Shown: piece by piece, positions 1 through 64,000 of the stretch | How the letters are laid out: every line of letters begins with the position of its first letter | Position numbering within the stretch: the stretch's first letter is position 1 | Virus record (IMG/VR): IMGVR_UViG_2802429175_000002 | DNA from: a virus | Taxonomy: Duplodnaviria > Heunggongvirae > Uroviricota > Caudoviricetes | Direction: 5' to 3' (one strand) | Length of the DNA: 64,000 nt | The notes under the pieces: model-generated | Databases searched by the model: none | Seen by the model: only the letters and a program-made list of their open reading frames with translations | What the model was told of the DNA's origin: nothing | Translations under genes and position numbers: made by a program

Positions 1-118
1 CGTATGTACCTGGCTTCCGCCAGGTTGGTACGAACTGACTCCAGGTGAGGAAGTTGGTGGTACGCAGCCCACTCTGCGGGTATGGCGACAGCCTGGACGG
101 TTTGATCCTTCGCTTCGA

Positions 119-409
119 ATGGATCAGGCAGTAATCCAGATTGCCGCGATTACACCGACTCGCAAAGAGTCTTGGAAACTAACCCGTTTCGTCCGTCGAC
201 TGATGGATGACGAAGTGGTGACGGGCCTTCCGATCACCCTGCCAGATGGCGAGACGTCCACCATCCGCAAGTCGGAGGAGTGGCTCGGCCCGCAGCTCGT
301 ACCCGAGCAGTACGTGGACGAGAAGTTCATCCCCATCTCCTTCAAGATCTCGCTCCGCGAGCCTGAAGGGCTGCCGAACTACCGGCAGATCATCAAATCG
401 CTTCCCTAA
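119..409 (+). CDS. hypothetical structural protein (possible tail terminator / head-tail joining)
   Basis: 96-aa ORF immediately upstream of the major tail protein gene. The role is suggested by synteny only. Confidence 0.4.
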   Translation: MDQAVIQIAAITPTRKESWKLTRFVRRLMDDEVVTGLPITLPDGETSTIRKSEEWLGPQLVPEQYVDEKFIPISFKISLREPEGLPNYRQIIKSLP

Positions 410-427
410 TAAGGACATTCGTAGCCC

Positions 428-1321
428 ATGGCTGATTTTGAGACTATTCGCGATGCGAACAACGATCTCATTCGTGCAAACATGCACTTCGCGATCCTGT
501 TCGACGACATGGACAACCCTGCTGTCGCGACTCTCGAGGATCTAGTTACTGGCGATCTTGACGTGCCCGCCACTGCTGAGTCGGCGGGCATGATCGAGAA
601 GAAGGCCGGTGTCTCGATCACCCACAACATCGACTCGACTGACATCGAGTCCTACGGTGACGCAGAGCCTGCGCGCACCATCATCTCGAAGCGTACGGTT
701 CAGTTTGAGGCCGAGTTCCTGGAGACCAAGAAGGTTGTCCTGGAGAAGTTCTGGGGAACTGTCTTCGGTAGCGACAACCTGACTGTCTCGCCTGGTGGTG
801 GCGTGACGCTGAAGGCTCCTACGCTGCCTCGCAACATCTTCTACCGCGCGTACCTGGTCGCAAGCGACGACGTGAACGGCGAGGATCTCTTCGCCTACTA
901 CATCATGCCGCGCACCAAGCTGGTCAAGGTTGACAACCAGGACAGCAAGGACGATGGTGCCGTCACCTATAAGATGACGTTCCAGGCCTTCCGCGATCGC
1001 GATATGGGCTTCTCGGTCCTTCAGGGTTGGTGCGGACCTGGGTGGCTACGCCTGGTCGACAAGACCGGCTTCGTGGCGCCAGTGGTCTCGATCACCGCGA
1101 CTCCATCGACTGCGACCGTGGCTGTAGCTGCGAACTCGCAGATCACTGTGACCGGTGACAATGGGATCAACTACACCCCGATCGCCAAGTACGTCAGCTC
1201 GGCGCCTACCAAGGCTTCGGTTGATAAGCACGGCAAGGTGACTGGTGTAGCTACCGGTAGCGCGACTATCACCGCGACTTACCAGGGCAAGACCTCGACC
1301 GTGGCGATCACCGTCAGCTGA
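428..1321 (+). CDS. major tail protein with C-terminal Ig-like (Big_2-type) domain
   Basis: 297 aa. The C-terminus ITVTGDNGINYTPIAKYVSSAPTKASVDKHGKVTGVATGSATITATYQGKTSTVAITVS is a typical Ig-like fold. It sits just before the chaperone genes and the tape measure gene. Confidence 0.75.
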   Translation: MADFETIRDANNDLIRANMHFAILFDDMDNPAVATLEDLVTGDLDVPATAESAGMIEKKAGVSITHNIDSTDIESYGDAEPARTIISKRTVQFEAEFLETKKVVLEKFWGTVFGSDNLTVSPGGGVTLKAPTLPRNIFYRAYLVASDDVNGEDLFAYYIMPRTKLVKVDNQDSKDDGAVTYKMTFQAFRDRDMGFSVLQGWCGPGWLRLVDKTGFVAPVVSITATPSTATVAVAANSQITVTGDNGINYTPIAKYVSSAPTKASVDKHGKVTGVATGSATITATYQGKTSTVAITVS

Positions 1322-1415
1322 CCCTGACCCTCTCATGACTTTCCCCGGCCCTGCGGTGAACCCGTGGGGCCGGGGAATACATCTGTAACAACCACTTTCG
1401 ATAGGAGCAGATCAA

Positions 1416-1706
1416 GTGGCTACTGCAAAGAACGTTGATTCCGTCTGGGAGAAGCTCCAGACCGAGAACGCGATCCCATCGCTGGAGTTCCAGGGACTGA
1501 AGTTCCTTGAACCGACTCAGGCGCAGGTGAACGAGTGGCGTTCCGCCCCAACGATTGAGGCCGGTGAGCGCGCCTTGTTCGGTGATCAGTATGACGCCGT
1601 GCATGAGCTGTTCGACCCGCTGCCAAAGCACGTGTGGGAGAACTTCAACACTCTCTACCTGAAGCACTTCTTCGGGGCCCCCGGTGATGACGGCCTAAAA
1701 GGCTAA
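1416..1706 (+). CDS. tail assembly chaperone (G product)
   Basis: 96-aa ORF between the major tail and tape measure genes. A downstream ORF overlaps it in the -1 frame. Confidence 0.7.
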   Translation: MATAKNVDSVWEKLQTENAIPSLEFQGLKFLEPTQAQVNEWRSAPTIEAGERALFGDQYDAVHELFDPLPKHVWENFNTLYLKHFFGAPGDDGLKG

Positions 1707-2155
1707 TCACGATCGTTGACCGTTACTGGTCTGCGATCTGCTGGGACTGCCAGCACATTCTTCATTTCTCTGCCTACGAGTACTTCCAGTGGGAGCCGGT
1801 TGGCGATGGCCGATGGCGACGCAAGCGGCCCATTGATGAGCTACTCGGATTCTTTGACACCCTGATGAATATCCAGGGCACTCTGACCAATGAGGCTGTT
1901 CTCAACGACCCGGAAACTATCGAATGGATGGGGTCTCGGAAGGACAGCGATGACGGTCCATCAAAGGTACGCATCTTCGGGCACACCGAAGACATTGTGT
2001 GGTTGAAGCGCCTCGTTGAGGTGCAGATCGGCAAGTCGCTACCTAGTCCCGTCATTCCCGGCCTCGAATTGCGTCTCCAGCGGAAGTTGATCAAAACCCA
2101 GAACGCTGTCGAGCGCGCGCAGCAGCGCAATCGCGAACGGACACAGCGTCAATAG
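1416..2155 (+). CDS. tail assembly chaperone G-T fusion produced by a programmed -1 frameshift
   Basis: Frame 0 ends at TAA 1704-1706. The -1 frame is blocked by TGATGA at 1685-1690 and opens at 1691, then runs to 2155. The shift must therefore occur between 1691 and 1703, most likely at A_AAA_G (1697-1701). Confidence 0.55.
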
Positions 2156-2168
2156 TCCAGGAGACTAA

Positions 2169-5100
2169 ATGGCTGCCACCCTAGTGGGTGAGGCCGCAAT
2201 CCGCATTGTCCCTACTCTGCGTGGGTTCAAGACTGAGGCGGATCGCCGCCTCCAGGCAATGAAGTTCGATCACATCAAGATCGAATTCGACCCGCAGCTT
2301 GCCAAGGCTGAGGCGCAGGTGCAGGCCTGGCGTCAGCGCCAGGAGCACGATGCGGTCACCATCCCTGTTCGGGCAGATCTTCAGACGTTCCGCCGCGACC
2401 TATCTCAGGTCGAGCACATCTTCAAGCGGAGCTCTGTTTCTAAGGCACTTCGCCTAAATGTCAAGGTAATTGGGCTCGACGCCCTACCGGCTCTCGCGTA
2501 TGCGGCTGGTAGTGCTGCGTCGGGCCTAGACGCATTGGCTAAGAGCGCTTTCGCTCTTCCTGGACTTGTCGGTGGCGCTCTGGCATCTGTTGGGGCTCTC
2601 GCGGTAGGACTCAATGGCGTAGGCGCCGCATTCAAGGCTTACTCCTCGGACTCCAAGGACGCGGCATCGCGTGCGCGCGAGATTGCGACCGCGAACCGCA
2701 ACGTTGAGAGTTCCTACCGCTCATACGGTATGGCCATCCGTGGCACGGTTCGTGAGATTCAGGATCTGAATGCAGAGAACCGCCGCTCGTCCCTAAATGT
2801 CGCAGATGCGGTGCTGTCCGTTCAGGAAGCAGCCGATCGTATCCGTGCGGGTGGTCAGCGCTCGCTCACTGAGTTGAAGCGTGACCAGCTTTCGTATCTT
2901 CAGGCATTGGATCACCTCCAGGAGGTTCAGACCAAGGCCCAGAGGACCGCCCAGGATGCCGCTGACGCGAACGCTCAGGGCGTAGAAGGCGCGGATCGGG
3001 TACTTGATGCCCTAGACCAGATCGCTAAGAACACAGAGGCTCTCAGCGCTTCGAAGATCACTGAGGTCGATAGGGCGCTCGGGAAGCTATCGCCCAATAT
3101 GCGTGCGACCGTGGAGGCGATCCACGGATTGTCGGGTGCGTGGCAGGAGCTCCAGCAGGGCGCGCAGGACAGCCTGGCAGAGGGCCTTGACAAGCAGATT
3201 ACCGACCTTGGCACCAAGGCTATTCCAGGCCTTTCGATCGGAATTCGCCGTACCGCAAGCGGAATCAATGCCGCGCTGAAGAGCGCACTGACTTCCGTCG
3301 CCGGCAATTCCAACCAGGGCTTCCTGTCTTCGATCTTCGGTAACACCGACATCTTCTGGCGCAATATGGCCCGGGGAATGGATCCACTGATCAGTGGAAT
3401 CATTCGTCTCACCAAGGAGTCGTCGGACTTCCTGCCACGTATCGGCAACGCATTCACCACTGTCTTCAACCGTTTCGATCAGTTCACCCAGCGCGTATCC
3501 GCTGACGGATCTCTGGACCGCTGGATCGACACGGGGCTGAAGGCTGTTGGCGATCTGGGCAATTCGCTACTGAACATCGGTGGAATCGTGTCCTCGGTCG
3601 CGGCTGCCTTCGACAAGGCATCTGGGCACAAGGGCGGATTGATCTCCTCACTTGCTGATGGAACCAAGAGGCTCGACGAGTTCCTGAAGTCCACCCGTGG
3701 ACAGAACCTGCTCGCCAAGTATTTCGACGAGGCTCGAGACTTCATCGACCGCCTATGGGATGCACTCAAGCGCATCAAGGGTGGCATTGGTGACGCCGTT
3801 GAGGCCGCGCGTGAGTGGTCGGCAGCAATGCTTGGAACACTCGGCGTGTTCATCAGCTCGGCCAGGTGGATTGAGCAGCACACCCACGCGCTCTCCACTC
3901 TGCTGAAGGTCTACCTGACTTACCGCACCGTGAAGCCCATCATCGAGGGGCTTACTTCGACGTGGAAGAACTACAACAAGGTCGTTGAGGCGGCTGCACG
4001 CTTCGAGGGAACTCGCAACCTGCCCGGAGTCCAGTCGACTGCGCGCAACCTGCGCATCGCCAAGGGCGAGGAGCTTCCCGGCCTATCGAGTCGCCAGGCC
4101 CGCGAGGAGGCCCTGCGCTTCGGTGAAGCTGTCGACCGTGCGGGCAACAGGTACGACGCGTTCGGGCGCAAGCTAAAGGACGTTGAGCCCAAGCTCACTG
4201 CAACCGCGACCGCTGCAGGTAATGCCGGTAAGAGCTTCACTGACGCTGGTGACGCTGCTGGTCGCGCCGGGGAGAAGATCGGTGGAGCTGGTAAGGCTTC
4301 GATGCTCACCCGCGTTGGCGCTCTTGCTGGAGCACTCTTTGGCCCACTGGCGCTGACCGCTGCCGTTGGTGGCGCGATCATGGCGATCGACAAGCTGGGG
4401 GAGTCGCACCGCAAGGCCGCGGAGGACGCGGACAGGCAGAGGAGCGCTCTTGAGGATCTCAAGGGTGCTATCGACGATGTCACCGGAAACCTCAGCGCGC
4501 AGGGAGTAACCGATACCGCTCAGAAGGCTCAGAAGTACGCAATCCCAGGCCTGGGGGACCGGAACCTCTTTGAGGATGCTCGTCGCACCAATCAGGTGCA
4601 AAGCGATGCCCAGCTTCTTGCGGCAATGCTTCCGGGTAACGATGCACAGCGCAGTCAGCTTCTCGGGGCAGGCCAGGAGCGTCTGAAGTCGGTTATCGGC
4701 TCCAGTGAGGTGTGGCGTGGCGATGCCGACCTGTGGAATGAGCGCGGCATCGACCTGGACACATTCGTCGCTGGCCTGCGCGGCGATCAGACGGCTAAGG
4801 CGAAGGTTGACAAGGCCTACAACGAAATCCTCGAGAGCCACAACATCTTCTCGTGGATGCCTGCGGCCATCAACACTCCTCGTATTTCCGCTGGGCAGGC
4901 CACTGGATCCATCCCGCACGACTTCACCTCGGTTCTAAAGTCCACTGGGACTATTGATCTCGCTGCTCCTTTGATCGGCCTCAGTGACATTCCGAGCTCG
5001 TTGGGCCAGCACAGTGCGGACAAGCGCCAGGTGAATGAGGCGTCCAATGGTCAGGGCCGATTCAAGCCCGGTGGCCGTGGTGGCGCAATCTTCGGGCCCT

Positions 5101-7895
5101 TTGGTGGACTGAACGATTCGTCGCACATCGCCATTGGTCAGGACGGAAACGGTGTCATCACCACCGACCGCGACCCGAATGTTGACGAGACCATTGGCTC
5201 CACTACCCGAGTTCGCGATGGTCAGTACGAGACGCGCCTGACCGCAGATGCCACTGCACAGCTCTTGGACGTTCAGAAGTTCAAGGACGGCGGACTGGTC
5301 AAGGGAATTGGTGGTCCTCGCGACGACATGAACCTTGTTCGCGTCTCGCCATACGAGCACATCACCAATGCAGACGCGGTGAGTTACTACGGCGTCAAGC
5401 TGTTTGATGATCTGAACAACAAGCGAATCCCTCGCCACTTCGGTGGAGGATTCCCGTTCGACATTCCGCAGCAGCCACCAACTCCCGTTCCGCTGCCCGC
5501 ACCAGCACCCGACATCACATCGGCGATGCTTGGTCCGTCAGCTCCAGTTCCCGCGTCGGGTCCAACTGGTAGCCCAGCGATCGATATCGCAATGGGCAGG
5601 CCTGCGCCACTTCCTGCACCGCCTCCTCCGCCTGCTCTCGACCTCGCACCAATCGGGCCGAAGCAGACCCTAAACCCGGGTGGTCCTCCGTCTATCGGTA
5701 AGCCCACCCCGCATCTCGATGACACGCCTGTCACTCCTGGGCCCGGTGCTGATCTCAGCATCCCAGGTGCAGATGTAGCCCTCGGCGGTGGAATCCCATC
5801 TGTACGTGAGCCTTACGGACTTGCGCTCGGTTCTAACAGTCAGGGGTACGGCGGTCAGGGTGTCAAGTTCCCCGACTGGGTTAACCAGGTTGGTGCCGCG
5901 TTCGGTGTGAAGCCGTCCACCTACCCTGGACACCAGGAGAAGGCTGGCCTAAACAAGGGGATCGACTGGTCCGGGCCTCCCGAGAATCTGCGAGCCTTCG
6001 CTGAGTATGTGAAGTCTGTTCCAGGCATGGAACAGGTCATCTTCATGGACCCCCGTGACGGTACCAAGATCGGCGTCGATCCTGGCGATCGTGGCGTGAA
6101 CCAGTCGATCGAGGACTACTACCGCGATGACTGGGGTGGTCACACCGACCACGTGCACACTCGCCAGAGCTGGTCCATTCCCATGCCTGGTGGCCAGTCA
6201 GCTCTTCCTGGTCTTTACCAGCAGCTTCCCGGTGGGTCTGGGACGCCAAACCTGTTGGCGGCGTTGAAGACCCTTCCTGACAACATCCAGCCGGTTTCTA
6301 TCGCCAAGCAGGTGGGTCAGGTAGGCCTACAGGCTCTGGCCGGAATGTTCGGGCTGGACCTGTCCTACTTGCAGGCTGCTCAGCAGGTCGGCAACTTCTA
6401 CCTCGGAGATGAGTCCAAGAAGAAGAGCGACCCACTCGGCAGCTTCATGTCCGCGCTCAACGGCGGATCAGCAGGAACCGATGTGGCCGACCAGGCAATG
6501 TCGGACTACACGAACGGCATTGCCGGACTGAGCCCGCAGCTGCAGCAGAAACTGTCGGCCAATGGGATGTCCTTCGATCCGAGCTCCAACAGCTCAGGCA
6601 AGGGCGCAACCCCAACCAGCGGACTCGGACAGTCGGTTACCAAGGAACAGATCCACGCACGCTACGGGGCGCTCATCGCTCAGATCTGCGCAGCCATGGG
6701 TGTGGATCCTGCACTGTGGCAGAAGCCTCTTGAGGAGCAGATCTGGACCGAGTCGAAGGGTGACCCGTTCTCGATCAACCCGAATGACTCGGATGGCAAG
6801 GGCGGTAAGCAGACCGTCCAGGGTCTATTTAACTTCCTGCCCACCACTTTCGATGCCTACAAGGTTGAGAACATCGGTTCGGGAAGCATCAACGACCCTG
6901 TTTCGCAGATCGCGGCTGCCATCAACTACACGACCAAGCGTTGGGGTGTAAACAAGGACGGATCGCCGAACCGAATCGGCAAGGGCACTGGATTCGCCAA
7001 TGGCGGATGGGCCGACAGCCTTGCGTGGCTGTCCACTGGCGAGTACCGCATGGGTGGGGATGCAACCCAGTTCTACGGTCCCGCGCTGTTCGATGCCCTG
7101 AACAGCAAGAAGATCCCGCGCAATGGGTTCGCCGATGGTGGATTCCCACTCTTCATTCCACCCCCACCTGCTCCAGGTGCCGGTGGACAAACCCCTGGAC
7201 CGCTCGACCTGGGCCAGCCTGACCAGCCAGGCCCGGGAAACACCCCCATGCCATCGATCGGCGCGGCGGGTGCGGTCCCTTCGACCGGAGGTGCGCCGGG
7301 GCCAGGGGCGACTGCTCCCGCGCCTGTCCCTGGTGCCCTCCCCACCGTCAATGACGCTCTGGCTGAAGTTGGTGGCGCTGGCGCTGCTATGGGCGCTGGA
7401 CCGCAGGCTGGTGACCCTGGAGCTCAGCCCGGTGCATCGCCTACCGATCAGCCTGACGCGCGCGCAACTCTTGGTGCCGCCCCCGCGTCGCAGGAGCACA
7501 ACAACCCCAGCGTGTCGGGCGCCATCAAGGGCGCCGCTGGTGCGATCGGAAGCCTTGCGGCGACCGCAGCATCGATGGCGACCAACATGGGGGCTCCTGG
7601 CGCAGGTGGTGCAGCGGGACAGGGCATTCAGGCTGGATTCCAGATTGGTGGCCAGGCCATCTCTGGAGCTGTAAATATCCTCTCGTCCTTGATGGTTGGA
7701 ACCGCAACTGGCGGATCTACTCAGTCGGCCTCGGGTATTCCAATGATGCCGCAGCGCCAGCCACAGCAGACCGGCGTGCCCAAGCTCGTTAACGACAACC
7801 GTCAGTACCACGTCACGAACCTTGATGAATTCAAGCGGGTTCAGCAGACCTCGGACGCGCAGGCAGCCATGCCATACATCCAGAAGTACGGCTAA
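2169..7895 (+). CDS. tape measure protein
   Basis: 1908 aa, coiled-coil and Gly/Ala-rich, located downstream of the chaperones. It contains an SLT-type lytic transglycosylase motif (AQICAAMGVDPALWQKPLEEQIWTESKGDPFSINPND) and internally duplicated segments followed by Pro-rich stretches. Confidence 0.85.
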   Translation: MAATLVGEAAIRIVPTLRGFKTEADRRLQAMKFDHIKIEFDPQLAKAEAQVQAWRQRQEHDAVTIPVRADLQTFRRDLSQVEHIFKRSSVSKALRLNVKVIGLDALPALAYAAGSAASGLDALAKSAFALPGLVGGALASVGALAVGLNGVGAAFKAYSSDSKDAASRAREIATANRNVESSYRSYGMAIRGTVREIQDLNAENRRSSLNVADAVLSVQEAADRIRAGGQRSLTELKRDQLSYLQALDHLQEVQTKAQRTAQDAADANAQGVEGADRVLDALDQIAKNTEALSASKITEVDRALGKLSPNMRATVEAIHGLSGAWQELQQGAQDSLAEGLDKQITDLGTKAIPGLSIGIRRTASGINAALKSALTSVAGNSNQGFLSSIFGNTDIFWRNMARGMDPLISGIIRLTKESSDFLPRIGNAFTTVFNRFDQFTQRVSADGSLDRWIDTGLKAVGDLGNSLLNIGGIVSSVAAAFDKASGHKGGLISSLADGTKRLDEFLKSTRGQNLLAKYFDEARDFIDRLWDALKRIKGGIGDAVEAAREWSAAMLGTLGVFISSARWIEQHTHALSTLLKVYLTYRTVKPIIEGLTSTWKNYNKVVEAAARFEGTRNLPGVQSTARNLRIAKGEELPGLSSRQAREEALRFGEAVDRAGNRYDAFGRKLKDVEPKLTATATAAGNAGKSFTDAGDAAGRAGEKIGGAGKASMLTRVGALAGALFGPLALTAAVGGAIMAIDKLGESHRKAAEDADRQRSALEDLKGAIDDVTGNLSAQGVTDTAQKAQKYAIPGLGDRNLFEDARRTNQVQSDAQLLAAMLPGNDAQRSQLLGAGQERLKSVIGSSEVWRGDADLWNERGIDLDTFVAGLRGDQTAKAKVDKAYNEILESHNIFSWMPAAINTPRISAGQATGSIPHDFTSVLKSTGTIDLAAPLIGLSDIPSSLGQHSADKRQVNEASNGQGRFKPGGRGGAIFGPFGGLNDSSHIAIGQDGNGVITTDRDPNVDETIGSTTRVRDGQYETRLTADATAQLLDVQKFKDGGLVKGIGGPRDDMNLVRVSPYEHITNADAVSYYGVKLFDDLNNKRIPRHFGGGFPFDIPQQPPTPVPLPAPAPDITSAMLGPSAPVPASGPTGSPAIDIAMGRPAPLPAPPPPPALDLAPIGPKQTLNPGGPPSIGKPTPHLDDTPVTPGPGADLSIPGADVALGGGIPSVREPYGLALGSNSQGYGGQGVKFPDWVNQVGAAFGVKPSTYPGHQEKAGLNKGIDWSGPPENLRAFAEYVKSVPGMEQVIFMDPRDGTKIGVDPGDRGVNQSIEDYYRDDWGGHTDHVHTRQSWSIPMPGGQSALPGLYQQLPGGSGTPNLLAALKTLPDNIQPVSIAKQVGQVGLQALAGMFGLDLSYLQAAQQVGNFYLGDESKKKSDPLGSFMSALNGGSAGTDVADQAMSDYTNGIAGLSPQLQQKLSANGMSFDPSSNSSGKGATPTSGLGQSVTKEQIHARYGALIAQICAAMGVDPALWQKPLEEQIWTESKGDPFSINPNDSDGKGGKQTVQGLFNFLPTTFDAYKVENIGSGSINDPVSQIAAAINYTTKRWGVNKDGSPNRIGKGTGFANGGWADSLAWLSTGEYRMGGDATQFYGPALFDALNSKKIPRNGFADGGFPLFIPPPPAPGAGGQTPGPLDLGQPDQPGPGNTPMPSIGAAGAVPSTGGAPGPGATAPAPVPGALPTVNDALAEVGGAGAAMGAGPQAGDPGAQPGASPTDQPDARATLGAAPASQEHNNPSVSGAIKGAAGAIGSLAATAASMATNMGAPGAGGAAGQGIQAGFQIGGQAISGAVNILSSLMVGTATGGSTQSASGIPMMPQRQPQQTGVPKLVNDNRQYHVTNLDEFKRVQQTSDAQAAMPYIQKYG

Positions 7896-7940
7896 ACGCA
7901 CTCTGCCGCTGCGCTTTTTATTGCCCTTCTACGGGAAATT

Positions 7941-8855
7941 GTGATGGACACTATCGACAACACGGCGAAGATTGAGATCTTCGGCGTCCACGGAGAGTAC
8001 TTCTGCATCTCCGGGCCCGGTAAGGGTGAGCAGGGCGTTGATCTCATGCCCAAGCTCAAGGGAATGATCGACGCTCCGGTCAAGTCTCTGTGGCTTCCGG
8101 GTGCCTACGGGCAGACGTTCGTCGACTTCCGTTGGGAGAGGCGTGACGTCGTCTTCACCGTCAACATCTTTGACGATGGAGGAGACGCCGAAGTATGGCG
8201 CACCATCGATTCGAAGTGGCGCTTCGCATTTGACTATGTGAAGGAAGCGACCATTCGCTTCACCACCTCTGACGGATACCGCGACCTGAAGGTTCGGCTT
8301 CTCGAAGAGCCCAAAGCGTATGAGGACGGCGGCTGGGAAGGTAAAGATCCCGCGCTCTACGCCTGCAGCACTGTGGTTATGACGCTCGCTGCTGAGCTTC
8401 CGTTCTATGTCGGCCCCTCCGACTTCTACGAGTGGTCGGGCGATACCTCAAGCGGTCGTCAGACTTTCAAGCTCGATGTGGACTGTGACGTTCCGGTCTG
8501 GCCGAGGTGGACTCTGACTGATCAGGCTCGGTGGCGCCTGCCTGACTTCTCGTTCGGCAACCAGGAGTACGGGCGAGGGATTCAGGACTCAGGTCGCACC
8601 CTGGAGCTCCCATATCTCCCCAAGGGCGCTGGTTGTGTGGCGGATTCGGATCCGCGAGTTCAGACACTGATGGCAGCCAACAGGATTCATCTACAGGGCC
8701 TTTGGAAGGGCAAGGATCTTCTGTACCCGATTGCTGGCGGCACCTACAGCCGCATCCCCGTTCAGGTGAAAGACGCTGTCGGGGGATACCGAATGCTGCT
8801 CGAGGTACCTAAGTGGTACTCGCGCCCATGGAGCCGTCCAGTGGGGGCGGTATGA
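7941..8855 (+). CDS. minor tail protein (distal tail protein-like by position)
   Basis: 304-aa ORF directly after the tape measure gene. Assignment is by synteny. Confidence 0.5.
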   Translation: MMDTIDNTAKIEIFGVHGEYFCISGPGKGEQGVDLMPKLKGMIDAPVKSLWLPGAYGQTFVDFRWERRDVVFTVNIFDDGGDAEVWRTIDSKWRFAFDYVKEATIRFTTSDGYRDLKVRLLEEPKAYEDGGWEGKDPALYACSTVVMTLAAELPFYVGPSDFYEWSGDTSSGRQTFKLDVDCDVPVWPRWTLTDQARWRLPDFSFGNQEYGRGIQDSGRTLELPYLPKGAGCVADSDPRVQTLMAANRIHLQGLWKGKDLLYPIAGGTYSRIPVQVKDAVGGYRMLLEVPKWYSRPWSRPVGAV

Positions 8856-10582
8856 GCCTAAGGACTCTCGACGAGATCGCGGACATCGGTACCTCCGTTG
8901 AGGCGTACCGCCAAGAGCTGATGTGGCTCCGAATGGCCAAGCCCGTTATCTCGTTCTGGCGCAACAAGGAAGACGGATCACCCGGCCTGGAGTTCTACGG
9001 GCGAGTCGACTACCGCGACACCATCAAGGCTTCGTTCCCGTTCAAGAAGAACACCTCCACACAGGGTGTTCTGGAGCTGCGCTTCGATCACTACATCTCG
9101 GAATGGATGCGCTCCATTCCAGACGATCCACACGCGCGAAAGAACGTCGTCATTCGTATCGACTTCTTCGGCGGCAAGCTCCGCTGGACCGGGTTGCTTC
9201 ACCACCATGCCAAGAAGATGCGAGATGGCATGGCGTACATGGAGTTAACGTTCAACGACGACCTCCAGTTCCTCCAGTTCCTTCTCGGACCCCCGAACCC
9301 GGCCCTGCCCATCCCAGTCTTTCAGTGGCCAAGGGTGCTGCCCATCCTGGGCCCTGCGAAGTGGGCCTGCTCGATCATGATCCTGATCAACCTGATTCGA
9401 GTTCAGGCACCCATCTATCACCTGCCAGACGATCCATTCGACCTCAGCCAGTGGCTCGGACTACTGCCTACCGAGTGGGAGAACTGGCAGTGTCATATCA
9501 AGGCCAACCCACTGCCGCTTGATGACTCGTCTCTATGGACGGTTCTCGGCACCCGTATGAACCCGATCGATTCGGTGATCGCGGACGCGCTTGAGGATGC
9601 CCAGCTGACTATCAGGTGGAGGCGCTGTTTCTCCGATGAGGGCGAGACTGAGAACGGAATTCTCTTCGTTGAGAATCCTGCAAACGGCGCCTTGATCTTT
9701 GAGATCGTTGACGACAGTGGGTACTACAACCCAATCCTGGGCGGTACCTTCCTGGGCGGCACGATCGCAGACGGCATGGTCCGTTCGGTTGTGCAGTACG
9801 TGGGTGGATTCATTGAGGACACCGCAACTGTCATCTCCGATGATGAGACCTACCACCCTGACGAATACTACGGGAGCGGGTGGCTTGCCACCTTGGCGCA
9901 AATGCCGTGGTTGGTCATCAGAGATTCAAGCTGGTCCCCGATCGAGACCAGCGAGCTTACGTGGAGTCCGGCCACCGCAGTTTCTGTGGTGGTTGGTGGT
10001 GATAACCCTGCGGCAGATGCCATCGCACGCCTGATCATCGAGACCACTGGAAACATCCTCGGTTACTTCCTACTCGGTGGATTCTCCTCGGCGGGAACGA
10101 TTGCAGCCGATGTGATCATGCCGTTCCTGGTGGGAACTATCGCCGCATGGCTTGAGTGGAAGAACACTGGCCGCGCGAAGAACCTTGGCTGGGTGCACCT
10201 TTGGGAGCTGTACCAGCAGGGTGCAGAGAACAACAGCTGGTCGCTCAGTGCACTGGCCGCTCTACGTGGTGGCTTCTTGGCGTCGAAGTCAGAGACCTCG
10301 CATACACTGTCATTGAGGGGTAACTCCTGGATTATTCCGGGTGCCCACTTCGCAATTGGTTCCCGCGTCGGCTCCACTAGCCGTGGATACGGTGACCGCA
10401 TTTTCGTTTCCCAGGTCGAAGAGATCATTCCGTCTTGGGATAACGCGTCCAACACGCCTGTGAGTGTCCAGGTCAAGATCGGTCAGAACAAGGCAGCAAT
10501 GTCTGTTGGTGAACGACTTGCTCGGCTAACTAAGAAGATCAAGGACATCCTTCAGAACATCGGTGTCCACCTCATTAGTTAG
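8852..10582 (+). CDS. minor tail protein (tail-associated/baseplate-like by position)
   Basis: The ATG at 8852 overlaps the upstream stop as ATGA. The product is 576 aa and lies in the tail-tip block. Confidence 0.55.
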   Translation: MSLRTLDEIADIGTSVEAYRQELMWLRMAKPVISFWRNKEDGSPGLEFYGRVDYRDTIKASFPFKKNTSTQGVLELRFDHYISEWMRSIPDDPHARKNVVIRIDFFGGKLRWTGLLHHHAKKMRDGMAYMELTFNDDLQFLQFLLGPPNPALPIPVFQWPRVLPILGPAKWACSIMILINLIRVQAPIYHLPDDPFDLSQWLGLLPTEWENWQCHIKANPLPLDDSSLWTVLGTRMNPIDSVIADALEDAQLTIRWRRCFSDEGETENGILFVENPANGALIFEIVDDSGYYNPILGGTFLGGTIADGMVRSVVQYVGGFIEDTATVISDDETYHPDEYYGSGWLATLAQMPWLVIRDSSWSPIETSELTWSPATAVSVVVGGDNPAADAIARLIIETTGNILGYFLLGGFSSAGTIAADVIMPFLVGTIAAWLEWKNTGRAKNLGWVHLWELYQQGAENNSWSLSALAALRGGFLASKSETSHTLSLRGNSWIIPGAHFAIGSRVGSTSRGYGDRIFVSQVEEIIPSWDNASNTPVSVQVKIGQNKAAMSVGERLARLTKKIKDILQNIGVHLIS

Positions 10583-10627
10583 CGCTGTCCTGCAGGCCAA
10601 TTCATGAGACAATAGAGGTAGGAGCAG

Positions 10628-11083
10628 ATGCCTCCAGTTAACGTTCATCGACCAGACCCTGACAGCCCCAAAGGGATGGCATGGGTACTCGGCGTTGGGA
10701 TGGTTGATCCCCGCCCGGGAGCGAACCCGAATCAGGTAATGGCGATCGTCCAATCCTGGGAACCCACTTCGGAATTGTGGTGGGAACTCGGATTGCGCTG
10801 GCACCCAGAGCTTGCCACTAAATGGGCAGTTGGTGGTGGTCAGTTTGCAGTTGCGGACATCGTCAAAGAGAAGCCCGAGGACTTCGGGGAGGATTCTGAC
10901 CTCAAGGCGAAAGCTGAAGAGGTTCTTGGGTATATCGCCGAGGAGCACCCCGAGTATGCGGAGCTTCTGAAGAAGATCAAGTCTGCTGGCAGCGACGAAG
11001 AGCGCGCCAAGATTTCGAAGCAGTTCGAGTCAGAGATCAAGAAGTTGATTCTGCTCACCGAATACATCAAGTCCAAGGAGTAA
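10628..11083 (+). CDS. hypothetical protein
   Basis: 151-aa ORF in the tail block. The C-terminus is acidic and Lys-rich. Confidence 0.45.
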   Translation: MPPVNVHRPDPDSPKGMAWVLGVGMVDPRPGANPNQVMAIVQSWEPTSELWWELGLRWHPELATKWAVGGGQFAVADIVKEKPEDFGEDSDLKAKAEEVLGYIAEEHPEYAELLKKIKSAGSDEERAKISKQFESEIKKLILLTEYIKSKE

Positions 11084-11086
11084 CCC

Positions 11087-13132
11087 ATGACGATGCCGTC
11101 AGGCAGCGATCCGAGTGGTTATGACCTCTCTGGACATGATGGCGGTGTTGTTGGTGCGGGACTAGGCAATCTAGCCGGTCGTCAGCGTGGGCCCATCGAG
11201 GACATGCTCAAGGCGCGCGTTCAGAACACCACGTCTCTGAACAACGCATCTGACGCGGTCTTCCACGGGCTCAACGCTGCGCTCGGGTTGCCACTCGCGA
11301 TTCTTGAAGCGTTGATCAACAGGCTTTTCCCGGGGTTGAACATTGACCTCGACGGAGGAATGGAAGCATTCCTCAACAGTCTGAAGGAAGTTCCACTCCT
11401 CGGGGATATCGTCAAGTGGATCACTGGCGTTGCTGATGGTGGAATCGCAGAGCTCAAGCTTTGGTTCGATAACCTGAAGCAGTTCCTCGCACATATCGAT
11501 TTCAACTCGCCATCGTTCAATCCGCTTGCAGCGGCAGGGATCTTCATCGACATGATCCTCGCTCCGGTTGGCAAGCTAGCCACCCTCATCGGTGGCCTGC
11601 TCTCGGGCAGTGTGATCCCAGGACTTGACGCCTCAAAGATCATCTCAGGCCAGTTCGCGCAGGACATGATCGCGGGCCTTGGGGGAGTGCTCAACGGCAT
11701 CAACTCGATGATCAATCAGGTCATCGACATCTTCCGTGGCGTCCTCGTCACCCCGATCAACCAGGCCCTCCAGGACGTCAAGGACTGGTGGAACGCGCTT
11801 ACAGGCAAGACCTCCAACCTGACCCATGACGGCAACCTTGGGATCGACAAGGTCACCAACCTTGTGGAGAACCTGGGGAACATGCTGTCCGGCGTCAAGA
11901 AGGGCGCTGACGGAACCACCACTGGCACCACGGGCACTCTGTCTGACCAGATCGACCAGGCGAAGGATTCCCTACTAGGACTGCTCGGGCTATCGAAGGA
12001 CGCGCTGAAGAGCGCAATTGCCGCTCAGACCACGCTGCAGGAGCAGGAGACCGAGCAGAACACTGGCGGTGGCAACAGCTACAGCTTCGTGTTCTCCGGT
12101 TCCGATGGCGCCGCTCTGAACTCCACGGACTGGACCACCGGCCCCAATCCCGGTGATATCACTATTCGTGGGGACTCGGGGTATGCGGGCGTCAAGAACG
12201 GCAACCCGGACGGGTACTTCTTCGCCAGCCCGAACTACACCTATGCCACCGATGGACAGTCGGCGTCGTTTGTACTGGGTGACACCCAGAACGGGAACTA
12301 TTACTCCGGTGTCTACATCCGATGTGACGTTGATCGGACCACTGGTGCGTACTGCCTGGCCAAAGAGGGCGAGATCCGAATCGGTAAGTTCACCCGGTCA
12401 GGCTCGAGCTGGTCGTTCAGTGCACCCCTAACGCTTCAGACGGGACTCTCTGCGGTTAAGCAGGGCGCGCGTGTCGAGATCCGCTGCTCTGGCACCAACT
12501 ACTTCGTGCGTGTCAACGGTCGACAGGTTCTCTCGGCGACCGACGCGGGTAACACGATCAGCATTGGTGCCGCATACCGCTATTCGATGTTTAGCGTGCA
12601 GCGGGCGAGCCCGTTCTTCACCTATGACTCCTATCGCGTCGCGGCGTTCGCCATGTCCGATTACACCTCAGCGGGAGCTGGATTCTCGATGTCCAATTCA
12701 TGGAGCATCAGGCGCGATAGCACCGCCGACGTCACATACGGCCCGTACTCGTCCGGTGCGTTCCCTTCGGGATTCTTCACCTTCAACGACTACACCACCG
12801 ACGTCACTCTCGACGACCTGGGCACGGCACGTATCGAGATCGCGACCACCGGCCTGTACCGAATCAACACGACATACCGATCGGTCACCGCCAAAGGCAC
12901 GTCCGTGCCCTATTGGGTGGTGTACAAGAACGGCACCCGCATCACCGGGGCCATTCCGTCGGGTTGCCCGTTTGAGATCCCGCTTGTGGCGGGAGATGTC
13001 GTGCAGCCCGGATTCATCGCGGTCGACTACGACCTCCGTTCCAACGGCTCGACAGGATCGGAAACCGTTGTCGCGCGAAGCATCACAGCACTATCCGGCA
13101 TCGCCACTTTCGATGGCCGTCGAATCGTATAA
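11087..13132 (+). CDS. minor tail protein
   Basis: 681 aa with a Gly/Thr-rich linker (TTTGTTGT) and a beta-rich C-terminal domain. Located in the tail block. Confidence 0.55.
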   Translation: MTMPSGSDPSGYDLSGHDGGVVGAGLGNLAGRQRGPIEDMLKARVQNTTSLNNASDAVFHGLNAALGLPLAILEALINRLFPGLNIDLDGGMEAFLNSLKEVPLLGDIVKWITGVADGGIAELKLWFDNLKQFLAHIDFNSPSFNPLAAAGIFIDMILAPVGKLATLIGGLLSGSVIPGLDASKIISGQFAQDMIAGLGGVLNGINSMINQVIDIFRGVLVTPINQALQDVKDWWNALTGKTSNLTHDGNLGIDKVTNLVENLGNMLSGVKKGADGTTTGTTGTLSDQIDQAKDSLLGLLGLSKDALKSAIAAQTTLQEQETEQNTGGGNSYSFVFSGSDGAALNSTDWTTGPNPGDITIRGDSGYAGVKNGNPDGYFFASPNYTYATDGQSASFVLGDTQNGNYYSGVYIRCDVDRTTGAYCLAKEGEIRIGKFTRSGSSWSFSAPLTLQTGLSAVKQGARVEIRCSGTNYFVRVNGRQVLSATDAGNTISIGAAYRYSMFSVQRASPFFTYDSYRVAAFAMSDYTSAGAGFSMSNSWSIRRDSTADVTYGPYSSGAFPSGFFTFNDYTTDVTLDDLGTARIEIATTGLYRINTTYRSVTAKGTSVPYWVVYKNGTRITGAIPSGCPFEIPLVAGDVVQPGFIAVDYDLRSNGSTGSETVVARSITALSGIATFDGRRIV

Positions 13133-13150
13133 CCCAGAGAGGCCTCAGCG

Positions 13151-13309
13151 ATGACCACATTCGCCATGCCTGAACTACCCGACATCACCTTCACTGTTGA
13201 GCGTGGCGGTCTCGACCCTGACGGGAAACTCAATCCGTCATGGATCCAGATCACCGGCACCGATTCGAACGAAAAAATCGTTTCGAGTGTTGGGTTCTCG
13301 GGCCCGTAA
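13151..13309 (+). CDS. small hypothetical protein (52 aa)
   Basis: ATG preceded by an AGAGAGG ribosome-binding site. It falls below the ORF-track length cutoff. Confidence 0.35.
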   Translation: MTTFAMPELPDITFTVERGGLDPDGKLNPSWIQITGTDSNEKIVSSVGFSGP

Positions 13310-13321
13310 TTAGGAGTTCAT

Positions 13322-13603
13322 TTGTCGCTCAGGACATTCAAGCAGGATCCTGACGCGGTTCTCGACTACACACTCGATTGGAGTGCCTGGCTCGCTCCCG
13401 GTGACACCATCACGTCTGCAACGGCGACGGTGTCCCCAAGCGGTGGCCTAACTGTCGGAACTGTTTCAAACACGGTTGACGCAGTGACCGTTTGGGTTTC
13501 TGCCGGTGCAGCCGGAAGTAAGTACGACGTCACCGTCCACGTCATTACGAACGGTGGTCGTGAAGATGACCGAACTTTCACGGTCGAAATCAAGGAGATG
13601 TAG
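13322..13603 (+). CDS. hypothetical protein
   Basis: TTG start preceded by an AGGAG ribosome-binding site. 93 aa. Confidence 0.45.
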   Translation: MSLRTFKQDPDAVLDYTLDWSAWLAPGDTITSATATVSPSGGLTVGTVSNTVDAVTVWVSAGAAGSKYDVTVHVITNGGREDDRTFTVEIKEM

Positions 13604-13689
13604 GTGACCGAGCCTACTCAGATTGTTCTCGCTCTGACGGTGTGGGCAGACGCCGAAGTTGAGCGCCCCAGTGATTCAAAGGATTCCGT

Positions 13690-14079
13690 ATGACGGTTGG
13701 TCTTCACACTGCCAATCTTGCTAACAAGATTCTCGACCACCTACGCGGTGGTACTGCATGGGCGCAGCCCGGTGGACTGTGGGTTCGGCTCCACACCGCC
13801 GATCCTGGCGCAGCAGGCACCGCCGCTGGTTCGGCTGTAACTGCAAGGAGCCAGGCAACTTTCGCGGTTGCCGCTTCTGGAGCCATCGCGCTTACTGGAA
13901 CTAACCCGTCCTGGTCGATGACCGCCACCGAAACCATCACTCACATCTCAGTTTGGGATGCGAGCACTGGTGGCAATTTCCAGTGGTCGGCGGCGCTGTC
14001 GGTATCGAAGAACGTTCAGTCCGGCGATACCCTGACCCTAACGTCCTGCGGGTTGTCCCTAGGGCCGCTGGCGGCGTAA
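13690..14079 (+). CDS. hypothetical protein (possible minor tail)
   Basis: 129 aa. Its stop overlaps the downstream start as TAAATG. Confidence 0.5.
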   Translation: MTVGLHTANLANKILDHLRGGTAWAQPGGLWVRLHTADPGAAGTAAGSAVTARSQATFAVAASGAIALTGTNPSWSMTATETITHISVWDASTGGNFQWSAALSVSKNVQSGDTLTLTSCGLSLGPLAA

Positions 14080-15666
14080 ATGGCGCTGGGGCTGTCGACA
14101 TTCTCCACTGTCGGCTCGTACAGCTACACCTTGCCTCCTGAGGCCAACCGCGTTGACGTCATCCTAATCGGTGGTGGCGGCGGTGGTGGTGGAGGCGACG
14201 GTGGCCTCGGCTCAACCGGTGAGGGTGGCAAGAAGGCCACCTGGCAGGCCTATCAGCTTGTGCGGGTGGATGGCGGCTCCTGGGCAGCGGCTGCTGTCAC
14301 TGGTGTAGTCGGTGCAGCTGGCACTGCTGGCCCCAAGGAGAACAACGGAGGGGCCGGGGGCAACTCCACAGCGACGTTCAACGGTTCCACAACCACCGCA
14401 GTTGGCGGCGCAGGGGGCGCAGGAGCCTACTCCGGTAACGGCAAGAACAAGCCAGGTGAGAGTCCTGGAGACACCACATACAACGGGCGCACTTATAGCG
14501 GCGGCCTAGGCGGCTCCACGAACAACGCAGGCACTGATCCTGGCGCTGGTGGTGGACCCGGCTCGGGTGGAGCGTTCGGCATGGCCAATGCTGGCAAGGC
14601 TGGTGGCGCAGGCCGGGTGTGGTTCTACGCCTGGTATCAGCCCGTTGCCTACACCGCCGATGCGAGCTTGGGAGTGGCCGCTGCTCTATCCGCTGGGCTG
14701 TCTTGTGTATTCACGGCTACAGGAGTCCTGCCAGTCGTTGCGACACTGACCGGGGCCCTATCGCGCGGGCAGTCAATGGGAGCAAACCTCTCCGCGACAG
14801 CCACACCTTCCGGTTCTGATCGGTATGACGCCAAGACGCAGGCGAATCTCTTCCTTGCCGCGACACCAGTTGGTGCGATCGTCAAGATCCTCAACGCGGC
14901 GTCCACGCTCGCTTTGACCGCATCCACCTCGGCTGCTGCCACTGAATTCGGGGTAGGTGACGTCAGCCTCACGCTCGCGGCCTCGATGCTGGCCGGGGCG
15001 AACGTAGACCTCGGCGTGGCAGGAACTTTGAATCTGGCAGCGGAACTAACCGCAGCGGTATCGCGTGGCCAGGCCATCGGGGGAGCGCTTGGCGTAACCG
15101 CCCAGACGCAGGGCGGACTCAAGTACGAAGGAAGCCTGGGCGCGAACCTCGTAGCAGTGGCATTCCTTACCGCAGAGGCGCAGAGGACTGTACGGGCAGA
15201 CGCCGCACTGGTAGTCGCCGCAGATGGTCCATCAGATGCCACTGGTGGCAATGTCGCAGATACCAATCTCGATGCAGTAGCCGCGATGACTGCCGCAGCC
15301 CAGGTCAACTACGCGGCAGCTGCGAGCCTGGCTGTTGAGGTACTGAGCGCCGGAACGGCGGGGGCCCAGTTCGCCGCTGACACAGAGCTTGTCGTCAACG
15401 CATCTATGTGGGCCTGGTTCGGATCCGTCCGCGAGGTTCTCTACGTCGATCCCGTGGATCGTTCGGCGAGCGTCATTGAAACTGAACGCGATATCGCGGT
15501 GATTGAAAGCGAACGCAGCGCAACTGTGGGTGTAACTGAGCGAGAGATGGACATCGCCTCAGTTGAGCGAATGGGTGTCGTTTCCGGCGAGAGTCGCGCT
15601 CTCTCCGTTGATGAGACGACACGTGGTGTGGATGTCCCCGGGCTCGATACCACCACATCTGTATAG
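14080..15666 (+). CDS. glycine-rich minor tail protein
   Basis: 528 aa with a long Gly-rich tract (GGGGGGGGDGGLGSTGEGG...) and Ala-rich repeats. This is typical of actinophage minor tail proteins. Confidence 0.6.
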   Translation: MALGLSTFSTVGSYSYTLPPEANRVDVILIGGGGGGGGGDGGLGSTGEGGKKATWQAYQLVRVDGGSWAAAAVTGVVGAAGTAGPKENNGGAGGNSTATFNGSTTTAVGGAGGAGAYSGNGKNKPGESPGDTTYNGRTYSGGLGGSTNNAGTDPGAGGGPGSGGAFGMANAGKAGGAGRVWFYAWYQPVAYTADASLGVAAALSAGLSCVFTATGVLPVVATLTGALSRGQSMGANLSATATPSGSDRYDAKTQANLFLAATPVGAIVKILNAASTLALTASTSAAATEFGVGDVSLTLAASMLAGANVDLGVAGTLNLAAELTAAVSRGQAIGGALGVTAQTQGGLKYEGSLGANLVAVAFLTAEAQRTVRADAALVVAADGPSDATGGNVADTNLDAVAAMTAAAQVNYAAAASLAVEVLSAGTAGAQFAADTELVVNASMWAWFGSVREVLYVDPVDRSASVIETERDIAVIESERSATVGVTEREMDIASVERMGVVSGESRALSVDETTRGVDVPGLDTTTSV

Positions 15667-15811
15667 GAAAACCTTTGACTGACAATAGGACCCCGGAGAT
15701 TCGCGTGTCAGCGGATCGGCTTTCCATTGCGATTCAGCGCGCGGACGGAAGGTGGGCAGTGATGCATTCGGCAGAGGGTGGTCACTATGCCGCCGATGCT
15801 GAGGTCGCTGA

Positions 15812-16168
15812 TTGGGCCGTGTTGTGAGCCTTGTGGACGAACTCATTGATCTTGACGCCGAAACTGTCGTTTCCCTCTTTGGGGCACTGGCAGCTGGTGG
15901 CGTACTGAGCAAGGCCATTGAGTTCGTTACGGGTCGCCGTAAACGCAAGGTCGATGAGGCGCAGGTTCTTTCGGCCATCTCGACCGCGATCCGTGAGGAA
16001 GTCCGCAAGGAGAATGCCGAACTGCGTGACCGCCTAGACCAGCTCTTGGGCGCCGTAACGGGGTTGACGGACATCCTTGACGACCTCTTCCCAAAGATCA
16101 CTGGCCTAGATGAGGAAGAGCGTATCGCGTTGCGACGCAAGATCAATCTCGCGAAACGTGTCTCCTGA
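15812..16168 (+). CDS. hypothetical protein with N-terminal hydrophobic helix
   Basis: 118-aa ORF. The start could be TTG at 15812 or GTG at 15825. It has one predicted transmembrane helix followed by a charged helical region. Confidence 0.4.
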   Translation: MGRVVSLVDELIDLDAETVVSLFGALAAGGVLSKAIEFVTGRRKRKVDEAQVLSAISTAIREEVRKENAELRDRLDQLLGAVTGLTDILDDLFPKITGLDEEERIALRRKINLAKRVS

Positions 16169-16190
16169 TACACTGAAAGAGAGAGTTTTG

Positions 16191-17192
16191 ATGGCGATTT
16201 GGACGTCCTCGACTCGGGTTCTCAGCAACCAGCCTCTTGAGCTGAATCGCGACAATCCGCTCCACTACTCGTACACGTTGAGTGGTGGAAAGAAGTTTCC
16301 CTCGGGTACCACAGCCTTCCTGACGATCAAGAACACCTACAGCCAGACGCTGGGATCATACGAGGGCGTTGTCGCGGGCGGAACCGTGACCTTCCTTGAA
16401 ACCAAGGCTATTGCGAACGCCCTACCTCGTGGTGCTTCCTGGACGCTGCATGTACAGACACCGGAGTTGGATGAGCCAAGGCTCGAGCTCCAGGGAACAG
16501 TGATCCGCAGCGAGGCTCCATTCCCAGACGCTCCTCCGCATTCGGGCGAGTTCGACGGCGTGCAGTACCGCTACAGCTTCGGCACTCCTGGCTTCGTGGT
16601 GGATCCCGCCTGGAGCATCATGAACGGCAAGCCCCGCGTCTACGACAATTCGAGCCGCAGCCTTCCCAATGCTGTTGCGGCGGCATCTATCACCGATGGC
16701 GCTGGCGGTGGGCCAACTCTGTTCGACGACGTTGCGATGCTTTACTTCGCTCCACTGAAGACGGATGCAATCCGACTTACGTACAACACTATTCGGTTTG
16801 GAGCTGGCTACGGCTGGGTGGCGATCTGCTCTAACTATGACATGACCAACTATGCGGCCATCCGCCATAGGGGAGTGTTCCTATCCGGTCTATGGGATCA
16901 CGACACCGTAGAGGTTGTGACCGGTTCAGGGCCCGTGACGCTCCAGTCGCGCACTACCCCTGCGAACTACTCGACCGCAACCAACCAGAACTACACCGCT
17001 GAGTACAACCCGCTCACCAACACCTACTCCCTATATGTGGGAACTTCCCTGACTCCAATCGTCAGCTGGACGGACACGACGCAGATCGTGAATCACGGTG
17101 AGGGGGAGCGCTATTTCGGGCTTGGCTTCAAGTCAGACCTTCTGACTCCCGGGGTTGAGATTTCCGACATCATCATCGCCGACACTCCCTAA
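16191..17192 (+). CDS. minor tail protein
   Basis: ATG at 16191 preceded by a GAAAGAGAGAG ribosome-binding site. 333 aa, last gene of the tail block. Confidence 0.55.
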   Translation: MAIWTSSTRVLSNQPLELNRDNPLHYSYTLSGGKKFPSGTTAFLTIKNTYSQTLGSYEGVVAGGTVTFLETKAIANALPRGASWTLHVQTPELDEPRLELQGTVIRSEAPFPDAPPHSGEFDGVQYRYSFGTPGFVVDPAWSIMNGKPRVYDNSSRSLPNAVAAASITDGAGGGPTLFDDVAMLYFAPLKTDAIRLTYNTIRFGAGYGWVAICSNYDMTNYAAIRHRGVFLSGLWDHDTVEVVTGSGPVTLQSRTTPANYSTATNQNYTAEYNPLTNTYSLYVGTSLTPIVSWTDTTQIVNHGEGERYFGLGFKSDLLTPGVEISDIIIADTP

Positions 17193-17199
17193 GGGATTC

Positions 17200-18543
17200 A
17201 TGTACTACACCAAGGATGACATCGCGCGCGTCATCATCCAGGTGGGCCAGCAGATGGGCATCACCTCGCGCGGTATCCACATTGCGCTTGCAACCGGTTG
17301 GGTTGAGTCCAAGTTGGTCTTCTATGCGAACTCCAATTACCCAGAGTCCCTTGACAAGAGGTTCAAGTATGACGCGGTGGGCTCGGACGGTACGTCCGTT
17401 AATTACATGCAGCAGCAGAATTTTGCTGAATGGGGTTCGCTCGATGAGCGTATGGACCTTTACGCGCCTGCTCGTATGTTCTTCGATCACTTGGCGAACC
17501 CTACGAAGTACGGCATCAAGGCCTTCGACTACAACGATCCGAACCTCACCCCAGGCCAGTGTGCCCAGAAGGTACAGCGCTCCCAGTTCCCCGATCGTTA
17601 CGACCAGGCAATGGGAGTGGCTGTTGAGTACTTCAACCGACTGACCACTGGGATTGTTCTCCCGCCAAGGTTCTTCGAAGAGATCAACATTATTGGCGAG
17701 TGGGCGCCGAACTGGCAGTCCCGCAATGGCCGCAAGCCGCGACTCTTTGTTCTGCACACCTCCGAGGGTGCTGCAGGTATGGACCTCGTCGACTATATGG
17801 CGGGGGCTTCGGTCTCGTACCACTACCTCGTTAACCCAGACGGCAAGACATGGGATCTGGTCGACACCGACGATGCTTCCTGGTCTGTCCTAGATGCGAA
17901 CAACTACACCATCAACTTGGTGTTCGGTGGGTCACGGGCGGCGATGAGTCGTGTTGAGTGGCTTGACAAGTACGACAAGGCAATTCGCGTAGCGGCCTAT
18001 CTAGCTGTGCAGGACTGCTTGAAGTACGGCATTCCCGTTCAGCTGTTGGTGGGGAACAAGTATTCGCAGCTGCCCACCACTGACGGAATCACTGACCACA
18101 ACGGCATCACGGTCGGCCTTGGCATCGGAAGCCACACCGACGTCGGGCCCAACTTCCCGTGGGACGTCTTCAACAACTACCTACTCGAATTCTCAGCTCA
18201 GGCTGGAGAGGATGACATGTTCAACGACGACGATCGGCTGAAGCTGAACCGCGTCTACTTCGAGCTGACCAACCGCTGGGAGTCCCGCTCGATCTACCGC
18301 ACCCCGGGTGAGGGGCCCGTGGACACGCTCGCTGGAATGCTCCTGAATGACGACGGTATGGAGCATGCGGAGCTCATTGAGCGCCTTGCAGTTCTTGGTG
18401 ATGAGGATGCGCTACAGCGCGTAATTCGCACTGCTGCAGGCGAAGGCGCTGTGACCGATAAGGGCAACGTTGCACGCGCCAAGAGGGTTCTGGCCACGGT
18501 GCCCAAGGAGATCCTCGAGGGATACAAGGAGGCGGCTAAGTGA
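17200..18543 (+). CDS. lysA: endolysin (lysin A) with amidase_2/PGRP-type domain
   Basis: ATG at 17200 with an AAGGGA ribosome-binding site. The central region (FVLHTSEGAAGMDLVDYMAGASVSYHYLVNPDGKTWDLVDTDDASWSV...) resembles N-acetylmuramoyl-L-alanine amidases. Confidence 0.75.
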   Translation: MYYTKDDIARVIIQVGQQMGITSRGIHIALATGWVESKLVFYANSNYPESLDKRFKYDAVGSDGTSVNYMQQQNFAEWGSLDERMDLYAPARMFFDHLANPTKYGIKAFDYNDPNLTPGQCAQKVQRSQFPDRYDQAMGVAVEYFNRLTTGIVLPPRFFEEINIIGEWAPNWQSRNGRKPRLFVLHTSEGAAGMDLVDYMAGASVSYHYLVNPDGKTWDLVDTDDASWSVLDANNYTINLVFGGSRAAMSRVEWLDKYDKAIRVAAYLAVQDCLKYGIPVQLLVGNKYSQLPTTDGITDHNGITVGLGIGSHTDVGPNFPWDVFNNYLLEFSAQAGEDDMFNDDDRLKLNRVYFELTNRWESRSIYRTPGEGPVDTLAGMLLNDDGMEHAELIERLAVLGDEDALQRVIRTAAGEGAVTDKGNVARAKRVLATVPKEILEGYKEAAK

Positions 18544-18749
18544 GCGCGCTGACGAAGTTCATTGATGAAGCGGTAGTGACTCCCGCTGTGCGAGAGCTGA
18601 AGCCAGTCATCGAGAAGATCCTCCGCGAGGAGATCCAAAAGGCTAAGAACGAGGCATGGGAGTTGCTGCCCGACTGTATTGAGAAGACTGTCGATGACGC
18701 TGTCGAGCGCTTCCTTGGTCCGATCGGGAAGTTCCTCGGAGGTAAGTGA
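18540..18749 (+). CDS. hypothetical lysis-cassette protein
   Basis: 69-aa ORF between lysin A and the holin, translationally coupled on both sides. Confidence 0.45.
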   Translation: MSALTKFIDEAVVTPAVRELKPVIEKILREEIQKAKNEAWELLPDCIEKTVDDAVERFLGPIGKFLGGK

Positions 18750-19060
18750 TGGACTTCCTACGTCGCGTACCTGAGATCTACAAGGCTCTTGTTGCCTTCC
18801 TTGGCGCCCTCGCCGCACAGGAGGGAACTGTTCTTGCCATCGCAGACGGACTACCTCCCAACTGGGTCCATGGACTCATGGTTGGATTCGCCGGAATCAC
18901 AGCGGTTTTGACTTTCCTCAAGAAGAACAAGACCGCTATGGACTTGGTGGAGAAGATCCTCCGCGATGGAGCCACCGACCCGGCCCACGTCGAGGCAGTT
19001 GTGAAGGCTAACCCAGAGTTGGTCCAGGAACTGATCGACCAGTACCGCACCTCTCACTAA
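18746..19060 (+). CDS. holin (two predicted transmembrane helices)
   Basis: 104 aa with hydrophobic segments ALVAFLGALAAQ and GLMVGFAGITAVLTFL and a charged C-terminus. Located between lysin A and lysin B. Confidence 0.6.
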   Translation: MMDFLRRVPEIYKALVAFLGALAAQEGTVLAIADGLPPNWVHGLMVGFAGITAVLTFLKKNKTAMDLVEKILRDGATDPAHVEAVVKANPELVQELIDQYRTSH

Positions 19061-19123
19061 CCCAAAACGCGACGGGCTCACCGCTATTGGTGGGTCCGTT
19101 CGTCATCTCTGAAAGAAGTTCCA

Positions 19124-20089
19124 ATGGCATGGATTGGCTGGCAGGAAGGCATGGAAGGCCTCCCTGTTCTTGCGGCGATCGGTGAGCTCCGCGCGAAGTT
19201 TACGTACGGCAAGTCGTTGACGCTGACACAGAAGTTCACCCCAGAACTGACTGAAGCGCTGAAGACGTTCCAGCGCAATAAGGGTGGACTGCGCACCGAT
19301 GGGGTCATGGACTACGAGACCCAGAAGGCGCTCGGCGTCCTAGAGGCATTGAAGCCGTGGCTGTTCACAGTGGCCGGTACGGGTGCTGGTTGGGATGCTG
19401 GTTTTCCCGCCGACCTCGCGCGCGCGGTGCTCGACCTGTTCCGCTGGCAGGGCGTCAACTACCCGGCTGCGGCGTTCCCCATGGGAACTTCGGTGGATGC
19501 TGGCATCGCCGAGCTGCTTCGCCTGATGAAGCTGCGGTTGGAGCGCTATCCGGCCGCGATGTTCGTGCTAGTCGGGTATTCGCAGGGAGCCATCGTCACA
19601 TCGATGGTGTGGAAGCGCTACATCAAGGGCACCGACCTTGAGGACCGCATCATCGGAGCCGTTACCTACGGAAACCCCTGTCGTGAGGTGGGCGTTGCCA
19701 ACGGCAACCGGGCCGCTGGATGGCCTGTACCGACTGGCCGTGGCATTGGCGACGATCGCATCGTCGATACTCCAGTCTGGTGGTACGACTATGCCCACGG
19801 CGCAAACACTCCATGGGGCCGCGATATCTACACCGACACCCCGGACGACAAGACCGGCGAGATGATGACAGCCGTCTACCGCGTGGTCCAGGAGCTGAAG
19901 AACGCCTTCATTGGTGCCGACTCTCTTCTCGAGCAGGTTGGCCAGATCATCCGCAATCCGCCTGTGGAGATCTTCGCCGCCTTCCGGGCGATCATCTACG
20001 GGGGACAGTTCGTCGCCCAGTCGCCGCCGACGCTTCCCCATATCAATTACGACATCGAACCCGCAGTCGCGTACCTGCGTTCGCTCTAA
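19124..20089 (+). CDS. lysB: lysin B (mycolylarabinogalactan esterase) with N-terminal peptidoglycan-binding domain
   Basis: GxSxG lipase motif (VGYSQGAIV). The N-terminus carries a PG_binding_1-like segment (LKTFQRNKGGLRTDGVMDYETQKALGV). Follows the holin. Confidence 0.8.
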   Translation: MAWIGWQEGMEGLPVLAAIGELRAKFTYGKSLTLTQKFTPELTEALKTFQRNKGGLRTDGVMDYETQKALGVLEALKPWLFTVAGTGAGWDAGFPADLARAVLDLFRWQGVNYPAAAFPMGTSVDAGIAELLRLMKLRLERYPAAMFVLVGYSQGAIVTSMVWKRYIKGTDLEDRIIGAVTYGNPCREVGVANGNRAAGWPVPTGRGIGDDRIVDTPVWWYDYAHGANTPWGRDIYTDTPDDKTGEMMTAVYRVVQELKNAFIGADSLLEQVGQIIRNPPVEIFAAFRAIIYGGQFVAQSPPTLPHINYDIEPAVAYLRSL

Positions 20090-20097
20090 GGAATCTC

Positions 20098-20349
20098 TTG
20101 ACCATCACTGTCTTTTCCACCGGTCCGTCCTGCCACCGCTGCACCCTGGTGAAGAATCAACTGAAGAAGAACGAAATCCCATTCGAGGAGATCCGCTTGG
20201 ATGAGGACGCCGCCTGGCATGAGCGTGTGACTTCCCACGGGTTCATGAACGCACCTGTGGTGTTGATCGATGATGACAACGTCTGGGAAGGGTTCGCATC
20301 TGATGAGCTGAAGGAGTTGATCGCGGACTACCGCGCAATGGCCGCATAG
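20098..20349 (+). CDS. NrdH-like glutaredoxin
   Basis: TTG start with an AAGGA ribosome-binding site. 83 aa with a CxxC motif (SCHRC). The longer 19720..20349 track ORF is probably an artefact overlapping lysB. Confidence 0.55.
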   Translation: MTITVFSTGPSCHRCTLVKNQLKKNEIPFEEIRLDEDAAWHERVTSHGFMNAPVVLIDDDNVWEGFASDELKELIADYRAMAA

Positions 20350-20379
20350 TCGCCCTCAGGTCACCGCAGACAAGAGAAA

Positions 20380-20412
20380 ACCCCGACTCCGTAGGTGGAG
20401 CCGGGGTTCTTT
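20380..20412. terminator. bidirectional stem-loop terminator between convergent gene blocks
   Basis: CCCCGACTCC...GGAGCCGGGG stem followed by TTCTTTCG on the + strand. An A-run precedes it, so it could also terminate leftward transcripts. Confidence 0.5.
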
Positions 20413-20435
20413 CGTTGTGGAGCTATAGTGTCGGT

Positions 20436-20999
20436 CTACTTCTGTGTTTCGATGCAGATCGTGAATTTTCGGTCAGGATGCGCATAGCCGGTTTCGTCGC
20501 AGCCGGATATGTCGGTCGTATTGAGAAGTACCCCCACGGGCTTGACCCGGTTCGCAACATTCTTATCGTCACAAGCCACACGGCGAGCGGATGTCTGATT
20601 CGTCACGAGGCAATCATTCGCCGACCAAGCCAGATCAAGGCAGGCCGTCCACTCACCCTCATCGGGGTAGCGGTAGAACCGTTGGTCTACATCCTTGGGG
20701 CACTGATCCGGTGTCGAAACGCGCTGCACGACTTTGAACCCGTTAGTGGGGGAACCGCAATCCACCACATTCAGTTTCGGAGCGGCGCGTTTCCCCTCAA
20801 GACTCACGCACGCTCCCACTGGCGCTGACTTGGCGCCAGGAATACCGGGAGCTTGCGCCGGATACTGGCCCGGAATGTTGTCAAACGTGGCCGGTGACGA
20901 TTGTGTGGACGTAGCGGTGGCCTGTTGGACGGTTGGGGTGTCTTGTCCGCATGCTGTCACGACGATCGCGGCAGCCGCGATGAAGAGCTTAGTGTTCAT
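20436..20999 (-). CDS. lipoprotein (signal peptide with lipobox, Cys-rich mature domain)
   Basis: From the ATG at 20999 the product begins MNTKLFIAAAAIVVTAC|GQ. The mature part contains several Cys pairs. Confidence 0.55.
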   Translation of the reverse strand: MNTKLFIAAAAIVVTACGQDTPTVQQATATSTQSSPATFDNIPGQYPAQAPGIPGAKSAPVGACVSLEGKRAAPKLNVVDCGSPTNGFKVVQRVSTPDQCPKDVDQRFYRYPDEGEWTACLDLAWSANDCLVTNQTSARRVACDDKNVANRVKPVGVLLNTTDISGCDETGYAHPDRKFTICIETQK

Positions 21000-21270
21000 T
21001 CTTTGACTGCTGCTCAATCTTCTTCTTACCCGCGAACCACACAAGGGCCGAAGATGCGATGAACATGGCTACAAACCCAGCTGACTTGGTCCAGCTGAGA
21101 CCCAGGTAGATGTCGATACCTAGCCTTATGCACATGAGGGCAGCGCATACGAGCATACCGATAGACGAAACTCGGATTCTGACAGGCATCGGGCTCTTCC
21201 ATGTTATGCCCACAATAATTGACACAACAATTAAGAGAATTACGCCGACAACAATAGTGGCAATGATCAT
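20989..21270 (-). CDS. small integral membrane protein
   Basis: 93 aa with 2-3 hydrophobic helices (IIATIVVGVILLIVVSIIVGI, MLVCAALMCI, FVAMFIASSALVWF). Confidence 0.5.
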   Translation of the reverse strand: MIIATIVVGVILLIVVSIIVGITWKSPMPVRIRVSSIGMLVCAALMCIRLGIDIYLGLSWTKSAGFVAMFIASSALVWFAGKKKIEQQSKNEH

Positions 21271-21279
21271 TTAGATACC

Positions 21280-22350
21280 CTACTTACCTGGCTGTGTGAA
21301 GTGAATTCCTTCAGAGCTACGTGTGCAATCAGCTATTTTGGATACCCCATCTATGGCAACCCAACCGGCACCGATTCCTGAGACAAAACCCGCCCCAAAG
21401 GCTGGAATGGCCGGAAGGCTCAGGATCACGCCGTAGATGCCAGTATTAATTTGCGCAATATCGCCCATAATATCGGTTACACCGCATTTCTTAGCCTGGT
21501 CCTCAAAAACCTTCTTCCAGTGGTCTATCTGTGCTTGAGCTTTAGGGTCGTCAGCTTTCGGTAGCGGTTTGTCCTTCTGAATAGTGTGTTTTCCGCCAGG
21601 CTGGCTTAGCTGTGAGCATGCGCCGTTGCACGGGACCAGTGGCGTGAGGGGGTCCTCGGGGAGCATGTCCAGAGACCCACCGCCACCTGACCCAAGATCG
21701 AGATATCCGAGGTTGGCAGCCTCGCTCATGCACTTCTGCTGTTTCTGCTGATCCATCTGCTGGATGTTGTCGTCTTGCTGGTTTTCCGGCTGCTGCTGTT
21801 GCGGCTGCTGACCTTGTTGGGGTTGTTGACCCTGTTGCGGGGACTGCTGTTGCGGAGCTTGAAAATCTGGATTGGGCTTACCAGGGCCTTGGGTGTAGCC
21901 GGGGGCAGTCGAATAATTCGGGGGCTGTGTGCCATGTGCGGGTTGGTCCCACCCCTGTTGGGGCTGCTGTGCGCCTTGCTGACCGGGAACCTGTTGCGCA
22001 CCAGGTGATCCCGTGTTGTAGATGGAAATCCCCGAATTCTGATCTAGGGGTGGCTGGTTGATGCCGCCCTGGTAGTCGGGCATCTGTGGCGGTAATCCGG
22101 GTGGTTGGAACGCGCCCCCGTTCATCCCATCCGGGCCTCCAGGGCCTCCAGTGGGGCCTCCCGTGGGATCGGCTGCCACAGTCGCCACGGTCGAAAATCC
22201 ACTACCGGGCATGGTGTGGTCGCTGGCGATCTTCGCGCCACCGATGACTAGCGCCGTGACGGCTACGACCGCTGATGTGCGGCGCAAAGCTGGCGACATG
22301 CGCCAACGATCACTTACATCCACCCGAGGAAGCCCTCCCGTTCGTGCCAC
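21280..22350 (-). CDS. Pro/Gln-rich membrane-anchored protein
   Basis: N-terminal anchor (SAVVAVTALVIGG), a long P/Q/G-rich low-complexity region, and a C-terminal Cys-containing domain with a Gly-zipper hydrophobic segment. The start may be an internal Met (MSPALRR...). Confidence 0.5.
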   Translation of the reverse strand: MARTGGLPRVDVSDRWRMSPALRRTSAVVAVTALVIGGAKIASDHTMPGSGFSTVATVAADPTGGPTGGPGGPDGMNGGAFQPPGLPPQMPDYQGGINQPPLDQNSGISIYNTGSPGAQQVPGQQGAQQPQQGWDQPAHGTQPPNYSTAPGYTQGPGKPNPDFQAPQQQSPQQGQQPQQGQQPQQQQPENQQDDNIQQMDQQKQQKCMSEAANLGYLDLGSGGGGSLDMLPEDPLTPLVPCNGACSQLSQPGGKHTIQKDKPLPKADDPKAQAQIDHWKKVFEDQAKKCGVTDIMGDIAQINTGIYGVILSLPAIPAFGAGFVSGIGAGWVAIDGVSKIADCTRSSEGIHFTQPGK

Positions 22351-22557
22351 ACACCAAACGGGGGTGTAGCTATGTTTCTCGGATCATGTCAGAAGACACC
22401 TGGCAATGTCCAGATTTATCGACAATTTAAGTGTTTGCTATCCCGGAGTGCTAGCGCGGATGGCTGTAATGAACTTGCCGGTAACCTACTGTCACCTGGG
22501 CAATGCGAATTGCCGGTTGTCGTGTGTGGGCAGGCTGTGGTCGGACGGGCTGGCGTT

Positions 22558-22806
22558 CTACTGTTCCGGGGTTGGCTGTGCCGCACGCTGTCGCCGGTAG
22601 GCTTTCTCGGGCGGGATGGGGGCCGGATTGCGGTTGTTCGGCCCGCCGCGCCCACGTAGCCGGGTGCCGGTTTGCGTGAGGGCGTCGTGAACGTAGCCGT
22701 AGGAATGCCCACCAGCAGCAGCCAGGGCGCGGATACTGGCACCGGCCTCGTACTCCGCTTTCAACGCCGCGCGTTCGCGTGCGCGCTCGTCCCCATGTGT
22801 CTTCAT
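22558..22806 (-). CDS. helix-turn-helix DNA-binding protein
   Basis: 83-aa product MKTHGDERARERAALKAEYEAGASIRALAAAGGHSYGYVHDALTQTG..., where the underlined-type segment is HTH-like. It sits next to a 200-bp intergenic region. Confidence 0.5.
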   Translation of the reverse strand: MKTHGDERARERAALKAEYEAGASIRALAAAGGHSYGYVHDALTQTGTRLRGRGGPNNRNPAPIPPEKAYRRQRAAQPTPEQ

Positions 22807-22922
22807 GGTTTCCCGCTTTCGGCCTCTGTGCCGTTCAAAACAGGGTTGATTCTCGCAACTTATATTCGAGCATCGCAAGCCCTCCCTGGAAGGGGCGTCC
22901 GAGAACGAAGGGGCCTGTTCCT

Positions 22923-23540
22923 CTATCCCGCCGTCAGCGACTTTAGCTGCTCGATCCTCTTCACAGCCTGGTCGGCGGTGAACTTGTTGTACAAACCTGA
23001 AAGATCCGGTGGTTTAACCGATTGCGTGAACGTCAGTGTCGGATGGTCGACTGGCACAACATCCTCGTGCTGAACCAAGAGTAGGACGGTGTCAGGTTTC
23101 AGGATCTGAATGGTGTGGAGTTCGTCTGCTGCCATGTCGTAACCCTCACCGCGCGAACACTGCATCGCTCGGTAGTTCTTCAGCGTGATCTCACCGCTGA
23201 GGGTGAAGCCATCGCCACCGTTGAGCGGGGTACGCCACTCAAACATGTTGTAACGCTGCGGCCTTGTATCTCCGTTGAATCCGAACGGATACGACCGATA
23301 CCAGCGATTCTCCACCGCGCCGGACAAGCATGTGGTGTGGAAGTCGTAGCGATGGTTGTGTGGGTTCACCACCTCGCTGGCGTTCTGAACATCGCCTTCG
23401 AAGAAGTAGGCCTTCAGGGTGAGATCCTCTGAGCGATGAAGGCAGAGGTAGTCGAATCCCTTGACGTGGTAGTCCTTGTAGGAGTGTTCGAGCACTGACT
23501 CCATGTCGAGATCCCTGAGGTCGGGGAGTGTGATGTTCAT
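22923..23540 (-). CDS. hypothetical protein (possible double-stranded beta-helix / oxygenase-like)
   Basis: Product starts MNITLPDL and has a SAS-like ribosome-binding site. An HNHRYD...H pattern is suggestive only. Confidence 0.45.
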   Translation of the reverse strand: MNITLPDLRDLDMESVLEHSYKDYHVKGFDYLCLHRSEDLTLKAYFFEGDVQNASEVVNPHNHRYDFHTTCLSGAVENRWYRSYPFGFNGDTRPQRYNMFEWRTPLNGGDGFTLSGEITLKNYRAMQCSRGEGYDMAADELHTIQILKPDTVLLLVQHEDVVPVDHPTLTFTQSVKPPDLSGLYNKFTADQAVKRIEQLKSLTAG

Positions 23541-23833
23541 AGTGGATACACCGTGACGAAGTCCTGGTTGGTGAGGAACTTGTGCTTGCATTCAGCGCAG
23601 ATGATGTGACCGAACTTCTCCACCTTGCGCTTGTGTCGAGGGATCAACACCTCGATTGCTCGCTTCAAGTGTGCCTCGCACAGTAGGTAATTCGCGCAGG
23701 TGTGGCCTACCCAAAGTCCAGCGATCTTGCCCTGATGCTGGACATCCTTGGTAGTGGATCCACATTCATCGAATGCTGACTCGACCAGCTGCGAGATATC
23801 CGCCTCAGTCGCTGTCGCCATCGCTGTCTCCAT
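23537..23833 (-). CDS. Cys/His-rich zinc-ribbon protein
   Basis: Motifs GHTCANYLLCEAH...HIICAECKHKF. The start was chosen at METAMATAT to avoid overlap with the upstream ORF. Confidence 0.45.
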   Translation of the reverse strand: METAMATATEADISQLVESAFDECGSTTKDVQHQGKIAGLWVGHTCANYLLCEAHLKRAIEVLIPRHKRKVEKFGHIICAECKHKFLTNQDFVTVYPL

Positions 23834-24077
23834 AGTCACGCTGGAACTCGTCGTTGGTGAGCTTCTCGTAGTAACCGTTGGGGTGCTTGATGATCCAGTC
23901 ACCCTCATAGGCGCGTGTTACGTCCAACGTCCCTGGCATGGAGAGCTTGAAGAACGCGAAGGCCCCGCTAGCCTCCTTCACCTGGTGGGCGAATGGAATC
24001 GCGTCTTGAACTCGCTTCCAGGGGCGCCCAACCTGAATGGCCTCAACCACAGTGGGGTTGTGGGTGTACGTCTTCAC
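23805..24077 (-). CDS. hypothetical protein
   Basis: 90-aa ORF with an acidic C-terminal tail. Confidence 0.45.
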   Translation of the reverse strand: MKTYTHNPTVVEAIQVGRPWKRVQDAIPFAHQVKEASGAFAFFKLSMPGTLDVTRAYEGDWIIKHPNGYYEKLTNDEFQRDYGDSDGDSD

Positions 24078-24418
24078 TCGGAGACGTCCACGTAAGGCAG
24101 ATCCTCGTCGAACCAGGCGACAGTTTCGCGGTCGAGGGCCTCGAGGGTGACGTACATTCCCGGGTCGAGGTCCGCGATCTGGCCCTGTGCGGCGTGGACG
24201 GTTACGCGCGCGAGGCTGCCGTCTTCGTTGAAGTAGATACCCAACGCGCGCTTCTCGTGAGACCGCTCCGCCTCGATGGACACCAAGTGGGTAACGGCTC
24301 CGAGGTTGTGGCCGGTAACCTTGGTGCCCACTGCGATAGGCGGTCCAGGCTCGGCGAGCTGAAGCATGCCCTGCGTCTTGGACAGAACCTTGATGCTGTC
24401 CTTCTTCTTGTTACTCAT
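24074..24418 (-). CDS. hypothetical protein
   Basis: 114-aa ORF. The sequence GAACACGAAGGGATACGC upstream of the ATG is a SAS-like ribosome-binding site. Confidence 0.5.
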   Translation of the reverse strand: MSNKKKDSIKVLSKTQGMLQLAEPGPPIAVGTKVTGHNLGAVTHLVSIEAERSHEKRALGIYFNEDGSLARVTVHAAQGQIADLDPGMYVTLEALDRETVAWFDEDLPYVDVSE

Positions 24419-24436
24419 ATGCGTATCCCTTCGTGT

Positions 24437-25240
24437 TCAAAGTTGCCCCGTGCGTTTCCAGAAGCTGTAGTGCAGTCCGATGAGAAAGTCGTTCAGTTCG
24501 TTGCGGTCGACGTGATTAGGGAGGGTGGATCGTTCGATGTTGGTCTCGAGGTTCTGGGTGTAGAGATCCAGCCAGGAAGTGACTTTGTCCACCGAGTACC
24601 GGCCCCGGCGCACATTCCGTAGCCACTCCACCTCGAGTGGCCGCATGGGAATACAGATGTCATGATCCCGCATCAGTTCCGTGCCCTGGATAGCCAGACG
24701 GAGAGCGTGGTACGCCATCTTCGTGTCGAAACCGTACTGCTCCACCAGCTCGCGGCGGTTCTTGTGCTTAGACTTGCCCTTCTCGCCGAGCATCCGGGCT
24801 CGCTGAGCCTTTAGGTATCCGTGGAACCTCCACCCAGCATCCTTGGAGAGGAACAGATTCCGGTTGGATACGATCTGTTGGCCTTCTGGGGACTTGTGGT
24901 AGATGGACTTGGGTGGTGCGAACAATGGCAGTAGCACGGTCGGATTACCCTGCGCTGCAAGACGTGCCCACTTGTTCAGTGCGTACGTTGTATGGTCAGT
25001 GTCCCCGTGTTGGCTGCGCACGCCATCTGGAATGCGAGTCCCATCAGCATGCCAGCGATCGGCATACTGCTCGAACTGCTCAAGTCCAAGAACGCATTCC
25101 GGTGGTGGGATACACACGCCCATCTCGTCGTGGTCATCAGTGTTGGCGAGAGTCACACCGTGCAGACCGGATCCAACTTCAGTGAGGAGAATCAGCCCTC
25201 TCGATGCAATCTCCCTATGGCGAGGAGAGTGGTGGCTCAC
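24437..25240 (-). CDS. Pol-beta superfamily nucleotidyltransferase
   Basis: N-terminal GS-x11-DDHDE motif (GSGLHGVTLANTDDHDEM), characteristic of minimal nucleotidyltransferase folds. 267 aa, translationally coupled (ATGA) to the upstream gene. Confidence 0.55.
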   Translation of the reverse strand: MSHHSPRHREIASRGLILLTEVGSGLHGVTLANTDDHDEMGVCIPPPECVLGLEQFEQYADRWHADGTRIPDGVRSQHGDTDHTTYALNKWARLAAQGNPTVLLPLFAPPKSIYHKSPEGQQIVSNRNLFLSKDAGWRFHGYLKAQRARMLGEKGKSKHKNRRELVEQYGFDTKMAYHALRLAIQGTELMRDHDICIPMRPLEVEWLRNVRRGRYSVDKVTSWLDLYTQNLETNIERSTLPNHVDRNELNDFLIGLHYSFWKRTGQL

Positions 25241-25677
25241 TCCGTCACCTCAGTGTAGGGGCCAAGTTCGGTGAGGTAGAAGGGGTAGTTCCCAATCGAG
25301 ATCTTGTCCCAGGGTTGGTATGGGCCGGTGCGGAGGTACCAGAATCCATTGGTGTACCGGTAGTGCCAGTCACAAGTGCCGGTGACCTTCTCTGTCCACA
25401 CGGTCCCGTCGCGTGCCTCTTCACAGGCCAGTGATGGGAGCTCACGTGACTCGGCAGTGACGGGGTAGGCCTTGTCGTAGAGCTCGCCGTACGCCTTAAG
25501 CAGTTCCTCAGCCTTGTGACGCGAGCCATTGAGGAGGAAGTTGTGTCCTTCAAGTGACACCGTCCACTCATCTTGCCGTGCCGAAGTGGCGACTGCTGAG
25601 CCCGGGGCCGTGCCGAGGACAGCCTCGTACTTGATACTCGCTGGACGAGCTGGTGTGTAAGCAATTCCCATAGTCAA
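25237..25677 (-). CDS. hypothetical protein (first gene of the leftward operon, partner of the nucleotidyltransferase)
   Basis: 146-aa ORF at the edge of the divergent intergenic region. Confidence 0.5.
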   Translation of the reverse strand: MTMGIAYTPARPASIKYEAVLGTAPGSAVATSARQDEWTVSLEGHNFLLNGSRHKAEELLKAYGELYDKAYPVTAESRELPSLACEEARDGTVWTEKVTGTCDWHYRYTNGFWYLRTGPYQPWDKISIGNYPFYLTELGPYTEVTE

Positions 25678-25696
25678 AGTGTTGCACCGGGTTTCG

Positions 25697-25711
25697 TGTT
25701 CATGTGGGTAG
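25697..25711 (+). promoter_or_regulatory. conserved motif copy (TGTTCATGTGGGTAG)
   Basis: Located in the divergent control region next to the start of the leftward operon. Confidence 0.5.
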
Positions 25712-25957
25712 CGTCCGCGCGCGCACGCGCTCTAGTACCGTTCCCGACTTACGTAACGACTACCTCTATGTCAACGTGAGATGCGTTGACTGCAAGGGTT
25801 ATTCATTGCACCGAGAACCTTGCCCAAGTGGGGACGCTGCGGTCTGGAGGTTGATGCCCTTCGGGCGCCACGCCTACCCGGCGTGGGCCTCCCTAGCGGG
25901 AGGTGCGTGCTCACTGCGTTCGCACTCTCCTTTTAGGGAGGCTACGACACGGTGGAG

Positions 25958-25972
25958 GGTTCATGTGGGTAG
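25958..25972 (+). promoter_or_regulatory. conserved motif copy (GGTTCATGTGGGTAG) abutting a TTGACC box
   Basis: The motif is followed 5 nt later by TTGACC, a possible -35 element for rightward early transcription. Confidence 0.5.
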
Positions 25973-26098
25973 ACAGTCTTGACCTGCTGAAACACGTAGG
26001 AATACTCAATCGGTAAGTCCAAGAATGGGGGGATCAGTAGAATGGGATTCGAGGCTCAGGGAGGCCGAGCAAAGTAGTATCCCTTCCTGTCGACCTGA

Positions 26099-26428
26099 GT
26101 GCGCAGTCGCGCCGCCGAGGGAGTCGTGACCCTCGGCGCTCAAACCCACACGAACACAGTCGGGGAGTACCTCCACGCTGGTTGCGTGACTAGATCAGCG
26201 ACCAAGTTCCTGGAGAGTCGGAACGAAAATATCCTTGAGCTCTTTCTGCTTGATGAGGCGATTCGCGAGCGGCACAAGGAATCCGATACTGACGCGGTGT
26301 TAACGCTGAAGATCCAACGCACGCGCATATGCAAAGAGCTCCGAGGGATGGACGTGGAGCCATGGCCTCTTGATGTGGTGCAAGACAACAGTTGGCTTGT
26401 TCGCCAGCAAACTGCATCATGTGGGTAG
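26099..26428 (+). CDS. possible small early regulator (non-ATG start)
   Basis: ORF in the divergent control region with a helical core (ENILELFLLDEAIRERHKES). There is no ATG start, and the ORF ends inside the conserved motif. Weak call. Confidence 0.3.
   Translation: MRSRAAEGVVTLGAQTHTNTVGEYLHAGCVTRSATKFLESRNENILELFLLDEAIRERHKESDTDAVLTLKIQRTRICKELRGMDVEPWPLDVVQDNSWLVRQQTASCG
26417..26428 (+). promoter_or_regulatory. conserved motif copy (TCATGTGGGTAG) containing a start codon
   Basis: The ATG within the motif is in frame with the 26392..26850 ORF. Confidence 0.45.
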
Positions 26429-26850
26429 TTGATAGAATTACAGCTATGTCTACTGCTAATTGGCTACGTCGCTTGGCGCGCAAGAACAACGTTGTTGTGC
26501 TTGATGATCCAGACGCAGTATCGGCAACATTGCAGATCGCGGCCCGTCTTCTGGCAAATGGTTGGACCCAGGGATACCGCTTTGAGCGGGTAGGTGACGG
26601 TATGCGCTACGACATCCTTGGGGCTCTTGACGCCGCCGTAGGCAAGTCAGCAGCGAAGGACGACGCCCGGACCTGGTGGGGGGCCCACCGGTTGATTTCG
26701 CGAGCGATTCCAGCCGGATTTGGCGGGGATGTGTCGGCCTACAACGACGACCCGGCCCGTACGCAGGGCCAGGTAGTGGAACTCATCCGAGGAGTCGCCC
26801 GGAGTCACGGGACGGTCCTACAGGCTCAGAAGAAAGTGACACCAGCATGA
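26419..26850 (+). CDS. hypothetical protein
   Basis: The ATG at 26419 lies inside the conserved motif TCATGTGGGTAG (product MWVVDRITAMSTANW...). An alternative start is the ATG at 26446. Confidence 0.45.
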   Translation: MWVVDRITAMSTANWLRRLARKNNVVVLDDPDAVSATLQIAARLLANGWTQGYRFERVGDGMRYDILGALDAAVGKSAAKDDARTWWGAHRLISRAIPAGFGGDVSAYNDDPARTQGQVVELIRGVARSHGTVLQAQKKVTPA

Positions 26851-27065
26851 GTGATTCCAACGCGGGCACCACGATTGGCTGCACCCTCCTCTTCGGGATC
26901 CTTGCGTTCCTGAAGATCGGGCCTTACGAGAATCCAGTGCAGGACTGGTCGTGGTGGTGGGTAACCGCTCCGTTGTGGGCTGGTACCGCATTCCTACTCG
27001 TGGTCGCGGCGGTGTTCGGAATTCTGGCGCTGATACTCAAAGTGATCGACAAGAACCTCAACTGA
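26847..27065 (+). CDS. small membrane protein (two predicted transmembrane helices)
   Basis: ATGA overlap with the upstream gene. Hydrophobic segments LLFGILAFL and LWAGTAFLLVVAAVFGILALI. Confidence 0.45.
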   Translation: MSDSNAGTTIGCTLLFGILAFLKIGPYENPVQDWSWWWVTAPLWAGTAFLLVVAAVFGILALILKVIDKNLN

Positions 27066-27126
27066 TGTTTCAAATCCCATGGTGGCCATGGGCATTCATT
27101 CTTTTCGTTTTTCTCTACATAGGAGC

Positions 27127-27765
27127 ATGGTGAGCGAAGCTGTCAAGCACTCAACCCTCGCAGAGGCCCTGGTTGCCTTCCAGGCCGAAGTTGGCTTCGT
27201 CGCCAAGGACACTCAGAACCCATTTTTCAAGTCGAAGTATGCAGACCTTCCCGCAGTGATGCGTGAGGCTCAGCCCGTACTGGCCAAGCATGGACTTGCT
27301 GTGTCCCAGTTGCCGTCCTTCTACGACACCGATGGCAAGGTCTACGACACGCTCAAGACTGTTGTCATCCACGAGAGTGGGCAAGAAGTCGCTTCGACGA
27401 TGGTCCTGCACCCGGTGAAGAACGACCCTCAGGCCCACGGCTCCGCGATCACCTATGCGCGTCGCTACGCCTATATGGCTGCGCTTGGTCTCGTGGCAGA
27501 TGTGGACGATGACGGTAACGCGGCGTCGGCTCCAGCCAAGGCTGCTCCGCGTAAGGCTACGCCGAAGAAGGTCACCACCAACCCCGAAGCCGCTGAGGCG
27601 CTCGAGCGTGTGAAGGCCGCAGCCAAGGCTGCCGGTGTCGTGTCGAAGGACGTTCAGGCATGGTTCGCCGAGACGTACCCGGACGGCGGTGCGGTAGTCA
27701 GCTCCACTGATGTGGACGCACTGACCGCAACCGCTGCCCACTTCGAGCTGCTTGCGAGCGCCTAA
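27127..27765 (+). CDS. erf: ERF-family single-strand annealing protein
   Basis: ATG with an AGGAG ribosome-binding site. The N-terminus (LAEALVAFQAEVGFVAKDTQNPFFKSKYADLPAVMREAQPVLAKHGL) matches the ERF family signature. Confidence 0.7.
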   Translation: MVSEAVKHSTLAEALVAFQAEVGFVAKDTQNPFFKSKYADLPAVMREAQPVLAKHGLAVSQLPSFYDTDGKVYDTLKTVVIHESGQEVASTMVLHPVKNDPQAHGSAITYARRYAYMAALGLVADVDDDGNAASAPAKAAPRKATPKKVTTNPEAAEALERVKAAAKAAGVVSKDVQAWFAETYPDGGAVVSSTDVDALTATAAHFELLASA

Positions 27766-27806
27766 TTACTGACTGGGCCATCCCTCGGGACCGATACCAG
27801 CGACCC

Positions 27807-28664
27807 ATGCTGTTCACCCCTGACGGTGGACGCCGGGTCGCCTACTCGCGATGCTCAACGCTCGCTAAGGATCTCGACAAGCCCGGAGATGGGTTGTTCG
27901 CGTGGCACCAGGCCAACGCCATGTTCGGCCTCGCACAGAATCCCCAGCTCCTGAACCGCGTCAGGGCGATCATTGCCAAGGGCGGCACCTGGGATTCGAG
28001 CAAGGGCGAGATCCGGGAAGTCATCTCACAGGCCGAGACCATCGGCGGCGCGATGAACAAGTCCTCCCGGGGCACCTCGATCCATGACTTCACTGGCGTG
28101 CTGGAAGAGGGCAGCCTCGACTGGTCGCTGGTCGACGAGGATATGAAGCCGATCCTGGATGGCTACCACGAGTTCATCGCATCCCTTCCTGGGATGAGTT
28201 TCCTCGCGCGCGAGGTCTTCCTACAGGCGAATGACCGCATCGAGTTGCCGGATGGCCGCGTCGCCACGCTGCGTGCTGCTGGATCCGCTGATCGCATCGT
28301 CGAATGGGATGGCACTCGCTACATGGTTGACATTAAGACCGGTAAGGATGACCAGTACCGGATGGGTGTCTGTGCCCAGCTGGCGCTCTACGTCCTCGGG
28401 AGGCTCTACCAGGACTCCGCAGTCCACCAGGACATTCCGTGGGCCGACTTCTGGCCGAACGCCGATGGCACTGCTGAATTTGCCGACCACGAGTGCGACA
28501 ACGAGACCGCTCTGATGTTCCATTGCCCGCAGACACCCGACTCGCGTGGCCGCTGGAAGTGGGGGATCTACGAGGTTCCCCTTGCGCGTGGCCGAGACAT
28601 TGTTCGTGGTGGCCAGTGGGCCCGCAAGCTTCGCGTTGTTCCCGAGCTGAAGAGGGTTGCCTGA
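27807..28664 (+). CDS. PD-(D/E)xK exonuclease (Cas4/RecB/YqaJ-like)
   Basis: Motifs VDIKTGK and QLALY. It is adjacent to the annealing protein, as in two-component recombination modules. Confidence 0.6.
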   Translation: MLFTPDGGRRVAYSRCSTLAKDLDKPGDGLFAWHQANAMFGLAQNPQLLNRVRAIIAKGGTWDSSKGEIREVISQAETIGGAMNKSSRGTSIHDFTGVLEEGSLDWSLVDEDMKPILDGYHEFIASLPGMSFLAREVFLQANDRIELPDGRVATLRAAGSADRIVEWDGTRYMVDIKTGKDDQYRMGVCAQLALYVLGRLYQDSAVHQDIPWADFWPNADGTAEFADHECDNETALMFHCPQTPDSRGRWKWGIYEVPLARGRDIVRGGQWARKLRVVPELKRVA

Positions 28665-29188
28665 TGTCTGCGGAACCATCAGCAGAGCTCAGTCTCCATG
28701 GCGAGATCGATGACAAGGTCGCCCGTAAGACCCTGAGCCATCTTCGTGACATCGACATCAATACGCCTGGGCGTCCGATCGATCTGATCATCAACTCACC
28801 CGGTGGGTCCATGGAGCACGGGGACGCCATCTACGACGAGCTCGTGCGGATGTCTGTTGCGGGTGGTGGAGGCCATCACATCACCACTCGCGTGCGCGGT
28901 CGTGCTGCGTCTGCCGCTTCCTTGATCCTCCAGGCTGGTGATAAGCGCCTTGGTGGACGAATGAGCTACATCTACATGCACGAGCCGTTGTCTACGTTCC
29001 ACGACCAGACGATGGCCCAGGTGCGCAACGAGCTCGAGTTCTGTGAGAAGTGGGTGGAGCGATACATCGACGCCCATGACCGCTGCAATATCTCGTACGC
29101 CGAATTCCGTGAACGCATTCGGGATAAAGAGTGGTACCTGGCGATGGATGAGGCTGTGGCACTGGGGATTGTGGATGGTATCGGATGA
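28664..29188 (+). CDS. ClpP-like serine peptidase (S14 family)
   Basis: Motifs INSPGGS...AASAASLILQAG. ATGA overlap with the exonuclease gene. Confidence 0.6.
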   Translation: MSAEPSAELSLHGEIDDKVARKTLSHLRDIDINTPGRPIDLIINSPGGSMEHGDAIYDELVRMSVAGGGGHHITTRVRGRAASAASLILQAGDKRLGGRMSYIYMHEPLSTFHDQTMAQVRNELEFCEKWVERYIDAHDRCNISYAEFRERIRDKEWYLAMDEAVALGIVDGIG

Positions 29189-29394
29189 GTAGCGTCAGTG
29201 AGCAGCTCGAGATCCAATCCAAGCGGTTGCCGAAGTGCCACCTGGAGTGGAACTTCGCGTATCCGTGCGGAGAGCTGGCGCACCGCGATGAGGTTGGCGA
29301 ACTTACAGAGGCTCAGGCGCGAAACTACGTATCCCAGGATCCTGAGCGGAAGCTGATGCAGCGCACTGTCACTGACTGGTATGAGGCCGAATGA
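29185..29394 (+). CDS. hypothetical protein
   Basis: 69-aa ORF, translationally coupled. Confidence 0.45.
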   Translation: MSSVSEQLEIQSKRLPKCHLEWNFAYPCGELAHRDEVGELTEAQARNYVSQDPERKLMQRTVTDWYEAE

Positions 29395-29585
29395 TTGCGA
29401 ATCTGACTGTCAGTCCTGAATCGGCGAACGTCGAAGAGTTTGGCGGCAGGGTTGTGCGCTCCTTCACGTCGTGGCGGATCGACTGGCTCGAGTGCAAGAA
29501 CGATCAGGCCTGTTGCCTAGAGCGTCGCGCACTGCACTACTCAGATATCCCCTGTGTCCTGCAGGAGATCTACCGCAATGAGTGA
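29391..29585 (+). CDS. hypothetical protein
   Basis: 64-aa ORF. Confidence 0.4.
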   Translation: MIANLTVSPESANVEEFGGRVVRSFTSWRIDWLECKNDQACCLERRALHYSDIPCVLQEIYRNE

Positions 29586-29955
29586 CGAGCTAGAAGGTTA
29601 CGAATACACGGATCTCACGCCGGATCACATCGATCGTGAGTTGGATCGGGTGAACTACCTGATCACGAAATGGAACAAGATACTCGCTTGGCACCGCGCG
29701 CAGAAGGACTGGCGCGCAACTCGATTCGCTGTAGCCGAAGCACGTCAAATGATGTCTTTCGGGGGTGCGGTTGGTAAGGCAAAGGCTCACGCAGCCAAGG
29801 AGACTGAGCAAGAGCGCATCGATCTCGATATCGCCAATGCCCAGCTTGGTCTCTGTGAGCGGCGGTTGTCAGCGCTTGAGAAAGAACTGATCGCGATCGG
29901 CATGCGCTCCAAGCTGTTGGCGCAAGTATTCGGAACCGGTGGAGGAAACTTCTAA
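29578..29955 (+). CDS. hypothetical protein
   Basis: The ATG at 29578 overlaps the upstream stop (ATGAGTGA). Product is helical and charged. Confidence 0.45.
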   Translation: MSDELEGYEYTDLTPDHIDRELDRVNYLITKWNKILAWHRAQKDWRATRFAVAEARQMMSFGGAVGKAKAHAAKETEQERIDLDIANAQLGLCERRLSALEKELIAIGMRSKLLAQVFGTGGGNF

Positions 29956-30314
29956 TGGCGCGCAGGCCAATCCCAGATCCCATCCAGTTGCCCCCTCAGC
30001 GACCGCAGTTTGATCCGTTCGCGATCACATTGCCGTTCGCCATTGCTGAAGCTCCACGGACGTTCATTAACTTCCTTGCATTGCATACGAGCATCCCCAA
30101 GAGCTATCGCGAGAAGATCGCAGACTGGCTGCTTGGGTACAACCAGCTCCTCGCCGAGTATCTCCATGCGGCATACGGGCCGATGGGTGTGGCCGCAGGC
30201 GAGGCTATTGCGCAAGAGGTTGGCAAGAGCTTCCTGGAGACCGTAACCGAGCTGTACAACGAGGCCGAGGGAGACTTCTTCAATCGCCTTGAGGACGAGA
30301 TGCGCGATGAGTAG
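29955..30314 (+). CDS. hypothetical protein
   Basis: 119-aa ORF. Confidence 0.45.
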   Translation: MARRPIPDPIQLPPQRPQFDPFAITLPFAIAEAPRTFINFLALHTSIPKSYREKIADWLLGYNQLLAEYLHAAYGPMGVAAGEAIAQEVGKSFLETVTELYNEAEGDFFNRLEDEMRDE

Positions 30315-30621
30315 TTCTGCCCAGATTCCCATCTCATACGGCGAGGTCTTGTATGTGGCCCTCTCGCATGTACTCGACTACCTGGAAGAGTATGGAGAGT
30401 ACCCAGCGGGAATGGCCACGAACATGCGCGTGGTGCTCGCCTCCTACAACCATGACCGCACAAAGGCGCTGCAGGCCAGAGGAATCTCCGAAGAAGCTGT
30501 GAGGCGATATACCGCTCAGTCTGCTGAGGGTCTCGCTAAGTGGTTGGACAGCAAGGCATTGCGCGACGAGAACTCCTCGGTGCATTTCGAGGAATGGTCG
30601 AAGGAGCTGGGCCTTGAGTGA
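30307..30621 (+). CDS. hypothetical protein
   Basis: The ATG at 30307 overlaps the upstream stop. Confidence 0.45.
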   Translation: MSSSAQIPISYGEVLYVALSHVLDYLEEYGEYPAGMATNMRVVLASYNHDRTKALQARGISEEAVRRYTAQSAEGLAKWLDSKALRDENSSVHFEEWSKELGLE

Positions 30622-31066
30622 AATTGTGCTTCGACTCGTAGGTAAGTGGCCCGATGAGGGTTGGCAAGACCCGGAGACCGGCGAAGAATTCTTCAACGAC
30701 ACCGTACTTGCCGAGGGTTATGGCCAGGTTGGACGCTTCTGCGTTGGGCACAGTGACGACGGACCAGTCATTCTGGCTGCTGATGAGTACATGCTCGCCG
30801 GGAAGGGGCTCGACCCTGTTCTCATGGATAGGGATCGCATTACGGCGATCAACTCTCCTTTCGGGTTCACCATCCTGCGGTGTGACGCGGCAAACGGCTA
30901 CGTCGAGTACCGCATCCTTGATGACGACGTTGTGTGGTGGGACAAGCCAGATGCAGACACGAATCTTCGTTTCTGCGTGAGGAACTTCCACGACTGGACT
31001 CCCACCATGGACGCGCGGAGTCGGTCCCAAAGCTACATCGAGACAACGTATCTGGGGGAGATGTGA
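30614..31066 (+). CDS. hypothetical protein
   Basis: 150-aa ORF. Confidence 0.45.
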   Translation: MSEIVLRLVGKWPDEGWQDPETGEEFFNDTVLAEGYGQVGRFCVGHSDDGPVILAADEYMLAGKGLDPVLMDRDRITAINSPFGFTILRCDAANGYVEYRILDDDVVWWDKPDADTNLRFCVRNFHDWTPTMDARSRSQSYIETTYLGEM

Positions 31067-31266
31067 ACTCCATCCGCGTGCGGCTGGAAAGCCGTATTGC
31101 ACAGGCTATTCGCAGTCACCCTCGTTCGGACTACCAGGTTGCCCTCACGCTTACTCACGGCGCTGCGCTACTGACAATTCCTGGTGGTGATGCGCATTCG
31201 GTTCGAATTACGCAAGAGCCAGATGGGCTTTGGCTCACTCTGGAATTCAAGGAGAACGCTCTGTGA
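31063..31266 (+). CDS. hypothetical protein
   Basis: GTG start with a GGGGGAG ribosome-binding site. Overlaps the upstream TGA. Confidence 0.4.
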   Translation: MNSIRVRLESRIAQAIRSHPRSDYQVALTLTHGAALLTIPGGDAHSVRITQEPDGLWLTLEFKENAL

Positions 31267-31568
31267 ACCCCTTAGCTTGGGTGCTGCGGAAGCTGGCCAT
31301 CATCTTCGGTGACCTCCAGGAACCTGACCTCACCCCGGGCGCGTGGTTCTGCTACTACCTGGGTGACTACCTCGTCGCACACCCTAACGAGAAGACCGTT
31401 AAGTCGTCGGTTGTCGAACTCTCTACTGGTGAATTCGTTTGGGCCACAGAGACACCGGAGTGGGATCGCGACTGGTTCGAGGCGCGCGGGTTCAACTTCC
31501 CCGAGCGCTGGACTCTGTATAGCTCCCTCGCTGGGCTCAATGTTGAAATGAAGGGACTTGGATCCTGA
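31263..31568 (+). CDS. hypothetical protein
   Basis: GTG start with an AAGGAG ribosome-binding site. Overlaps the upstream TGA. Confidence 0.45.
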   Translation: MNPLAWVLRKLAIIFGDLQEPDLTPGAWFCYYLGDYLVAHPNEKTVKSSVVELSTGEFVWATETPEWDRDWFEARGFNFPERWTLYSSLAGLNVEMKGLGS

Positions 31569-31747
31569 TGCGCCCATCACATTTTCACGCACCTGGCATG
31601 CCGAACAGGCTGCCCGACCAGCGTCCGTACAAGGACATCAACGGCGAGCTACAGAGCGGCAAGACCATGTCTTTCCCGAAGGTACTACGCGGCATGCTGG
31701 AACGCCGCAAGGCCGAAGAGTTCAAGAGGGGCAAGCGCAATGGCTGA
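31568..31747 (+). CDS. small basic hypothetical protein (59 aa)
   Basis: ATG overlapping the upstream stop (TGATG), and its own stop overlaps the next ATG (ATGGCTGA). This fits the coupling pattern better than the 31558..31827 track ORF. Confidence 0.4.
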   Translation: MRPSHFHAPGMPNRLPDQRPYKDINGELQSGKTMSFPKVLRGMLERRKAEEFKRGKRNG

Positions 31748-31928
31748 TTTTGCAGCACTGGACGCGGAACTTCGGAGCTGGACGCGCACTACTCCTGCAC
31801 CAGACCGGGTCCGCTGGCTACCCATAATCGACTTCAGGCCATGGGAGCGGGAGTTGATGCAGAAACTGCTGGGTATACAGCCAACCCCTAGTCGATTGTT
31901 CGTTAGCCTTCCCCGTCAGTTTTCGTGA
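31740..31928 (+). CDS. hypothetical protein
   Basis: 62-aa ORF. Confidence 0.4.
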   Translation: MADFAALDAELRSWTRTTPAPDRVRWLPIIDFRPWERELMQKLLGIQPTPSRLFVSLPRQFS

Positions 31929-32278
31929 CGGAGAAGCTCTGCCGCATAGAGATCCCTCAGCGCTCAGGCGGCCTGTGTGAGCGCTGCGGCATCGGGGGTG
32001 GGTTGTCCATGCACCACCGTAAGAAGAGGTCTCAGGGAGGTCCCTGGAGCCTCGACAACATCGTTCACGTCTGCGGCCACGGAACTGCCGGTTGCCACGG
32101 TTGGATTGAGCACAACCCCAACGCAGCTCACTCTGAGGGGTATCACGTAAGGCCTTGGGAAGAACCAAGTTCCATCCCGATCTACCAGCACCACCTGGGA
32201 AAGTTCACCCACATGAACCTACTAGGGGGCGAATATCATAGAGACGTTGATCTACGAGACCCATGGTCCGACAGCTGA
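31925..32278 (+). CDS. HNH endonuclease
   Basis: Cys/His pattern CERCGIGG...HH...N...CGHGTAGCH. Confidence 0.6.
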   Translation: MTEKLCRIEIPQRSGGLCERCGIGGGLSMHHRKKRSQGGPWSLDNIVHVCGHGTAGCHGWIEHNPNAAHSEGYHVRPWEEPSSIPIYQHHLGKFTHMNLLGGEYHRDVDLRDPWSDS

Positions 32279-32299
32279 TCCCGAACGAATCGAGAGCTT

Positions 32300-32734
32300 A
32301 TGAGTATCACCCTTCCTGATGTGACCGTTGTCGGAACTCTTACCCGCGATCCTGAACTGCGCTTCACCGGCAGTGGCAAGGCAGTCGTGAGCGTGTCGGT
32401 CGCAACGAACACCCGCAAGAAGGATCCGGCTGGCAACTGGGTCGACGGCGACACCACCTTCCTGAACGGCAACGTGTGGGAGAAGTTCGCGGAGAACATC
32501 GCTGAGAGTCTCTCTCGCGGAGACCGCGTCATCGGCCATGGCCAGATCAAGCAGCGCGAGTTCGAGACGAATGCAGGTGAGAAGCGCCGCGTTTTGGAGG
32601 TGGAATTCGACTCCTTCGGACCTGACCTGCGATTCGCCACCGCAGCCCCGCAGAAGGCCGGTGGGGGCGCACGCCAGAAGCCCGCTGAAGATGCGTGGGG
32701 CGGCGATACCAGCAACGATGAACCGGATTGGTGA
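32300..32734 (+). CDS. ssb: single-stranded DNA-binding protein
   Basis: OB-fold pattern (VVGTLTRDPELRFTGSGKAVVSVSVA) with an acidic C-terminal tail (DEPDW). Confidence 0.7.
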   Translation: MSITLPDVTVVGTLTRDPELRFTGSGKAVVSVSVATNTRKKDPAGNWVDGDTTFLNGNVWEKFAENIAESLSRGDRVIGHGQIKQREFETNAGEKRRVLEVEFDSFGPDLRFATAAPQKAGGGARQKPAEDAWGGDTSNDEPDW

Positions 32735-33249
32735 GCGAGAAACTCACCCCCGGCGAGGCGCGTAAGAAACACGCTCGGTCCTTCAGGCAGTTCTGGGATG
32801 CATATCCCAAACACATTGCCATCAGTGAGGCCGAGCGTGTTTTCGCTGACCTCGTTGAGAACAAGGGGCAAGATCCGGCCAAGCTGATTACGTCAGCGCA
32901 GAACTTCGCAATGACCTGCGATCCAAACGATCTGACGTATGTTCCCTCCGCTCATTCCTGGCTCAAGCAGGGCAGGTATGACGATGTCGACCTTTTCGCC
33001 GATGAGCGAGCAGCGCAGCGCAATTGGCTGAAGCAGCAATGGAAAAGCGCGAACGTCAAGGCAGTTGAAGACCGATTCGGTATCAAGATGCCCAAGCTGT
33101 ATCCGCCTGATGAGATGACCAACCCTGAGGCTATCCGCTTCTGGCACAGGGAGGAATCGCGGGCCTGGATCACCAAAGTTTACAGAGAGAAGGTCGAGTG
33201 TCAGGAGACCGAGAGCCAGCCCACGACCTCCGAGCCGAGCAAGGCGTAA
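32728..33249 (+). CDS. hypothetical protein
   Basis: 173-aa ORF between the SSB and helicase genes. Confidence 0.45.
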   Translation: MVSEKLTPGEARKKHARSFRQFWDAYPKHIAISEAERVFADLVENKGQDPAKLITSAQNFAMTCDPNDLTYVPSAHSWLKQGRYDDVDLFADERAAQRNWLKQQWKSANVKAVEDRFGIKMPKLYPPDEMTNPEAIRFWHREESRAWITKVYREKVECQETESQPTTSEPSKA

Positions 33250-34493
33250 TTGGCGCCCTCCTCCTGAACCCTGATGTGTTCTCCAAACTGGAGGGACTAA
33301 GGGCCGACCACTTCTACCACCCCACGAACGAGCTCCTCTTCACGTGCATCCAAGGGATGTATGCGGAGGCAGTGCCGATTGATGCCATGACGGTTTTCGA
33401 TCGGCTGCGTCGCAGCAAGGATCTACGCAAGTCCGGTGGTGCCCCATACCTACAGACCTGCATGGAACACTGCAATGTTCCCGGGAACGTTGGGTACTAC
33501 GCGCAGATCGTCACTGAGCAGTGGAAGATCCGCACCGTCAACGGCCTCGGTCAGAGGTTCCAGCAGCTTCATGACGACCCAGGAGAGATCCCGGAGGCCA
33601 TCGAGGCTGCACGCTCCTTCCTGGACCAGCTGGACGACATGCAGGAGGTCTACTCGCTGGGCTTCCGCGATCTGTATGACCAGTGGTCCACAGCCCAGGA
33701 GGATGACCGTCCATTCCTCGCCACCCCTTGGTTGAACGTCAATGACCAGCTGGGCGGGGGATACCAGAGCCAACGCCTGTATGTGACTGGCGCGCGCCCC
33801 GGGTGCGGGAAGACGATCTTCGGAACGCAGGTCTCGTGGCATATCGCTAAGCAGGGCTACGAGACACTGGTGTTCTCTCTGGAGCTGTCAAAGGACGACC
33901 TGATGGGTCGTCTCGCCGCGTGTGGCACTGAGACCGCGTACACCCCGATCTTCCGGCGCAAGATGGACCCGTCCCAGCAGGAGAAGATCAGCCGCTGGGC
34001 AGCCGACAACGCGGAGATCCGGTTCACTATCGACGATGAGCCAGACCTCACGATCGAGGAGATCGCTCAGCGCTGCCGCGTACACAAGCAGCGCTATGGC
34101 CTGGACTTCGTGTTCATCGACTACCTGCAGCTCGTCAAGTCTGCCAAGCGATTTGATTCACGTGTACTCGAGGTTGACTACATCGCAACGATGGCGCGCA
34201 GTATCGCCCGTCGCATGGATTGTGCCGTTCTCGTTGCAGCACAGCTCAATAGGAGCCTCGAACAGACGAACGGAAAGCCGCGCATGCCGAACAAGTCAGA
34301 CTTCCGTGAATCTGGGGGCATCGAACAGACCGCTGACGTCGCAGTAATCCTCGCGCGCCCACCTGCCTCCACGGGCGATGGTGAGGACCAGAGCGTCCCG
34401 CTGATGAATGCGTGCTTCGTGAAGAACCGCCAGGGCCCGGAGGATGTCGTGATTCTCGCCGAGCGCTTCGATCAGATGCGGTTCGCGGCATGA
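33198..34493 (+). CDS. DnaB-like replicative helicase
   Basis: N-terminal DnaB-N-like segment (AEQGVIGALLLNPDVF) and a C-terminal RecA-like core with Walker A (GARPGCGKT). Confidence 0.8.
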   Translation: MSGDREPAHDLRAEQGVIGALLLNPDVFSKLEGLRADHFYHPTNELLFTCIQGMYAEAVPIDAMTVFDRLRRSKDLRKSGGAPYLQTCMEHCNVPGNVGYYAQIVTEQWKIRTVNGLGQRFQQLHDDPGEIPEAIEAARSFLDQLDDMQEVYSLGFRDLYDQWSTAQEDDRPFLATPWLNVNDQLGGGYQSQRLYVTGARPGCGKTIFGTQVSWHIAKQGYETLVFSLELSKDDLMGRLAACGTETAYTPIFRRKMDPSQQEKISRWAADNAEIRFTIDDEPDLTIEEIAQRCRVHKQRYGLDFVFIDYLQLVKSAKRFDSRVLEVDYIATMARSIARRMDCAVLVAAQLNRSLEQTNGKPRMPNKSDFRESGGIEQTADVAVILARPPASTGDGEDQSVPLMNACFVKNRQGPEDVVILAERFDQMRFAA

Positions 34494-34813
34494 AGCTCTG
34501 GAACTCAAGCCAGGAGTGGTACCAGTACATCCAGTGCGGCGGGGATATCCGATTCATCAAGGACCCCAACGAACTTAGCGGCAAGGACATTAAGGAAGTA
34601 CAGGCGATCTGCGCCCAGTGCCCCGTTCGCCCCGAATGCTTGAAGGCGAATTGCGTTGACCGACAAGAGGCTACGGTCTGGGTGGCTGGGGAATGGATTC
34701 CCGAGATGCCCGGGAAGACAAAGAACGCGAAGAATCGACGCGCCTTGTTCTACGCGGGTATGGCTGACCGTATCCCTGAGGAAGAGGCCAATCGACCAGA
34801 TTTCATCCGGTAG
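34490..34813 (+). CDS. WhiB-family transcriptional regulator
   Basis: ATGA overlap with the helicase gene. Four Cys with a CAQCPVRPEC core. Confidence 0.65.
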   Translation: MKLWNSSQEWYQYIQCGGDIRFIKDPNELSGKDIKEVQAICAQCPVRPECLKANCVDRQEATVWVAGEWIPEMPGKTKNAKNRRALFYAGMADRIPEEEANRPDFIR

Positions 34814-34942
34814 ACGGCAAACCTCACCCAGTAGTTGTTTGGTAATCAACAATCCCCAGATTTTTACCCCATGTGACCGGGGTTACAGTCTCCTGAAAGG
34901 GAGCTGGGAGGAAGCTAATGGGGAGGTGGGGGATCGTTTGCA

Positions 34943-34955
34943 GTTCATGTGGGTG
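34943..34955 (+). promoter_or_regulatory. conserved motif copy (GTTCATGTGGGTG)
   Basis: Intergenic region downstream of whiB. Confidence 0.45.
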
Positions 34956-34977
34956 CCGCATGTCATACCCTCTCGGT

Positions 34978-35436
34978 ATGGTGATTCCAACGATGGACAG
35001 CCAACCGGGGAGGTTGACGGTCTGTCGCGTGAGAAGGTTCGGACGTAAAGGTAGCGGGTCGTTGAGTAGGAACCGAAGTTCGGCGAAAGCCGCAGGGGCG
35101 AAGTTCAATCGCCTCATTGTTGATGGGCTGCGAGAAGCATTGCAGGATCCCAACATTCAAGTTGCACCAAGCTGGGGGAGTGTCGACAAGGGTGACGTTG
35201 TCAACTTCCGAATCGGTGGCCAAGACATCGTTATCGAAACTAAGGACGTAACTACATTAAGCCTTCCCGAAGGGGTCGGGGAGGCTAAAGTAGAGGCCAA
35301 GAACGCGGGCGCTCTCGCCGGGTTCTTCGTTCACAAGCGCAAGGGCACAACTGATCCCATGAAGCAGTGGGTTAGCTGTACTCTCGCCGAACTTGTCGCA
35401 CTTGCAACAAAAATTCCGGTACACGACCGGGATTGA
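34978..35436 (+). CDS. hypothetical protein (start uncertain)
   Basis: The C-terminal 120 aa look protein-like. The upstream part of the track ORF (34918) contains the conserved motif, so an internal start at 34978 or later is preferred. Confidence 0.35.
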   Translation: MVIPTMDSQPGRLTVCRVRRFGRKGSGSLSRNRSSAKAAGAKFNRLIVDGLREALQDPNIQVAPSWGSVDKGDVVNFRIGGQDIVIETKDVTTLSLPEGVGEAKVEAKNAGALAGFFVHKRKGTTDPMKQWVSCTLAELVALATKIPVHDRD

Positions 35437-35454
35437 TTGAAGGGATACAACCAA

Positions 35455-36081
35455 ATGACCGCTATGATCGATCACCCATCACCGGCTAGCGACCTGGATC
35501 TTGATTGGCGCAGCAAAGCCGTATGCGATCCATCTGATACCGAGTCCCACTTCCAGACGGTGGAAGACCTCGTTGAGGATGGAGTCCCGCAGGAGCTGGC
35601 TACGGAAATGGTGGCCTATGCCGAGCAGCGCGCAAAGGCCACGTGCTCGCGTTGCCCTGTGATGGATAAGTGCCGTACCTGGGCCCTGGAGAATGGGGAG
35701 GAGTTCGGCATCTGGGGTGGAACCACCCCCGCTGAGCGCGCAGCATTGCGTCCCGAGTGGCCCGCGATCAAGAAGATCACCTACCTGCCGGTGGAGCCAC
35801 TGCCTGGTGAAGCTCTTCATGAGCACAACGGTGTGGATACCCGCTACCGCAATCGCCTGGTCAAGGCACGGTTGGCTCACGAGATGCTGTCTTCTCAGCC
35901 CGAGTTCGCTGTGTTCCACCGTCGCGTGGGTCACCAGGGTCGTCAGGCATGCCTGGATGTGGTGGACGCGATCATCGCCAATCCATCCACTCCAACTACG
36001 GATCTAGCTGCACGCATTGGGAAGTCATCGAACTTCTTCAGTCAGCTGTTCAGTTTGGTGTGCCGCGAGCTGGGTATCTAG
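35455..36081 (+). CDS. WhiB-like protein with C-terminal extension
   Basis: ATG preceded by GAAGGGATAC. Cys pattern C-x(n)-CSRCPVMDKC. Confidence 0.5.
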   Translation: MTAMIDHPSPASDLDLDWRSKAVCDPSDTESHFQTVEDLVEDGVPQELATEMVAYAEQRAKATCSRCPVMDKCRTWALENGEEFGIWGGTTPAERAALRPEWPAIKKITYLPVEPLPGEALHEHNGVDTRYRNRLVKARLAHEMLSSQPEFAVFHRRVGHQGRQACLDVVDAIIANPSTPTTDLAARIGKSSNFFSQLFSLVCRELGI

Positions 36082-36149
36082 CAAACCCAGCCTCGCGCAC
36101 CATCGCTATATAATAGAAGTAGCTGTTGTAGAGCTACGCTCCAGCAGTC

Positions 36150-36210
36150 GCCCCGGTCGATGTATCTAGACGCCCTCTCACGCGCCGCCGACCGGGGCTC
36201 TACTTTTTCT
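36150..36210 (+). terminator. stem-loop terminator
   Basis: GCCCCGGTCG...CGACCGGGGC 10-bp stem followed by TCTACTTTTTCT. The conserved motif follows immediately. Confidence 0.45.
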
Positions 36211-36224
36211 CACCCACATGAACC
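36211..36224 (-). promoter_or_regulatory. conserved motif copy, reverse orientation (CACCCACATGAACC)
   Basis: Lies directly after a terminator. Its ATG is the start codon of the 36218 gene. Confidence 0.5.
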
Positions 36225-36466
36225 CCGACCCCGTCGATACCATTACTTACATGGATGGAAACGACTGGGGCGCAACGGCATCACTGAATGGAAGCATTCA
36301 GGCGCTCTCGGAAACCGTTGCAATACAAAGGCTTCAAGTCGCAGAGCTGAACAAGCAGGTTAGCGACGCATACTTCGCACTTGGTGAGGTCTACGGCATT
36401 GCCGTCCGATCTGGATACGCATCGATTGAACGTGCGATCGAGCGGTGGGCAGGACTCAACCGATGA
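36218..36466 (+). CDS. hypothetical protein
   Basis: The start codon lies inside the conserved motif (CACCCACATGAACC). Product MNPDPVDT... Confidence 0.5.
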   Translation: MNPDPVDTITYMDGNDWGATASLNGSIQALSETVAIQRLQVAELNKQVSDAYFALGEVYGIAVRSGYASIERAIERWAGLNR

Positions 36467-36915
36467 GTCGACCACCTGATGTCACGTTGAATCGACAGGA
36501 TGGAACTCCATACCTGTTGCGGTGGCATGTCATTCCCCGAAACAAGCGATTCAACATCTACCTTCACAAGTTCCTTGGTTCGGATGATGACCGCGCGCTT
36601 CATGACCACCCCTGGTGGTTCGTGTCAATCCTGATGAAGGGCTCCTATTGGGAGCATCGGGCTGATGGCTCGCGGAACCTGCGCAAGGCTCCCAGTATCG
36701 CTTTTCGTCGAGCCACTACGGCCCATCGCGTGGAGCTCGAGACTGGAGCTTTTGTAGACCCGTGGGATCCGAATGACGCGGGGCCCAGCTTCGAGATCCC
36801 AGCCACCACCCTGATTCTAACGGGGCCGAAGGTGCGGTCCTGGGGATTCCACTGCCCAAACGGTTGGAAGCACTGGCGAAAGTTCATCAATCACAACGGA
36901 TGTGGAGAGAAATGA
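36463..36915 (+). CDS. hypothetical protein
   Basis: ATGA overlap with the upstream gene. 150 aa. Confidence 0.5.
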   Translation: MSRPPDVTLNRQDGTPYLLRWHVIPRNKRFNIYLHKFLGSDDDRALHDHPWWFVSILMKGSYWEHRADGSRNLRKAPSIAFRRATTAHRVELETGAFVDPWDPNDAGPSFEIPATTLILTGPKVRSWGFHCPNGWKHWRKFINHNGCGEK

Positions 36916-37082
36916 GTTTCCGAACCTTCCTATTCATCGCCGCACTGGTCACCTCAGTGGCGATTGCTGCGGATCTCGACGCCCCTCGAGTTTTTGCGGC
37001 GTGGGCGGTTGAGTTCTTGCTTGGTATCGGCGTCGCCTGGTCGATCGAAGGGGACGTCAATGACGCGAGGCGTGGGCGATGA
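36912..37082 (+). CDS. small membrane protein
   Basis: ATGA overlap and a GGAGAGAA ribosome-binding site. Hydrophobic product FLFIAALVTSVAIAA. Confidence 0.4.
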   Translation: MSFRTFLFIAALVTSVAIAADLDAPRVFAAWAVEFLLGIGVAWSIEGDVNDARRGR

Positions 37083-37279
37083 CCGAAGACCACTCGCATG
37101 TGGACGGCGAAAATCCGATGGTGCCCGCCGACTCCGAATGTGCGCCTGAGCGTTGGTCTCGCATCCCGGGTCGTGCGCTGAAGCGCAGCCTGGCAATGGG
37201 GCGTGGCGACTACAACCCGAAGCGTTCACGTGTGCGCCGTCGCATTCACCGTATCCGTCGACAGAAGGCATGGATTTGA
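37079..37279 (+). CDS. small basic protein
   Basis: 66 aa with an Arg-rich C-terminus. Confidence 0.4.
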   Translation: MTEDHSHVDGENPMVPADSECAPERWSRIPGRALKRSLAMGRGDYNPKRSRVRRRIHRIRRQKAWI

Positions 37280-38094
37280 CCACGCTCATAGTCGGCTCCT
37301 CGGCTGCAAAACACTGGTTCACCGACTGGCGAGAGCCCAAGGATCTGGACGCCTTTAGTGACAAGCCGTGGGGGGACACTCTTCCATCTCGGGTTTACGG
37401 ACAGAAGGATCTAGGCGACTTTTTCTGGGATGACCGGCTGCGCGAATTGATCGGTGCGACCAACTGGATGGGCTACCGCTATGCCAATCCTGACGAGATG
37501 TACACAATCAAACACTCGCACGCCTACTGGGAGCTGAAGAACAACTCCTGGGGTAAGCACATGGCCGACCTGCTTGATCTCAAGCGCAGGGGAGCCAAGC
37601 TTGTCCCCGAATGGCATGACGTTCTCTACAAGGTGTGGGAAGACCTCCACGGCAAGAAGCAGGTGGATCTCACCCAGGAGTCGGGCGAGTTCTTCACCGA
37701 CGCGGTGAAGCGCATCTACGACCATGACTCCATCCACCACTCAGTGGCCTACACGCCCGGGAAGCCCATCTACGACGAGTGCCTGAAGGATGACAAGTCG
37801 GTTCAGATGGACATGGCGAAGGTCTGGGCTATGCCACACGAGCGGATCGTGCAGATGTTCCGCGAGGAGATCTACGTGACCGCGCTGGAGCGGCTGGTGA
37901 TCCCCAACGACTACAAGTACTCACCCGGCGCGGCATACCAGTGGGCCCTGCGCCGCACCATCACCTCCCTGACTAAAGGGAGGAGCGCCCAGTTCATCGT
38001 GAGTCACTTCGACGAGTTCCGCGCGCCGGACCTTAACTACGTGCAGTGGCACAAGAACAACAGCCATTTTCTGACGCGATTGGAAACCGCATGA
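37270..38094 (+). CDS. hypothetical protein
   Basis: ATG with a GAAGG ribosome-binding site. 274 aa. Confidence 0.5.
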   Translation: MDLTTLIVGSSAAKHWFTDWREPKDLDAFSDKPWGDTLPSRVYGQKDLGDFFWDDRLRELIGATNWMGYRYANPDEMYTIKHSHAYWELKNNSWGKHMADLLDLKRRGAKLVPEWHDVLYKVWEDLHGKKQVDLTQESGEFFTDAVKRIYDHDSIHHSVAYTPGKPIYDECLKDDKSVQMDMAKVWAMPHERIVQMFREEIYVTALERLVIPNDYKYSPGAAYQWALRRTITSLTKGRSAQFIVSHFDEFRAPDLNYVQWHKNNSHFLTRLETA

Positions 38095-38423
38095 ACTACA
38101 CCGTCAAGGACATCGTTGATCTCGCCACAACCTTCGTTGCGCCACCTATTGCGTGGGCAGGCTTCTACAACCTGCTGGAGGTAGGGGCCTCAATCGCCCT
38201 TCCAGGCATTGGCGTCGCCAAGCTGGTGGAGGCGGAAACCCCCGAGAAGGAAGAGGGGTCTCGGACCTCGGCATTCTTCGTCTTCGAGGTCGACTCGTTA
38301 TCAGGCACGCGTTACTTCAAGCACGAGGGCTATGCAACTTCGTATGACGGAATCCATTGGGGTGGAGAGACTACCGAAGTCGAACCTGCCGCAGTGAAGA
38401 AGACTGACTGGAGGGCAATCTGA
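38091..38423 (+). CDS. hypothetical protein, paralog 1 of a tandem triplet
   Basis: The C-terminal motif FFVFEVDSLSGTRYFKHEGYATSYDG...W is shared with the next two genes. Confidence 0.5.
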   Translation: MNYTVKDIVDLATTFVAPPIAWAGFYNLLEVGASIALPGIGVAKLVEAETPEKEEGSRTSAFFVFEVDSLSGTRYFKHEGYATSYDGIHWGGETTEVEPAAVKKTDWRAI

Positions 38424-38851
38424 TGAGCTACACCGTTGATGAACTCAACACTGCGATCGAAGAGGACACCGAGGAACGGTGGGAGGGCAACTGGTACGGC
38501 TTCTACGATCGCGCTGAAAACACGCACGAGTACGTGAAGGTCCCTGAAGGTACCAAGGGTGCCCACAGCTTTGATGGCGGGAAGACTTTCGAGAAGTATC
38601 TTCCGAAGGCCGAACCGGGCGTGGAGATCCCAGGACTTGGCCGCGCTCATCTTGTTGAAGACCATGGTGGTGGTGAGGGGTCGGGCGAAGAGCGTTGGTT
38701 CGTGTTCGCTGTCACTGACGCTGGTGGCAATGTGCGCCACTTCCGACGCAACGGCTATTACGCATCGTTTGTTGGTTCCAATTTCGATGGCCCCACTGAG
38801 GAAGTGCGCTCCGTCGAGAAGCTCGTTTCTGTCTGGGAGGCAATCAAGTGA
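38423..38851 (+). CDS. hypothetical protein, paralog 2 of a tandem triplet
   Basis: N-terminus MSYTVDEL. C-terminal motif WFVFAVTDAGGNVRHFRRNGYYASF...PTEEV...W. Confidence 0.5.
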   Translation: MSYTVDELNTAIEEDTEERWEGNWYGFYDRAENTHEYVKVPEGTKGAHSFDGGKTFEKYLPKAEPGVEIPGLGRAHLVEDHGGGEGSGEERWFVFAVTDAGGNVRHFRRNGYYASFVGSNFDGPTEEVRSVEKLVSVWEAIK

Positions 38852-39261
38852 GTTACACCATCGCGGACATCGAAGAGCTAGTCGAGCAGACTGGCTGGGA
38901 TTACACGTACCGGAGCGGCGACACCGAGCGCGTCAGTGGGTGGACTGAGTTCATGGAGTACGTCCATGTCAGCCGGAAGCGGTGGAACTCGGACACTCGC
39001 GGATACGATCCGATCCCTGAGTCGGAGATCGAGTACCGCCACTTCGAAGGCTTCGGTCGCATTGAAGTCGTTGATAGTTTCGGCGGTGAAGGCCAGGGCG
39101 ACCAGTATTGGTTTGTCTTCAAGGTCACCGATGATAACGGTGAAGTCCGCTACTTCCGCCGCGACGGCTGGTATGCCTCGTTCAATGGGGGGTATTACGA
39201 CGGCCCGACCGAAGAGGTTGTAGCGCAGGAGAAGACGATCCAGGTCTGGGTGAAGAAGTGA
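38848..39261 (+). CDS. hypothetical protein, paralog 3 of a tandem triplet
   Basis: N-terminus (V)SYTIADIEEL. C-terminal motif YWFVFKVTDDNGEVRYFRRDGWYASF...PTEEV...W. Confidence 0.5.
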   Translation: MSYTIADIEELVEQTGWDYTYRSGDTERVSGWTEFMEYVHVSRKRWNSDTRGYDPIPESEIEYRHFEGFGRIEVVDSFGGEGQGDQYWFVFKVTDDNGEVRYFRRDGWYASFNGGYYDGPTEEVVAQEKTIQVWVKK

Positions 39262-39443
39262 CCCCAGAAGCGATCACGGAAGTCGCGCGTCAGATCGCGA
39301 TAGAACATCTGGAAGACGGAATCGAGTTCAGCTCAGTCTATGAGCGTGACGAACTCAGCGAGGTGGATGAGGACGTCTTGCGGGACATCCACGACCAGGC
39401 GAACGACTTTATCAACGAGTTGGCAAGGAGTATGGGCGCGTGA
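39258..39443 (+). CDS. hypothetical protein
   Basis: 61-aa ORF with a GTG start overlapping the upstream stop. Confidence 0.4.
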   Translation: MTPEAITEVARQIAIEHLEDGIEFSSVYERDELSEVDEDVLRDIHDQANDFINELARSMGA

Positions 39444-40039
39444 GCGTTGGCGAAGTGATGACCACCTCCTCCACAGGAGGGCAGAAGGCGGGCAACGACG
39501 TTCGCATGTCACTGCCTCCCGTACGCGAGCTGCTCGAGGTCGCAGAGCTCTACGGCAAGGGCGCGAAGAAGTACTCAGACCACAACTGGGCCAAGGGCTA
39601 TGAGTGGTCTAAGAGCTATGACGCCATGATGCGCCACGCCATGGAATGGTGGGCAGGCAACGAGTTCGACGAGGGCGAGGGTGGCACTGGTCAGGAACAC
39701 CTGGACGCAGTAATCTTCCACGCCTTGACGCTCAAGTACTTCCGCAAGCATTTCCCCGAGTTTGATGACCGCTTCAAAATCCCGAAGAGGCCAGAGGAGA
39801 AGCTCGGCGAGCAGGTGTGGCCGAAGGTGCCTCGACCCAGGGAGGTTAAAAACCTGGACGAAGCGTGGATGCGGGAGTTCGAATGGCGCAGCAGGTATCT
39901 GATTTATGCTTGGAGGGCCGACAGCGGAAAATCAGGTTGGCATTACCGTGCTGATGACCCGGGCCATCACAGGTGGTCGTGGTCTTCGGAGAACCTGCTC
40001 ACTTACACCTATAACAACGGGCCGTTCACCCGCGACTAA
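39440..40039 (+). CDS. hypothetical protein (possible nucleotide pyrophosphohydrolase-like N-terminal domain)
   Basis: The motif GKGAKKYSDHNWAKGYEW resembles the KY...NW..G signature of phage dNTP diphosphohydrolase N-domains. Tentative. Confidence 0.4.
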   Translation: MSVGEVMTTSSTGGQKAGNDVRMSLPPVRELLEVAELYGKGAKKYSDHNWAKGYEWSKSYDAMMRHAMEWWAGNEFDEGEGGTGQEHLDAVIFHALTLKYFRKHFPEFDDRFKIPKRPEEKLGEQVWPKVPRPREVKNLDEAWMREFEWRSRYLIYAWRADSGKSGWHYRADDPGHHRWSWSSENLLTYTYNNGPFTRD

Positions 40040-40260
40040 TGCGCTATTCCGAAAAGGGCTGGATCGGCCTGGTGGCGTACATCGCCGCCATTGAATACTT
40101 TGCGCCCGAAGATGAGAAGCTCAGCCACCAGTTCGATAGGTGGCTGAGCTCTCGTCTTGGATGGGCTATTTGTCATGCGGCAGTGGCTATTACAGGACTG
40201 CATCTCCTGAACTACCTGAATGAGAGGGTCGACCCGTACGCAGGCTTCGGCCGAAAATAG
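40039..40260 (+). CDS. hypothetical membrane protein
   Basis: 73 aa with hydrophobic segments. Confidence 0.4.
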   Translation: MRYSEKGWIGLVAYIAAIEYFAPEDEKLSHQFDRWLSSRLGWAICHAAVAITGLHLLNYLNERVDPYAGFGRK

Positions 40261-40275
40261 CTACCCACATGAACC
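40261..40275 (-). promoter_or_regulatory. conserved motif copy, reverse orientation (CTACCCACATGAACC)
   Basis: Its ATG is the start codon of the 40269 ORF (MNP...). Confidence 0.5.
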
Positions 40276-40538
40276 CGGGATGCCGAAATACACTGGGACA
40301 CATGGAAACTTTGAAAACACCAGGGACACAGCTCCCATTCCACTACTCCAACGGACACGTCACGGTCGCACTGGAGGATGGACGTTACCTCCTGATCGTC
40401 GCAGGGCCAGACGCGCTCGTAGCGTCGCCAAAGAGCGCCTGGGTGCAGACCGTGGAAGAGCGCAACGAGATGGCTGACAGGCTGCTCGAGGCCCTTCTCA
40501 CTGGTACGACCCTCGACTGCTTCGCGGCCTCCGAGTGA
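40269..40538 (+). CDS. hypothetical protein
   Basis: The start codon lies inside the conserved motif (CTACCCACATGAACC). Product MNPGC... An alternative ATG is at 40302. Confidence 0.45.
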   Translation: MNPGCRNTLGHMETLKTPGTQLPFHYSNGHVTVALEDGRYLLIVAGPDALVASPKSAWVQTVEERNEMADRLLEALLTGTTLDCFAASE

Positions 40539-40768
40539 GCGCTACGGGCGAGTTCGAGCATTTCGGTCAGCTCGAAGCCATCAGGACGGAAATGGGCGTG
40601 ACCATCCGCGTCACCGAGAACATCTTCGTTCAGGTGCTTGCTCACGAGAGCGGTGACGTACATGCCTTCCTGATGTCCGGTGAGCAATTGCGCTCCATGA
40701 CAGGAGAATTCGTCGCCCATTGGGATGGGCTCGACATCGCGAAGCTCGAAAAGCAGTTCCAGAACTGA
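40535..40768 (+). CDS. hypothetical protein
   Basis: GTG start overlapping the upstream stop. Confidence 0.4.
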   Translation: MSATGEFEHFGQLEAIRTEMGVTIRVTENIFVQVLAHESGDVHAFLMSGEQLRSMTGEFVAHWDGLDIAKLEKQFQN

Positions 40769-40781
40769 GATAGGCGAATAC

Positions 40782-41588
40782 ATGACGGATGCGAAGATCC
40801 TGGCCATCGATATCGAGCGCCAGTCGGCTTTAGTCGACGGTGTATGGGAAGGGAAGCAGTACGGAAGCTGGATTGCCCCCGAACGTGTTATCGAGCCACC
40901 TCGCACCATCTGCTTCGCCTATCGGTGGATTGACGACCCTGACCACAAGACGAAGTTTGTTGCCGAGTGGGATGGAAACCTCCCGCAGGACAACCAGTCC
41001 CACACTCCCGGTGGTGGCCATCAGGCCATGGTGGAGGAAGCCTGGGATCTCCTGTCGGCAGCGGACTACGTCGTCGGCTACAACAGCAAGAACTTCGACG
41101 TCAAGCACCTCAACACCGCGTTCTGGTACTACGACCTCACCCCACCGGCCCCGCATGTGGATATCGATCTCATGAAGGAGATCGCGCGGAACTTCAACCC
41201 ATACGCCAAGTCGATGCGATACGTCGCGAAGGCAAAGGCTATGGACGGCAAGGAAGACACTGAGAAGGGCCTTTGGCGCACACTGCGCTTCGGCCAGGGT
41301 GACGTTCTGCGTCGTGCGCGGAGGTCGATGAAGAAGTACAACATCCGCGATGTCGACCAGACCGTCGAGCTCTTCTACGACTCGCGCCCATGGTTGCGAG
41401 GCATGAACCTCGGCATGTGGGAGACCGACGGTGAGATGCATTGCCCGAATTGCAGTTCCACGCACATCACCCGCCAAGGAACTCGGAAGTCCGCTACGCG
41501 CGAGTATGCCCGGTTCCAGTGTCAGGAATGTGGCAAGTGGTTGCGCGATGTCAAGTCCATGAAATCCATTGAAGTAGTAGGAGTTTAG
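40782..41588 (+). CDS. DEDD-type 3'-5' exonuclease-like protein with C-terminal zinc ribbon
   Basis: N-terminal ILAIDIE acidic motif. C-terminal CPNCSS...CQECGKW. Confidence 0.45.
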   Translation: MTDAKILAIDIERQSALVDGVWEGKQYGSWIAPERVIEPPRTICFAYRWIDDPDHKTKFVAEWDGNLPQDNQSHTPGGGHQAMVEEAWDLLSAADYVVGYNSKNFDVKHLNTAFWYYDLTPPAPHVDIDLMKEIARNFNPYAKSMRYVAKAKAMDGKEDTEKGLWRTLRFGQGDVLRRARRSMKKYNIRDVDQTVELFYDSRPWLRGMNLGMWETDGEMHCPNCSSTHITRQGTRKSATREYARFQCQECGKWLRDVKSMKSIEVVGV

Positions 41589-41589
41589 T

Positions 41590-41799
41590 ATGAGTTCACA
41601 GATTGTTACAACGTTCAAGATCGTGGGCGAGACCGTGGATATCGGTTTCACAGGGATCCCGATTGAGTCGTCCGGCCAGTTTTTCTCCTGGCTTGGCACG
41701 GCTGCGGGAATCAGCGCACTCGCTGACGCCTTCGTCGCAGCCGCGAAAGACTCGGGTGCCTTCCCTGAGGAGTTCATCGCCGAATTGGAGCAGATCTAG
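41590..41799 (+). CDS. hypothetical protein
   Basis: 69-aa ORF. Confidence 0.4.
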   Translation: MSSQIVTTFKIVGETVDIGFTGIPIESSGQFFSWLGTAAGISALADAFVAAAKDSGAFPEEFIAELEQI

Positions 41800-42015
41800 G
41801 TGAGTTTGCGCCCCGATGACACGGTGCTCATTCGCCAGCTGGAAGAGGTTTTCATCAGCGAGCTCGATCGCCAGTACCTAGACGGTGAGATCGAGGAAAC
41901 CACCACGGGCGAAGTCTATTTCGACGCCGTGGATGGTGAGCTGAGCGGTCGCCCGGACTGGTACAAGGCAGTCACCAAGGTGATGGAGGCCTACTGGGCT
42001 GAGGAAGGACGTTGA
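41800..42015 (+). CDS. hypothetical protein
   Basis: GTG start directly after the upstream stop. Confidence 0.4.
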   Translation: MSLRPDDTVLIRQLEEVFISELDRQYLDGEIEETTTGEVYFDAVDGELSGRPDWYKAVTKVMEAYWAEEGR

Positions 42016-42536
42016 TGGGAAAGCTGAATGGGGATCATCTGGATCCCACCGCGATCGACATCTCCACTGACCCGCTGGAGCGCCGCATGCGCGGCACCAC
42101 TGCCCACGGCTGGATTCCGTTCGACGTCCCATTTATGACGGAGATCGGCCCCAACCTCTGGCAGGGCGGCTGCGAGACTGGGCTGAAGCTTCCCGGGAAC
42201 ATCAAGCACCTTGTGTCCCTCTACCCGTGGGAGCGCTACAAGACTCACGAGCATCTCGCCTCGGAGCTTTACGTCACCATGTATGACTCGACAGGGCAGG
42301 ACACCTCACAGATCGAGGAGATCGCCCTCTGGGTTGCAGCTAAGAGGCGAACCGGCCCCGTGTTGGTTCATTGCCAGGCAGGCCTGAACCGGTCGGCTCT
42401 GATTGCTGCGCGTGCTCTTTGGCTTGACGGGGAAATCGGTACCGGCAAGGAGATCGTTGAGCACCTTCGTGCTACTCGATCCCCAGCGGTTCTATGCAAC
42501 CCCGCGTTCGAAGCCGAGGTGCTGTCATGGGTGTGA
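42012..42536 (+). CDS. dual-specificity/tyrosine protein phosphatase
   Basis: CX5R active-site loop VHCQAGLNRS. Confidence 0.6.
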   Translation: MMGKLNGDHLDPTAIDISTDPLERRMRGTTAHGWIPFDVPFMTEIGPNLWQGGCETGLKLPGNIKHLVSLYPWERYKTHEHLASELYVTMYDSTGQDTSQIEEIALWVAAKRRTGPVLVHCQAGLNRSALIAARALWLDGEIGTGKEIVEHLRATRSPAVLCNPAFEAEVLSWV

Positions 42537-43099
42537 CCGTATGCCGGAAGCCTTGGAAGACTCCAATGGACACCTGGCTGGAAGTGGAGACGCCTGCGGT
42601 GGTGTGGAAGCACGTCCCATTTTTGGAGGAACGCTTCCAAGTATCCAACACAGGACAGGTTCGCACGCGCCCCTACCACAAGGAGTACGTGCGGAAGGAC
42701 GGCACTACATTCGCCCGTCACTACCGAGGTCGCCTGCTGATCCAGCGGGTTGGCGGCGGAGGAGGTGGCCGACACCTCCTGAACGACCACCTGTATGTGT
42801 CGATCTACCGAGGTTCGGGCCGCGAAAGCAGCTGGACCCAGGACCACCGAGTCGACACCCTCGTGGCGTCGGCATTCCACGGACTGCCATACGACCGCAA
42901 TGACCGCAGCGCATGCCAACTCTGGCGAGTCCAGCATCTTGACGGCGACCCCGACAACTGCAGCGCGGAGAACCTGAAATGGGTGCACAGCTTCGGTAGT
43001 GGGGATATCCAGTCCCGCTACAACGAGCAGCTGACGAAATGGGAAGCCCATGACGTGTCTGTCGAGTCCTTCATGGACCGCTTCTACTCAGTCGCATGA
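42527..43099 (+). CDS. HNH homing endonuclease (HNH_3 / NUMOD-like)
   Basis: Motifs VSNTGQVRT and HLDGDPDNCSAENLKW. Confidence 0.55.
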   Translation: MGVTVCRKPWKTPMDTWLEVETPAVVWKHVPFLEERFQVSNTGQVRTRPYHKEYVRKDGTTFARHYRGRLLIQRVGGGGGGRHLLNDHLYVSIYRGSGRESSWTQDHRVDTLVASAFHGLPYDRNDRSACQLWRVQHLDGDPDNCSAENLKWVHSFGSGDIQSRYNEQLTKWEAHDVSVESFMDRFYSVA

Positions 43100-43204
43100 A
43101 GCGACTAATTGAGTCCTACCGCAGGTTGTTTCACTTCCGGCGCGCCGCACAACGTCCCGTGACCGTAGCCGAACTACTCACCAACAAACTCTAGGAGAAC
43201 GCTT

Positions 43205-44065
43205 ATGCCGCCCACAATGTGGATCACCCTGATCCTGCTCATCGTCGCCGGAATCGCTCTGGTCGCTACTCCGATTCTTCGTAAGGAAGATCGCCCAGCT
43301 TCCCTCCTGGTAACTGGAGTCGCGGGAGTGCTTGCGCTCGTCTTCGGTATCTTCGCGTCAATTACCACCGTTGGCACTCGCCAGATTGGTATCGAGACCA
43401 CCTTTGGCCGACCGAACGGATCGACACTGTCGAATGGTCTGCACTTCAAGGCCCCATGGGCGCAGGTTACTGAGATGGATGGTGCTATCCAGATCGACCA
43501 GCACAAGGGCGACAACCGCGTCAAGGTTCGTCTGGGCAACTCGTCGACCGCCGACGCTGACGTATCGGTGCGCTGGCAGATCAAGCAGGAAGCCACACCC
43601 GAATTGTTCGTGCAGTACAAGACATTCGACAACGTGCGTACCAACCTGGTGACTCGCAACCTGCAGGTGGCGTTGAACGAAGTGTTCGCGACGTTCGACC
43701 CTTTGGCGCCGAAGAATCTCGACAAGTCTCCACTGCCAGAACTATCGGAGCAGGCCCGCAAGATCCTTGCCGAAAAGGTCGGCACCCAAGTCGAAATCTT
43801 GGACGTAGCTGTCCCGACGATCGACTACGACGAGGGCACGGAAGCCAAGATCAACCAGATCAACCAGGCTCGCGCCGCAACCTCGGTAGCCCTCCAGGAT
43901 CAGCAGACCGCGTCAGCCCAAGCGGACGCTAACAAGAAGCTTGCCGACTCGGTGTCGCACGACCCCAATGTCCTGGTCTCCAAGTGCCTGGACATCGCCA
44001 AGGAGAGGGGCCTCGCGCTCCTCTGCTGGCCGACACCCGTCATGCCGACCGTCCCCACCAAGTAG
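43205..44065 (+). CDS. SPFH/band-7 domain membrane protein
   Basis: N-terminal transmembrane helix followed by a prohibitin/HflC-like domain (VSVRWQIK...LVTRNLQVALNEVF...), then a coiled-coil. Confidence 0.6.
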   Translation: MPPTMWITLILLIVAGIALVATPILRKEDRPASLLVTGVAGVLALVFGIFASITTVGTRQIGIETTFGRPNGSTLSNGLHFKAPWAQVTEMDGAIQIDQHKGDNRVKVRLGNSSTADADVSVRWQIKQEATPELFVQYKTFDNVRTNLVTRNLQVALNEVFATFDPLAPKNLDKSPLPELSEQARKILAEKVGTQVEILDVAVPTIDYDEGTEAKINQINQARAATSVALQDQQTASAQADANKKLADSVSHDPNVLVSKCLDIAKERGLALLCWPTPVMPTVPTK

Positions 44066-44073
44066 GTGGGGAC

Positions 44074-44319
44074 GTGTCTGACGTCAGCCTGATGGCCGCG
44101 CTTATCAAGCAGCATGCGAAGACCCGGGTCAATGGACGCTTCTACGACTGGACTGACGTCTATCCGAACGAGGGTGGAGCCCAGAAGGCCGCAGAGGCGC
44201 TGTATGAGGCGGGTTTCCGCATGATGACCGACGATACGGACAAGGCCCAGAACGCGCGCCTGGATGAACTTGAGCGCCGTCTGGTGCGTCTTGAGGGATG
44301 GGCCGGGTTGCCACTGTGA
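44074..44319 (+). CDS. hypothetical protein
   Basis: In-frame GTG 9 nt after the SPFH stop, with an AGGTGGGG ribosome-binding site. The track ORF starts earlier, inside the SPFH gene. Confidence 0.4.
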   Translation: MSDVSLMAALIKQHAKTRVNGRFYDWTDVYPNEGGAQKAAEALYEAGFRMMTDDTDKAQNARLDELERRLVRLEGWAGLPL

Positions 44320-44714
44320 GCAGGCTACTGGTGGTGGCAGGTGACACCCGAAAGAAGCCGACCGTCATCTGCTGGTGGCGTCGTGAGCTACAGGAGCAGG
44401 ACGGAACGAACTACATCGCCATCAGTCGGCTTGCGGTGGATGGCGGGACAGACTGGAAAGACCCATGGGCGGGGAGTATTGAGTACTTTGATGGCCGCGA
44501 CGATTGGTTATTTCCTTACGCCCACCTCGTCTCACCCACGAAGTCTGTAATAGATAAGTATCCCGTCAAGCTTGACATTGTCGAGGTCTCCCGGAGGCGA
44601 TACTTCCTAGACATCCTTGATGTGACCTGGCCGGGGCGTGGGTGGTTTCGGCTGAGCAAAAACGGAATTCACCACCCGGACGACTATAACGAGTCAGCCT
44701 ATGACTGGCGCTGA
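44316..44714 (+). CDS. hypothetical protein
   Basis: GTG start overlapping the upstream stop. 132 aa. Confidence 0.45.
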   Translation: MSRLLVVAGDTRKKPTVICWWRRELQEQDGTNYIAISRLAVDGGTDWKDPWAGSIEYFDGRDDWLFPYAHLVSPTKSVIDKYPVKLDIVEVSRRRYFLDILDVTWPGRGWFRLSKNGIHHPDDYNESAYDWR

Positions 44715-44898
44715 GATCTACGACCTATGGCGTCCATGCGGTTCGAAGTACTGGTACGAGCTGGAGCACGAAGAGCAGCTTCGCTGGGAAGACTTGTCGC
44801 ACAGCCTCAGTAGTCACAAGGGCCCTGAATATAGGCGTGGCTATGACGCCGGTTATGACGACGGATATGACATGGGCTACAGCGATGCGGAGAGCTAA
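44701..44898 (+). CDS. hypothetical protein
   Basis: 65-aa ORF. Confidence 0.4.
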   Translation: MTGAEIYDLWRPCGSKYWYELEHEEQLRWEDLSHSLSSHKGPEYRRGYDAGYDDGYDMGYSDAES

Positions 44899-44934
44899 GC
44901 CGAGAGCTCGTGAGATAATGGGTAGAGGAACCCA

Positions 44935-45252
44935 TTGCCGACTTCATCGAAGAACGGCCCGCGCTCCCTCGGTCGCACTGGAGTCAAGTTTGACAAGGCG
45001 AAAGCCCGCGTTCTACGCGCAAACCAGATCTGCGACGAGTGCCATGAAATCATCGACCTAACCCTTCCATGGCCCGATCCGAAGAGCGCCACCGTTGACC
45101 ACATCATCCCCGTGAAAGATCTCGCGTGGGATGACCCGTTGTGCTACGACGTCTCGAATCTCGTTCCCTGCCATCTGGTTTGCAACCAACGCCGAGGCGG
45201 GAAGGCGAAGAAGAAGGTCAAGCATCCCACATCCCGCAACTGGCGAGAATAG
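44935..45252 (+). CDS. HNH endonuclease
   Basis: TTG start. Motif CDEC...DHIIP...N...CHLVCN. Confidence 0.55.
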   Translation: MPTSSKNGPRSLGRTGVKFDKAKARVLRANQICDECHEIIDLTLPWPDPKSATVDHIIPVKDLAWDDPLCYDVSNLVPCHLVCNQRRGGKAKKKVKHPTSRNWRE

Positions 45253-45329
45253 AGACAGCAAACACATGCTATCATTAATGTGTAAGCACAGTGTCTGTGC
45301 ATCAAAGACTTTCACGCAAGGACTCTCAA

Positions 45330-45509
45330 ATGGCTAACCAGACCAACAAGCCAGTGGCCGGTACCCCGCAAGCGGATCTCTTCCGCTCGCAGGTGGTTGA
45401 GGCCATTTATGGGTCGGCTGACCGCGACAAGTGGTCACAGGCGAAGGCTCATGGATGGTGGAACGGCACCACTCCCGTCAACGATGGAACTTTCCCGACT
45501 CCGCAGTAA
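45330..45509 (+). CDS. hypothetical protein
   Basis: ATG with an AAGGA ribosome-binding site. 59 aa. Last CDS before the RNA array. Confidence 0.4.
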   Translation: MANQTNKPVAGTPQADLFRSQVVEAIYGSADRDKWSQAKAHGWWNGTTPVNDGTFPTPQ

Positions 45510-45529
45510 GCACTGACTTCTCGGCGTTT

Positions 45530-45568
45530 GGGCCCCGGTTCCTCAGCGGATCGGGGCCCATTTTTATT
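45530..45568 (+). terminator. intrinsic terminator
   Basis: GGGCCCCG...CGGGGCCC stem followed by ATTTTTATT. Confidence 0.6.
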
Positions 45569-45575
45569 CGCTAGA

Positions 45576-45590
45576 GGTTCATGTGGGTGG
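45576..45590 (+). promoter_or_regulatory. conserved motif copy (GGTTCATGTGGGTGG)
   Basis: Lies 8 nt after the terminator and ahead of the tRNA/tmRNA array. Confidence 0.5.
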
Positions 45591-45642
45591 GTCGTAAACT
45601 TAGTTCAGCAAGAGGGGCTACCAGAGCCCAAAACCTGGTGAT

Positions 45643-45713
45643 ATGGGCGTGGTCCAAAGGCAGGACAACGGATTCCAAACCCGTTAGTGGGAGTTCGATT
45701 CTCTCCGCCCGTG
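45643..45713 (+). tRNA. tRNA-Trp (CCA)
   Basis: Acceptor ATGGGCG/CGCCCGT, D-stem GTCC/GGAC, anticodon loop TTCCAAA, T-arm GGGAG-TTCGATT-CTCTC. Hand-folded. Confidence 0.5.
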
Positions 45714-45731
45714 CAATGCCTATGTGTGGCA

Positions 45732-45761
45732 TGACATTTGAAAACTCCATAGAGATATAGT
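45732..45761 (+). promoter_or_regulatory. near-consensus sigma-A-type promoter for the tmRNA
   Basis: -35 TGACAT, 18-nt spacer, -10 TATAGT, about 9 nt upstream of the tmRNA 5' end. Confidence 0.45.
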
Positions 45762-45770
45762 TACTTCAAT

Positions 45771-46161
45771 GGGGCTGACAGGCTTTCGATTGCGAGCCAA
45801 GTCACCAGAGAAGCGTGCCGGGATGCAACGCCCGTAACAGTGCAAACACAATAACTGCAGCTTCTGCTCAGTCCGACTACGCCCTAGCTGCGTAGTTCGG
45901 TGGGGTACAACGGTTCACCCGTTCCGTGTGCCAATCCACCGTCGCCAATACGGGGACCGTCGCTCGGTTGACTAACGGTAGCGGCATACAAATTGCCTTA
46001 GTTCACCCGCCGTGAGGTGTGTAGATCGGCTGTGTACCGTGCGGTATTCCCTTCGAGGGTTTGTCTCGCAGATCGCACGGAATACGAGAAGACTGCGAGC
46101 TACGCACGTAGAGGACTGTGACAAGTCACGTAAGACCCCGGTTCAATTCCGGGCAGCTCCA
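45771..46161 (+). ncRNA. ssrA: tmRNA (ssrA), tag peptide ANTITAASAQSDYALAA
   Basis: 5' GGGGCTGACAGGCTTTCGATTGCG pairs with 3' ...CCCGGTTCAATTCCGGGCAGCTCCA, giving a tRNA-like domain with a G3:U70 pair. The internal tag ORF (45842..45895) ends ...DYALAA-TAG. Confidence 0.7.
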
Positions 46162-46450
46162 CGAGGGGGAGATCCGGGTTCGAGTCCCGGCTGGGTAGCT
46201 AGCAGCTGGCCAGTAGTTCAAGGGCAGAACACCCTCGTTAAACGACGCGTGGCCCCGGCTCGCGATCGACGTCACCACGTCGCGGAAGCGTTTCGGTGGT
46301 GATCAGCCGATTCTACGGGGAATGTGGAGAGACATCTCCGCGCGGCCATGGGGATGCCTGTGGTCACATGGATGACAGGGTAATCCCGCAGTAGGTTCCG
46401 ATAAAAAGGATCCGACCTGAGGTGCCGTACCTGGGCCCTGTTGTCCATCA

Positions 46451-46525
46451 TCTGCTTGTAGGGAAGTTTGGCCATCCCGCCTGGTTTGGGACCAGGAAAC
46501 CGCACGTTCGAATCGTGCCTGGCAG
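46451..46525 (+). tRNA. tRNA-Pro (TGG)
   Basis: Anticodon arm CCTGG-TTTGGGA-CCAGG, T-arm GCACG-TTCGAAT-CGTGC. One acceptor mismatch. Confidence 0.5.
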
Positions 46526-46705
46526 ACTGGTTAGGTTGTCAGTACACCTCCATGAGTAGGGAACTGTTCGTCTGTTCGCGGACGATAGACGTAAATTCGC
46601 GCGCTACGCCCCCCTAGCGTCAACATGGTGGGCTCTACTTGGCTTCAGGCTCTCGTGAGTCTGTGATGCGGTTGCCACGCCGTGCAGGGCCGGAAGGTGG
46701 CGTCT

Positions 46706-46778
46706 TGGCCTGTAGCTCAATTGGTAGAGCAGCGAGCTGTTAACTCGCGAGGTGTAGGTTCGAATCCTTCCAAGCCAG
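46706..46778 (+). tRNA. tRNA-Asn (GTT)
   Basis: D-arm TAGCTCAATTGGTAGAGC, anticodon arm GCGAG-CTGTTAA-CTCGC, T-loop TTCGAAT. Confidence 0.55.
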
Positions 46779-46888
46779 CGTTGGAACGTGGTGCAAGCGT
46801 AGAGCAGCCAAGCGCGACGGCGAGTGGTCAGCACATCGGCAGTCGACGGTCGAAAATGCCAGGGGAAAGCTGGTCGTTCCAAACCTAT

Positions 46889-46965
46889 CTCGTCGCGAAT
46901 AGGCGATCAACGCAGACTGTAAATCTGTTCCTTCGGGTGTGCAGGTTCGACTCCTGACGGCGAGA
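46889..46965 (+). tRNA. tRNA-Tyr (GTA), tentative
   Basis: Anticodon arm GCAGA-CTGTAAA-TCTGT, acceptor CTCGTCG/CGGCGAG, T-loop TTCGACT. The D-arm is atypical. Confidence 0.35.
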
Positions 46966-47040
46966 CAACTTCGTTGGTTGGCCGGGGCAAATGTCAACTG
47001 GGTGGCGACCCGATCGGATGCATACGGTCAAACCGCTCTT

Positions 47041-47112
47041 TGAAGATTGGTGTAACGGCAACACACGACGCTCTGAACGTCGCAGTTCTTGGTTCGAATC
47101 CAGGGTCTTCAG
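47041..47112 (+). tRNA. tRNA-Gln (CTG)
   Basis: Acceptor TGAAGAT/GTCTTCA, anticodon arm CGACG-CTCTGAA-CGTCG, T-arm CTTGG-TTCGAAT-CCAGG. Confidence 0.55.
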
Positions 47113-47194
47113 CTTTTGGGTCAACCGGTAGGTACCTGCCATGAGTTGACTGTCCGGTGGCTCGCATGCCCTCCGTCACAGAAGCATGCCGTAT

Positions 47195-47280
47195 GGAAGG
47201 CTCCGCTGAGTTGGTCGGCAACTGGCTTCGAAACCCAGGGGGCGCATCGTGTCGCAGGGGTTCGACTCCTCAGCTTTCCG
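47195..47280 (+). tRNA. tRNA-Ser (CGA), class II
   Basis: 86 nt. Anticodon loop TTCGAAA, long variable arm, T-loop TTCGACT, acceptor GGAAGGC/GCTTTCC. Confidence 0.45.
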
Positions 47281-47358
47281 CTCTAAGACTTCCACCTGCC
47301 TGAACGGTGGCTGAACAGGTGCACTGAAGATCGCGTCGGTGCTGAAATGGTGGACCAT

Positions 47359-47441
47359 GGAGAGCGCAACTAGTTAGGTGACTAGGCCTGGTTGCTAACC
47401 GGAGCGCTGTTCGCAGTAGGTTTCGAATACCTGCCTCTCCG
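47359..47441 (+). tRNA. tRNA-Ser (GCT), class II
   Basis: 83 nt. Anticodon loop TTGCTAA, variable arm GCG-CTGTT-CGC, T-loop TTCGAAT. Confidence 0.45.
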
Positions 47442-47968
47442 CGTTGCGGCGCTACCCCGCAGCCCTGAAAAGGGACTATGTGCTGTATAAGTGCACTGGG
47501 AAACCAGAGGTAGCACCCACACGAACTCTGTTGTGGGAGATATAGTTGAGACATTCGGGGCATGGCCCATAAGCCACCGCAAGGTGGTGAAAGGTGGGGT
47601 GACAACCCACCACCCGCAAGGGCAATCCATGCAATCCAATCCTCAAGCAGTCAGAGATGGCTGCCAGTGGTCGAGCTACGCGCAAGAGTCCAGGGCCGTG
47701 AACCGGTGGGACGCACCATCCCGTACGTGCGGGTGAAAGCGCTATTGGGCAAGCACACTGTGGAACGGAAGGAACTGAGTCCGAGCCTCGCAAGCAAGGG
47801 CGTGTTCCATGGAGACCATGGGTTGGGACGACGGTTCCATATCGGGTCAAAGAGTGTCGGTAGCCCAGCCAGGCCAAAGCACAAGAGGCGTGAAGCATTC
47901 TGTGCCCTAAAAGGGTTCGGAACTTCATGGGGAAGCACGTCTCTAGTCAAATCATTCTCCGCTGCGAG
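47442..47968 (+). ncRNA. candidate structured non-coding RNA (GNRA-tetraloop-rich) inside the tRNA array
   Basis: About 525 nt with no convincing ORF. It has multiple hairpins capped by GCAA/GCGA loops (CCACCGCAAGGTGG, CCCGCAAGGG, GTGGGGTGACAACCCAC). Confidence 0.35.
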
Positions 47969-48040
47969 AATGACGTAGACCAACGGAAGGTCACCAGTTA
48001 TTGGAAACTGGATGTGCGGGTTCGAGTCCCGTCGTCAATA
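47969..48040 (+). tRNA. atypical tRNA-like gene with an 8-nt anticodon loop
   Basis: Good acceptor, D-arm (GACC/GGTC) and T-arm (GCGGG-TTCGAGT-CCCGT). The anticodon stem CCAGT/ACTGG encloses TATTGGAA, which is 8 nt. Confidence 0.35.
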
Positions 48041-48334
48041 AAAAGCAAAAGTCCTTCCCCTGCCGAGGAGCAAAAGCGCCTTAATCCCAGACCCTCGGGA
48101 ATCTGGGCCGCACAATAGTCCCGCAAGGTGAGTGCGGTTTGTAGGCAAGTACTGCAGCAGTGAGACGGCCATCTCATCGCGAAGGGAAAGCCGCAGAGTA
48201 GCTTTCGGCATGACGAGTGGTTCACGGTAACGGACCAGGCGTGAGAACTAGGTCAGGGATGGCCTGGAGAAGCAGCGAATCAATAATGCTGCGAAAGGTT
48301 CTCGATAGCGGGTGTACTCTCAGCCTCTAACAAT
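48041..48334 (+). ncRNA. second candidate structured non-coding RNA in the tRNA array
   Basis: About 290 nt between tRNA genes, with several GNRA-capped hairpins (CCCGCAAGG, TCGCGAAGGG, CTGCGAAAGG) and no plausible ORF. Confidence 0.3.
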
Positions 48335-48408
48335 CGACTCTTAGCTCAGTTAGGTAAGAGCGACCGGTTGAAGCCCGGTGCGCCCCCGTTCGATTCGGGG
48401 AGAGTCGG
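48335..48408 (+). tRNA. tRNA-Phe (GAA)
   Basis: Perfect acceptor CGACTCT/AGAGTCG, D-arm GCTC...GAGC, anticodon arm ACCGG-TTGAAGC-CCGGT, T-arm CCCCG-TTCGATT-CGGGG. Confidence 0.7.
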
Positions 48409-48529
48409 CGTGTAAGGGAAACCAGGTTCCGCAGCTACTGGTGAAAAGCTGGGCACTCCACGTAAAAGGTCGCGTTGACTCGCGCGGATACGGTAGGCGA
48501 AGAACTGTCCTGCCGGAATGAGTCCTCAT

Positions 48530-48604
48530 GTCGGGGTAGAGAAGTTCGGCCATCTCGCTGTCCTCATAAGTCAGAGACCGTGGGTTCGAATCCCACCCCC
48601 GCCA
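48530..48604 (+). tRNA. tRNA-Met (CAT)
   Basis: Anticodon loop CTCATAA, T-arm GTGGG-TTCGAAT-CCCAC, D-stem GAGA/TCTC. Confidence 0.45.
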
Positions 48605-48663
48605 CGCAAAACCAGGGGCACCTGGTTGGGCCCGCCGCAGCCCAGCGCCAATGCGGCTCCAAT

Positions 48664-48738
48664 CCCGTTGTTGGGCAATGGAGCGCCCACCGCCCTACGA
48701 AGGCGCAACGCATGCAGGTTCGAATCCTGTCAACGGGT
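48664..48738 (+). tRNA. tRNA-Arg (ACG)
   Basis: Perfect acceptor CCCGTTG/CAACGGG, anticodon loop CTACGAA, T-loop TTCGAAT. Confidence 0.5.
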
Positions 48739-48802
48739 CTTAGCGCTGCCGGTACAAAGCCCGAAGAAACAGAGATGCCATGCTGCTCTGGCCAGCGCCA
48801 TA

Positions 48803-48873
48803 CCTTGTGTAGCTCAATGGAAGAGCCCCTCGCTGTGACCGAGGTTATCGCGGTTCAACTCCGCGCATAGGGA
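48803..48873 (+). tRNA. tRNA-His (GTG)
   Basis: D-arm TAGCTCAATGGAAGAGC, anticodon arm CCTCG-CTGTGAC-CGAGG, T-arm CGCGG-TTCAACT-CCGCG. Confidence 0.55.
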
Positions 48874-48897
48874 CGTACAGACACTGAAAGGCTTGAC

Positions 48898-49074
48898 ATG
48901 GTTGCAAAGCTGCGCGCGGGTATTGCCCACGCTGACATCGTCACTGCGGTAAACGCATTGATCGACGGCCTGGACGAGTTCCAGGATGTTCTCGACGATC
49001 TTCGCGAGAAGGTGGAGGAGAAGGTCGTAGCCAAGAAGGCACCGGCCAAGAAGGCAACTGCCGCCGCAGAGTAG
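48898..49074 (+). CDS. small hypothetical protein (58 aa) embedded in the tRNA array
   Basis: ATG with a GAAAGG ribosome-binding site. Product MVAKLRAGIAHADIVTAVNALIDGLDEFQDVLDDLREKVEEKVVAKKAPAKKATAAAE is helical with a Lys/Ala-rich tail. Below the ORF-track cutoff. Confidence 0.4.
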   Translation: MVAKLRAGIAHADIVTAVNALIDGLDEFQDVLDDLREKVEEKVVAKKAPAKKATAAAE

Positions 49075-49098
49075 CGGCCTCATCTATAATCGATAGAC

Positions 49099-49189
49099 GG
49101 TGTGTCTCTCGGCGAGAGGGCGGTTCGAGTCCGCAGCGTGAGGTTCTCACGTCATGGGCCCCTGGCAGGTTCGATTCCTGCGCACACCA
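49099..49189 (+). tRNA. atypical 91-nt tRNA-like gene (identity unresolved)
   Basis: 7-bp acceptor GGTGTGT/GCACACC with discriminator A, and a 3' T-arm GCAGG-TTCGATT-CCTGC. The interior holds a second TTCGAGT hairpin and extra hairpins. Preceded by a TATAAT box at 49085. Confidence 0.3.
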
Positions 49190-49194
49190 CCTAT

Positions 49195-49266
49195 GGCGAA
49201 GTGAGTGAGTGGCTAGCTGGCAGGCTGCAACCCTGACCCACGCCGGTTCGATCCCGGCCTTCGTCT
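49195..49266 (+). tRNA. tRNA-Cys (GCA)
   Basis: Acceptor GGCGAAG/CTTCGTC, anticodon loop CTGCAAC, T-arm GCCGG-TTCGATC-CCGGC. Confidence 0.45.
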
Positions 49267-49323
49267 CGACGCGCTCGGTGAGTAGGAGTCACCGTAAAGC
49301 CGACGCGGCAATATCGGCACTAA

Positions 49324-49398
49324 GCTCCAATAGCCCAACATGGCAGAGGCGACAGGCTTAGACCCTGTGCGGTGGGGGTTCGAATCCCTCTTGGAGTA
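49324..49398 (+). tRNA. class-I-shaped tRNA with Leu anticodon (TAG)
   Basis: Anticodon arm ACAGG-CTTAGAC-CCTGT, 5-nt variable loop, 3-bp D-stem with a 12-nt loop, discriminator A. Confidence 0.4.
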
Positions 49399-49465
49399 CG
49401 CATCCTGAGGCCGGTGGCAACTGGTAAGGGGATCCGCAGCCACAGCGGTCCCGCCTCAGGACTCT

Positions 49466-49540
49466 GGTCGGCTAGGCAAACCTGGCAAAGCCGCCGAGCT
49501 CAAACCTCGGTGTCTGCGAGTTCGATCCTCGCGCCGACTA
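49466..49540 (+). tRNA. class-I-shaped tRNA with Leu anticodon (CAA)
   Basis: All 75 nt are accounted for. Anticodon arm CCGAG-CTCAAAC-CTCGG, 5-nt variable loop TGTCT, T-arm GCGAG-TTCGATC-CTCGC, discriminator A. Confidence 0.45.
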
Positions 49541-49541
49541 C

Positions 49542-49613
49542 TGGGCGTTGGTGAAACGGCATCACCCTAGACTTTTAATCTACGAGTTGAGGGTTCAAAT
49601 CCCTTGCGCCCTA
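49542..49613 (+). tRNA. tRNA-Lys (TTT)
   Basis: D-stem GTGA/TCAC, anticodon loop CTTTTAA, T-arm GAGGG-TTCAAAT-CCCTT. Confidence 0.45.
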
Positions 49614-49614
49614 A

Positions 49615-49686
49615 GGGAGTATAGTTAAGCGGTTATAACTCTTGGCTCTTACCCATGAATCCCAGGTTCGACCCCTGGTGCTCCCA
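49615..49686 (+). tRNA. tRNA-Lys (CTT)
   Basis: Acceptor GGGAGTA/TGCTCCC, D-stem GTTA/TAAC, anticodon loop CTCTTAC, T-arm CCAGG-TTCGACC-CCTGG. Confidence 0.45.
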
Positions 49687-49687
49687 C

Positions 49688-49759
49688 TGGTTCGTCATCC
49701 AATGGTGAGGATACCGTTCTGATAAGACGGCAATCACAGTTCAATTCTGTGCGAACCTA
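49688..49759 (+). tRNA. tRNA-Ile (GAT)
   Basis: D-stem ATCC/GGAT, anticodon arm CCGTT-CTGATAA-GACGG, T-arm CACAG-TTCAATT-CTGTG. Confidence 0.5.
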
Positions 49760-49763
49760 CCAA

Positions 49764-49830
49764 GCGGTAGTTCCGGAAAGTGCGTGGCCTCCTAAGCCGC
49801 TGCAAGGGTGTTCGAGTCACCTCTACCGCT
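49764..49830 (+). tRNA. tRNA-Arg (CCT), short D-arm
   Basis: Perfect acceptor GCGGTAG/CTACCGC, anticodon arm GTGGC-CTCCTAA-GCCGC, T-loop TTCGAGT. Only 67 nt. Confidence 0.4.
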
Positions 49831-49833
49831 CCA

Positions 49834-49909
49834 AGCGAGTGTGATGTTTTAACGGTTTAGCATCCCTGTCTTCCAAACAGGTCGTGCCAGTTCGAATCTG
49901 GTCACTCGT
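49834..49909 (+). tRNA. tRNA-Gly (TCC)
   Basis: Anticodon arm CCTGT-CTTCCAA-ACAGG, T-arm GCCAG-TTCGAAT-CTGGT, acceptor GCGAGTG/CACTCGT. Confidence 0.45.
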
Positions 49910-50035
49910 TCGACGCCCTGAGATGGGCGACCCTCCAGTGGAGACTGCGGTTGTCGCTGGAAGTTTGGCGCGGATAGGGCATCCGCCAGGGACCTCTCGC
50001 TGCAGCATTGGCACCCTCAACCAAAAGCCCAATAT

Positions 50036-50103
50036 GCCTGGTTAGTCTGGGACGAAAGCTGGCTTACATCCAGCTAAGCGGGGTTCGATTCCTCGACTGG
50101 GTA
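50036..50103 (+). tRNA. tRNA-Val (TAC), reduced D-arm
   Basis: Anticodon arm GCTGG-CTTACAT-CCAGC, T-arm CGGGG-TTCGATT-CCTCG. Acceptor has G-U pairs. 68 nt. Confidence 0.4.
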
Positions 50104-50177
50104 CGTAGCGGGAAGGATCGGTTCGATACCGAGCCAGTTTCGGCTGGATAGTGTAGAGGAATGCACACCCGCGCCAG

Positions 50178-50251
50178 GCCTCATTAGCTCATCCGGCTAG
50201 AGCACTTCCTTAGTAACGAAGAGGCGCGGGGTTCGAGACCTCGATGAGGCC
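50178..50251 (+). tRNA. tRNA with AGT anticodon (Thr-like), tentative
   Basis: Perfect acceptor GCCTCAT/ATGAGGC, D-arm GCTC...GAGC, anticodon loop TTAGTAA, T-arm CGGGG-TTCGAGA-CCTCG. Confidence 0.4.
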
Positions 50252-50343
50252 CTATGTTCAGTCTGCGGCCATGTTCAGGAATCCTGAACAGCTACGTGGA
50301 TTGAACACAAGTTCAGACCCAGTCTTGTCAAAACGGGGACCAT

Positions 50344-50417
50344 GGGGGCGCATGTTCCAAGGTGGCGACCGATCCTTGCAAGATTGGTGTGGTCGCGTTC
50401 AATTCGCACCGTCTCCA
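50344..50417 (+). tRNA. tRNA-Ala (TGC)
   Basis: Anticodon arm CGATC-CTTGCAA-GATTG, acceptor GGGGGCG/CGTCTCC with a G3:U70 pair, discriminator A, T-loop TTCAATT. Confidence 0.4.
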
Positions 50418-50524
50418 CGGGAGTTTTGGCCAAGCAGCTCCAGGGTTTGATTCCCAGAAAGTTGGCTCAGGTTGTTCGTACCTGCCCCGGTGGCCTCGAA
50501 AACCACTGGGGGTAAACGTCCAAT

Positions 50525-50598
50525 CGAGTCGTAGCTTAGTGGACTAAAGCACTGCCCTGTCACGGCAGGGGACGCGGGTTCAAATCCCGTCGACTTGA
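50525..50598 (+). tRNA. tRNA-Asp (GTC)
   Basis: D-stem GCTT/AAGC, anticodon arm CTGCC-CTGTCAC-GGCAG, T-arm GCGGG-TTCAAAT-CCCGT. Confidence 0.6.
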
Positions 50599-50599
50599 C

Positions 50600-50938
50600 G
50601 TGAGTAGAGAACGAGTACTGTCTGTAACCCTCGCGGATTGTCGTGTTGACACATTCCGGTCTGGGGGCAAGGGCGGTCAAAACCAGAACAAGCGCGAGAC
50701 AGGTGTGCGGATTACCCACGAACCGTCCGGTGCTGTGGGTGAGTCGCGCGAGGAGCGTAGCCAGCTGCAGAACAAGCAGGCTGCGTTCAAGCGTATGGCG
50801 AGCTCGCCCAAGTTCCAGCTATGGGTGAAACGTCAGGTGGGTCGCGAAGACCTACAGCGTGCCCAGGTAGAGCGTGATATGTGGCCGGTGAACCTCAAGA
50901 CTGAGGTCCGCGAATCCGGCAAGTGGGTTGAGCAATAA
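50600..50938 (+). CDS. arfB: ArfB-like peptidyl-tRNA hydrolase (release-factor GGQ domain)
   Basis: GTG start directly after tRNA-Asp. GGQ motif RSGGKGGQNQNKRETGVRITHEPSG with a basic C-terminal tail. Confidence 0.6.
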   Translation: MSRERVLSVTLADCRVDTFRSGGKGGQNQNKRETGVRITHEPSGAVGESREERSQLQNKQAAFKRMASSPKFQLWVKRQVGREDLQRAQVERDMWPVNLKTEVRESGKWVEQ

Positions 50939-50943
50939 CCCTA

Positions 50944-51014
50944 AGGTCCATTGGTGTAGTGAGAGCACACCACCCTCTCAAGGTGTTGGTGCGGGTTTGA
51001 TTCCCGCATGGACT
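50944..51014 (+). tRNA. tRNA-Glu (CTC)
   Basis: Acceptor GGTCCAT/ATGGACT, anticodon loop CTCTCAA, T-arm GCGGG-TTTGATT-CCCGC. Confidence 0.5.
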
Positions 51015-51019
51015 ACTCG

Positions 51020-51052
51020 AAAGGCCCTCAGCGAAAGCTGGGGGCCTTTTTC
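51020..51052 (+). terminator. intrinsic terminator closing the RNA array
   Basis: AGGCCC...GGGCCT stem followed by TTTTTCG. Confidence 0.55.
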
Positions 51053-51066
51053 GTACCCACATGAAC
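51053..51066 (-). promoter_or_regulatory. conserved motif copy, reverse orientation (TACCCACATGAACC)
   Basis: Lies immediately after the terminator that closes the RNA array. Its ATG opens an 11-codon ORF (MNPSALNTIGT). Confidence 0.5.
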
Positions 51067-51091
51067 CCTAGTGCCCTCAATACCATTGGTA

Positions 51092-51202
51092 CATGAAGGA
51101 ATTTAGGAAGTACTTGAGCATCACGATCTTCGCGCTGAGCGTCGTTGACTTCGTGGCGTCGGTAGTGGAGTTGGTCGAGAACATCAAGTTGGAGCGTCAG
51201 GC
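51092..51202 (+). CDS. small hydrophobic peptide (37 aa), tentative
   Basis: Product MKEFRKYLSITIFALSVVDFVASVVELVENIKLERQA. Its stop overlaps the next ATG. Confidence 0.3.
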
Positions 51203-51502
51203 ATGACATCGAATCCCTATGACTTCGAGCAGATTACAACTGTCACGCCGGAAATGATCTGGTTCGCGCGCGACATCATGTGGCGCGGAATTTCTTCCGG
51301 CCCATCTAGTCCAGGGACGGGACGGATCCAAGAGGTCGTGCGCTGGCTCGAAGAGCGTGCTGAGGCTTACCGGGCGCTTGAAGAGCGGGAAGCAGTCGAG
51401 AAGGCCTTCATCAACGCCGTGGAAGAAGAGGCCGGACAGGGCCGGACGTATCCAGGCGCGATTCGGAAGGTTCTCTCTACCTACAAGCTGGAGAAGCTAT
51501 GA
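51203..51502 (+). CDS. hypothetical protein
   Basis: 99-aa ORF. Confidence 0.5.
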   Translation: MTSNPYDFEQITTVTPEMIWFARDIMWRGISSGPSSPGTGRIQEVVRWLEERAEAYRALEEREAVEKAFINAVEEEAGQGRTYPGAIRKVLSTYKLEKL

Positions 51503-51609
51503 AGCGCCTGGACGATTGGGCTTGGTACGTGTCACTCGCCATGGGTGGGTTCGTGATCATCCTGGTCCTGATCTTCCCGGTTCTGATGGAGCTGAGGTGG
51601 GGGCATTGA
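51499..51609 (+). CDS. small membrane peptide (36 aa), tentative
   Basis: ATGA overlap with the upstream gene. Product MKRLDDWAWYVSLAMGGFVIILVLIFPVLMELRWGH. Confidence 0.3.
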   Translation: MKRLDDWAWYVSLAMGGFVIILVLIFPVLMELRWGH

Positions 51610-51899
51610 GCCAGATCGAGCTGGAAGAATTCCCGAAGCTTCCAGAGGGTTACCGATGGCGAGTCCGTTACAAGCCAAGTTCATTCATGGTTGACCTTGA
51701 CGAGGTGAAGGTGTCGATCAAGCGTGGATGGCTCACTGTCGTGAGTGAGAACACCTTCCCGAGCATTCACAATCATAGTTTGCGGGACGCTGCGCTCTGG
51801 GCGGCACAGCGGGCATGGTCCGAATGGAAGTCCCCATCCTTACATGACCAAGCTGCGGCGATCCAGGCCGAGCTCAACTCGGGAGTACTGACCCCGTGA
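51597..51899 (+). CDS. hypothetical protein
   Basis: In-frame GTG at 51597 or TTG at 51606. The ORF continues in the 51357 frame to 51899. Confidence 0.4.
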   Translation: MGALSQIELEEFPKLPEGYRWRVRYKPSSFMVDLDEVKVSIKRGWLTVVSENTFPSIHNHSLRDAALWAAQRAWSEWKSPSLHDQAAAIQAELNSGVLTP

Positions 51900-52405
51900 C
51901 TCGCCGTGTTCTTGTCACCGGCAGCCGTGACTGGCCTGACCCGAAGCCGGTTGTCTGCGCGCTCAATAGCCAGTGGCTCAAGGCGCACAGGAAGGGTGAG
52001 AAGCTCGTCGTTGTGCAGGGGGAGTGCCCTACGGGTGCTGATCTTTTCGCTGCCGAGTGGGCCCAGTTCCGCGAGGATCGCGGCTTCCGCGTCAAGAATG
52101 AGTCGCACCCCGCAGATTGGAATCGGGACTGCGACCACCACTGCACTCATCCACCTCGGTGGAAGTGGGGTAAGTCGTACTGCCCACTGGCTGGGCACAT
52201 GCGAAACCAGGCGATGGTAGATCTCGGTGCTGATATGTGTATCGCATTCCCGTTGAAGGACTCTCGCGGTACGTGGGACTGCATGAAGCGCGCAAAGAAG
52301 GCCGGAATGTCCGTGATCAACTTCGGATACGACGGGCCCCTGTGCTCTCCGTCGATCGATTATCACGTTGAGCCACATACCGGTCCGTGTGTTCGTGCCC
52401 GCTGA
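51896..52405 (+). CDS. SLOG/DUF2493-like Rossmann-fold protein with Cys/His-rich insert
   Basis: Motifs VLVTGSRDW and VVVQGECPTGADLFAAEWA resemble the YspA/DprA-like SLOG fold. Tentative. Confidence 0.4.
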   Translation: MTRRVLVTGSRDWPDPKPVVCALNSQWLKAHRKGEKLVVVQGECPTGADLFAAEWAQFREDRGFRVKNESHPADWNRDCDHHCTHPPRWKWGKSYCPLAGHMRNQAMVDLGADMCIAFPLKDSRGTWDCMKRAKKAGMSVINFGYDGPLCSPSIDYHVEPHTGPCVRAR

Positions 52406-52524
52406 ACCGTTCTGGTTTGAGAAGTATCCCGCCATCCCCGGCAAGGGATACCGCGACTCTGCTTGCGATTACGACCCGATGACCGTCTATGAGGGCGCCC
52501 AAATCATGGGAGAGGTGAACAACG

Positions 52525-52878
52525 ATGAGTGAACTGAAGCAAATGATCGTCATGCGTAAGGATCTCGGCATGCCTGCCGGGAAGATGGTCGCGCAGGGTG
52601 CTCACGCCTCAATGGGCGCGGTGCTTGAGTACCGCGATGACCCACGGGTCGTTGAGTGGCTAGCTGGTTCGTTCACGAAGGTCTGCGTGCGGGTGGAAGG
52701 CGAAGATGCGCTGATTGAGCTTTGGCACAAGGCAATTGATGCGAAGCTTCCAACGTCCCTCATCACGGATAGCGGAAAGACTGTTTTCCATGGTGTTTTG
52801 ACGACCACGTGTTGCGCTATTGGACCTGCAACGGCTGAAGAACTCGCTCCGATCACGGGGGAGTTGAAGCTACTGTGA
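52525..52878 (+). CDS. Pth2-family peptidyl-tRNA hydrolase-like protein
   Basis: The N-terminus MIVMRKDLGMPAGKMVAQGAHASMGAV matches the PTH2 signature (RxDLxMxxGKxxAQxxHA). Confidence 0.5.
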   Translation: MSELKQMIVMRKDLGMPAGKMVAQGAHASMGAVLEYRDDPRVVEWLAGSFTKVCVRVEGEDALIELWHKAIDAKLPTSLITDSGKTVFHGVLTTTCCAIGPATAEELAPITGELKLL

Positions 52879-53564
52879 CCACATACTGGTTCAACCGCAA
52901 CCCAGTGGTCATTGGACCTCAGGCGTATTCGGAGCCTCCTGGCTTGATCGAGGGAACGCCAAACCTGCGCCGCGCCAGCCTGTCCAACGCGGTGCTATTC
53001 GGTGGCCCATTTCTGCGTCAGCTCCTGCAGTCGGCTCCAATTGTTGGGGACCACAAGCACATCACGGTGGACACGAAGGTGTCGATGCTGATGCCCGGTT
53101 GGTGGCCAGCGATTCCCGGGTGGCATACCGATGGAGTGCCACGCTACAGCGTGACAGACAAGACTGTGACCCCGGCGAATTGGGGCATGCCGTCCCTTCC
53201 GCTGCAGAATGATCGGTCCCTTGAGGGCTATTACCCGCGCTACCACACTCTGCATGTCGGAAACGACTGCCCAACTGTGTTCATTGATGGCCTGATGCAC
53301 TTGCCAATTGAGCACGACGAAGACGAGCAGATGTACTCGGAGATGACACGCCGGATTGACGGATGCACCACTCTGCGGAAACTGATTGCGCAAGAGGCTG
53401 TTTGGTATTCGTGGGACTGGTGGAACATTCACCAGGCTTCGCAAGCCACTGAACGTGGTTGGCGCCTGCTAATCCGCATTACGGAATCAGACATGGCCCC
53501 AGTGGATTCGGACTTTATCCGACCACAGAACCAAGTCTACGTACCGAAGGAGTTCGGCTGGTGA
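52875..53564 (+). CDS. 2OG-Fe(II) oxygenase-like protein (tentative)
   Basis: WHTDG (HxD) with downstream His residues. 229 aa. Confidence 0.35.
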   Translation: MTTYWFNRNPVVIGPQAYSEPPGLIEGTPNLRRASLSNAVLFGGPFLRQLLQSAPIVGDHKHITVDTKVSMLMPGWWPAIPGWHTDGVPRYSVTDKTVTPANWGMPSLPLQNDRSLEGYYPRYHTLHVGNDCPTVFIDGLMHLPIEHDEDEQMYSEMTRRIDGCTTLRKLIAQEAVWYSWDWWNIHQASQATERGWRLLIRITESDMAPVDSDFIRPQNQVYVPKEFGW

Positions 53565-54268
53565 GCGCGAAGCTGGAACTAACGGAACCTGTTCGAAAGG
53601 CCATGGCGCGTAGGCTGTGTGAGTCCCTCGGCCTTGACGAAGAAGTCGGCTTGTACGAAGTAGATCACATGATCGCTGCTGCCAACAGCATCCCAGAACT
53701 GCCTGTCGGCACCATCGCGCTCCGACCAGACGGGAAATGGGTAGGGGTTCGGGATAATAAGCGTCGCGGGGTGCCTTGGCTCTATTGCCCCCTGAGTGAT
53801 TCGGCGGCTGACTGGCCAGCCCTTCGCGCCGCTGACTGCTGGCGTGTCATCCACAACCCGACAAATCCTGGGTGCCCGGAATGCTCCAACTATGCCGCAG
53901 TGGGATTGGAATTGGTCGAGAAGCTAGCGGCTGCCGAGGGCACACGTCTCGCGCTCGAGGAGATCGTCTCGAAGTGTAAGTGTGGGGCTGACTCAAAAGC
54001 GCAACAGGAACAGGCAGGCTGCGGTATCGGCATTGACGGAGAGTGTGAGGGTAGGTGCCGCGCACCCCGTGTTGTTGACCATCTAGGGGTAGACGAGCGA
54101 GACGCCGAGTGGACACGAATCGAAGTTTGCCGCGACACCTATGTTTGGGAGTACCGCTTCCGCCATGGAGTTTGGAAGTACCGGCAACTTGGCCACAAGA
54201 ACTGGATTGCAATGAAGCCTGGCGACGAGCCACTTGCTAGTGGCCCATTCACGGAGGTGATCGAATGA
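53561..54268 (+). CDS. hypothetical Cys-rich protein
   Basis: GTG start with an AAGGAG ribosome-binding site, overlapping the upstream stop. Cys clusters CPECSNY and CKCGADS...CGIGIDGECEGRC. Confidence 0.45.
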   Translation: MSAKLELTEPVRKAMARRLCESLGLDEEVGLYEVDHMIAAANSIPELPVGTIALRPDGKWVGVRDNKRRGVPWLYCPLSDSAADWPALRAADCWRVIHNPTNPGCPECSNYAAVGLELVEKLAAAEGTRLALEEIVSKCKCGADSKAQQEQAGCGIGIDGECEGRCRAPRVVDHLGVDERDAEWTRIEVCRDTYVWEYRFRHGVWKYRQLGHKNWIAMKPGDEPLASGPFTEVIE

Positions 54269-54957
54269 GCAAGGTGTGGTTCACCTCTGACCTACATGTC
54301 GGCCATCCCAAGGTAGCTCAGCTCCGCGCGGATGATGTCGGGCTAGTGATGGATGCGTCGTATCGCACTGAAGACGAGATGCGCGCACGCATTGTGGAGT
54401 GGCACGACAACATGCTCGCTGCCCGCTGGGATGCGGTGGTTGCGCCTGGGGATGTCGTGTGGGTGGTTGGCGATATCTCGTCTGGTACGGCAGCTGGACA
54501 GCTGAGTGCCCTCGATTGGATCCGTGCACGGAACGGAGACAAACACCTGGTTCCCGGGAACCACTGCGGTACACATCCTCTCCACCGTGATTCACACAAG
54601 TGGCTGCCGATCTATTTGGATGGCGCGTTTAAGACCGTCCAGCTGGCCGCTAAGCGTCGAATCCCGCTGCGCGAGGGTCACGTAACCGCGATGGTGTCCC
54701 ACTTCCCGTACAGGGGCGACCATACGGATGAGGACCGCTATCCCGAGTGGCGTCTACCCGACCATGGGCATTACATCCTGCATGGCCACACGCACAGCAG
54801 TGAGAAGCTCAGCTACGGCTCGCCTCGCTGGGATGGTGCTACCTCGATTGCACGGAGCGCCCAGATTCACGTCGGCCTGGACGCATGGGATTACACGCCT
54901 GTGGGGCTTGATCAGATCGTGGAGATCGTTCAGGGCCTGGAGGACGCAACGTGCTGA
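54265..54957 (+). CDS. calcineurin-like metallophosphoesterase
   Basis: Motifs DLHVGH, GD, GNHC and HGHTH. Confidence 0.6.
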   Translation: MSKVWFTSDLHVGHPKVAQLRADDVGLVMDASYRTEDEMRARIVEWHDNMLAARWDAVVAPGDVVWVVGDISSGTAAGQLSALDWIRARNGDKHLVPGNHCGTHPLHRDSHKWLPIYLDGAFKTVQLAAKRRIPLREGHVTAMVSHFPYRGDHTDEDRYPEWRLPDHGHYILHGHTHSSEKLSYGSPRWDGATSIARSAQIHVGLDAWDYTPVGLDQIVEIVQGLEDATC

Positions 54958-55208
54958 TCATTCCAATTATGGTGAATAGCAGAGTTATTGGTGAGGTATT
55001 CATCTCGCGTCAGGAGATGTTCACCCCTGACCGTGGCAGTGCATACGTCTACCGCTGGAACGCAGAGCAGCGTGCCGCCAGGCTGTTGGATGGGACAAAG
55101 ATTCCGAAAGCCAGCGCATCTGGCACCCTGCACCACCGATACTCGGACGGCTCATGGGCGCTCATCGCTGAGGTTATGAAGCAAGTAAGCAAGGTGCTAC
55201 CCAGATGA
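54951..55208 (+). CDS. hypothetical protein
   Basis: 85-aa ORF. Confidence 0.4.
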   Translation: MLIIPIMVNSRVIGEVFISRQEMFTPDRGSAYVYRWNAEQRAARLLDGTKIPKASASGTLHHRYSDGSWALIAEVMKQVSKVLPR

Positions 55209-55402
55209 CATGGTCACATGAAGATGAAGCAATCTTCGCTCGAATCCTCAGTGACGCACCACCGCTCACTCAGTCCCAGCTGTCGAGGATCTCAGCCATT
55301 ACTGGGCTTGTGCCAGTGGACGTCGATGTTATGCCCGAGCGGAGCGTGAGTGGCCTGCATTCCCTTGAGTCCGATGGGGTGCACAACAATCGAGTCGCAT
55401 AG
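55205..55402 (+). CDS. hypothetical protein (convergently overlaps the integrase 3' end)
   Basis: 65-aa ORF. It overlaps the integrase gene on the opposite strand by about 110 nt, so the call is uncertain. Confidence 0.3.
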   Translation: MTWSHEDEAIFARILSDAPPLTQSQLSRISAITGLVPVDVDVMPERSVSGLHSLESDGVHNNRVA

Positions 55403-56689
55403 CGCCTCAATGAGGGCCCGTCTTGCATCGAGTGACATCTCGTCATAAAACCGACCACGGTCGTTCGCGGTGAGTATCCCATCGGGGAGTGGTTTGACAT
55501 TGGTTCGACGTAGCTTGTTTTCCACCTCATCTAACTTCACCTGCAGCCGCTCGTTGGCGATGCGCAACTGACTAGAGGTCAGCTCGCCTTCGGCGAAATC
55601 GACGGCAAGAGAGTCCATTCGGTGCTTTATTGCGTCGAGTTCCTCGCGCAACTGAAGAGCTAGCTCGCGGTTGTCCTGATTCCCGGGAACCCAATGCCTG
55701 CTCGACATCCTGCGTAGGACAAGCTCTTTCACCCACTCGTCCATCCGTTCAACACGGCGCGTTACTCGGCCACAGCTGACATGCTTGCACCGATAGATAG
55801 GAACGTTCCCGTTCTTTCTGTGCTGCACACCCACAGCCATCTTGTTCCCGCACTCGCTACATGTGAGTAGTCCACCCAGTAGGTATCGACGCACTTGGCG
55901 TGGCTGGTGTCGCGACGGATCGCTGAGGATGGAGTGGGCAGCTTCCCAGGTCGTCTCGTCAACGATCGCTGGCCAGTCGCCATCACCCACGGTCTCATTG
56001 CGGTAGGTGCGAATGGCTGTATAGCGTGGGTTCTGAAGGATTCTGCGAACCGTTGTGCCGGTGAAAAGATTGCCCCGGGGTGTCTTTAGGCCAGCGTCGT
56101 TCCAGCTCTTCGCGATGGAGTAGAGGGTCTCACCGGACATGAGCATCTTGTACCCACTGCGCAGTGCATCAGCTTCCTTGGGAACGATCTTGGCTTTCTC
56201 GTGGTCGCCGTTATAACCGAAGGCGCGAGGGCCCCAGCCTTTACCGGACTGTGCCATCTGTAGGAATGCTCGTTTCTGCCTGGCTGACTTGCGCTCCACC
56301 TCGGCCTTGGCTACTGCACCTTTGATGCGCGCGAACAGTCGACCGTTATCTGTGGATAGGTCAGCGTCACCACCCACAGTCGCAAGGGAGAGTTGCTTCT
56401 CGTCGGCCAACTCGATGAACTGCTCCAACTCCTTGGGCTGACGATGCAGACGATCAAGATCCCACGCCACCACGGCGTCTATGTGGCCACTGCGGATATC
56501 TGCGAGCATCCGCTCATAGGAAGGACGTCGTCCCTTGCTCGCGCTGGTGTCGTTGTCGATGTACTGGGTGGGCTCCCAGCCTCGGTCTTCGCAGATCTTC
56601 AGGCAGTCTTCACGCTGTCGGTCAACAGCCAACCCATCGCCATCGCGGTCCATGGACTGGCGCAGGTAGACAGCAGCTCGCATAGTCAC
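55292..56689 (-). CDS. int: large serine recombinase (serine integrase)
   Basis: N-terminal resolvase catalytic domain (AAVYLRQSMDRDGDGLAVDRQ...), recombinase domain, zinc ribbon (CSECGNK...CKHVSCG) and a coiled-coil. 465 aa. Confidence 0.85.
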   Translation of the reverse strand: MTMRAAVYLRQSMDRDGDGLAVDRQREDCLKICEDRGWEPTQYIDNDTSASKGRRPSYERMLADIRSGHIDAVVAWDLDRLHRQPKELEQFIELADEKQLSLATVGGDADLSTDNGRLFARIKGAVAKAEVERKSARQKRAFLQMAQSGKGWGPRAFGYNGDHEKAKIVPKEADALRSGYKMLMSGETLYSIAKSWNDAGLKTPRGNLFTGTTVRRILQNPRYTAIRTYRNETVGDGDWPAIVDETTWEAAHSILSDPSRHQPRQVRRYLLGGLLTCSECGNKMAVGVQHRKNGNVPIYRCKHVSCGRVTRRVERMDEWVKELVLRRMSSRHWVPGNQDNRELALQLREELDAIKHRMDSLAVDFAEGELTSSQLRIANERLQVKLDEVENKLRRTNVKPLPDGILTANDRGRFYDEMSLDARRALIEALCDSIVVHPIGLKGMQATHAPLGHNIDVHWHKPSNG

Positions 56690-56734
56690 AGATGATACCG
56701 CAGGAGACTGAATGATTGGGTGTGTAGCTGGTTA

Positions 56735-56800
56735 GATTGGCTAACGATCCGGGTAATAGAAAAGGGCCACCCATGTGGGCTGACCCTCTTCTCTATCGCC
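56735..56800. other. candidate attP region (imperfect inverted repeat centred on CATG)
   Basis: TAATAGAAAAGGGCCACCCATGTGGGCTGACCCTCTTCTCTAT shows imperfect dyad symmetry about CATG. It lies immediately upstream of the serine integrase gene. Confidence 0.3.
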
Positions 56801-56984
56801 TCCTGAACTTCGCTTTGTCAGCAGTGCAAAGGTGGTATTCGCCGCACCGGCATGGATAGGGCTCCAGCGGTATGAACCGCCTATTGGAGTGTGGCGCCTT
56901 GCATCGCTTACGGATGTTCTTCACTGCCTTCAAAGCCACACCCTTGTTGGCGTATACCTCCTTATGTGGCGTGGGGCAGATCAT
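56793..56984 (-). CDS. small Cys-rich protein
   Basis: The ATG at 56984 overlaps the upstream stop (ATGA). Cys/His pattern CPTPH...CKAPH...CRCGEYHLC. Confidence 0.4.
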   Translation of the reverse strand: MICPTPHKEVYANKGVALKAVKNIRKRCKAPHSNRRFIPLEPYPCRCGEYHLCTADKAKFRRR

Positions 56985-57154
56985 TCCCACACCTCAACCT
57001 CGTCAGTTTCGTGCAAGACCTTGACCGTGCCACAGTCTGTGAGTGTCACGGCTATGAAGTCCTCCAGGCGAAGCGTTTCGGCTACGGTGTCGGCGTAGTC
57101 GGGCAGGTAGTCGCCTTGCTTCAACTGGCGGGCCAGTTTCACTGCGGCGCTCAC
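56981..57154 (-). CDS. small hypothetical protein (57 aa)
   Basis: GTG start overlapping the upstream stop (GTGA). Not in the ORF track. Fits the translational-coupling chain. Confidence 0.3.
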   Translation of the reverse strand: MSAAVKLARQLKQGDYLPDYADTVAETLRLEDFIAVTLTDCGTVKVLHETDEVEVWE

Positions 57155-57426
57155 TTCCGCTTCTCCTTCTGAATGTTGGTGAGTGTCTTGTTGATTCGAT
57201 GCACCCGCGTGATGCGCTCGGGATACACGGACACGTACCGCTCGCCCTGGCCATGTAGGGGACCGCCCACGAATGTGAGTTCGTCCATGCCGGAACTGGT
57301 GTGTCGCCAGTACTGAAACCGGAAGCGCCCAGTCTTGCCCTTGATGGACACCTCAACCCCGGGGGTGAGTGTGCGCTTGCCCATCAAGTACTGGTAGTGA
57401 ACGTCCCGGGTGACAACCATGGTCAT
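57151..57426 (-). CDS. hypothetical protein
   Basis: 91-aa ORF. The overlapping 57003..57356 ORF is probably spurious. Confidence 0.45.
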   Translation of the reverse strand: MTMVVTRDVHYQYLMGKRTLTPGVEVSIKGKTGRFRFQYWRHTSSGMDELTFVGGPLHGQGERYVSVYPERITRVHRINKTLTNIQKEKRK

Positions 57427-57620
57427 CGCAGCCCCGCCAATCGTTGGTCCAGGTACTCCTCGGAGACACTGAATCCCTTGGCTTCCAGGCGTTTAGCTAG
57501 GCTGGCCCGGTTACGCCGACCGTGCCGGGTGTCCTTCCGTTTGTATGACTGGTCATAGTGGTGTCTGCATAGTGTCTTGGCGGTAGCGTCTTCCCAGCAG
57601 TAGCTGATCGAGCACTTCAC
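57423..57620 (-). CDS. small Cys-rich protein
   Basis: GTG start. Pattern CSISYCWEDATAKTLCRHHY. A 26-aa SAS-associated leader ORF sits at 57617..57697. Confidence 0.4.
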   Translation of the reverse strand: MKCSISYCWEDATAKTLCRHHYDQSYKRKDTRHGRRNRASLAKRLEAKGFSVSEEYLDQRLAGLR

Positions 57621-57766
57621 TGAGCCAACCTCCCCGACTCCTGGAGGTAGTCACCCCACCATTCGGGGCCGTAGTCGATCTCTTCCTCGTCGAACATTTT
57701 GGGTATCCCTTCCGTCGTGTATTTAGAACGTAAACCCGACCCACTTAATACAGGTCAAGGCATGTT

Positions 57767-58234
57767 TTAGGCCATAAGCAAGTAGGCCTTCAATGACCGG
57801 TACGCGCGGTCACTGGAGATGTCACCCGTGTGGCTATCCCTGCAGTGGCGGCAGAGCTTGTACCTGTCTGCAATGAACTTCCTTGACCGACCGGCCAATT
57901 GGGGGAGAGGGTGTAGCACCGTCTCGCCGTTGATGCACCGGCACGTAAGCGTGGTGTGAACAGCTCCACCACGCACCTGGTAGTAGCGGCTCCAGCGCCC
58001 GTGGCGCTGCCAACGCCCGTGGGCGTACAACATGGACGGGCCCATGTCTCTCAACGCCTCTGCGAGGCTCTCAGCCCGTTTTGCATCCTTCAGCCACACC
58101 GCACGGTCATACTTGCGGCGTAGGTTGCGTGCTTTCAGAACCATCTTGGCCCAATAGCGCTCGTGCTCGACAATCTCAACGCGCGTGAGCCGTTCGTGTT
58201 CAACTGGTGTTGATGTCCAACCTTCCAATAACAT
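57767..58234 (-). CDS. HNH-like zinc-binding endonuclease (tentative)
   Basis: Start MLLEGWTSTP preceded by the SAS-like AGAGGAAGGGATCAC. Pattern CRCINGETVLH...CRHCRDSH. Confidence 0.45.
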   Translation of the reverse strand: MLLEGWTSTPVEHERLTRVEIVEHERYWAKMVLKARNLRRKYDRAVWLKDAKRAESLAEALRDMGPSMLYAHGRWQRHGRWSRYYQVRGGAVHTTLTCRCINGETVLHPLPQLAGRSRKFIADRYKLCRHCRDSHTGDISSDRAYRSLKAYLLMA

Positions 58235-58359
58235 GTGATCCCTTCCTCTGGGCATAGAAAAAGGGCACGGGTTCGTGAGTCCCATGCCCTGAGTGCTGAA
58301 AACAGCAGAGCCGCAACGAGAATTGCTCCCGCTGCGGCTCCTCCGTACTCAGATGTGTG

Positions 58360-58575
58360 TTAGATGACCGGTGTTACGTCTGCCCGTCCGGTCGCCTGAC
58401 CATTGTTGGTGTAGATGATGGATCCGTTCTCATCGAGATAGTCATGTACGTCGGACCCGCCGTGCTCAGATGCTAAGGCGTTGGCAGTGGCGATGAGCTG
58501 CGGAAGATCCTTCCCCTCAGCATCGTTCGTGAATCCGTCATCCATTTTCAGCGCGATGCGGTATTGCTGTGTCAA
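58360..58575 (-). CDS. hypothetical protein
   Basis: 71-aa ORF. Confidence 0.4.
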   Translation of the reverse strand: MTQQYRIALKMDDGFTNDAEGKDLPQLIATANALASEHGGSDVHDYLDENGSIIYTNNGQATGRADVTPVI

Positions 58576-58829
58576 TTGACGTCCTTGTGTTGCTGCAGGT
58601 AGGCGATAACCTGACCGGCGACATCCTTGGGTGCATTAGTTTGACCGGTAACGGTGGAAGCTACCTCGTGAGTGCCGAACAGTGCTGCTGTAGCGGTGCC
58701 CTTAGGACCGTAGTAGACCCAAACGCCGTATTGCCCGCGCACATACACGCGACTGCGCTCATCGACCAGTTGCGCTAGGGCCCACCCGTTTTCCTTGGCT
58801 GCCTGTTCTATACGCTCACGCCCGTTCAC
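58572..58829 (-). CDS. hypothetical protein
   Basis: 85-aa ORF. Confidence 0.45.
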   Translation of the reverse strand: MNGRERIEQAAKENGWALAQLVDERSRVYVRGQYGVWVYYGPKGTATAALFGTHEVASTVTGQTNAPKDVAGQVIAYLQQHKDVN

Positions 58830-59023
58830 ACATGGCCCCGATACTTGAGCGCGTATCGCTTGATGGCCTTAACAGTCGGTGAAAGCATGTCGGAACCAAG
58901 GTCCACATCAGTCGTGGATTCGAGACGGTCTAGGAAGTCGTGCCAATCTACTGGCCCGCTGGGGTACCAGCCATCAACGATCGACTCAATTGCCTCTTCC
59001 ATCTCTGCTGTCAGTTCGGTCAT
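58826..59023 (-). CDS. hypothetical protein
   Basis: 65-aa ORF. Confidence 0.4.
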   Translation of the reverse strand: MTELTAEMEEAIESIVDGWYPSGPVDWHDFLDRLESTTDVDLGSDMLSPTVKAIKRYALKYRGHV

Positions 59024-59026
59024 GTG

Positions 59027-59245
59027 CTAACTCCCTGGTATTACTTGCCGACACTGATATTCAACCTGGTCGCACAAGACTGGATTGGTTGTCCAACCCC
59101 CATACGTGCCTGGTGTGTTCCATGTGGGCATGAGGGGACCGTTGTATCCCGGCTGATACTTGCACACATCGAAACGTGCACAGTCGGGAACCGTTGGGGG
59201 AGTAAGTATTACGCTACCAGCGATGAGGATAGCGGGGATAATCAC
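59027..59245 (-). CDS. small secreted/membrane Cys-rich protein
   Basis: N-terminal hydrophobic segment MIIPAILIAGSVIL followed by four Cys. Confidence 0.4.
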   Translation of the reverse strand: MIIPAILIAGSVILTPPTVPDCARFDVCKYQPGYNGPLMPTWNTPGTYGGWTTNPVLCDQVEYQCRQVIPGS

Positions 59246-59469
59246 TGACTCCCCAACCGTATTGAACTGACGTAGATGTCGTTGACCTCACTGTCAAGCA
59301 ACATGAGTTCGGTGTTGAGCCTGTTGGCAATACCCACAGCCTCAGCAAGTGTGCGGGCGGAGGTCCAAGGCTCATAGCCCGGTTCGTTCTCCGTGATGCG
59401 AGCAACGGTGTATTGCTGAGTCGCCCGATCGAAATAGGACTCGTCGGTGTGGTAGCAGACTCGTGCCAT
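59242..59469 (-). CDS. hypothetical protein
   Basis: Start MARVCYHTDES preceded by a SAS-like site and an ESAS-like upstream element. Confidence 0.45.
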   Translation of the reverse strand: MARVCYHTDESYFDRATQQYTVARITENEPGYEPWTSARTLAEAVGIANRLNTELMLLDSEVNDIYVSSIRLGSQ

Positions 59470-59492
59470 GGTTCGTACCCCTTCTCGTGTGT

Positions 59493-59552
59493 GGTGCTGA
59501 GTACACCAGACGGGCCGCGAGAAACACCCGCGCCCCATCCTGCCTACTCAGG
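59493..59552 (-). repeat. ESAS-like imperfect inverted-repeat element (copy A)
   Basis: GGTGCTGAGTACACCAGACGG - hairpin - CATCCTGCCTACTCAGG. Confidence 0.5.
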
Positions 59553-59556
59553 CTCA

Positions 59557-59919
59557 TTAGCTATAGACAACCTCACCGAACAAACCAGCTTGAATGATGC
59601 AGTCGTAGTCGATTGCGTCCGCGTCCGCCTCATCCCCGTTGGTTCGGTTGTACGCCGTGATGCGACTGCGGGTGGCACCGTCATATCCGGCGTTGAAGTA
59701 CTCAACCTTGCCGTCACAGACAAGGCGCAACCCTCGCGCAACCACATCAATGTCAACAGTGGCTGCGGGCGACTCGCCCTCGGGTAGGAATTCAACGACA
59801 TTGGTACCGTCATCTCGCACGTGCCATGACTGGTGGAGTGCCCAGTACCTAGCCGCTGCCATGCCTTGGTCCAAGATGTCTCCAAGGAATGTGACCCGCT
59901 CTTCTGTGCGATTTATCAT
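59557..59919 (-). CDS. hypothetical protein
   Basis: 120-aa ORF. Confidence 0.45.
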   Translation of the reverse strand: MINRTEERVTFLGDILDQGMAAARYWALHQSWHVRDDGTNVVEFLPEGESPAATVDIDVVARGLRLVCDGKVEYFNAGYDGATRSRITAYNRTNGDEADADAIDYDCIIQAGLFGEVVYS

Positions 59920-59922
59920 GGT

Positions 59923-60129
59923 CTAAACCCTCTCTACCAGGATGTTTGCAACATGCTCCCCATTGCGGACAATTATGCCGTCGTCAACCGACACATCGCC
60001 GCTCTTACGGCCAAACCAGTACAGTGCGTGCTGCTCAGCCTCCTTATAGGCCTCGGCTCGGTTGACCCTGCCAGGCCCTTGCCACATGACCCCGGTTCCA
60101 TCGGTTCCGAGGATGCTGGATGTATGCAT
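59923..60129 (-). CDS. hypothetical protein
   Basis: Start MHTSSILG immediately downstream of a SAS (GGAAGGGATATCTAATG). Confidence 0.45.
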   Translation of the reverse strand: MHTSSILGTDGTGVMWQGPGRVNRAEAYKEAEQHALYWFGRKSGDVSVDDGIIVRNGEHVANILVERV

Positions 60130-60154
60130 TAGATATCCCTTCCGTGTATCGCCG

Positions 60155-60209
60155 TTGAATACAGCAGGCGTACGACAGCGCGGCTGCCGCACACCCTCCC
60201 TATTCAGCC
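60155..60209 (-). repeat. ESAS-like element (copy B, degenerate)
   Basis: TTGAATACAGCAGGCG ... CCCTCCCTATTCAGCC. Confidence 0.4.
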
Positions 60210-60446
60210 GAGGATGTCTTTCAGTTCCCTCTTGATCCGGCGCGCTACCTCACCGCGCCAGGTTCCAGAGTTGGCCAGGAAGTGCAGGACGATGGACTCA
60301 GCAGAGTCACACCCATAACGTTCGTCTATGTCTCCGAGTGCAGCCATCGCAACCAAGTAGGGGACGGCGCCGAAATATGGCTTAGTCCAGTTCCTCTTGA
60401 TCTCGTCCGCAATCACATTCAACGGTCGTGCCGTGGTGGTTGTCAT
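60204..60446 (-). CDS. hypothetical protein
   Basis: Start MTTTTARPL preceded by a SAS. Confidence 0.45.
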   Translation of the reverse strand: MTTTTARPLNVIADEIKRNWTKPYFGAVPYLVAMAALGDIDERYGCDSAESIVLHFLANSGTWRGEVARRIKRELKDILG

Positions 60447-60463
60447 TAGTATCCCTTCCGTGT

Positions 60464-60537
60464 GTGCTGCCTAAATACAGCAGGCGGGCCGCGAAAAGGC
60501 TTGTACCCCTTCGTGACCCACCCTCCCTACTTAGACG
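60464..60537 (-). repeat. ESAS-like element (copy C)
   Basis: GTGCTGCCTAAATACAGCAGGCGGGCCGCGAAAAGG ... CCCTCCCTACTTAGACGG. Confidence 0.45.
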
Positions 60538-60604
60538 GTTTGCATTGGGCTATGAAGATTGCCGCGCAGATAACCCACGCGACAATCCATCCGGCATCCA
60601 CAAC

Positions 60605-61369
60605 TCAGCCGATCGCTCGCGCGAACTCGGCCTGACGTCCATCTCGCTGGCCATGGCTATAGCCGTCACGGTCAAATCGACTGCGAGTCTTGGCCTGACG
60701 AAGGTTCGGGTGAGCGTCTTGCATGGCAATCTCAGCCCGCTGCGCATCACCCCGGTAGAGCACTAGGGCAGCGCCACCGACAGACTCAATGGCGATGGTC
60801 TCCTGCTCGTGAATGCGTGACTCGATGGTCTGTGCATATCCCGCAAGCCAAGAGCGCCGGTATGTCTTGAGCCGTCCGGCGTCTTTCACCACCTTGGTAG
60901 TGAATGTGTTACTCGACCAGTCGTACCGCTCTTGTATCCGTTGGTATTCGGATGATGGTCGCACGTTCTCCACAAGTCGAACCATCTGCGGTCGCAACAT
61001 CTCCCATAGGAACTGGAGACGCTCGATGTGGTGAGGAACGCCGTACACCCATACAACGTAAGTACCACCACTGCTCGCATATACGGTGTGGCAGTGCAGG
61101 GCCCGAGCCATGCCATGTAGCAGTAGCGCTTGAGCTGACTGATACTTCCCGCGCACAAACACTTCCCATTGGATAGCGTTCGGTAGGTCTGAGATGTCCA
61201 AACCCTCTTTACGGGCATGGATTTGAGCCATGTCTAGCCCGTACTTGGCCACAATCTCGAACGCGCGAGCTTGAAACACACCCTCTTCGGGCGTACCCGC
61301 GACATCCTCAGCCTGACGGAGAAGCTTGGCTACTTTCTCAGTTATCTTGGCACGCTTATTGTCGTCCAT
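60605..61369 (-). CDS. hypothetical protein
   Basis: Start MDDNKRAK preceded by a SAS (ACACACGGAAGGGATACTAATG). 254 aa. Confidence 0.5.
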
Positions 61370-61391
61370 TAGTATCCCTTCCGTGTGTGTT

Positions 61392-61451
61392 GGTGCTGAA
61401 TACACCAGGCATACAACGGGTTACCCCGCTGTACACCCTGCCTATTCAGGC
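61392..61451 (-). repeat. ESAS-like element (copy D)
   Basis: GGTGCTGAATACACCAGGC - ACAACGGGTTACCCCGCTGT hairpin - CACCCTGCCTATTCAGGC. Confidence 0.5.
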
Positions 61452-61868
61452 CGAGAAGCGATGCCATGTGAGTGCGCTGTAAGTACGGCTGTTGACCTCA
61501 GCCCATGTGATGGTGCCGTCCTTGGCAACGTGGTAGATGTACTCAGCGCCTGAGTTGTACAGATCATCGCCAGGGCGAATCAGGTAGTTATCAGCGTCGA
61601 GATAGCGCACGCCGTAACCTGGTACAGACTCAGCCCGGTCAGTGCCAAGGTGGTTGTTCGGGTTGTCTTCTCCGAAAATCGATGACCAGCCGCCGAATTC
61701 GGCACCGGCCAGGATGGTTGCGCGGAACTTATCCACCCCATCGCGTTCGATGATCTTGCTATATACCGACAAGCGGCCATAGTCCCCGTCCGGGTAACCG
61801 TCGCTATGCACGTATACGCCAGCGTCGCCGGTATCAGTCGCAATCATGAGGATTGAACGTGTAGACAT
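61446..61868 (-). CDS. hypothetical protein
   Basis: Start MSTRSILM preceded by a SAS. Confidence 0.45.
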   Translation of the reverse strand: MSTRSILMIATDTGDAGVYVHSDGYPDGDYGRLSVYSKIIERDGVDKFRATILAGAEFGGWSSIFGEDNPNNHLGTDRAESVPGYGVRYLDADNYLIRPGDDLYNSGAEYIYHVAKDGTITWAEVNSRTYSALTWHRFSA

Positions 61869-61937
61869 TTTGTATCCCTTCCGTGTGGTGAAACCATCCG
61901 ACCACGCACCCAAACGATGCAGGTCAATGGATGTTTT

Positions 61938-61996
61938 GGTGCTAGATACACCAAGCGGGCCGCGAGAAGAACTCGCGACCCACTCTGCCTATCTAG
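61938..61996 (-). repeat. ESAS-like element (copy E)
   Basis: GGTGCTAGATACACCAAGCGGGCCGCGAGAAGAACTCGCGACCC ... CTGCCTATCTAG. Confidence 0.5.
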
Positions 61997-61998
61997 AA

Positions 61999-62583
61999 CT
62001 ATTCGGCTTTGCCTCTAATGGCTACCCATACTGTTGCCTGCATAACCGAGGCAGGAACACCAGCGTGTGCCGCAGCCTTGCGGTATGCGTCGGCTACCTT
62101 GTCATATGCGCCAACCCACGCAATCGTTTGTGCGGCAATGGCTTTATCCATCGTGCCGAACGCTGCACGTGCTGCCCATACATCTACTGTGACAGCGTCG
62201 GTATCTCCAAGGATGTTGCGCGCGAACGCTTTAACCTTGGGTCCGTTACCTAAACCGTCTAGGCCCTGTTCAATGACAGCAGCCGCGCGACGAACGTTCG
62301 CCCCCATTACTCCAGAGCGCAGGGGAGACCCTGCTAGGTGGTACTCAGCATCCCGTAGGTTGTCCACCCATCGGGTTTGTGGTGAGTATGCCGCGATAAC
62401 ACCGGCCACCACCTCATTGCCGACATTGTGACGTTCGGCAGCCTCAATAACCCACTGCCGTGCAGCGTCATACCACTTGGTACCCGCATCATGCTGCCAC
62501 GGTGCCGCGCTCTGCCAGATTGAATAAAGACGGTCTGCCATCTCATCGACTGAGAGGCTGTCAGACTTCCGATTCTTTGACAT
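61999..62583 (-). CDS. hypothetical protein
   Basis: Start MSKNRKSD preceded by a SAS. Confidence 0.45.
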   Translation of the reverse strand: MSKNRKSDSLSVDEMADRLYSIWQSAAPWQHDAGTKWYDAARQWVIEAAERHNVGNEVVAGVIAAYSPQTRWVDNLRDAEYHLAGSPLRSGVMGANVRRAAAVIEQGLDGLGNGPKVKAFARNILGDTDAVTVDVWAARAAFGTMDKAIAAQTIAWVGAYDKVADAYRKAAAHAGVPASVMQATVWVAIRGKAE

Positions 62584-62672
62584 GCGTATCCCTTCCGTGT
62601 GTAGACAATCTCGTGATTGATTGCCACAACCGGACACGGTTAGACCGTGCCCGACTGAAGCGAGCAATACGC

Positions 62673-63206
62673 TTAGAGTTGTTCCATTTGTGCGAGATAT
62701 GCACGCGCGCTGTCTAGTTCGGCAACGCGCTCTTGAACTTCAGCCTCAGCCTTTTCTTTCTCGCCGACGGCGTTCGCTACCTTGTACTTGGCCGCGCCAA
62801 CGATCGCCGCCTTAGACGCTTCGGTCGTTAGGTACCTGTCAGCTACAACGGCTGCGAGCTGTTCTAGCTTCTTCCGCGCGCTATCTGTGAGCTCGCGGAA
62901 TGTTCCACCTGCACTAGGTGAGTAGAGGACTTTCTTAAACCCCTTGTCGGTCAATACCTTGCGTTCAGCATCACCCCAGCGGCCAGGCGCAAAATCTGCG
63001 CTACACCGCCATGCGTCGTAGTCCTTATTGTTGATCGTTACGAGTCCCTGGAATCGAATGTGAACAGCAGGGGTCACAAACTCGTTGTCGTTGTCATATC
63101 TAGGCACATGAACGTAAAGCGAAACCGTGGCTTTACCGCTTACGCCCCGATCGTTAATGACGATAGTGGCAACACCATCATCATTGGAAACCTCTGTGAA
63201 TTCCAT
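62673..63206 (-). CDS. hypothetical protein
   Basis: Start MEFTEVSN preceded by a SAS. The C-terminus is coiled-coil-like. Confidence 0.45.
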   Translation of the reverse strand: MEFTEVSNDDGVATIVINDRGVSGKATVSLYVHVPRYDNDNEFVTPAVHIRFQGLVTINNKDYDAWRCSADFAPGRWGDAERKVLTDKGFKKVLYSPSAGGTFRELTDSARKKLEQLAAVVADRYLTTEASKAAIVGAAKYKVANAVGEKEKAEAEVQERVAELDSARAYLAQMEQL

Positions 63207-63289
63207 ATCTAATCCCTTCCGTGTGTGGATTGTGTGTAGTGAGCACACAACGCACACACCTAAACGGGGTTAGGTGCGACGCAATGCAA

Positions 63290-63437
63290 TCACTCTTCAT
63301 CGTCAAAATATGAGCTCACTTCCTCGCCTGTTGGGCGGAGGTAGACACGAACCGAGCGCGCCCAGTAATTAGGTAGATTCTGTGCGATTTCCCTAGCATC
63401 TACATTTTCGTCATCAGTCCATACAACGATGTCCATT
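63290..63437 (-). CDS. small hypothetical protein (about 48 aa), tentative
   Basis: Start MDIVVWTDDE preceded by a SAS. Coordinates are accurate to within 1 nt. Confidence 0.3.
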
Positions 63438-63457
63438 TATTGTCCCTTCCGTGTGAT

Positions 63458-63520
63458 GGTGAAATACACCAGACGGACAACGGGCCGCGAAAAATACCGT
63501 TGTCCATCCTGCCTATTCCA
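63458..63520 (-). repeat. ESAS-like element (copy H)
   Basis: GGTGAAATACACCAGACGG - GGACAACGG...CCGTTGTCC hairpin - CATCCTGCCTATTCC. Confidence 0.5.
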
Positions 63521-63644
63521 TGTAGTCACTGATATGCCAGCGGATATCAATCGCCCGCAAGAAACTCTCAACCCCTAATGTGCCCATGAGGGCTAGGGGA
63601 TAGGCGAGTACAAACGCTGCTATGAACATTTGTGTCATCGTCAT
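63513..63644 (-). CDS. small membrane peptide (43 aa), tentative
   Basis: ATGA overlap with the upstream gene. Product MTMTQMFIAAFVLAYPLALMGTLGV... Confidence 0.3.
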   Translation of the reverse strand: MTMTQMFIAAFVLAYPLALMGTLGVESFLRAIDIRWHISDYME

Positions 63645-64000
63645 GCGTCCTCAGGGTCGGCTGAAAGAATCGAAAGCTCATCGCTTACCGACTCAGCCCA
63701 TTGCCCAACATGCTCGGGGAACAAATCGACGTTCTCACCGACACCAAACTCTGCGAAGTATTTGCGAGACTCAGCGCACGCGTACAGAAACCCGAGTAAG
63801 TCTCGGGATAGGTGCTCTGTATCAGCGTCTGCACCAACGCCAGAGCGCAAGTCATTGCTGACGTACTCCCAATCGGGTGTAGTGATGCTGTACCCGTAGC
63901 GCTGGCGGAAACCAGACTCACCGGGCTCACGGTCAGCGCCGTCATGCCAGACCTTGACCGTTGCACTGTCGATGGTGAAAACCTGATCTTCGGTAATCAT
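63641..64000 (-). CDS. hypothetical protein (start at the window edge)
   Basis: 119-aa ORF whose ATG is the last three bases of the window. Confidence 0.4.
   Translation of the reverse strand: MITEDQVFTIDSATVKVWHDGADREPGESGFRQRYGYSITTPDWEYVSNDLRSGVGADADTEHLSRDLLGFLYACAESRKYFAEFGVGENVDLFPEHVGQWAESVSDELSILSADPEDA

What the first reader, a model, noticed from the sequence alone, without database searches (positions are those of the whole stretch)
57690..63520. Conserved start-associated sequence plus a roughly 60-bp imperfect inverted-repeat element upstream of many leftward genes
At least ten leftward genes have starts at 58234, 59469, 60129, 60446, 61369, 61868, 62583, 63206 and 63437 (and, as a variant, 24418). 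In mRNA sense each start is immediately preceded by a near-identical CACACGGAAGGGATAC(TA)ATG. The plus strand shows this as ...CATTAGTATCCCTTCCGTGTG. The same GAAGGGATAC core precedes the + strand WhiB-like gene at 35455. Six of these leftward genes also carry, 5-10 nt further upstream, a 55-75-bp element with two conserved arms, GGTGCTGA(A/G)TACACCAG(A/G)CGG and C(A/C)TCCTGCCTA(T/C)TCAGG. The arms are imperfect inverted repeats of each other and flank a variable GC-rich hairpin. Cluster K mycobacteriophages are known to carry start-associated sequences and extended start-associated sequences. The architecture here is analogous but the sequence family is different, and this one is confined to one arm of the genome. 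The element could control translation (an extended Shine-Dalgarno), act as an RNA-processing or terminator-antiterminator unit, or bind a dimeric regulator.
Basis: partly seen in the sequence, partly recalled or inferred. Interest (0 to 1): 0.75.

Follow-up and report, generated by a model that had tools for sequence, protein, structure and literature searches.

The report
Cluster M phage intergenic RNA repeats
A Mycobacterium prophage of the MabI / Cluster M lineage puts the same small cassette, a very stable RNA hairpin followed by a fixed 16-base ribosome-binding leader, in front of about ten leftward genes. This repeat family has already been reported in Cluster M mycobacteriophages, but as far as I could find its function has never been tested.

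Summary
Ten leftward genes between 57.7 and 63.5 kb start 5-8 nt after CACACGGAAGGGAUAC or a variant. Seven copies of a 53-64-nt hairpin lie in the same stretch.

It is not a new sequence family. The window is a relative of M. abscessus MabI prophages, which group with Cluster M mycobacteriophages. Aziz, Rey and Bongo carry CACACGGA(GA)AGGGA in the same place, preceded by the same hairpin. The literature calls these Cluster M conserved repeats CR3/CR4 with upstream stem-loops.

New here:
- The hairpin is a sense-strand structure. 97% of cells are paired, 19 of 22 pairs show compensatory changes, two G.U pairs are invariant, and there are conserved G.G and A.G mismatches. The antisense strand folds 13-22 kcal/mol worse.
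- The lower stem holds a stop triplet.
- The 3' arm can refold with the linker into a second hairpin.
- Breaks in homology with relatives cluster at the repeat.

Best reading (inferred): an intercistronic RNA cassette, made of a processing or stability hairpin plus a standard ribosome-binding site, that also serves as a recombination joint. The Cluster K SAS/ESAS, terminator, promoter and DNA-operator readings each failed a test here.

Verdict: a new member of a known kind, of moderate interest.

The parts
57695..57718 (-). Start codon plus a diverged leader (ACGACGGAAGGGAUACCCAAAAUG) of a 48-codon leftward ORF
   Evidence: (3 mismatches)
58232..58249 (-). Start codon plus a diverged leader (AGAGGAAGGGAUCACAUG) of gene 57767-58234
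58296..58352 (-). Hairpin copy 1 (24 bp, -37.8 kcal/mol). It is not followed directly by a leader. Its 3' arm is U-rich, and a separate hairpin with a T-run lies just downstream at 58257-58289.
   Evidence: 47.5 bits; z = -6.3
59467..59491 (-). Start codon plus leader variant CACACGAGAAGGGGUACGAACCAUG. It keeps the GA found in Cluster M copies.
59496..59552 (-). Hairpin copy 2 (-38.8 kcal/mol). Its 3' arm plus the linker CACCA can refold as hairpin B.
   Evidence: 73.8 bits; z = -7.2
60127..60148 (-). Start codon plus leader UACACGGAAGGGAUAUCUAAUG of gene 59923-60129
60155..60207 (-). Hairpin copy 3 (-33.7 kcal/mol). The TGA of upstream gene 60204-60446 is positions 2-4 of the 5' arm.
   Evidence: (63.3 bits)
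60444..60464 (-). Start codon plus consensus leader CACACGGAAGGGAUACUAAUG of gene 60204-60446
   Evidence: (0 mismatches)
60471..60534 (-). Hairpin copy 4 (27 bp, -39.3 kcal/mol)
   Evidence: 68.6 bits; z = -7.2
61367..61387 (-). Start codon plus consensus leader of gene 60605-61369
61396..61449 (-). Hairpin copy 5, the best match to the family model. The TGA of upstream gene 61446-61868 is positions 2-4 of the 5' arm.
   Evidence: 82.6 bits; z = -7.7
61866..61887 (-). Start codon plus consensus leader of gene 61446-61868
61942..61996 (-). Hairpin copy 6. It is separated from its leader by a 54-nt insert that holds a second palindromic repeat.
   Evidence: 52.9 bits, hairpin part only; z = -7.7
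62581..62601 (-). Start codon plus consensus leader of gene 61999-62583 (DUF7178). It is preceded by unrelated small hairpins.
63204..63225 (-). Start codon plus leader CACACGGAAGGGAUUAGAUAUG of gene 62673-63206. It is preceded by unrelated hairpins.
63434..63455 (-). Start codon plus leader CACACGGAAGGGACAAUAAAUG of gene 63290-63436
63460..63520 (-). Hairpin copy 7 (-30 kcal/mol, 13-nt loop)
   Evidence: 64.9 bits; z = -5.9
24416..24437 (-). Outlying leader variant ACACGAAGGGAUACGCAUAUG before gene 24074-24418. No hairpin.
35438..35457 (+). Partial leader UGAAGGGAUACAACCAAAUG before a rightward WhiB-domain gene. No hairpin.

Best explanation
This is the MabI-prophage version of the Cluster M mycobacteriophage intergenic repeat system (conserved repeats CR3/CR4 with an upstream stem-loop). 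It works as an intercistronic RNA cassette that fills the gap between the stop codon of one leftward gene and the start codon of the next.

SHOWN:
1. A 53-64-nt hairpin of 21-27 bp forms on the mRNA-sense strand.
   - The lower stem is conserved: 7 bp, and positions 2-4 form a stop triplet (UGA, UAA or UAG) in most arm variants.
   - Above it come a G.G mismatch (most copies), an invariant G.U pair, a covarying G-C/C-G pair, an A.G mismatch and another G.U pair.
   - The upper stem is GC-rich and differs between copies.
2. A 3-14-nt linker is complementary to the 3' arm. When the 5' arm is unavailable, the 3' arm refolds into a small hairpin ('B') next to the leader.
3. A 13-16-nt leader, CACACGGAAGGGAUAC, follows. 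Its GGAAGGGA can form 8 pairs with the UCCUUUCU-3' end of 16S rRNA.
4. An ATG lies 5-8 nt further on (5-10 nt across the family).

INFERRED:
- The leader is a standardised ribosome-binding site used by genes that are not translationally coupled to their upstream neighbour.
- The long hairpin insulates that site. It probably also acts as an RNA processing or stability signal in a polycistronic transcript, like the RNase III sites between phage T7 genes. The cut would fall in the conserved mismatch zone. The upstream message would keep a protective 3' hairpin. The downstream message would be free to form hairpin B at its new 5' end.

BY-PRODUCT (shown by comparison): because the same roughly 80-nt cassette recurs, it serves as a homologous-recombination joint at which genes are swapped between related phages.
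For: Identity with the Cluster M repeats:
- The window matches MabI prophages prophiGD54-2, prophiT49-2 and prophi86-1 at about 85% identity, and Cluster M phages at about 76%. The literature files MabI under Cluster M.
- CACACGGARAAGGGA occurs 10, 7 and 5 times on the minus strand of the right arms of Aziz, Rey and Bongo, in front of ATGs and behind the same hairpin.
- One covariance model finds 12-16 copies in each relative, and all matches with E below 0.02 are on the minus strand.
- blastn of one element against 50,697 phage records finds only MabI and Cluster M phages.

RNA structure:
- On a sequence-only MAFFT alignment of 19 copies, 97.4% of cells are paired against 72.5% in shuffles and 36-54% when partners are slid. 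19 of 22 pairs show compensatory changes.
- RNAalifold finds the same fold independently.
- Across 90 model matches, 94.5% of cells are paired.
- G.U pairs are invariant at two positions in 19 of 19 copies.
- The sense strand folds at -30 to -39 kcal/mol (z = -5.9 to -7.7). The antisense strand folds at -14 to -24 kcal/mol.

Stop triplet and position:
- 18 of 21 distinct arms have a stop triplet at positions 2-4 by my reading of the arm table.
- The upstream ORF ends between -18 and +5 of the arm base in 23 of 29 copies.

Hairpin B:
- 26 of 27 distinct copies fold it at -5 to -12 kcal/mol, mean z = -3.7.
- It appears in all six window copies tested when the 5' arm is held single-stranded, and the leader stays unpaired.

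Ribosome-binding role:
- 64 of 66 linked starts are ATG, and the spacing is 5-10 nt. The duplex with the 16S tail is -9.8 kcal/mol.
- Genes without the leader overlap their upstream neighbour.

Recombination joints:
- 10 of 42 homology-block ends (6 of 24 distinct) fall in the 5.1% of the region occupied by leaders, P = 4e-5 and 1e-3.
- The same gene (MSAE...) follows three different upstream contexts in T49, p86 and L010, joined at the leader.

RNase III analogy: the helix length reaches the 22-bp ideal substrate. Mismatches at target sites favour single-strand cuts that leave stabilising 3' hairpins (PMC3867540).
Against: - No expression, cleavage or ribosome data exist for these genes. The published M. 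abscessus RNA-seq text does not mention MabI right-arm expression.
- The processing step is an analogy only. RNase III specificity in mycobacteria was not examined, and a 3'-end stabiliser or a pure insulator would look the same in sequence.
- The predicted accessibility of the leader is only modestly higher than at neighbouring genes without the leader (0.54 against 0.42).
- Hairpin B rests on few independent arm types. At copies without the canonical hairpin, small upstream hairpins are barely above the GC-rich background (mean -8.9 against -6.3 kcal/mol).
- Sense-strand specificity also fits single-stranded DNA.
- The copies used for alignment A1 were pre-selected for the hairpin geometry. 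The unselected folds and the model search agree with them.
- The primary Cluster M paper could not be read. The exact mapping onto the names CR3 and CR4 is therefore unverified.
Confidence: 0.6

Rival explanations
1. Termination-reinitiation device. The upstream ribosome stops at the stop triplet built into the base of the hairpin. The hairpin brings that stop close in space to the leader at its 3' base. The 3' arm refolds into hairpin B, and the released ribosome or 30S subunit is handed to the next start. This would be a bacterial counterpart of hairpin-mediated shunting or coupling.
For: - A stop triplet sits at positions 2-4 of the 5' arm in 18 of 21 distinct arms. A second stop lies in another frame at positions 6-8 in about half.
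- In 12 of 29 copies the upstream ORF actually ends at one of these stops. In most others it ends within 18 nt before the arm.
- The 5' arm is SD-like (GGGAGG or GGAGGAG) and pairs with the 16S tail at -11.4 to -11.6 kcal/mol.
- Holding the 5' arm open yields hairpin B and leaves the leader free.
Against: - Nearly half of the upstream ORFs stop before the arm rather than in it.
- The leader is predicted free in both conformations, so no on/off logic is evident.
- Stop triplets in two frames are equally expected if the cassette must terminate whatever ORF recombination places upstream.
- No experimental precedent was found in mycobacteria.
Confidence: 0.13
2. The hairpins are transcription terminators or attenuators, so each gene or module is its own transcription unit.
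For: - The hairpins lie directly after stop codons.
- Copy 58296-58352 is flagged as terminator-like (stem, then GCTGTTTTCA).
- Several Cluster M copies have true U tracts, for example Aziz ...CTAGGGGGTTTTTGCTG.
Against: - None of the other six window copies passes the terminator scan. The full hairpin is followed by a C/A-rich linker and leader.
- No promoter-like site lies between the hairpin and the next start. The gap is 3-14 nt, and the scan found 3 promoter-like sites in the region against 4.4 expected, none in the elements. Termination would therefore silence the downstream genes.
- The candidate -10-like bases of the 3' arm covary with the 5' arm instead of being conserved.
Confidence: 0.1
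3. DNA-level element: either the inverted arms bind a dimeric phage regulator (as proposed for Cluster K ESAS), or the hairpin forms in single-stranded DNA as a recombination or transposition site (attC-, REP- or MITE-like).
For: - The arm sequences are conserved beyond what pairing alone requires.
- Mosaic junctions cluster at the cassette.
- Strand-specific G.T pairs would also fit a single-stranded DNA hairpin.
- For ESAS, the Cluster K authors favoured DNA-binding proteins.
Against: - For a duplex-DNA operator, the two half-sites differ consistently at four positions (G.G, G.U, A.G, G.U), and pairing is kept by compensatory changes. That is the opposite of what was reported for ESAS.
- For a mobile element, internal sequences differ between copies. 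All copies share one orientation and one precise position between a stop codon and a leader. I saw no flanking direct repeats (not searched systematically), and no transposase or tyrosine recombinase is annotated in this arm of the relatives.
- The left-end block of leftward genes, on the same DNA strand, has no copy.
Confidence: 0.08
4. The motif is only a strong Shine-Dalgarno site spread by local duplication, and the hairpins have no function.
For: - GGAAGGGA pairs with the 16S tail.
- Four of the seven inner hairpins share UCGCGGCCCG, which points to common descent.
Against: - The CACAC prefix and the spacer bases are conserved but have no rRNA partner.
- The cassette is kept across MabI, M1 and M2 phages in front of unrelated genes.
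- The hairpin shows compensatory changes at 19 of 22 pairs.
Confidence: 0.05

Closest known systems
Cluster M mycobacteriophage conserved repeats CR3/CR4 with upstream stem-loops (Pope et al. 2014, J Virol 88:2461; as summarised in PMC7953290)
   Same: - Same phage lineage.
- Same location: between leftward genes in the rightmost region.
- Same core sequence, CACACGGA(GA)AGGGA, 5-10 nt before an ATG.
- Same hairpin: one covariance model detects both.
   Different: - The MabI-type copies lack the GA dinucleotide (CACACGGAAGGGA) and add a conserved UAC.
- Their 5' arms read AGG(G/C)AGG rather than GGAGGAG.
- I found no description of the repeats in MabI prophages in the two M. abscessus prophage papers.
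- The exact published consensus could not be checked.
[quoted passage not shown] 2011, PMC3203893)
   Same: - A short asymmetric repeat sits a few nt before starts, mostly ATG.
- It is restricted to the non-structural arm.
- It occurs at genes with long upstream gaps.
- It contains an SD core plus conserved bases with no rRNA partner.
- About half the copies are preceded by imperfect inverted repeats.
- Function is untested.
   Different: - The sequence differs: GGGATAGGAGCCC is not enriched here.
- ESAS arms are 17 bp with a 4-13 bp spacer, and their variation does not support RNA pairing.
- Here the arms enclose a 25-40-nt hairpin, and the variation strongly supports pairing.
RNase III processing sites between phage T7 genes (general properties from PMC3867540; the T7 details are from my own knowledge)
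   Same: - Intercistronic position.
- Hairpins of about 50-60 nt with at least two helical turns.
- A conserved lower stem with non-Watson-Crick positions and a variable upper stem.
- The expected outcome is a 3' hairpin on the upstream message.
   Different: - No cleavage has been shown.
- The host is a mycobacterium.
- The non-canonical zone consists of two 1x1 mismatches rather than an asymmetric internal loop.
- The fixed leader and the alternative hairpin B have no T7 counterpart that I know of.
PeSL (promoter-early stem-loop) cassettes of T4-type phages (PMC2839356, PMC4122927)
   Same: Composite intergenic repeats flank small variable genes of unknown function and serve as points of homologous exchange between otherwise unrelated sequences.
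   Different: PeSLs are a terminator plus a sigma-70 promoter. Here there is no promoter and usually no U tract, and the conserved partner of the hairpin is a ribosome-binding leader.

Membership tests
Cluster M CR3/CR4 repeat plus stem-loop | The genome belongs to the Cluster M / MabI lineage | tested here: met
   About 85% DNA identity to prophiGD54-2, prophiT49-2 and prophi86-1, and about 76% to Rey, Aziz and others. There is a tRNA array and a tmRNA. MabI is filed under Cluster M.
Cluster M CR3/CR4 repeat plus stem-loop | A short conserved repeat lies between many leftward genes of the rightmost region | tested here: met
   Ten copies at 57.7-63.5 kb, none elsewhere apart from two partial outliers. 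The left-end leftward blocks of GD54-2 and Aziz have none.
Cluster M CR3/CR4 repeat plus stem-loop | Same sequence as the repeat in Bongo, Rey and Aziz | tested here: met
   The Cluster M copies read CACACGGAGAAGGGA (10, 7 and 5 exact copies). The window reads CACACGGAAGGGA, a 2-nt deletion. Window copy 59469 and L010 copy 9999 keep the GA.
Cluster M CR3/CR4 repeat plus stem-loop | A stem-loop lies immediately upstream of the repeat | tested here: met
   Seven hairpins in the window. Model R1 scores window and Cluster M copies alike at 47-83 bits.
Cluster M CR3/CR4 repeat plus stem-loop | Match to the consensus printed in Pope et al. 2014, and assignment to CR3 versus CR4 | not testable with these tools
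   The paper is not held in the library. Only the summary in PMC7953290 was available.
Cluster K SAS | GGGATAGGAGCCC (up to 2 mismatches), 3-7 nt before start codons | tested here: not met
   2 hits against 1.78 expected, neither at a start.
Cluster K ESAS | 17-bp imperfect inverted repeats with a 4-13 bp spacer, whose variation does not support RNA pairing | tested here: not met
   The arms are 14 nt and enclose 25-40 nt. 19 of 22 pairs show compensatory changes. ESAS definition.
Intrinsic terminator | A GC-rich hairpin followed directly by a U tract | tested here: not met
   Only copy 58296-58352 is flagged. The other six are followed by a C/A-rich linker.
RNase III processing site | A double-stranded helix of about two turns (22 bp), with local mismatches at the target | tested here: met
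   21-27 bp, with conserved G.G and A.G mismatches. Criterion from PMC3867540.
RNase III processing site | Cleavage by RNase III in vivo or in vitro | not testable with these tools
   No transcript-end data are available. The RNA-seq text of PMC8092301 does not cover these genes.
PeSL-type shuffling cassette | Homology breakpoints between related phages coincide with the repeat | tested here: met
   10 of 42 block ends fall at leaders that occupy 5.1% of the region, P = 4e-5. Counting distinct ends, 6 of 24, P = 1e-3.
PeSL-type shuffling cassette | The repeat contains a promoter | tested here: not met
   No promoter-like site lies in any element.
Any Rfam family | A match at the gathering score | tested here: not met
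   No hit at 57-64 kb.

The most novel reading that the evidence does not exclude
The cassette may be a two-state RNA processing module, a natural counterpart of synthetic 'insulator' parts.
- In the primary polycistronic transcript the long hairpin forms.
- A double-strand-specific nuclease cuts in the conserved G.G / G.U / A.G zone.
- The upstream message keeps the GC-rich upper hairpin as a 3' protector.
- The freed 3' arm snaps onto the linker to give a 5'-terminal hairpin (B) that protects the downstream message.
- Hairpin B presents the fixed leader CACACGGAAGGGAUAC to ribosomes.
Every swapped-in gene would then get the same message ends and the same translation rate, whatever its neighbours.
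Probability: 0.2. Interest if true: 0.65.

Novelty: new member of a known kind. Interest (0 to 1): 0.4.

Why it matters
Start-linked repeats in mycobacteriophages (Cluster K SAS/ESAS, Cluster M CR3/CR4) have been known for more than a decade without a tested function.

This window adds three things:
- The Cluster M family extends into prophages of the pathogen M. abscessus.
- Unlike what was reported for ESAS, its inverted repeat is a strand-specific folded structure with conserved non-canonical pairs and a built-in alternative fold.
- That gives concrete, cheap experiments: transcript-end mapping, an rnc mutant, and two-cistron reporters.

If the cassette standardises expression of newly acquired genes and also serves as the joint where they are exchanged, it would link gene-expression design to mosaic genome evolution. 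It could also supply portable expression parts for mycobacterial engineering.

If it is only a conserved ribosome-binding site behind a stabilising hairpin, it is ordinary.

Tried and rejected
- Public-collection scans with the 14-mer CACACGGAAGGGAT (viral contigs and genome contigs). Only L010 (IMGVR_UViG_2693429628_000002) was a true relative.
- Reading the primary Cluster M paper and a Hatfull review. Neither is held.
- Full-text search for the sequence string. Only irrelevant hits.
- Rfam. Nothing in the region.
- Cluster K SAS consensus. At the chance level.
- Promoter reading of the 3' arm or of TAGTAT on the opposite strand. The spacer is not conserved in Cluster M copies, the 3'-arm bases covary with the 5' arm, and the promoter scan is at background.
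- H-type pseudoknot combining the outer stem with hairpin B. Rejected on geometry (my own reasoning): the two connecting loops would have zero length.
- 'Every leader is preceded by a small hairpin' as a general rule. At non-canonical copies the signal is hardly above the GC-rich background.
- Accessibility of the leader as strong evidence. The difference from neighbouring genes is small.
- A 'longest open frame' heuristic for upstream stop codons. It mis-assigned 5 of 29 cases, with offsets from 21 to 1190, so only the bulk pattern is used.
- Functions of the downstream genes. All unknown: DUF7178, DUF2786/DUF7168 and PHROGs of unknown function. They give no clue to timing or regulon.

Full report
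WHAT IS THERE

GTATCCCTTCCGTGTG (+ strand) with up to 3 mismatches occurs 8 times, all at 57.7-63.5 kb, against 0.51 expected. The core TCCCTTCC occurs 13 times against 2.2 expected.

In mRNA sense, ten leftward genes begin 5-8 nt after CACACGGAAGGGAUAC or a variant.
- Seven are close to consensus: starts 60129, 60446, 61369, 61868, 62583, 63206 and 63436.
- Three are diverged: starts 57697, 58234 and 59469.
- Neighbouring leftward genes without the motif overlap the stop codon of the gene before them.

Two partial outliers exist. One is at 24418 (- strand). The other is at 35455 (+ strand), before a gene with a WhiB domain.

The N-terminal coding sequences after the motif are unrelated. The repeats are therefore not duplicated gene 5' ends.

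WHERE THE WINDOW COMES FROM

- The right arm matches M. abscessus prophages prophiGD54-2, prophiT49-2 and prophi86-1 at 82-86% identity in patches.
- The structural region matches the same prophages at about 84%, and Cluster M mycobacteriophages (Rey, Aziz, MrMagoo, Estes and others) at about 76%.
- These prophages form cluster MabI, which the literature groups with Cluster M.
- The window carries the Cluster M hallmarks: a tRNA array, a tmRNA and a serine-integrase-sized ORF (465 aa) at the position of the annotated integrases of the relatives.

THE REPEAT IS ALREADY KNOWN IN THE SISTER GROUP

[quoted passage not shown] It cites Pope et al. 2014 for this. The primary paper is not in the library, so I tested the link directly.
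- Upstream regions of the leftward right-arm genes of Aziz read ...CACACGGAGAAGGGAA(N5-9)ATG, behind hairpins with arms such as CTGAATCGGTAGGG...CCTGGTCAATTCAG.
- CACACGGARAAGGGA occurs 10, 7 and 5 times on the minus strand of the Aziz, Rey and Bongo right arms.
- The window's motif is the same sequence with GA deleted. Two MabI-type copies still keep the GA.
- A blastn of one whole element against 50,697 phage records finds only MabI prophages and Cluster M phages. The few other hits are chance matches inside coding genes.
- The Cluster K SAS consensus is at the chance level.

ANATOMY OF THE HAIRPIN

Minimum-energy folds of all copies and a geometry parse give one plan, from the base upward:
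- a 7-bp lower stem (CUGAAUA:UAUUCAG and variants);
- a 1x1 G.G mismatch;
- two pairs (G.U, then G-C or C-G);
- a 1x1 A.G mismatch;
- a G.U pair;
- 10-17 further pairs of a GC-rich upper stem whose sequence differs between copies;
- a loop of 3-13 nt.

On a MAFFT alignment of 19 copies from the window and five relatives (GD54-2, T49-2, L010, Aziz/Rey and Bongo), made from sequence alone, this structure has:
- 97.4% of cells paired, against 72.5% in column shuffles and 36-54% with partners slid;
- compensatory changes at 19 of 22 pairs;
- two G.U pairs invariant in 19 of 19 copies.

RNAalifold predicts the same fold (21 pairs, 18 with compensatory changes).

A caveat applies. The 19 copies were chosen after a filter for this geometry. 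The unfiltered folds and the model search below agree with them.

A covariance model finds seven hairpin copies in the window, all on the minus strand and all at 58.28-63.52 kb. It finds 12-16 copies in each relative. Plus-strand matches appear only at E above 0.02. On the 90 matches, 94.5% of cells pair (this alignment is fitted to the model).

The seven window hairpins are at 58296-58352, 59496-59552, 60155-60207, 60471-60534, 61396-61449, 61942-61996 and 63460-63520.
- Sense strand: -30 to -39 kcal/mol, z = -5.9 to -7.7.
- Reverse complements: only -14 to -24 kcal/mol.

The structure is therefore selected on the mRNA-sense strand. This differs from Cluster K ESAS, where the authors found that variation does not support RNA pairing and favoured DNA-binding proteins.

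POSITION AND EXTRA FEATURES

- By my reading of the arm table, the lower stem carries a stop triplet at positions 2-4 in 18 of 21 distinct arms, and a second stop in another frame at positions 6-8 in about half. The 3' arm changes to match.
- The upstream ORF ends between 18 nt before and 5 nt into the arm in 23 of 29 copies. In 12 of 29 it ends at one of the built-in stops (the heuristic fails in a few cases).
- The hairpin is followed by a 3-14-nt linker, the leader, 5-10 nt, and then ATG in 64 of 66 cases.
- GGAAGGGA can pair over 8 positions with UCCUUUCU-3' (-9.8 kcal/mol). The sequence of the 16S 3' end is taken from general knowledge of mycobacterial rRNA.
- The CACAC prefix has no rRNA partner.

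The 3' arm (CUG[G/C]UG) is complementary to the linker (CA[C/G]CAG). The G/C choice matches in the arm, in the linker and in the 5' arm.
- 26 of 27 distinct copies fold this small hairpin B (-5 to -12 kcal/mol, mean z = -3.7).
- Hairpin B excludes the lower stem of the long hairpin.
- If the 5' arm is held single-stranded, all six window copies tested switch to 'upper hairpin plus B', and the leader stays unpaired.
- Outside the canonical copies, the evidence for a small hairpin next to the leader is weak.
- The accessibility of the leader is only modestly above that of neighbouring genes.

WHAT IT IS NOT

- Terminator: the scan flags only copy 58296-58352. The other six are followed by C/A-rich sequence.
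- Promoter: no promoter-like site lies in any element, and the candidate -10 bases covary with the 5' arm.
- Strand-wide feature: the left-end blocks of leftward genes in prophiGD54-2 and Aziz, on the same DNA strand, have neither the hairpin nor the leader. The cassette belongs to the right-arm block, not to the strand.
- Known RNA family: no Rfam family matches.
- Gene function gives no clue: the downstream genes are all of unknown function.

RECOMBINATION JOINTS

blastn of 57-64 kb against four MabI relatives gives patchy homology.
- Block ends fall at 61369, 61860/61863, 62586/62605, 63207/63212 and 63441/63443. These are the positions of the leaders.
- 10 of 42 ends (6 of 24 distinct) fall in the 5.1% of the region occupied by leaders, P = 4e-5 and 1e-3.
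- In T49-2 the only match around 61.4 kb is the 81-nt cassette itself. In prophi86-1 the only match around 61.9 kb is the 145-nt leader-insert-hairpin stretch.
- The same gene (MSAE...) follows three different upstream contexts in T49-2, prophi86-1 and L010, joined at the leader.

This parallels the PeSL cassettes of T4-type phages. Those are promoter-terminator units, which these are not.

MECHANISM

Shown:
- a conserved, strand-specific hairpin;
- a conserved leader that can pair with the 16S tail at the normal distance from ATG;
- exclusive use at genes that are not overlapped by their upstream neighbour;
- an alternative fold of the 3' arm;
- mosaic junctions at the cassette.

Inferred:
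- The unit is an intercistronic RNA cassette that gives each gene module a standard, insulated ribosome-binding site.
- The hairpin is long enough (21-27 bp) for a double-strand-specific nuclease. The ideal RNase III substrate is 22 bp, and mismatches at the target favour single-strand cuts that leave stabilising 3' hairpins.
- On that basis I favour a processing or stability role like the RNase III sites between T7 genes. Hairpin B would become a 5'-terminal protector after the cut. This last step is the least secure.

The main rival is termination-reinitiation across the hairpin, suggested by the built-in stop triplets and the SD-like 5' arm. No transcript or ribosome data exist for these genes. 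The function of the analogous Cluster K repeats was still described as unverified in 2025.

VERDICT

The finding is real and well described. It is a new member (MabI type) of a repeat system already reported for Cluster M phages. Its function remains untested, and the structural evidence assembled here makes that function directly testable.

Noticed in passing
window 47883-48326 (+): A full-length match to GOLLD RNA (RF02032, 193 bits against a gathering score of 150). It lies inside the tRNA array, with a tRNA (47969-48040) nested in it.
   Followed up: no
window 45643-51015 (+): A tmRNA (45771-46164) and about 18 tRNA genes. This is the translational toolkit typical of Cluster M / MabI phages.
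   Followed up: no
window 61899-61925 (-), between hairpin 61942-61996 and the leader at 61872-61887: A second palindromic repeat, GACCUGCAUCGUUUGGGUGCGUGGUC. Related copies sit directly before the leader of other genes in prophiGD54-2 (L002 near 23880 and 21480), prophi86-1 (L004 near 12680), L010 (near 10020) and T49-2. Their arm changes keep the pairing (GACCAGCA/UGCUGGUC, GACCAGU/ACUGGUC). It could be another Cluster M conserved repeat, possibly promoter- or operator-associated.
   Followed up: partly
window 58257-58289 (-): A separate GC-rich hairpin (GGGCAUGGGACUCACGAACCCGUGCCC) followed by UUUUUC. It lies between hairpin copy 1 and the leader of gene 58234 and looks like a conventional intrinsic terminator. 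The scan did not list it.
   Followed up: partly
window 60527-60601 (-): An unannotated 24-codon hydrophobic ORF (VDAGWIVAWVICAAIFIAQCKPSK). It starts 3 nt after the stop of gene 60605-61369 and ends at the UAG inside the 5' arm of hairpin 60471-60534. The homologous gap in prophiGD54-2 has no annotated gene.
   Followed up: partly
window hairpins 59496-59552, 60471-60534, 61942-61996 and 63460-63520: Four of the seven upper hairpins share U(U/C)UCGCGGCCCG, but in different structural roles: part of the stem in three and part of a 13-nt loop in 63460-63520. This suggests descent from one ancestral copy with later remodelling.
   Followed up: no
L001 (Aziz) 18469-18481 and 20534-20548; L005 (Rey) 10827-10839; L245 (Bongo) 11682-11694: In several Cluster M copies the 5' arm of the hairpin is itself a near-copy of the leader (CACACGGAGGAGAG against CACACGGAGAAGGGA). 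The 3' arm is then partly complementary to the real leader as well.
   Followed up: no
L246 (prophiGD54-2, 5405-8774) and L247 (Aziz, 225-4550): The left-end blocks of leftward genes are tightly overlapped and contain no leader or hairpin. In a circularised phage genome this block would lie upstream of the right-arm block on the same leftward reading direction.
   Followed up: partly
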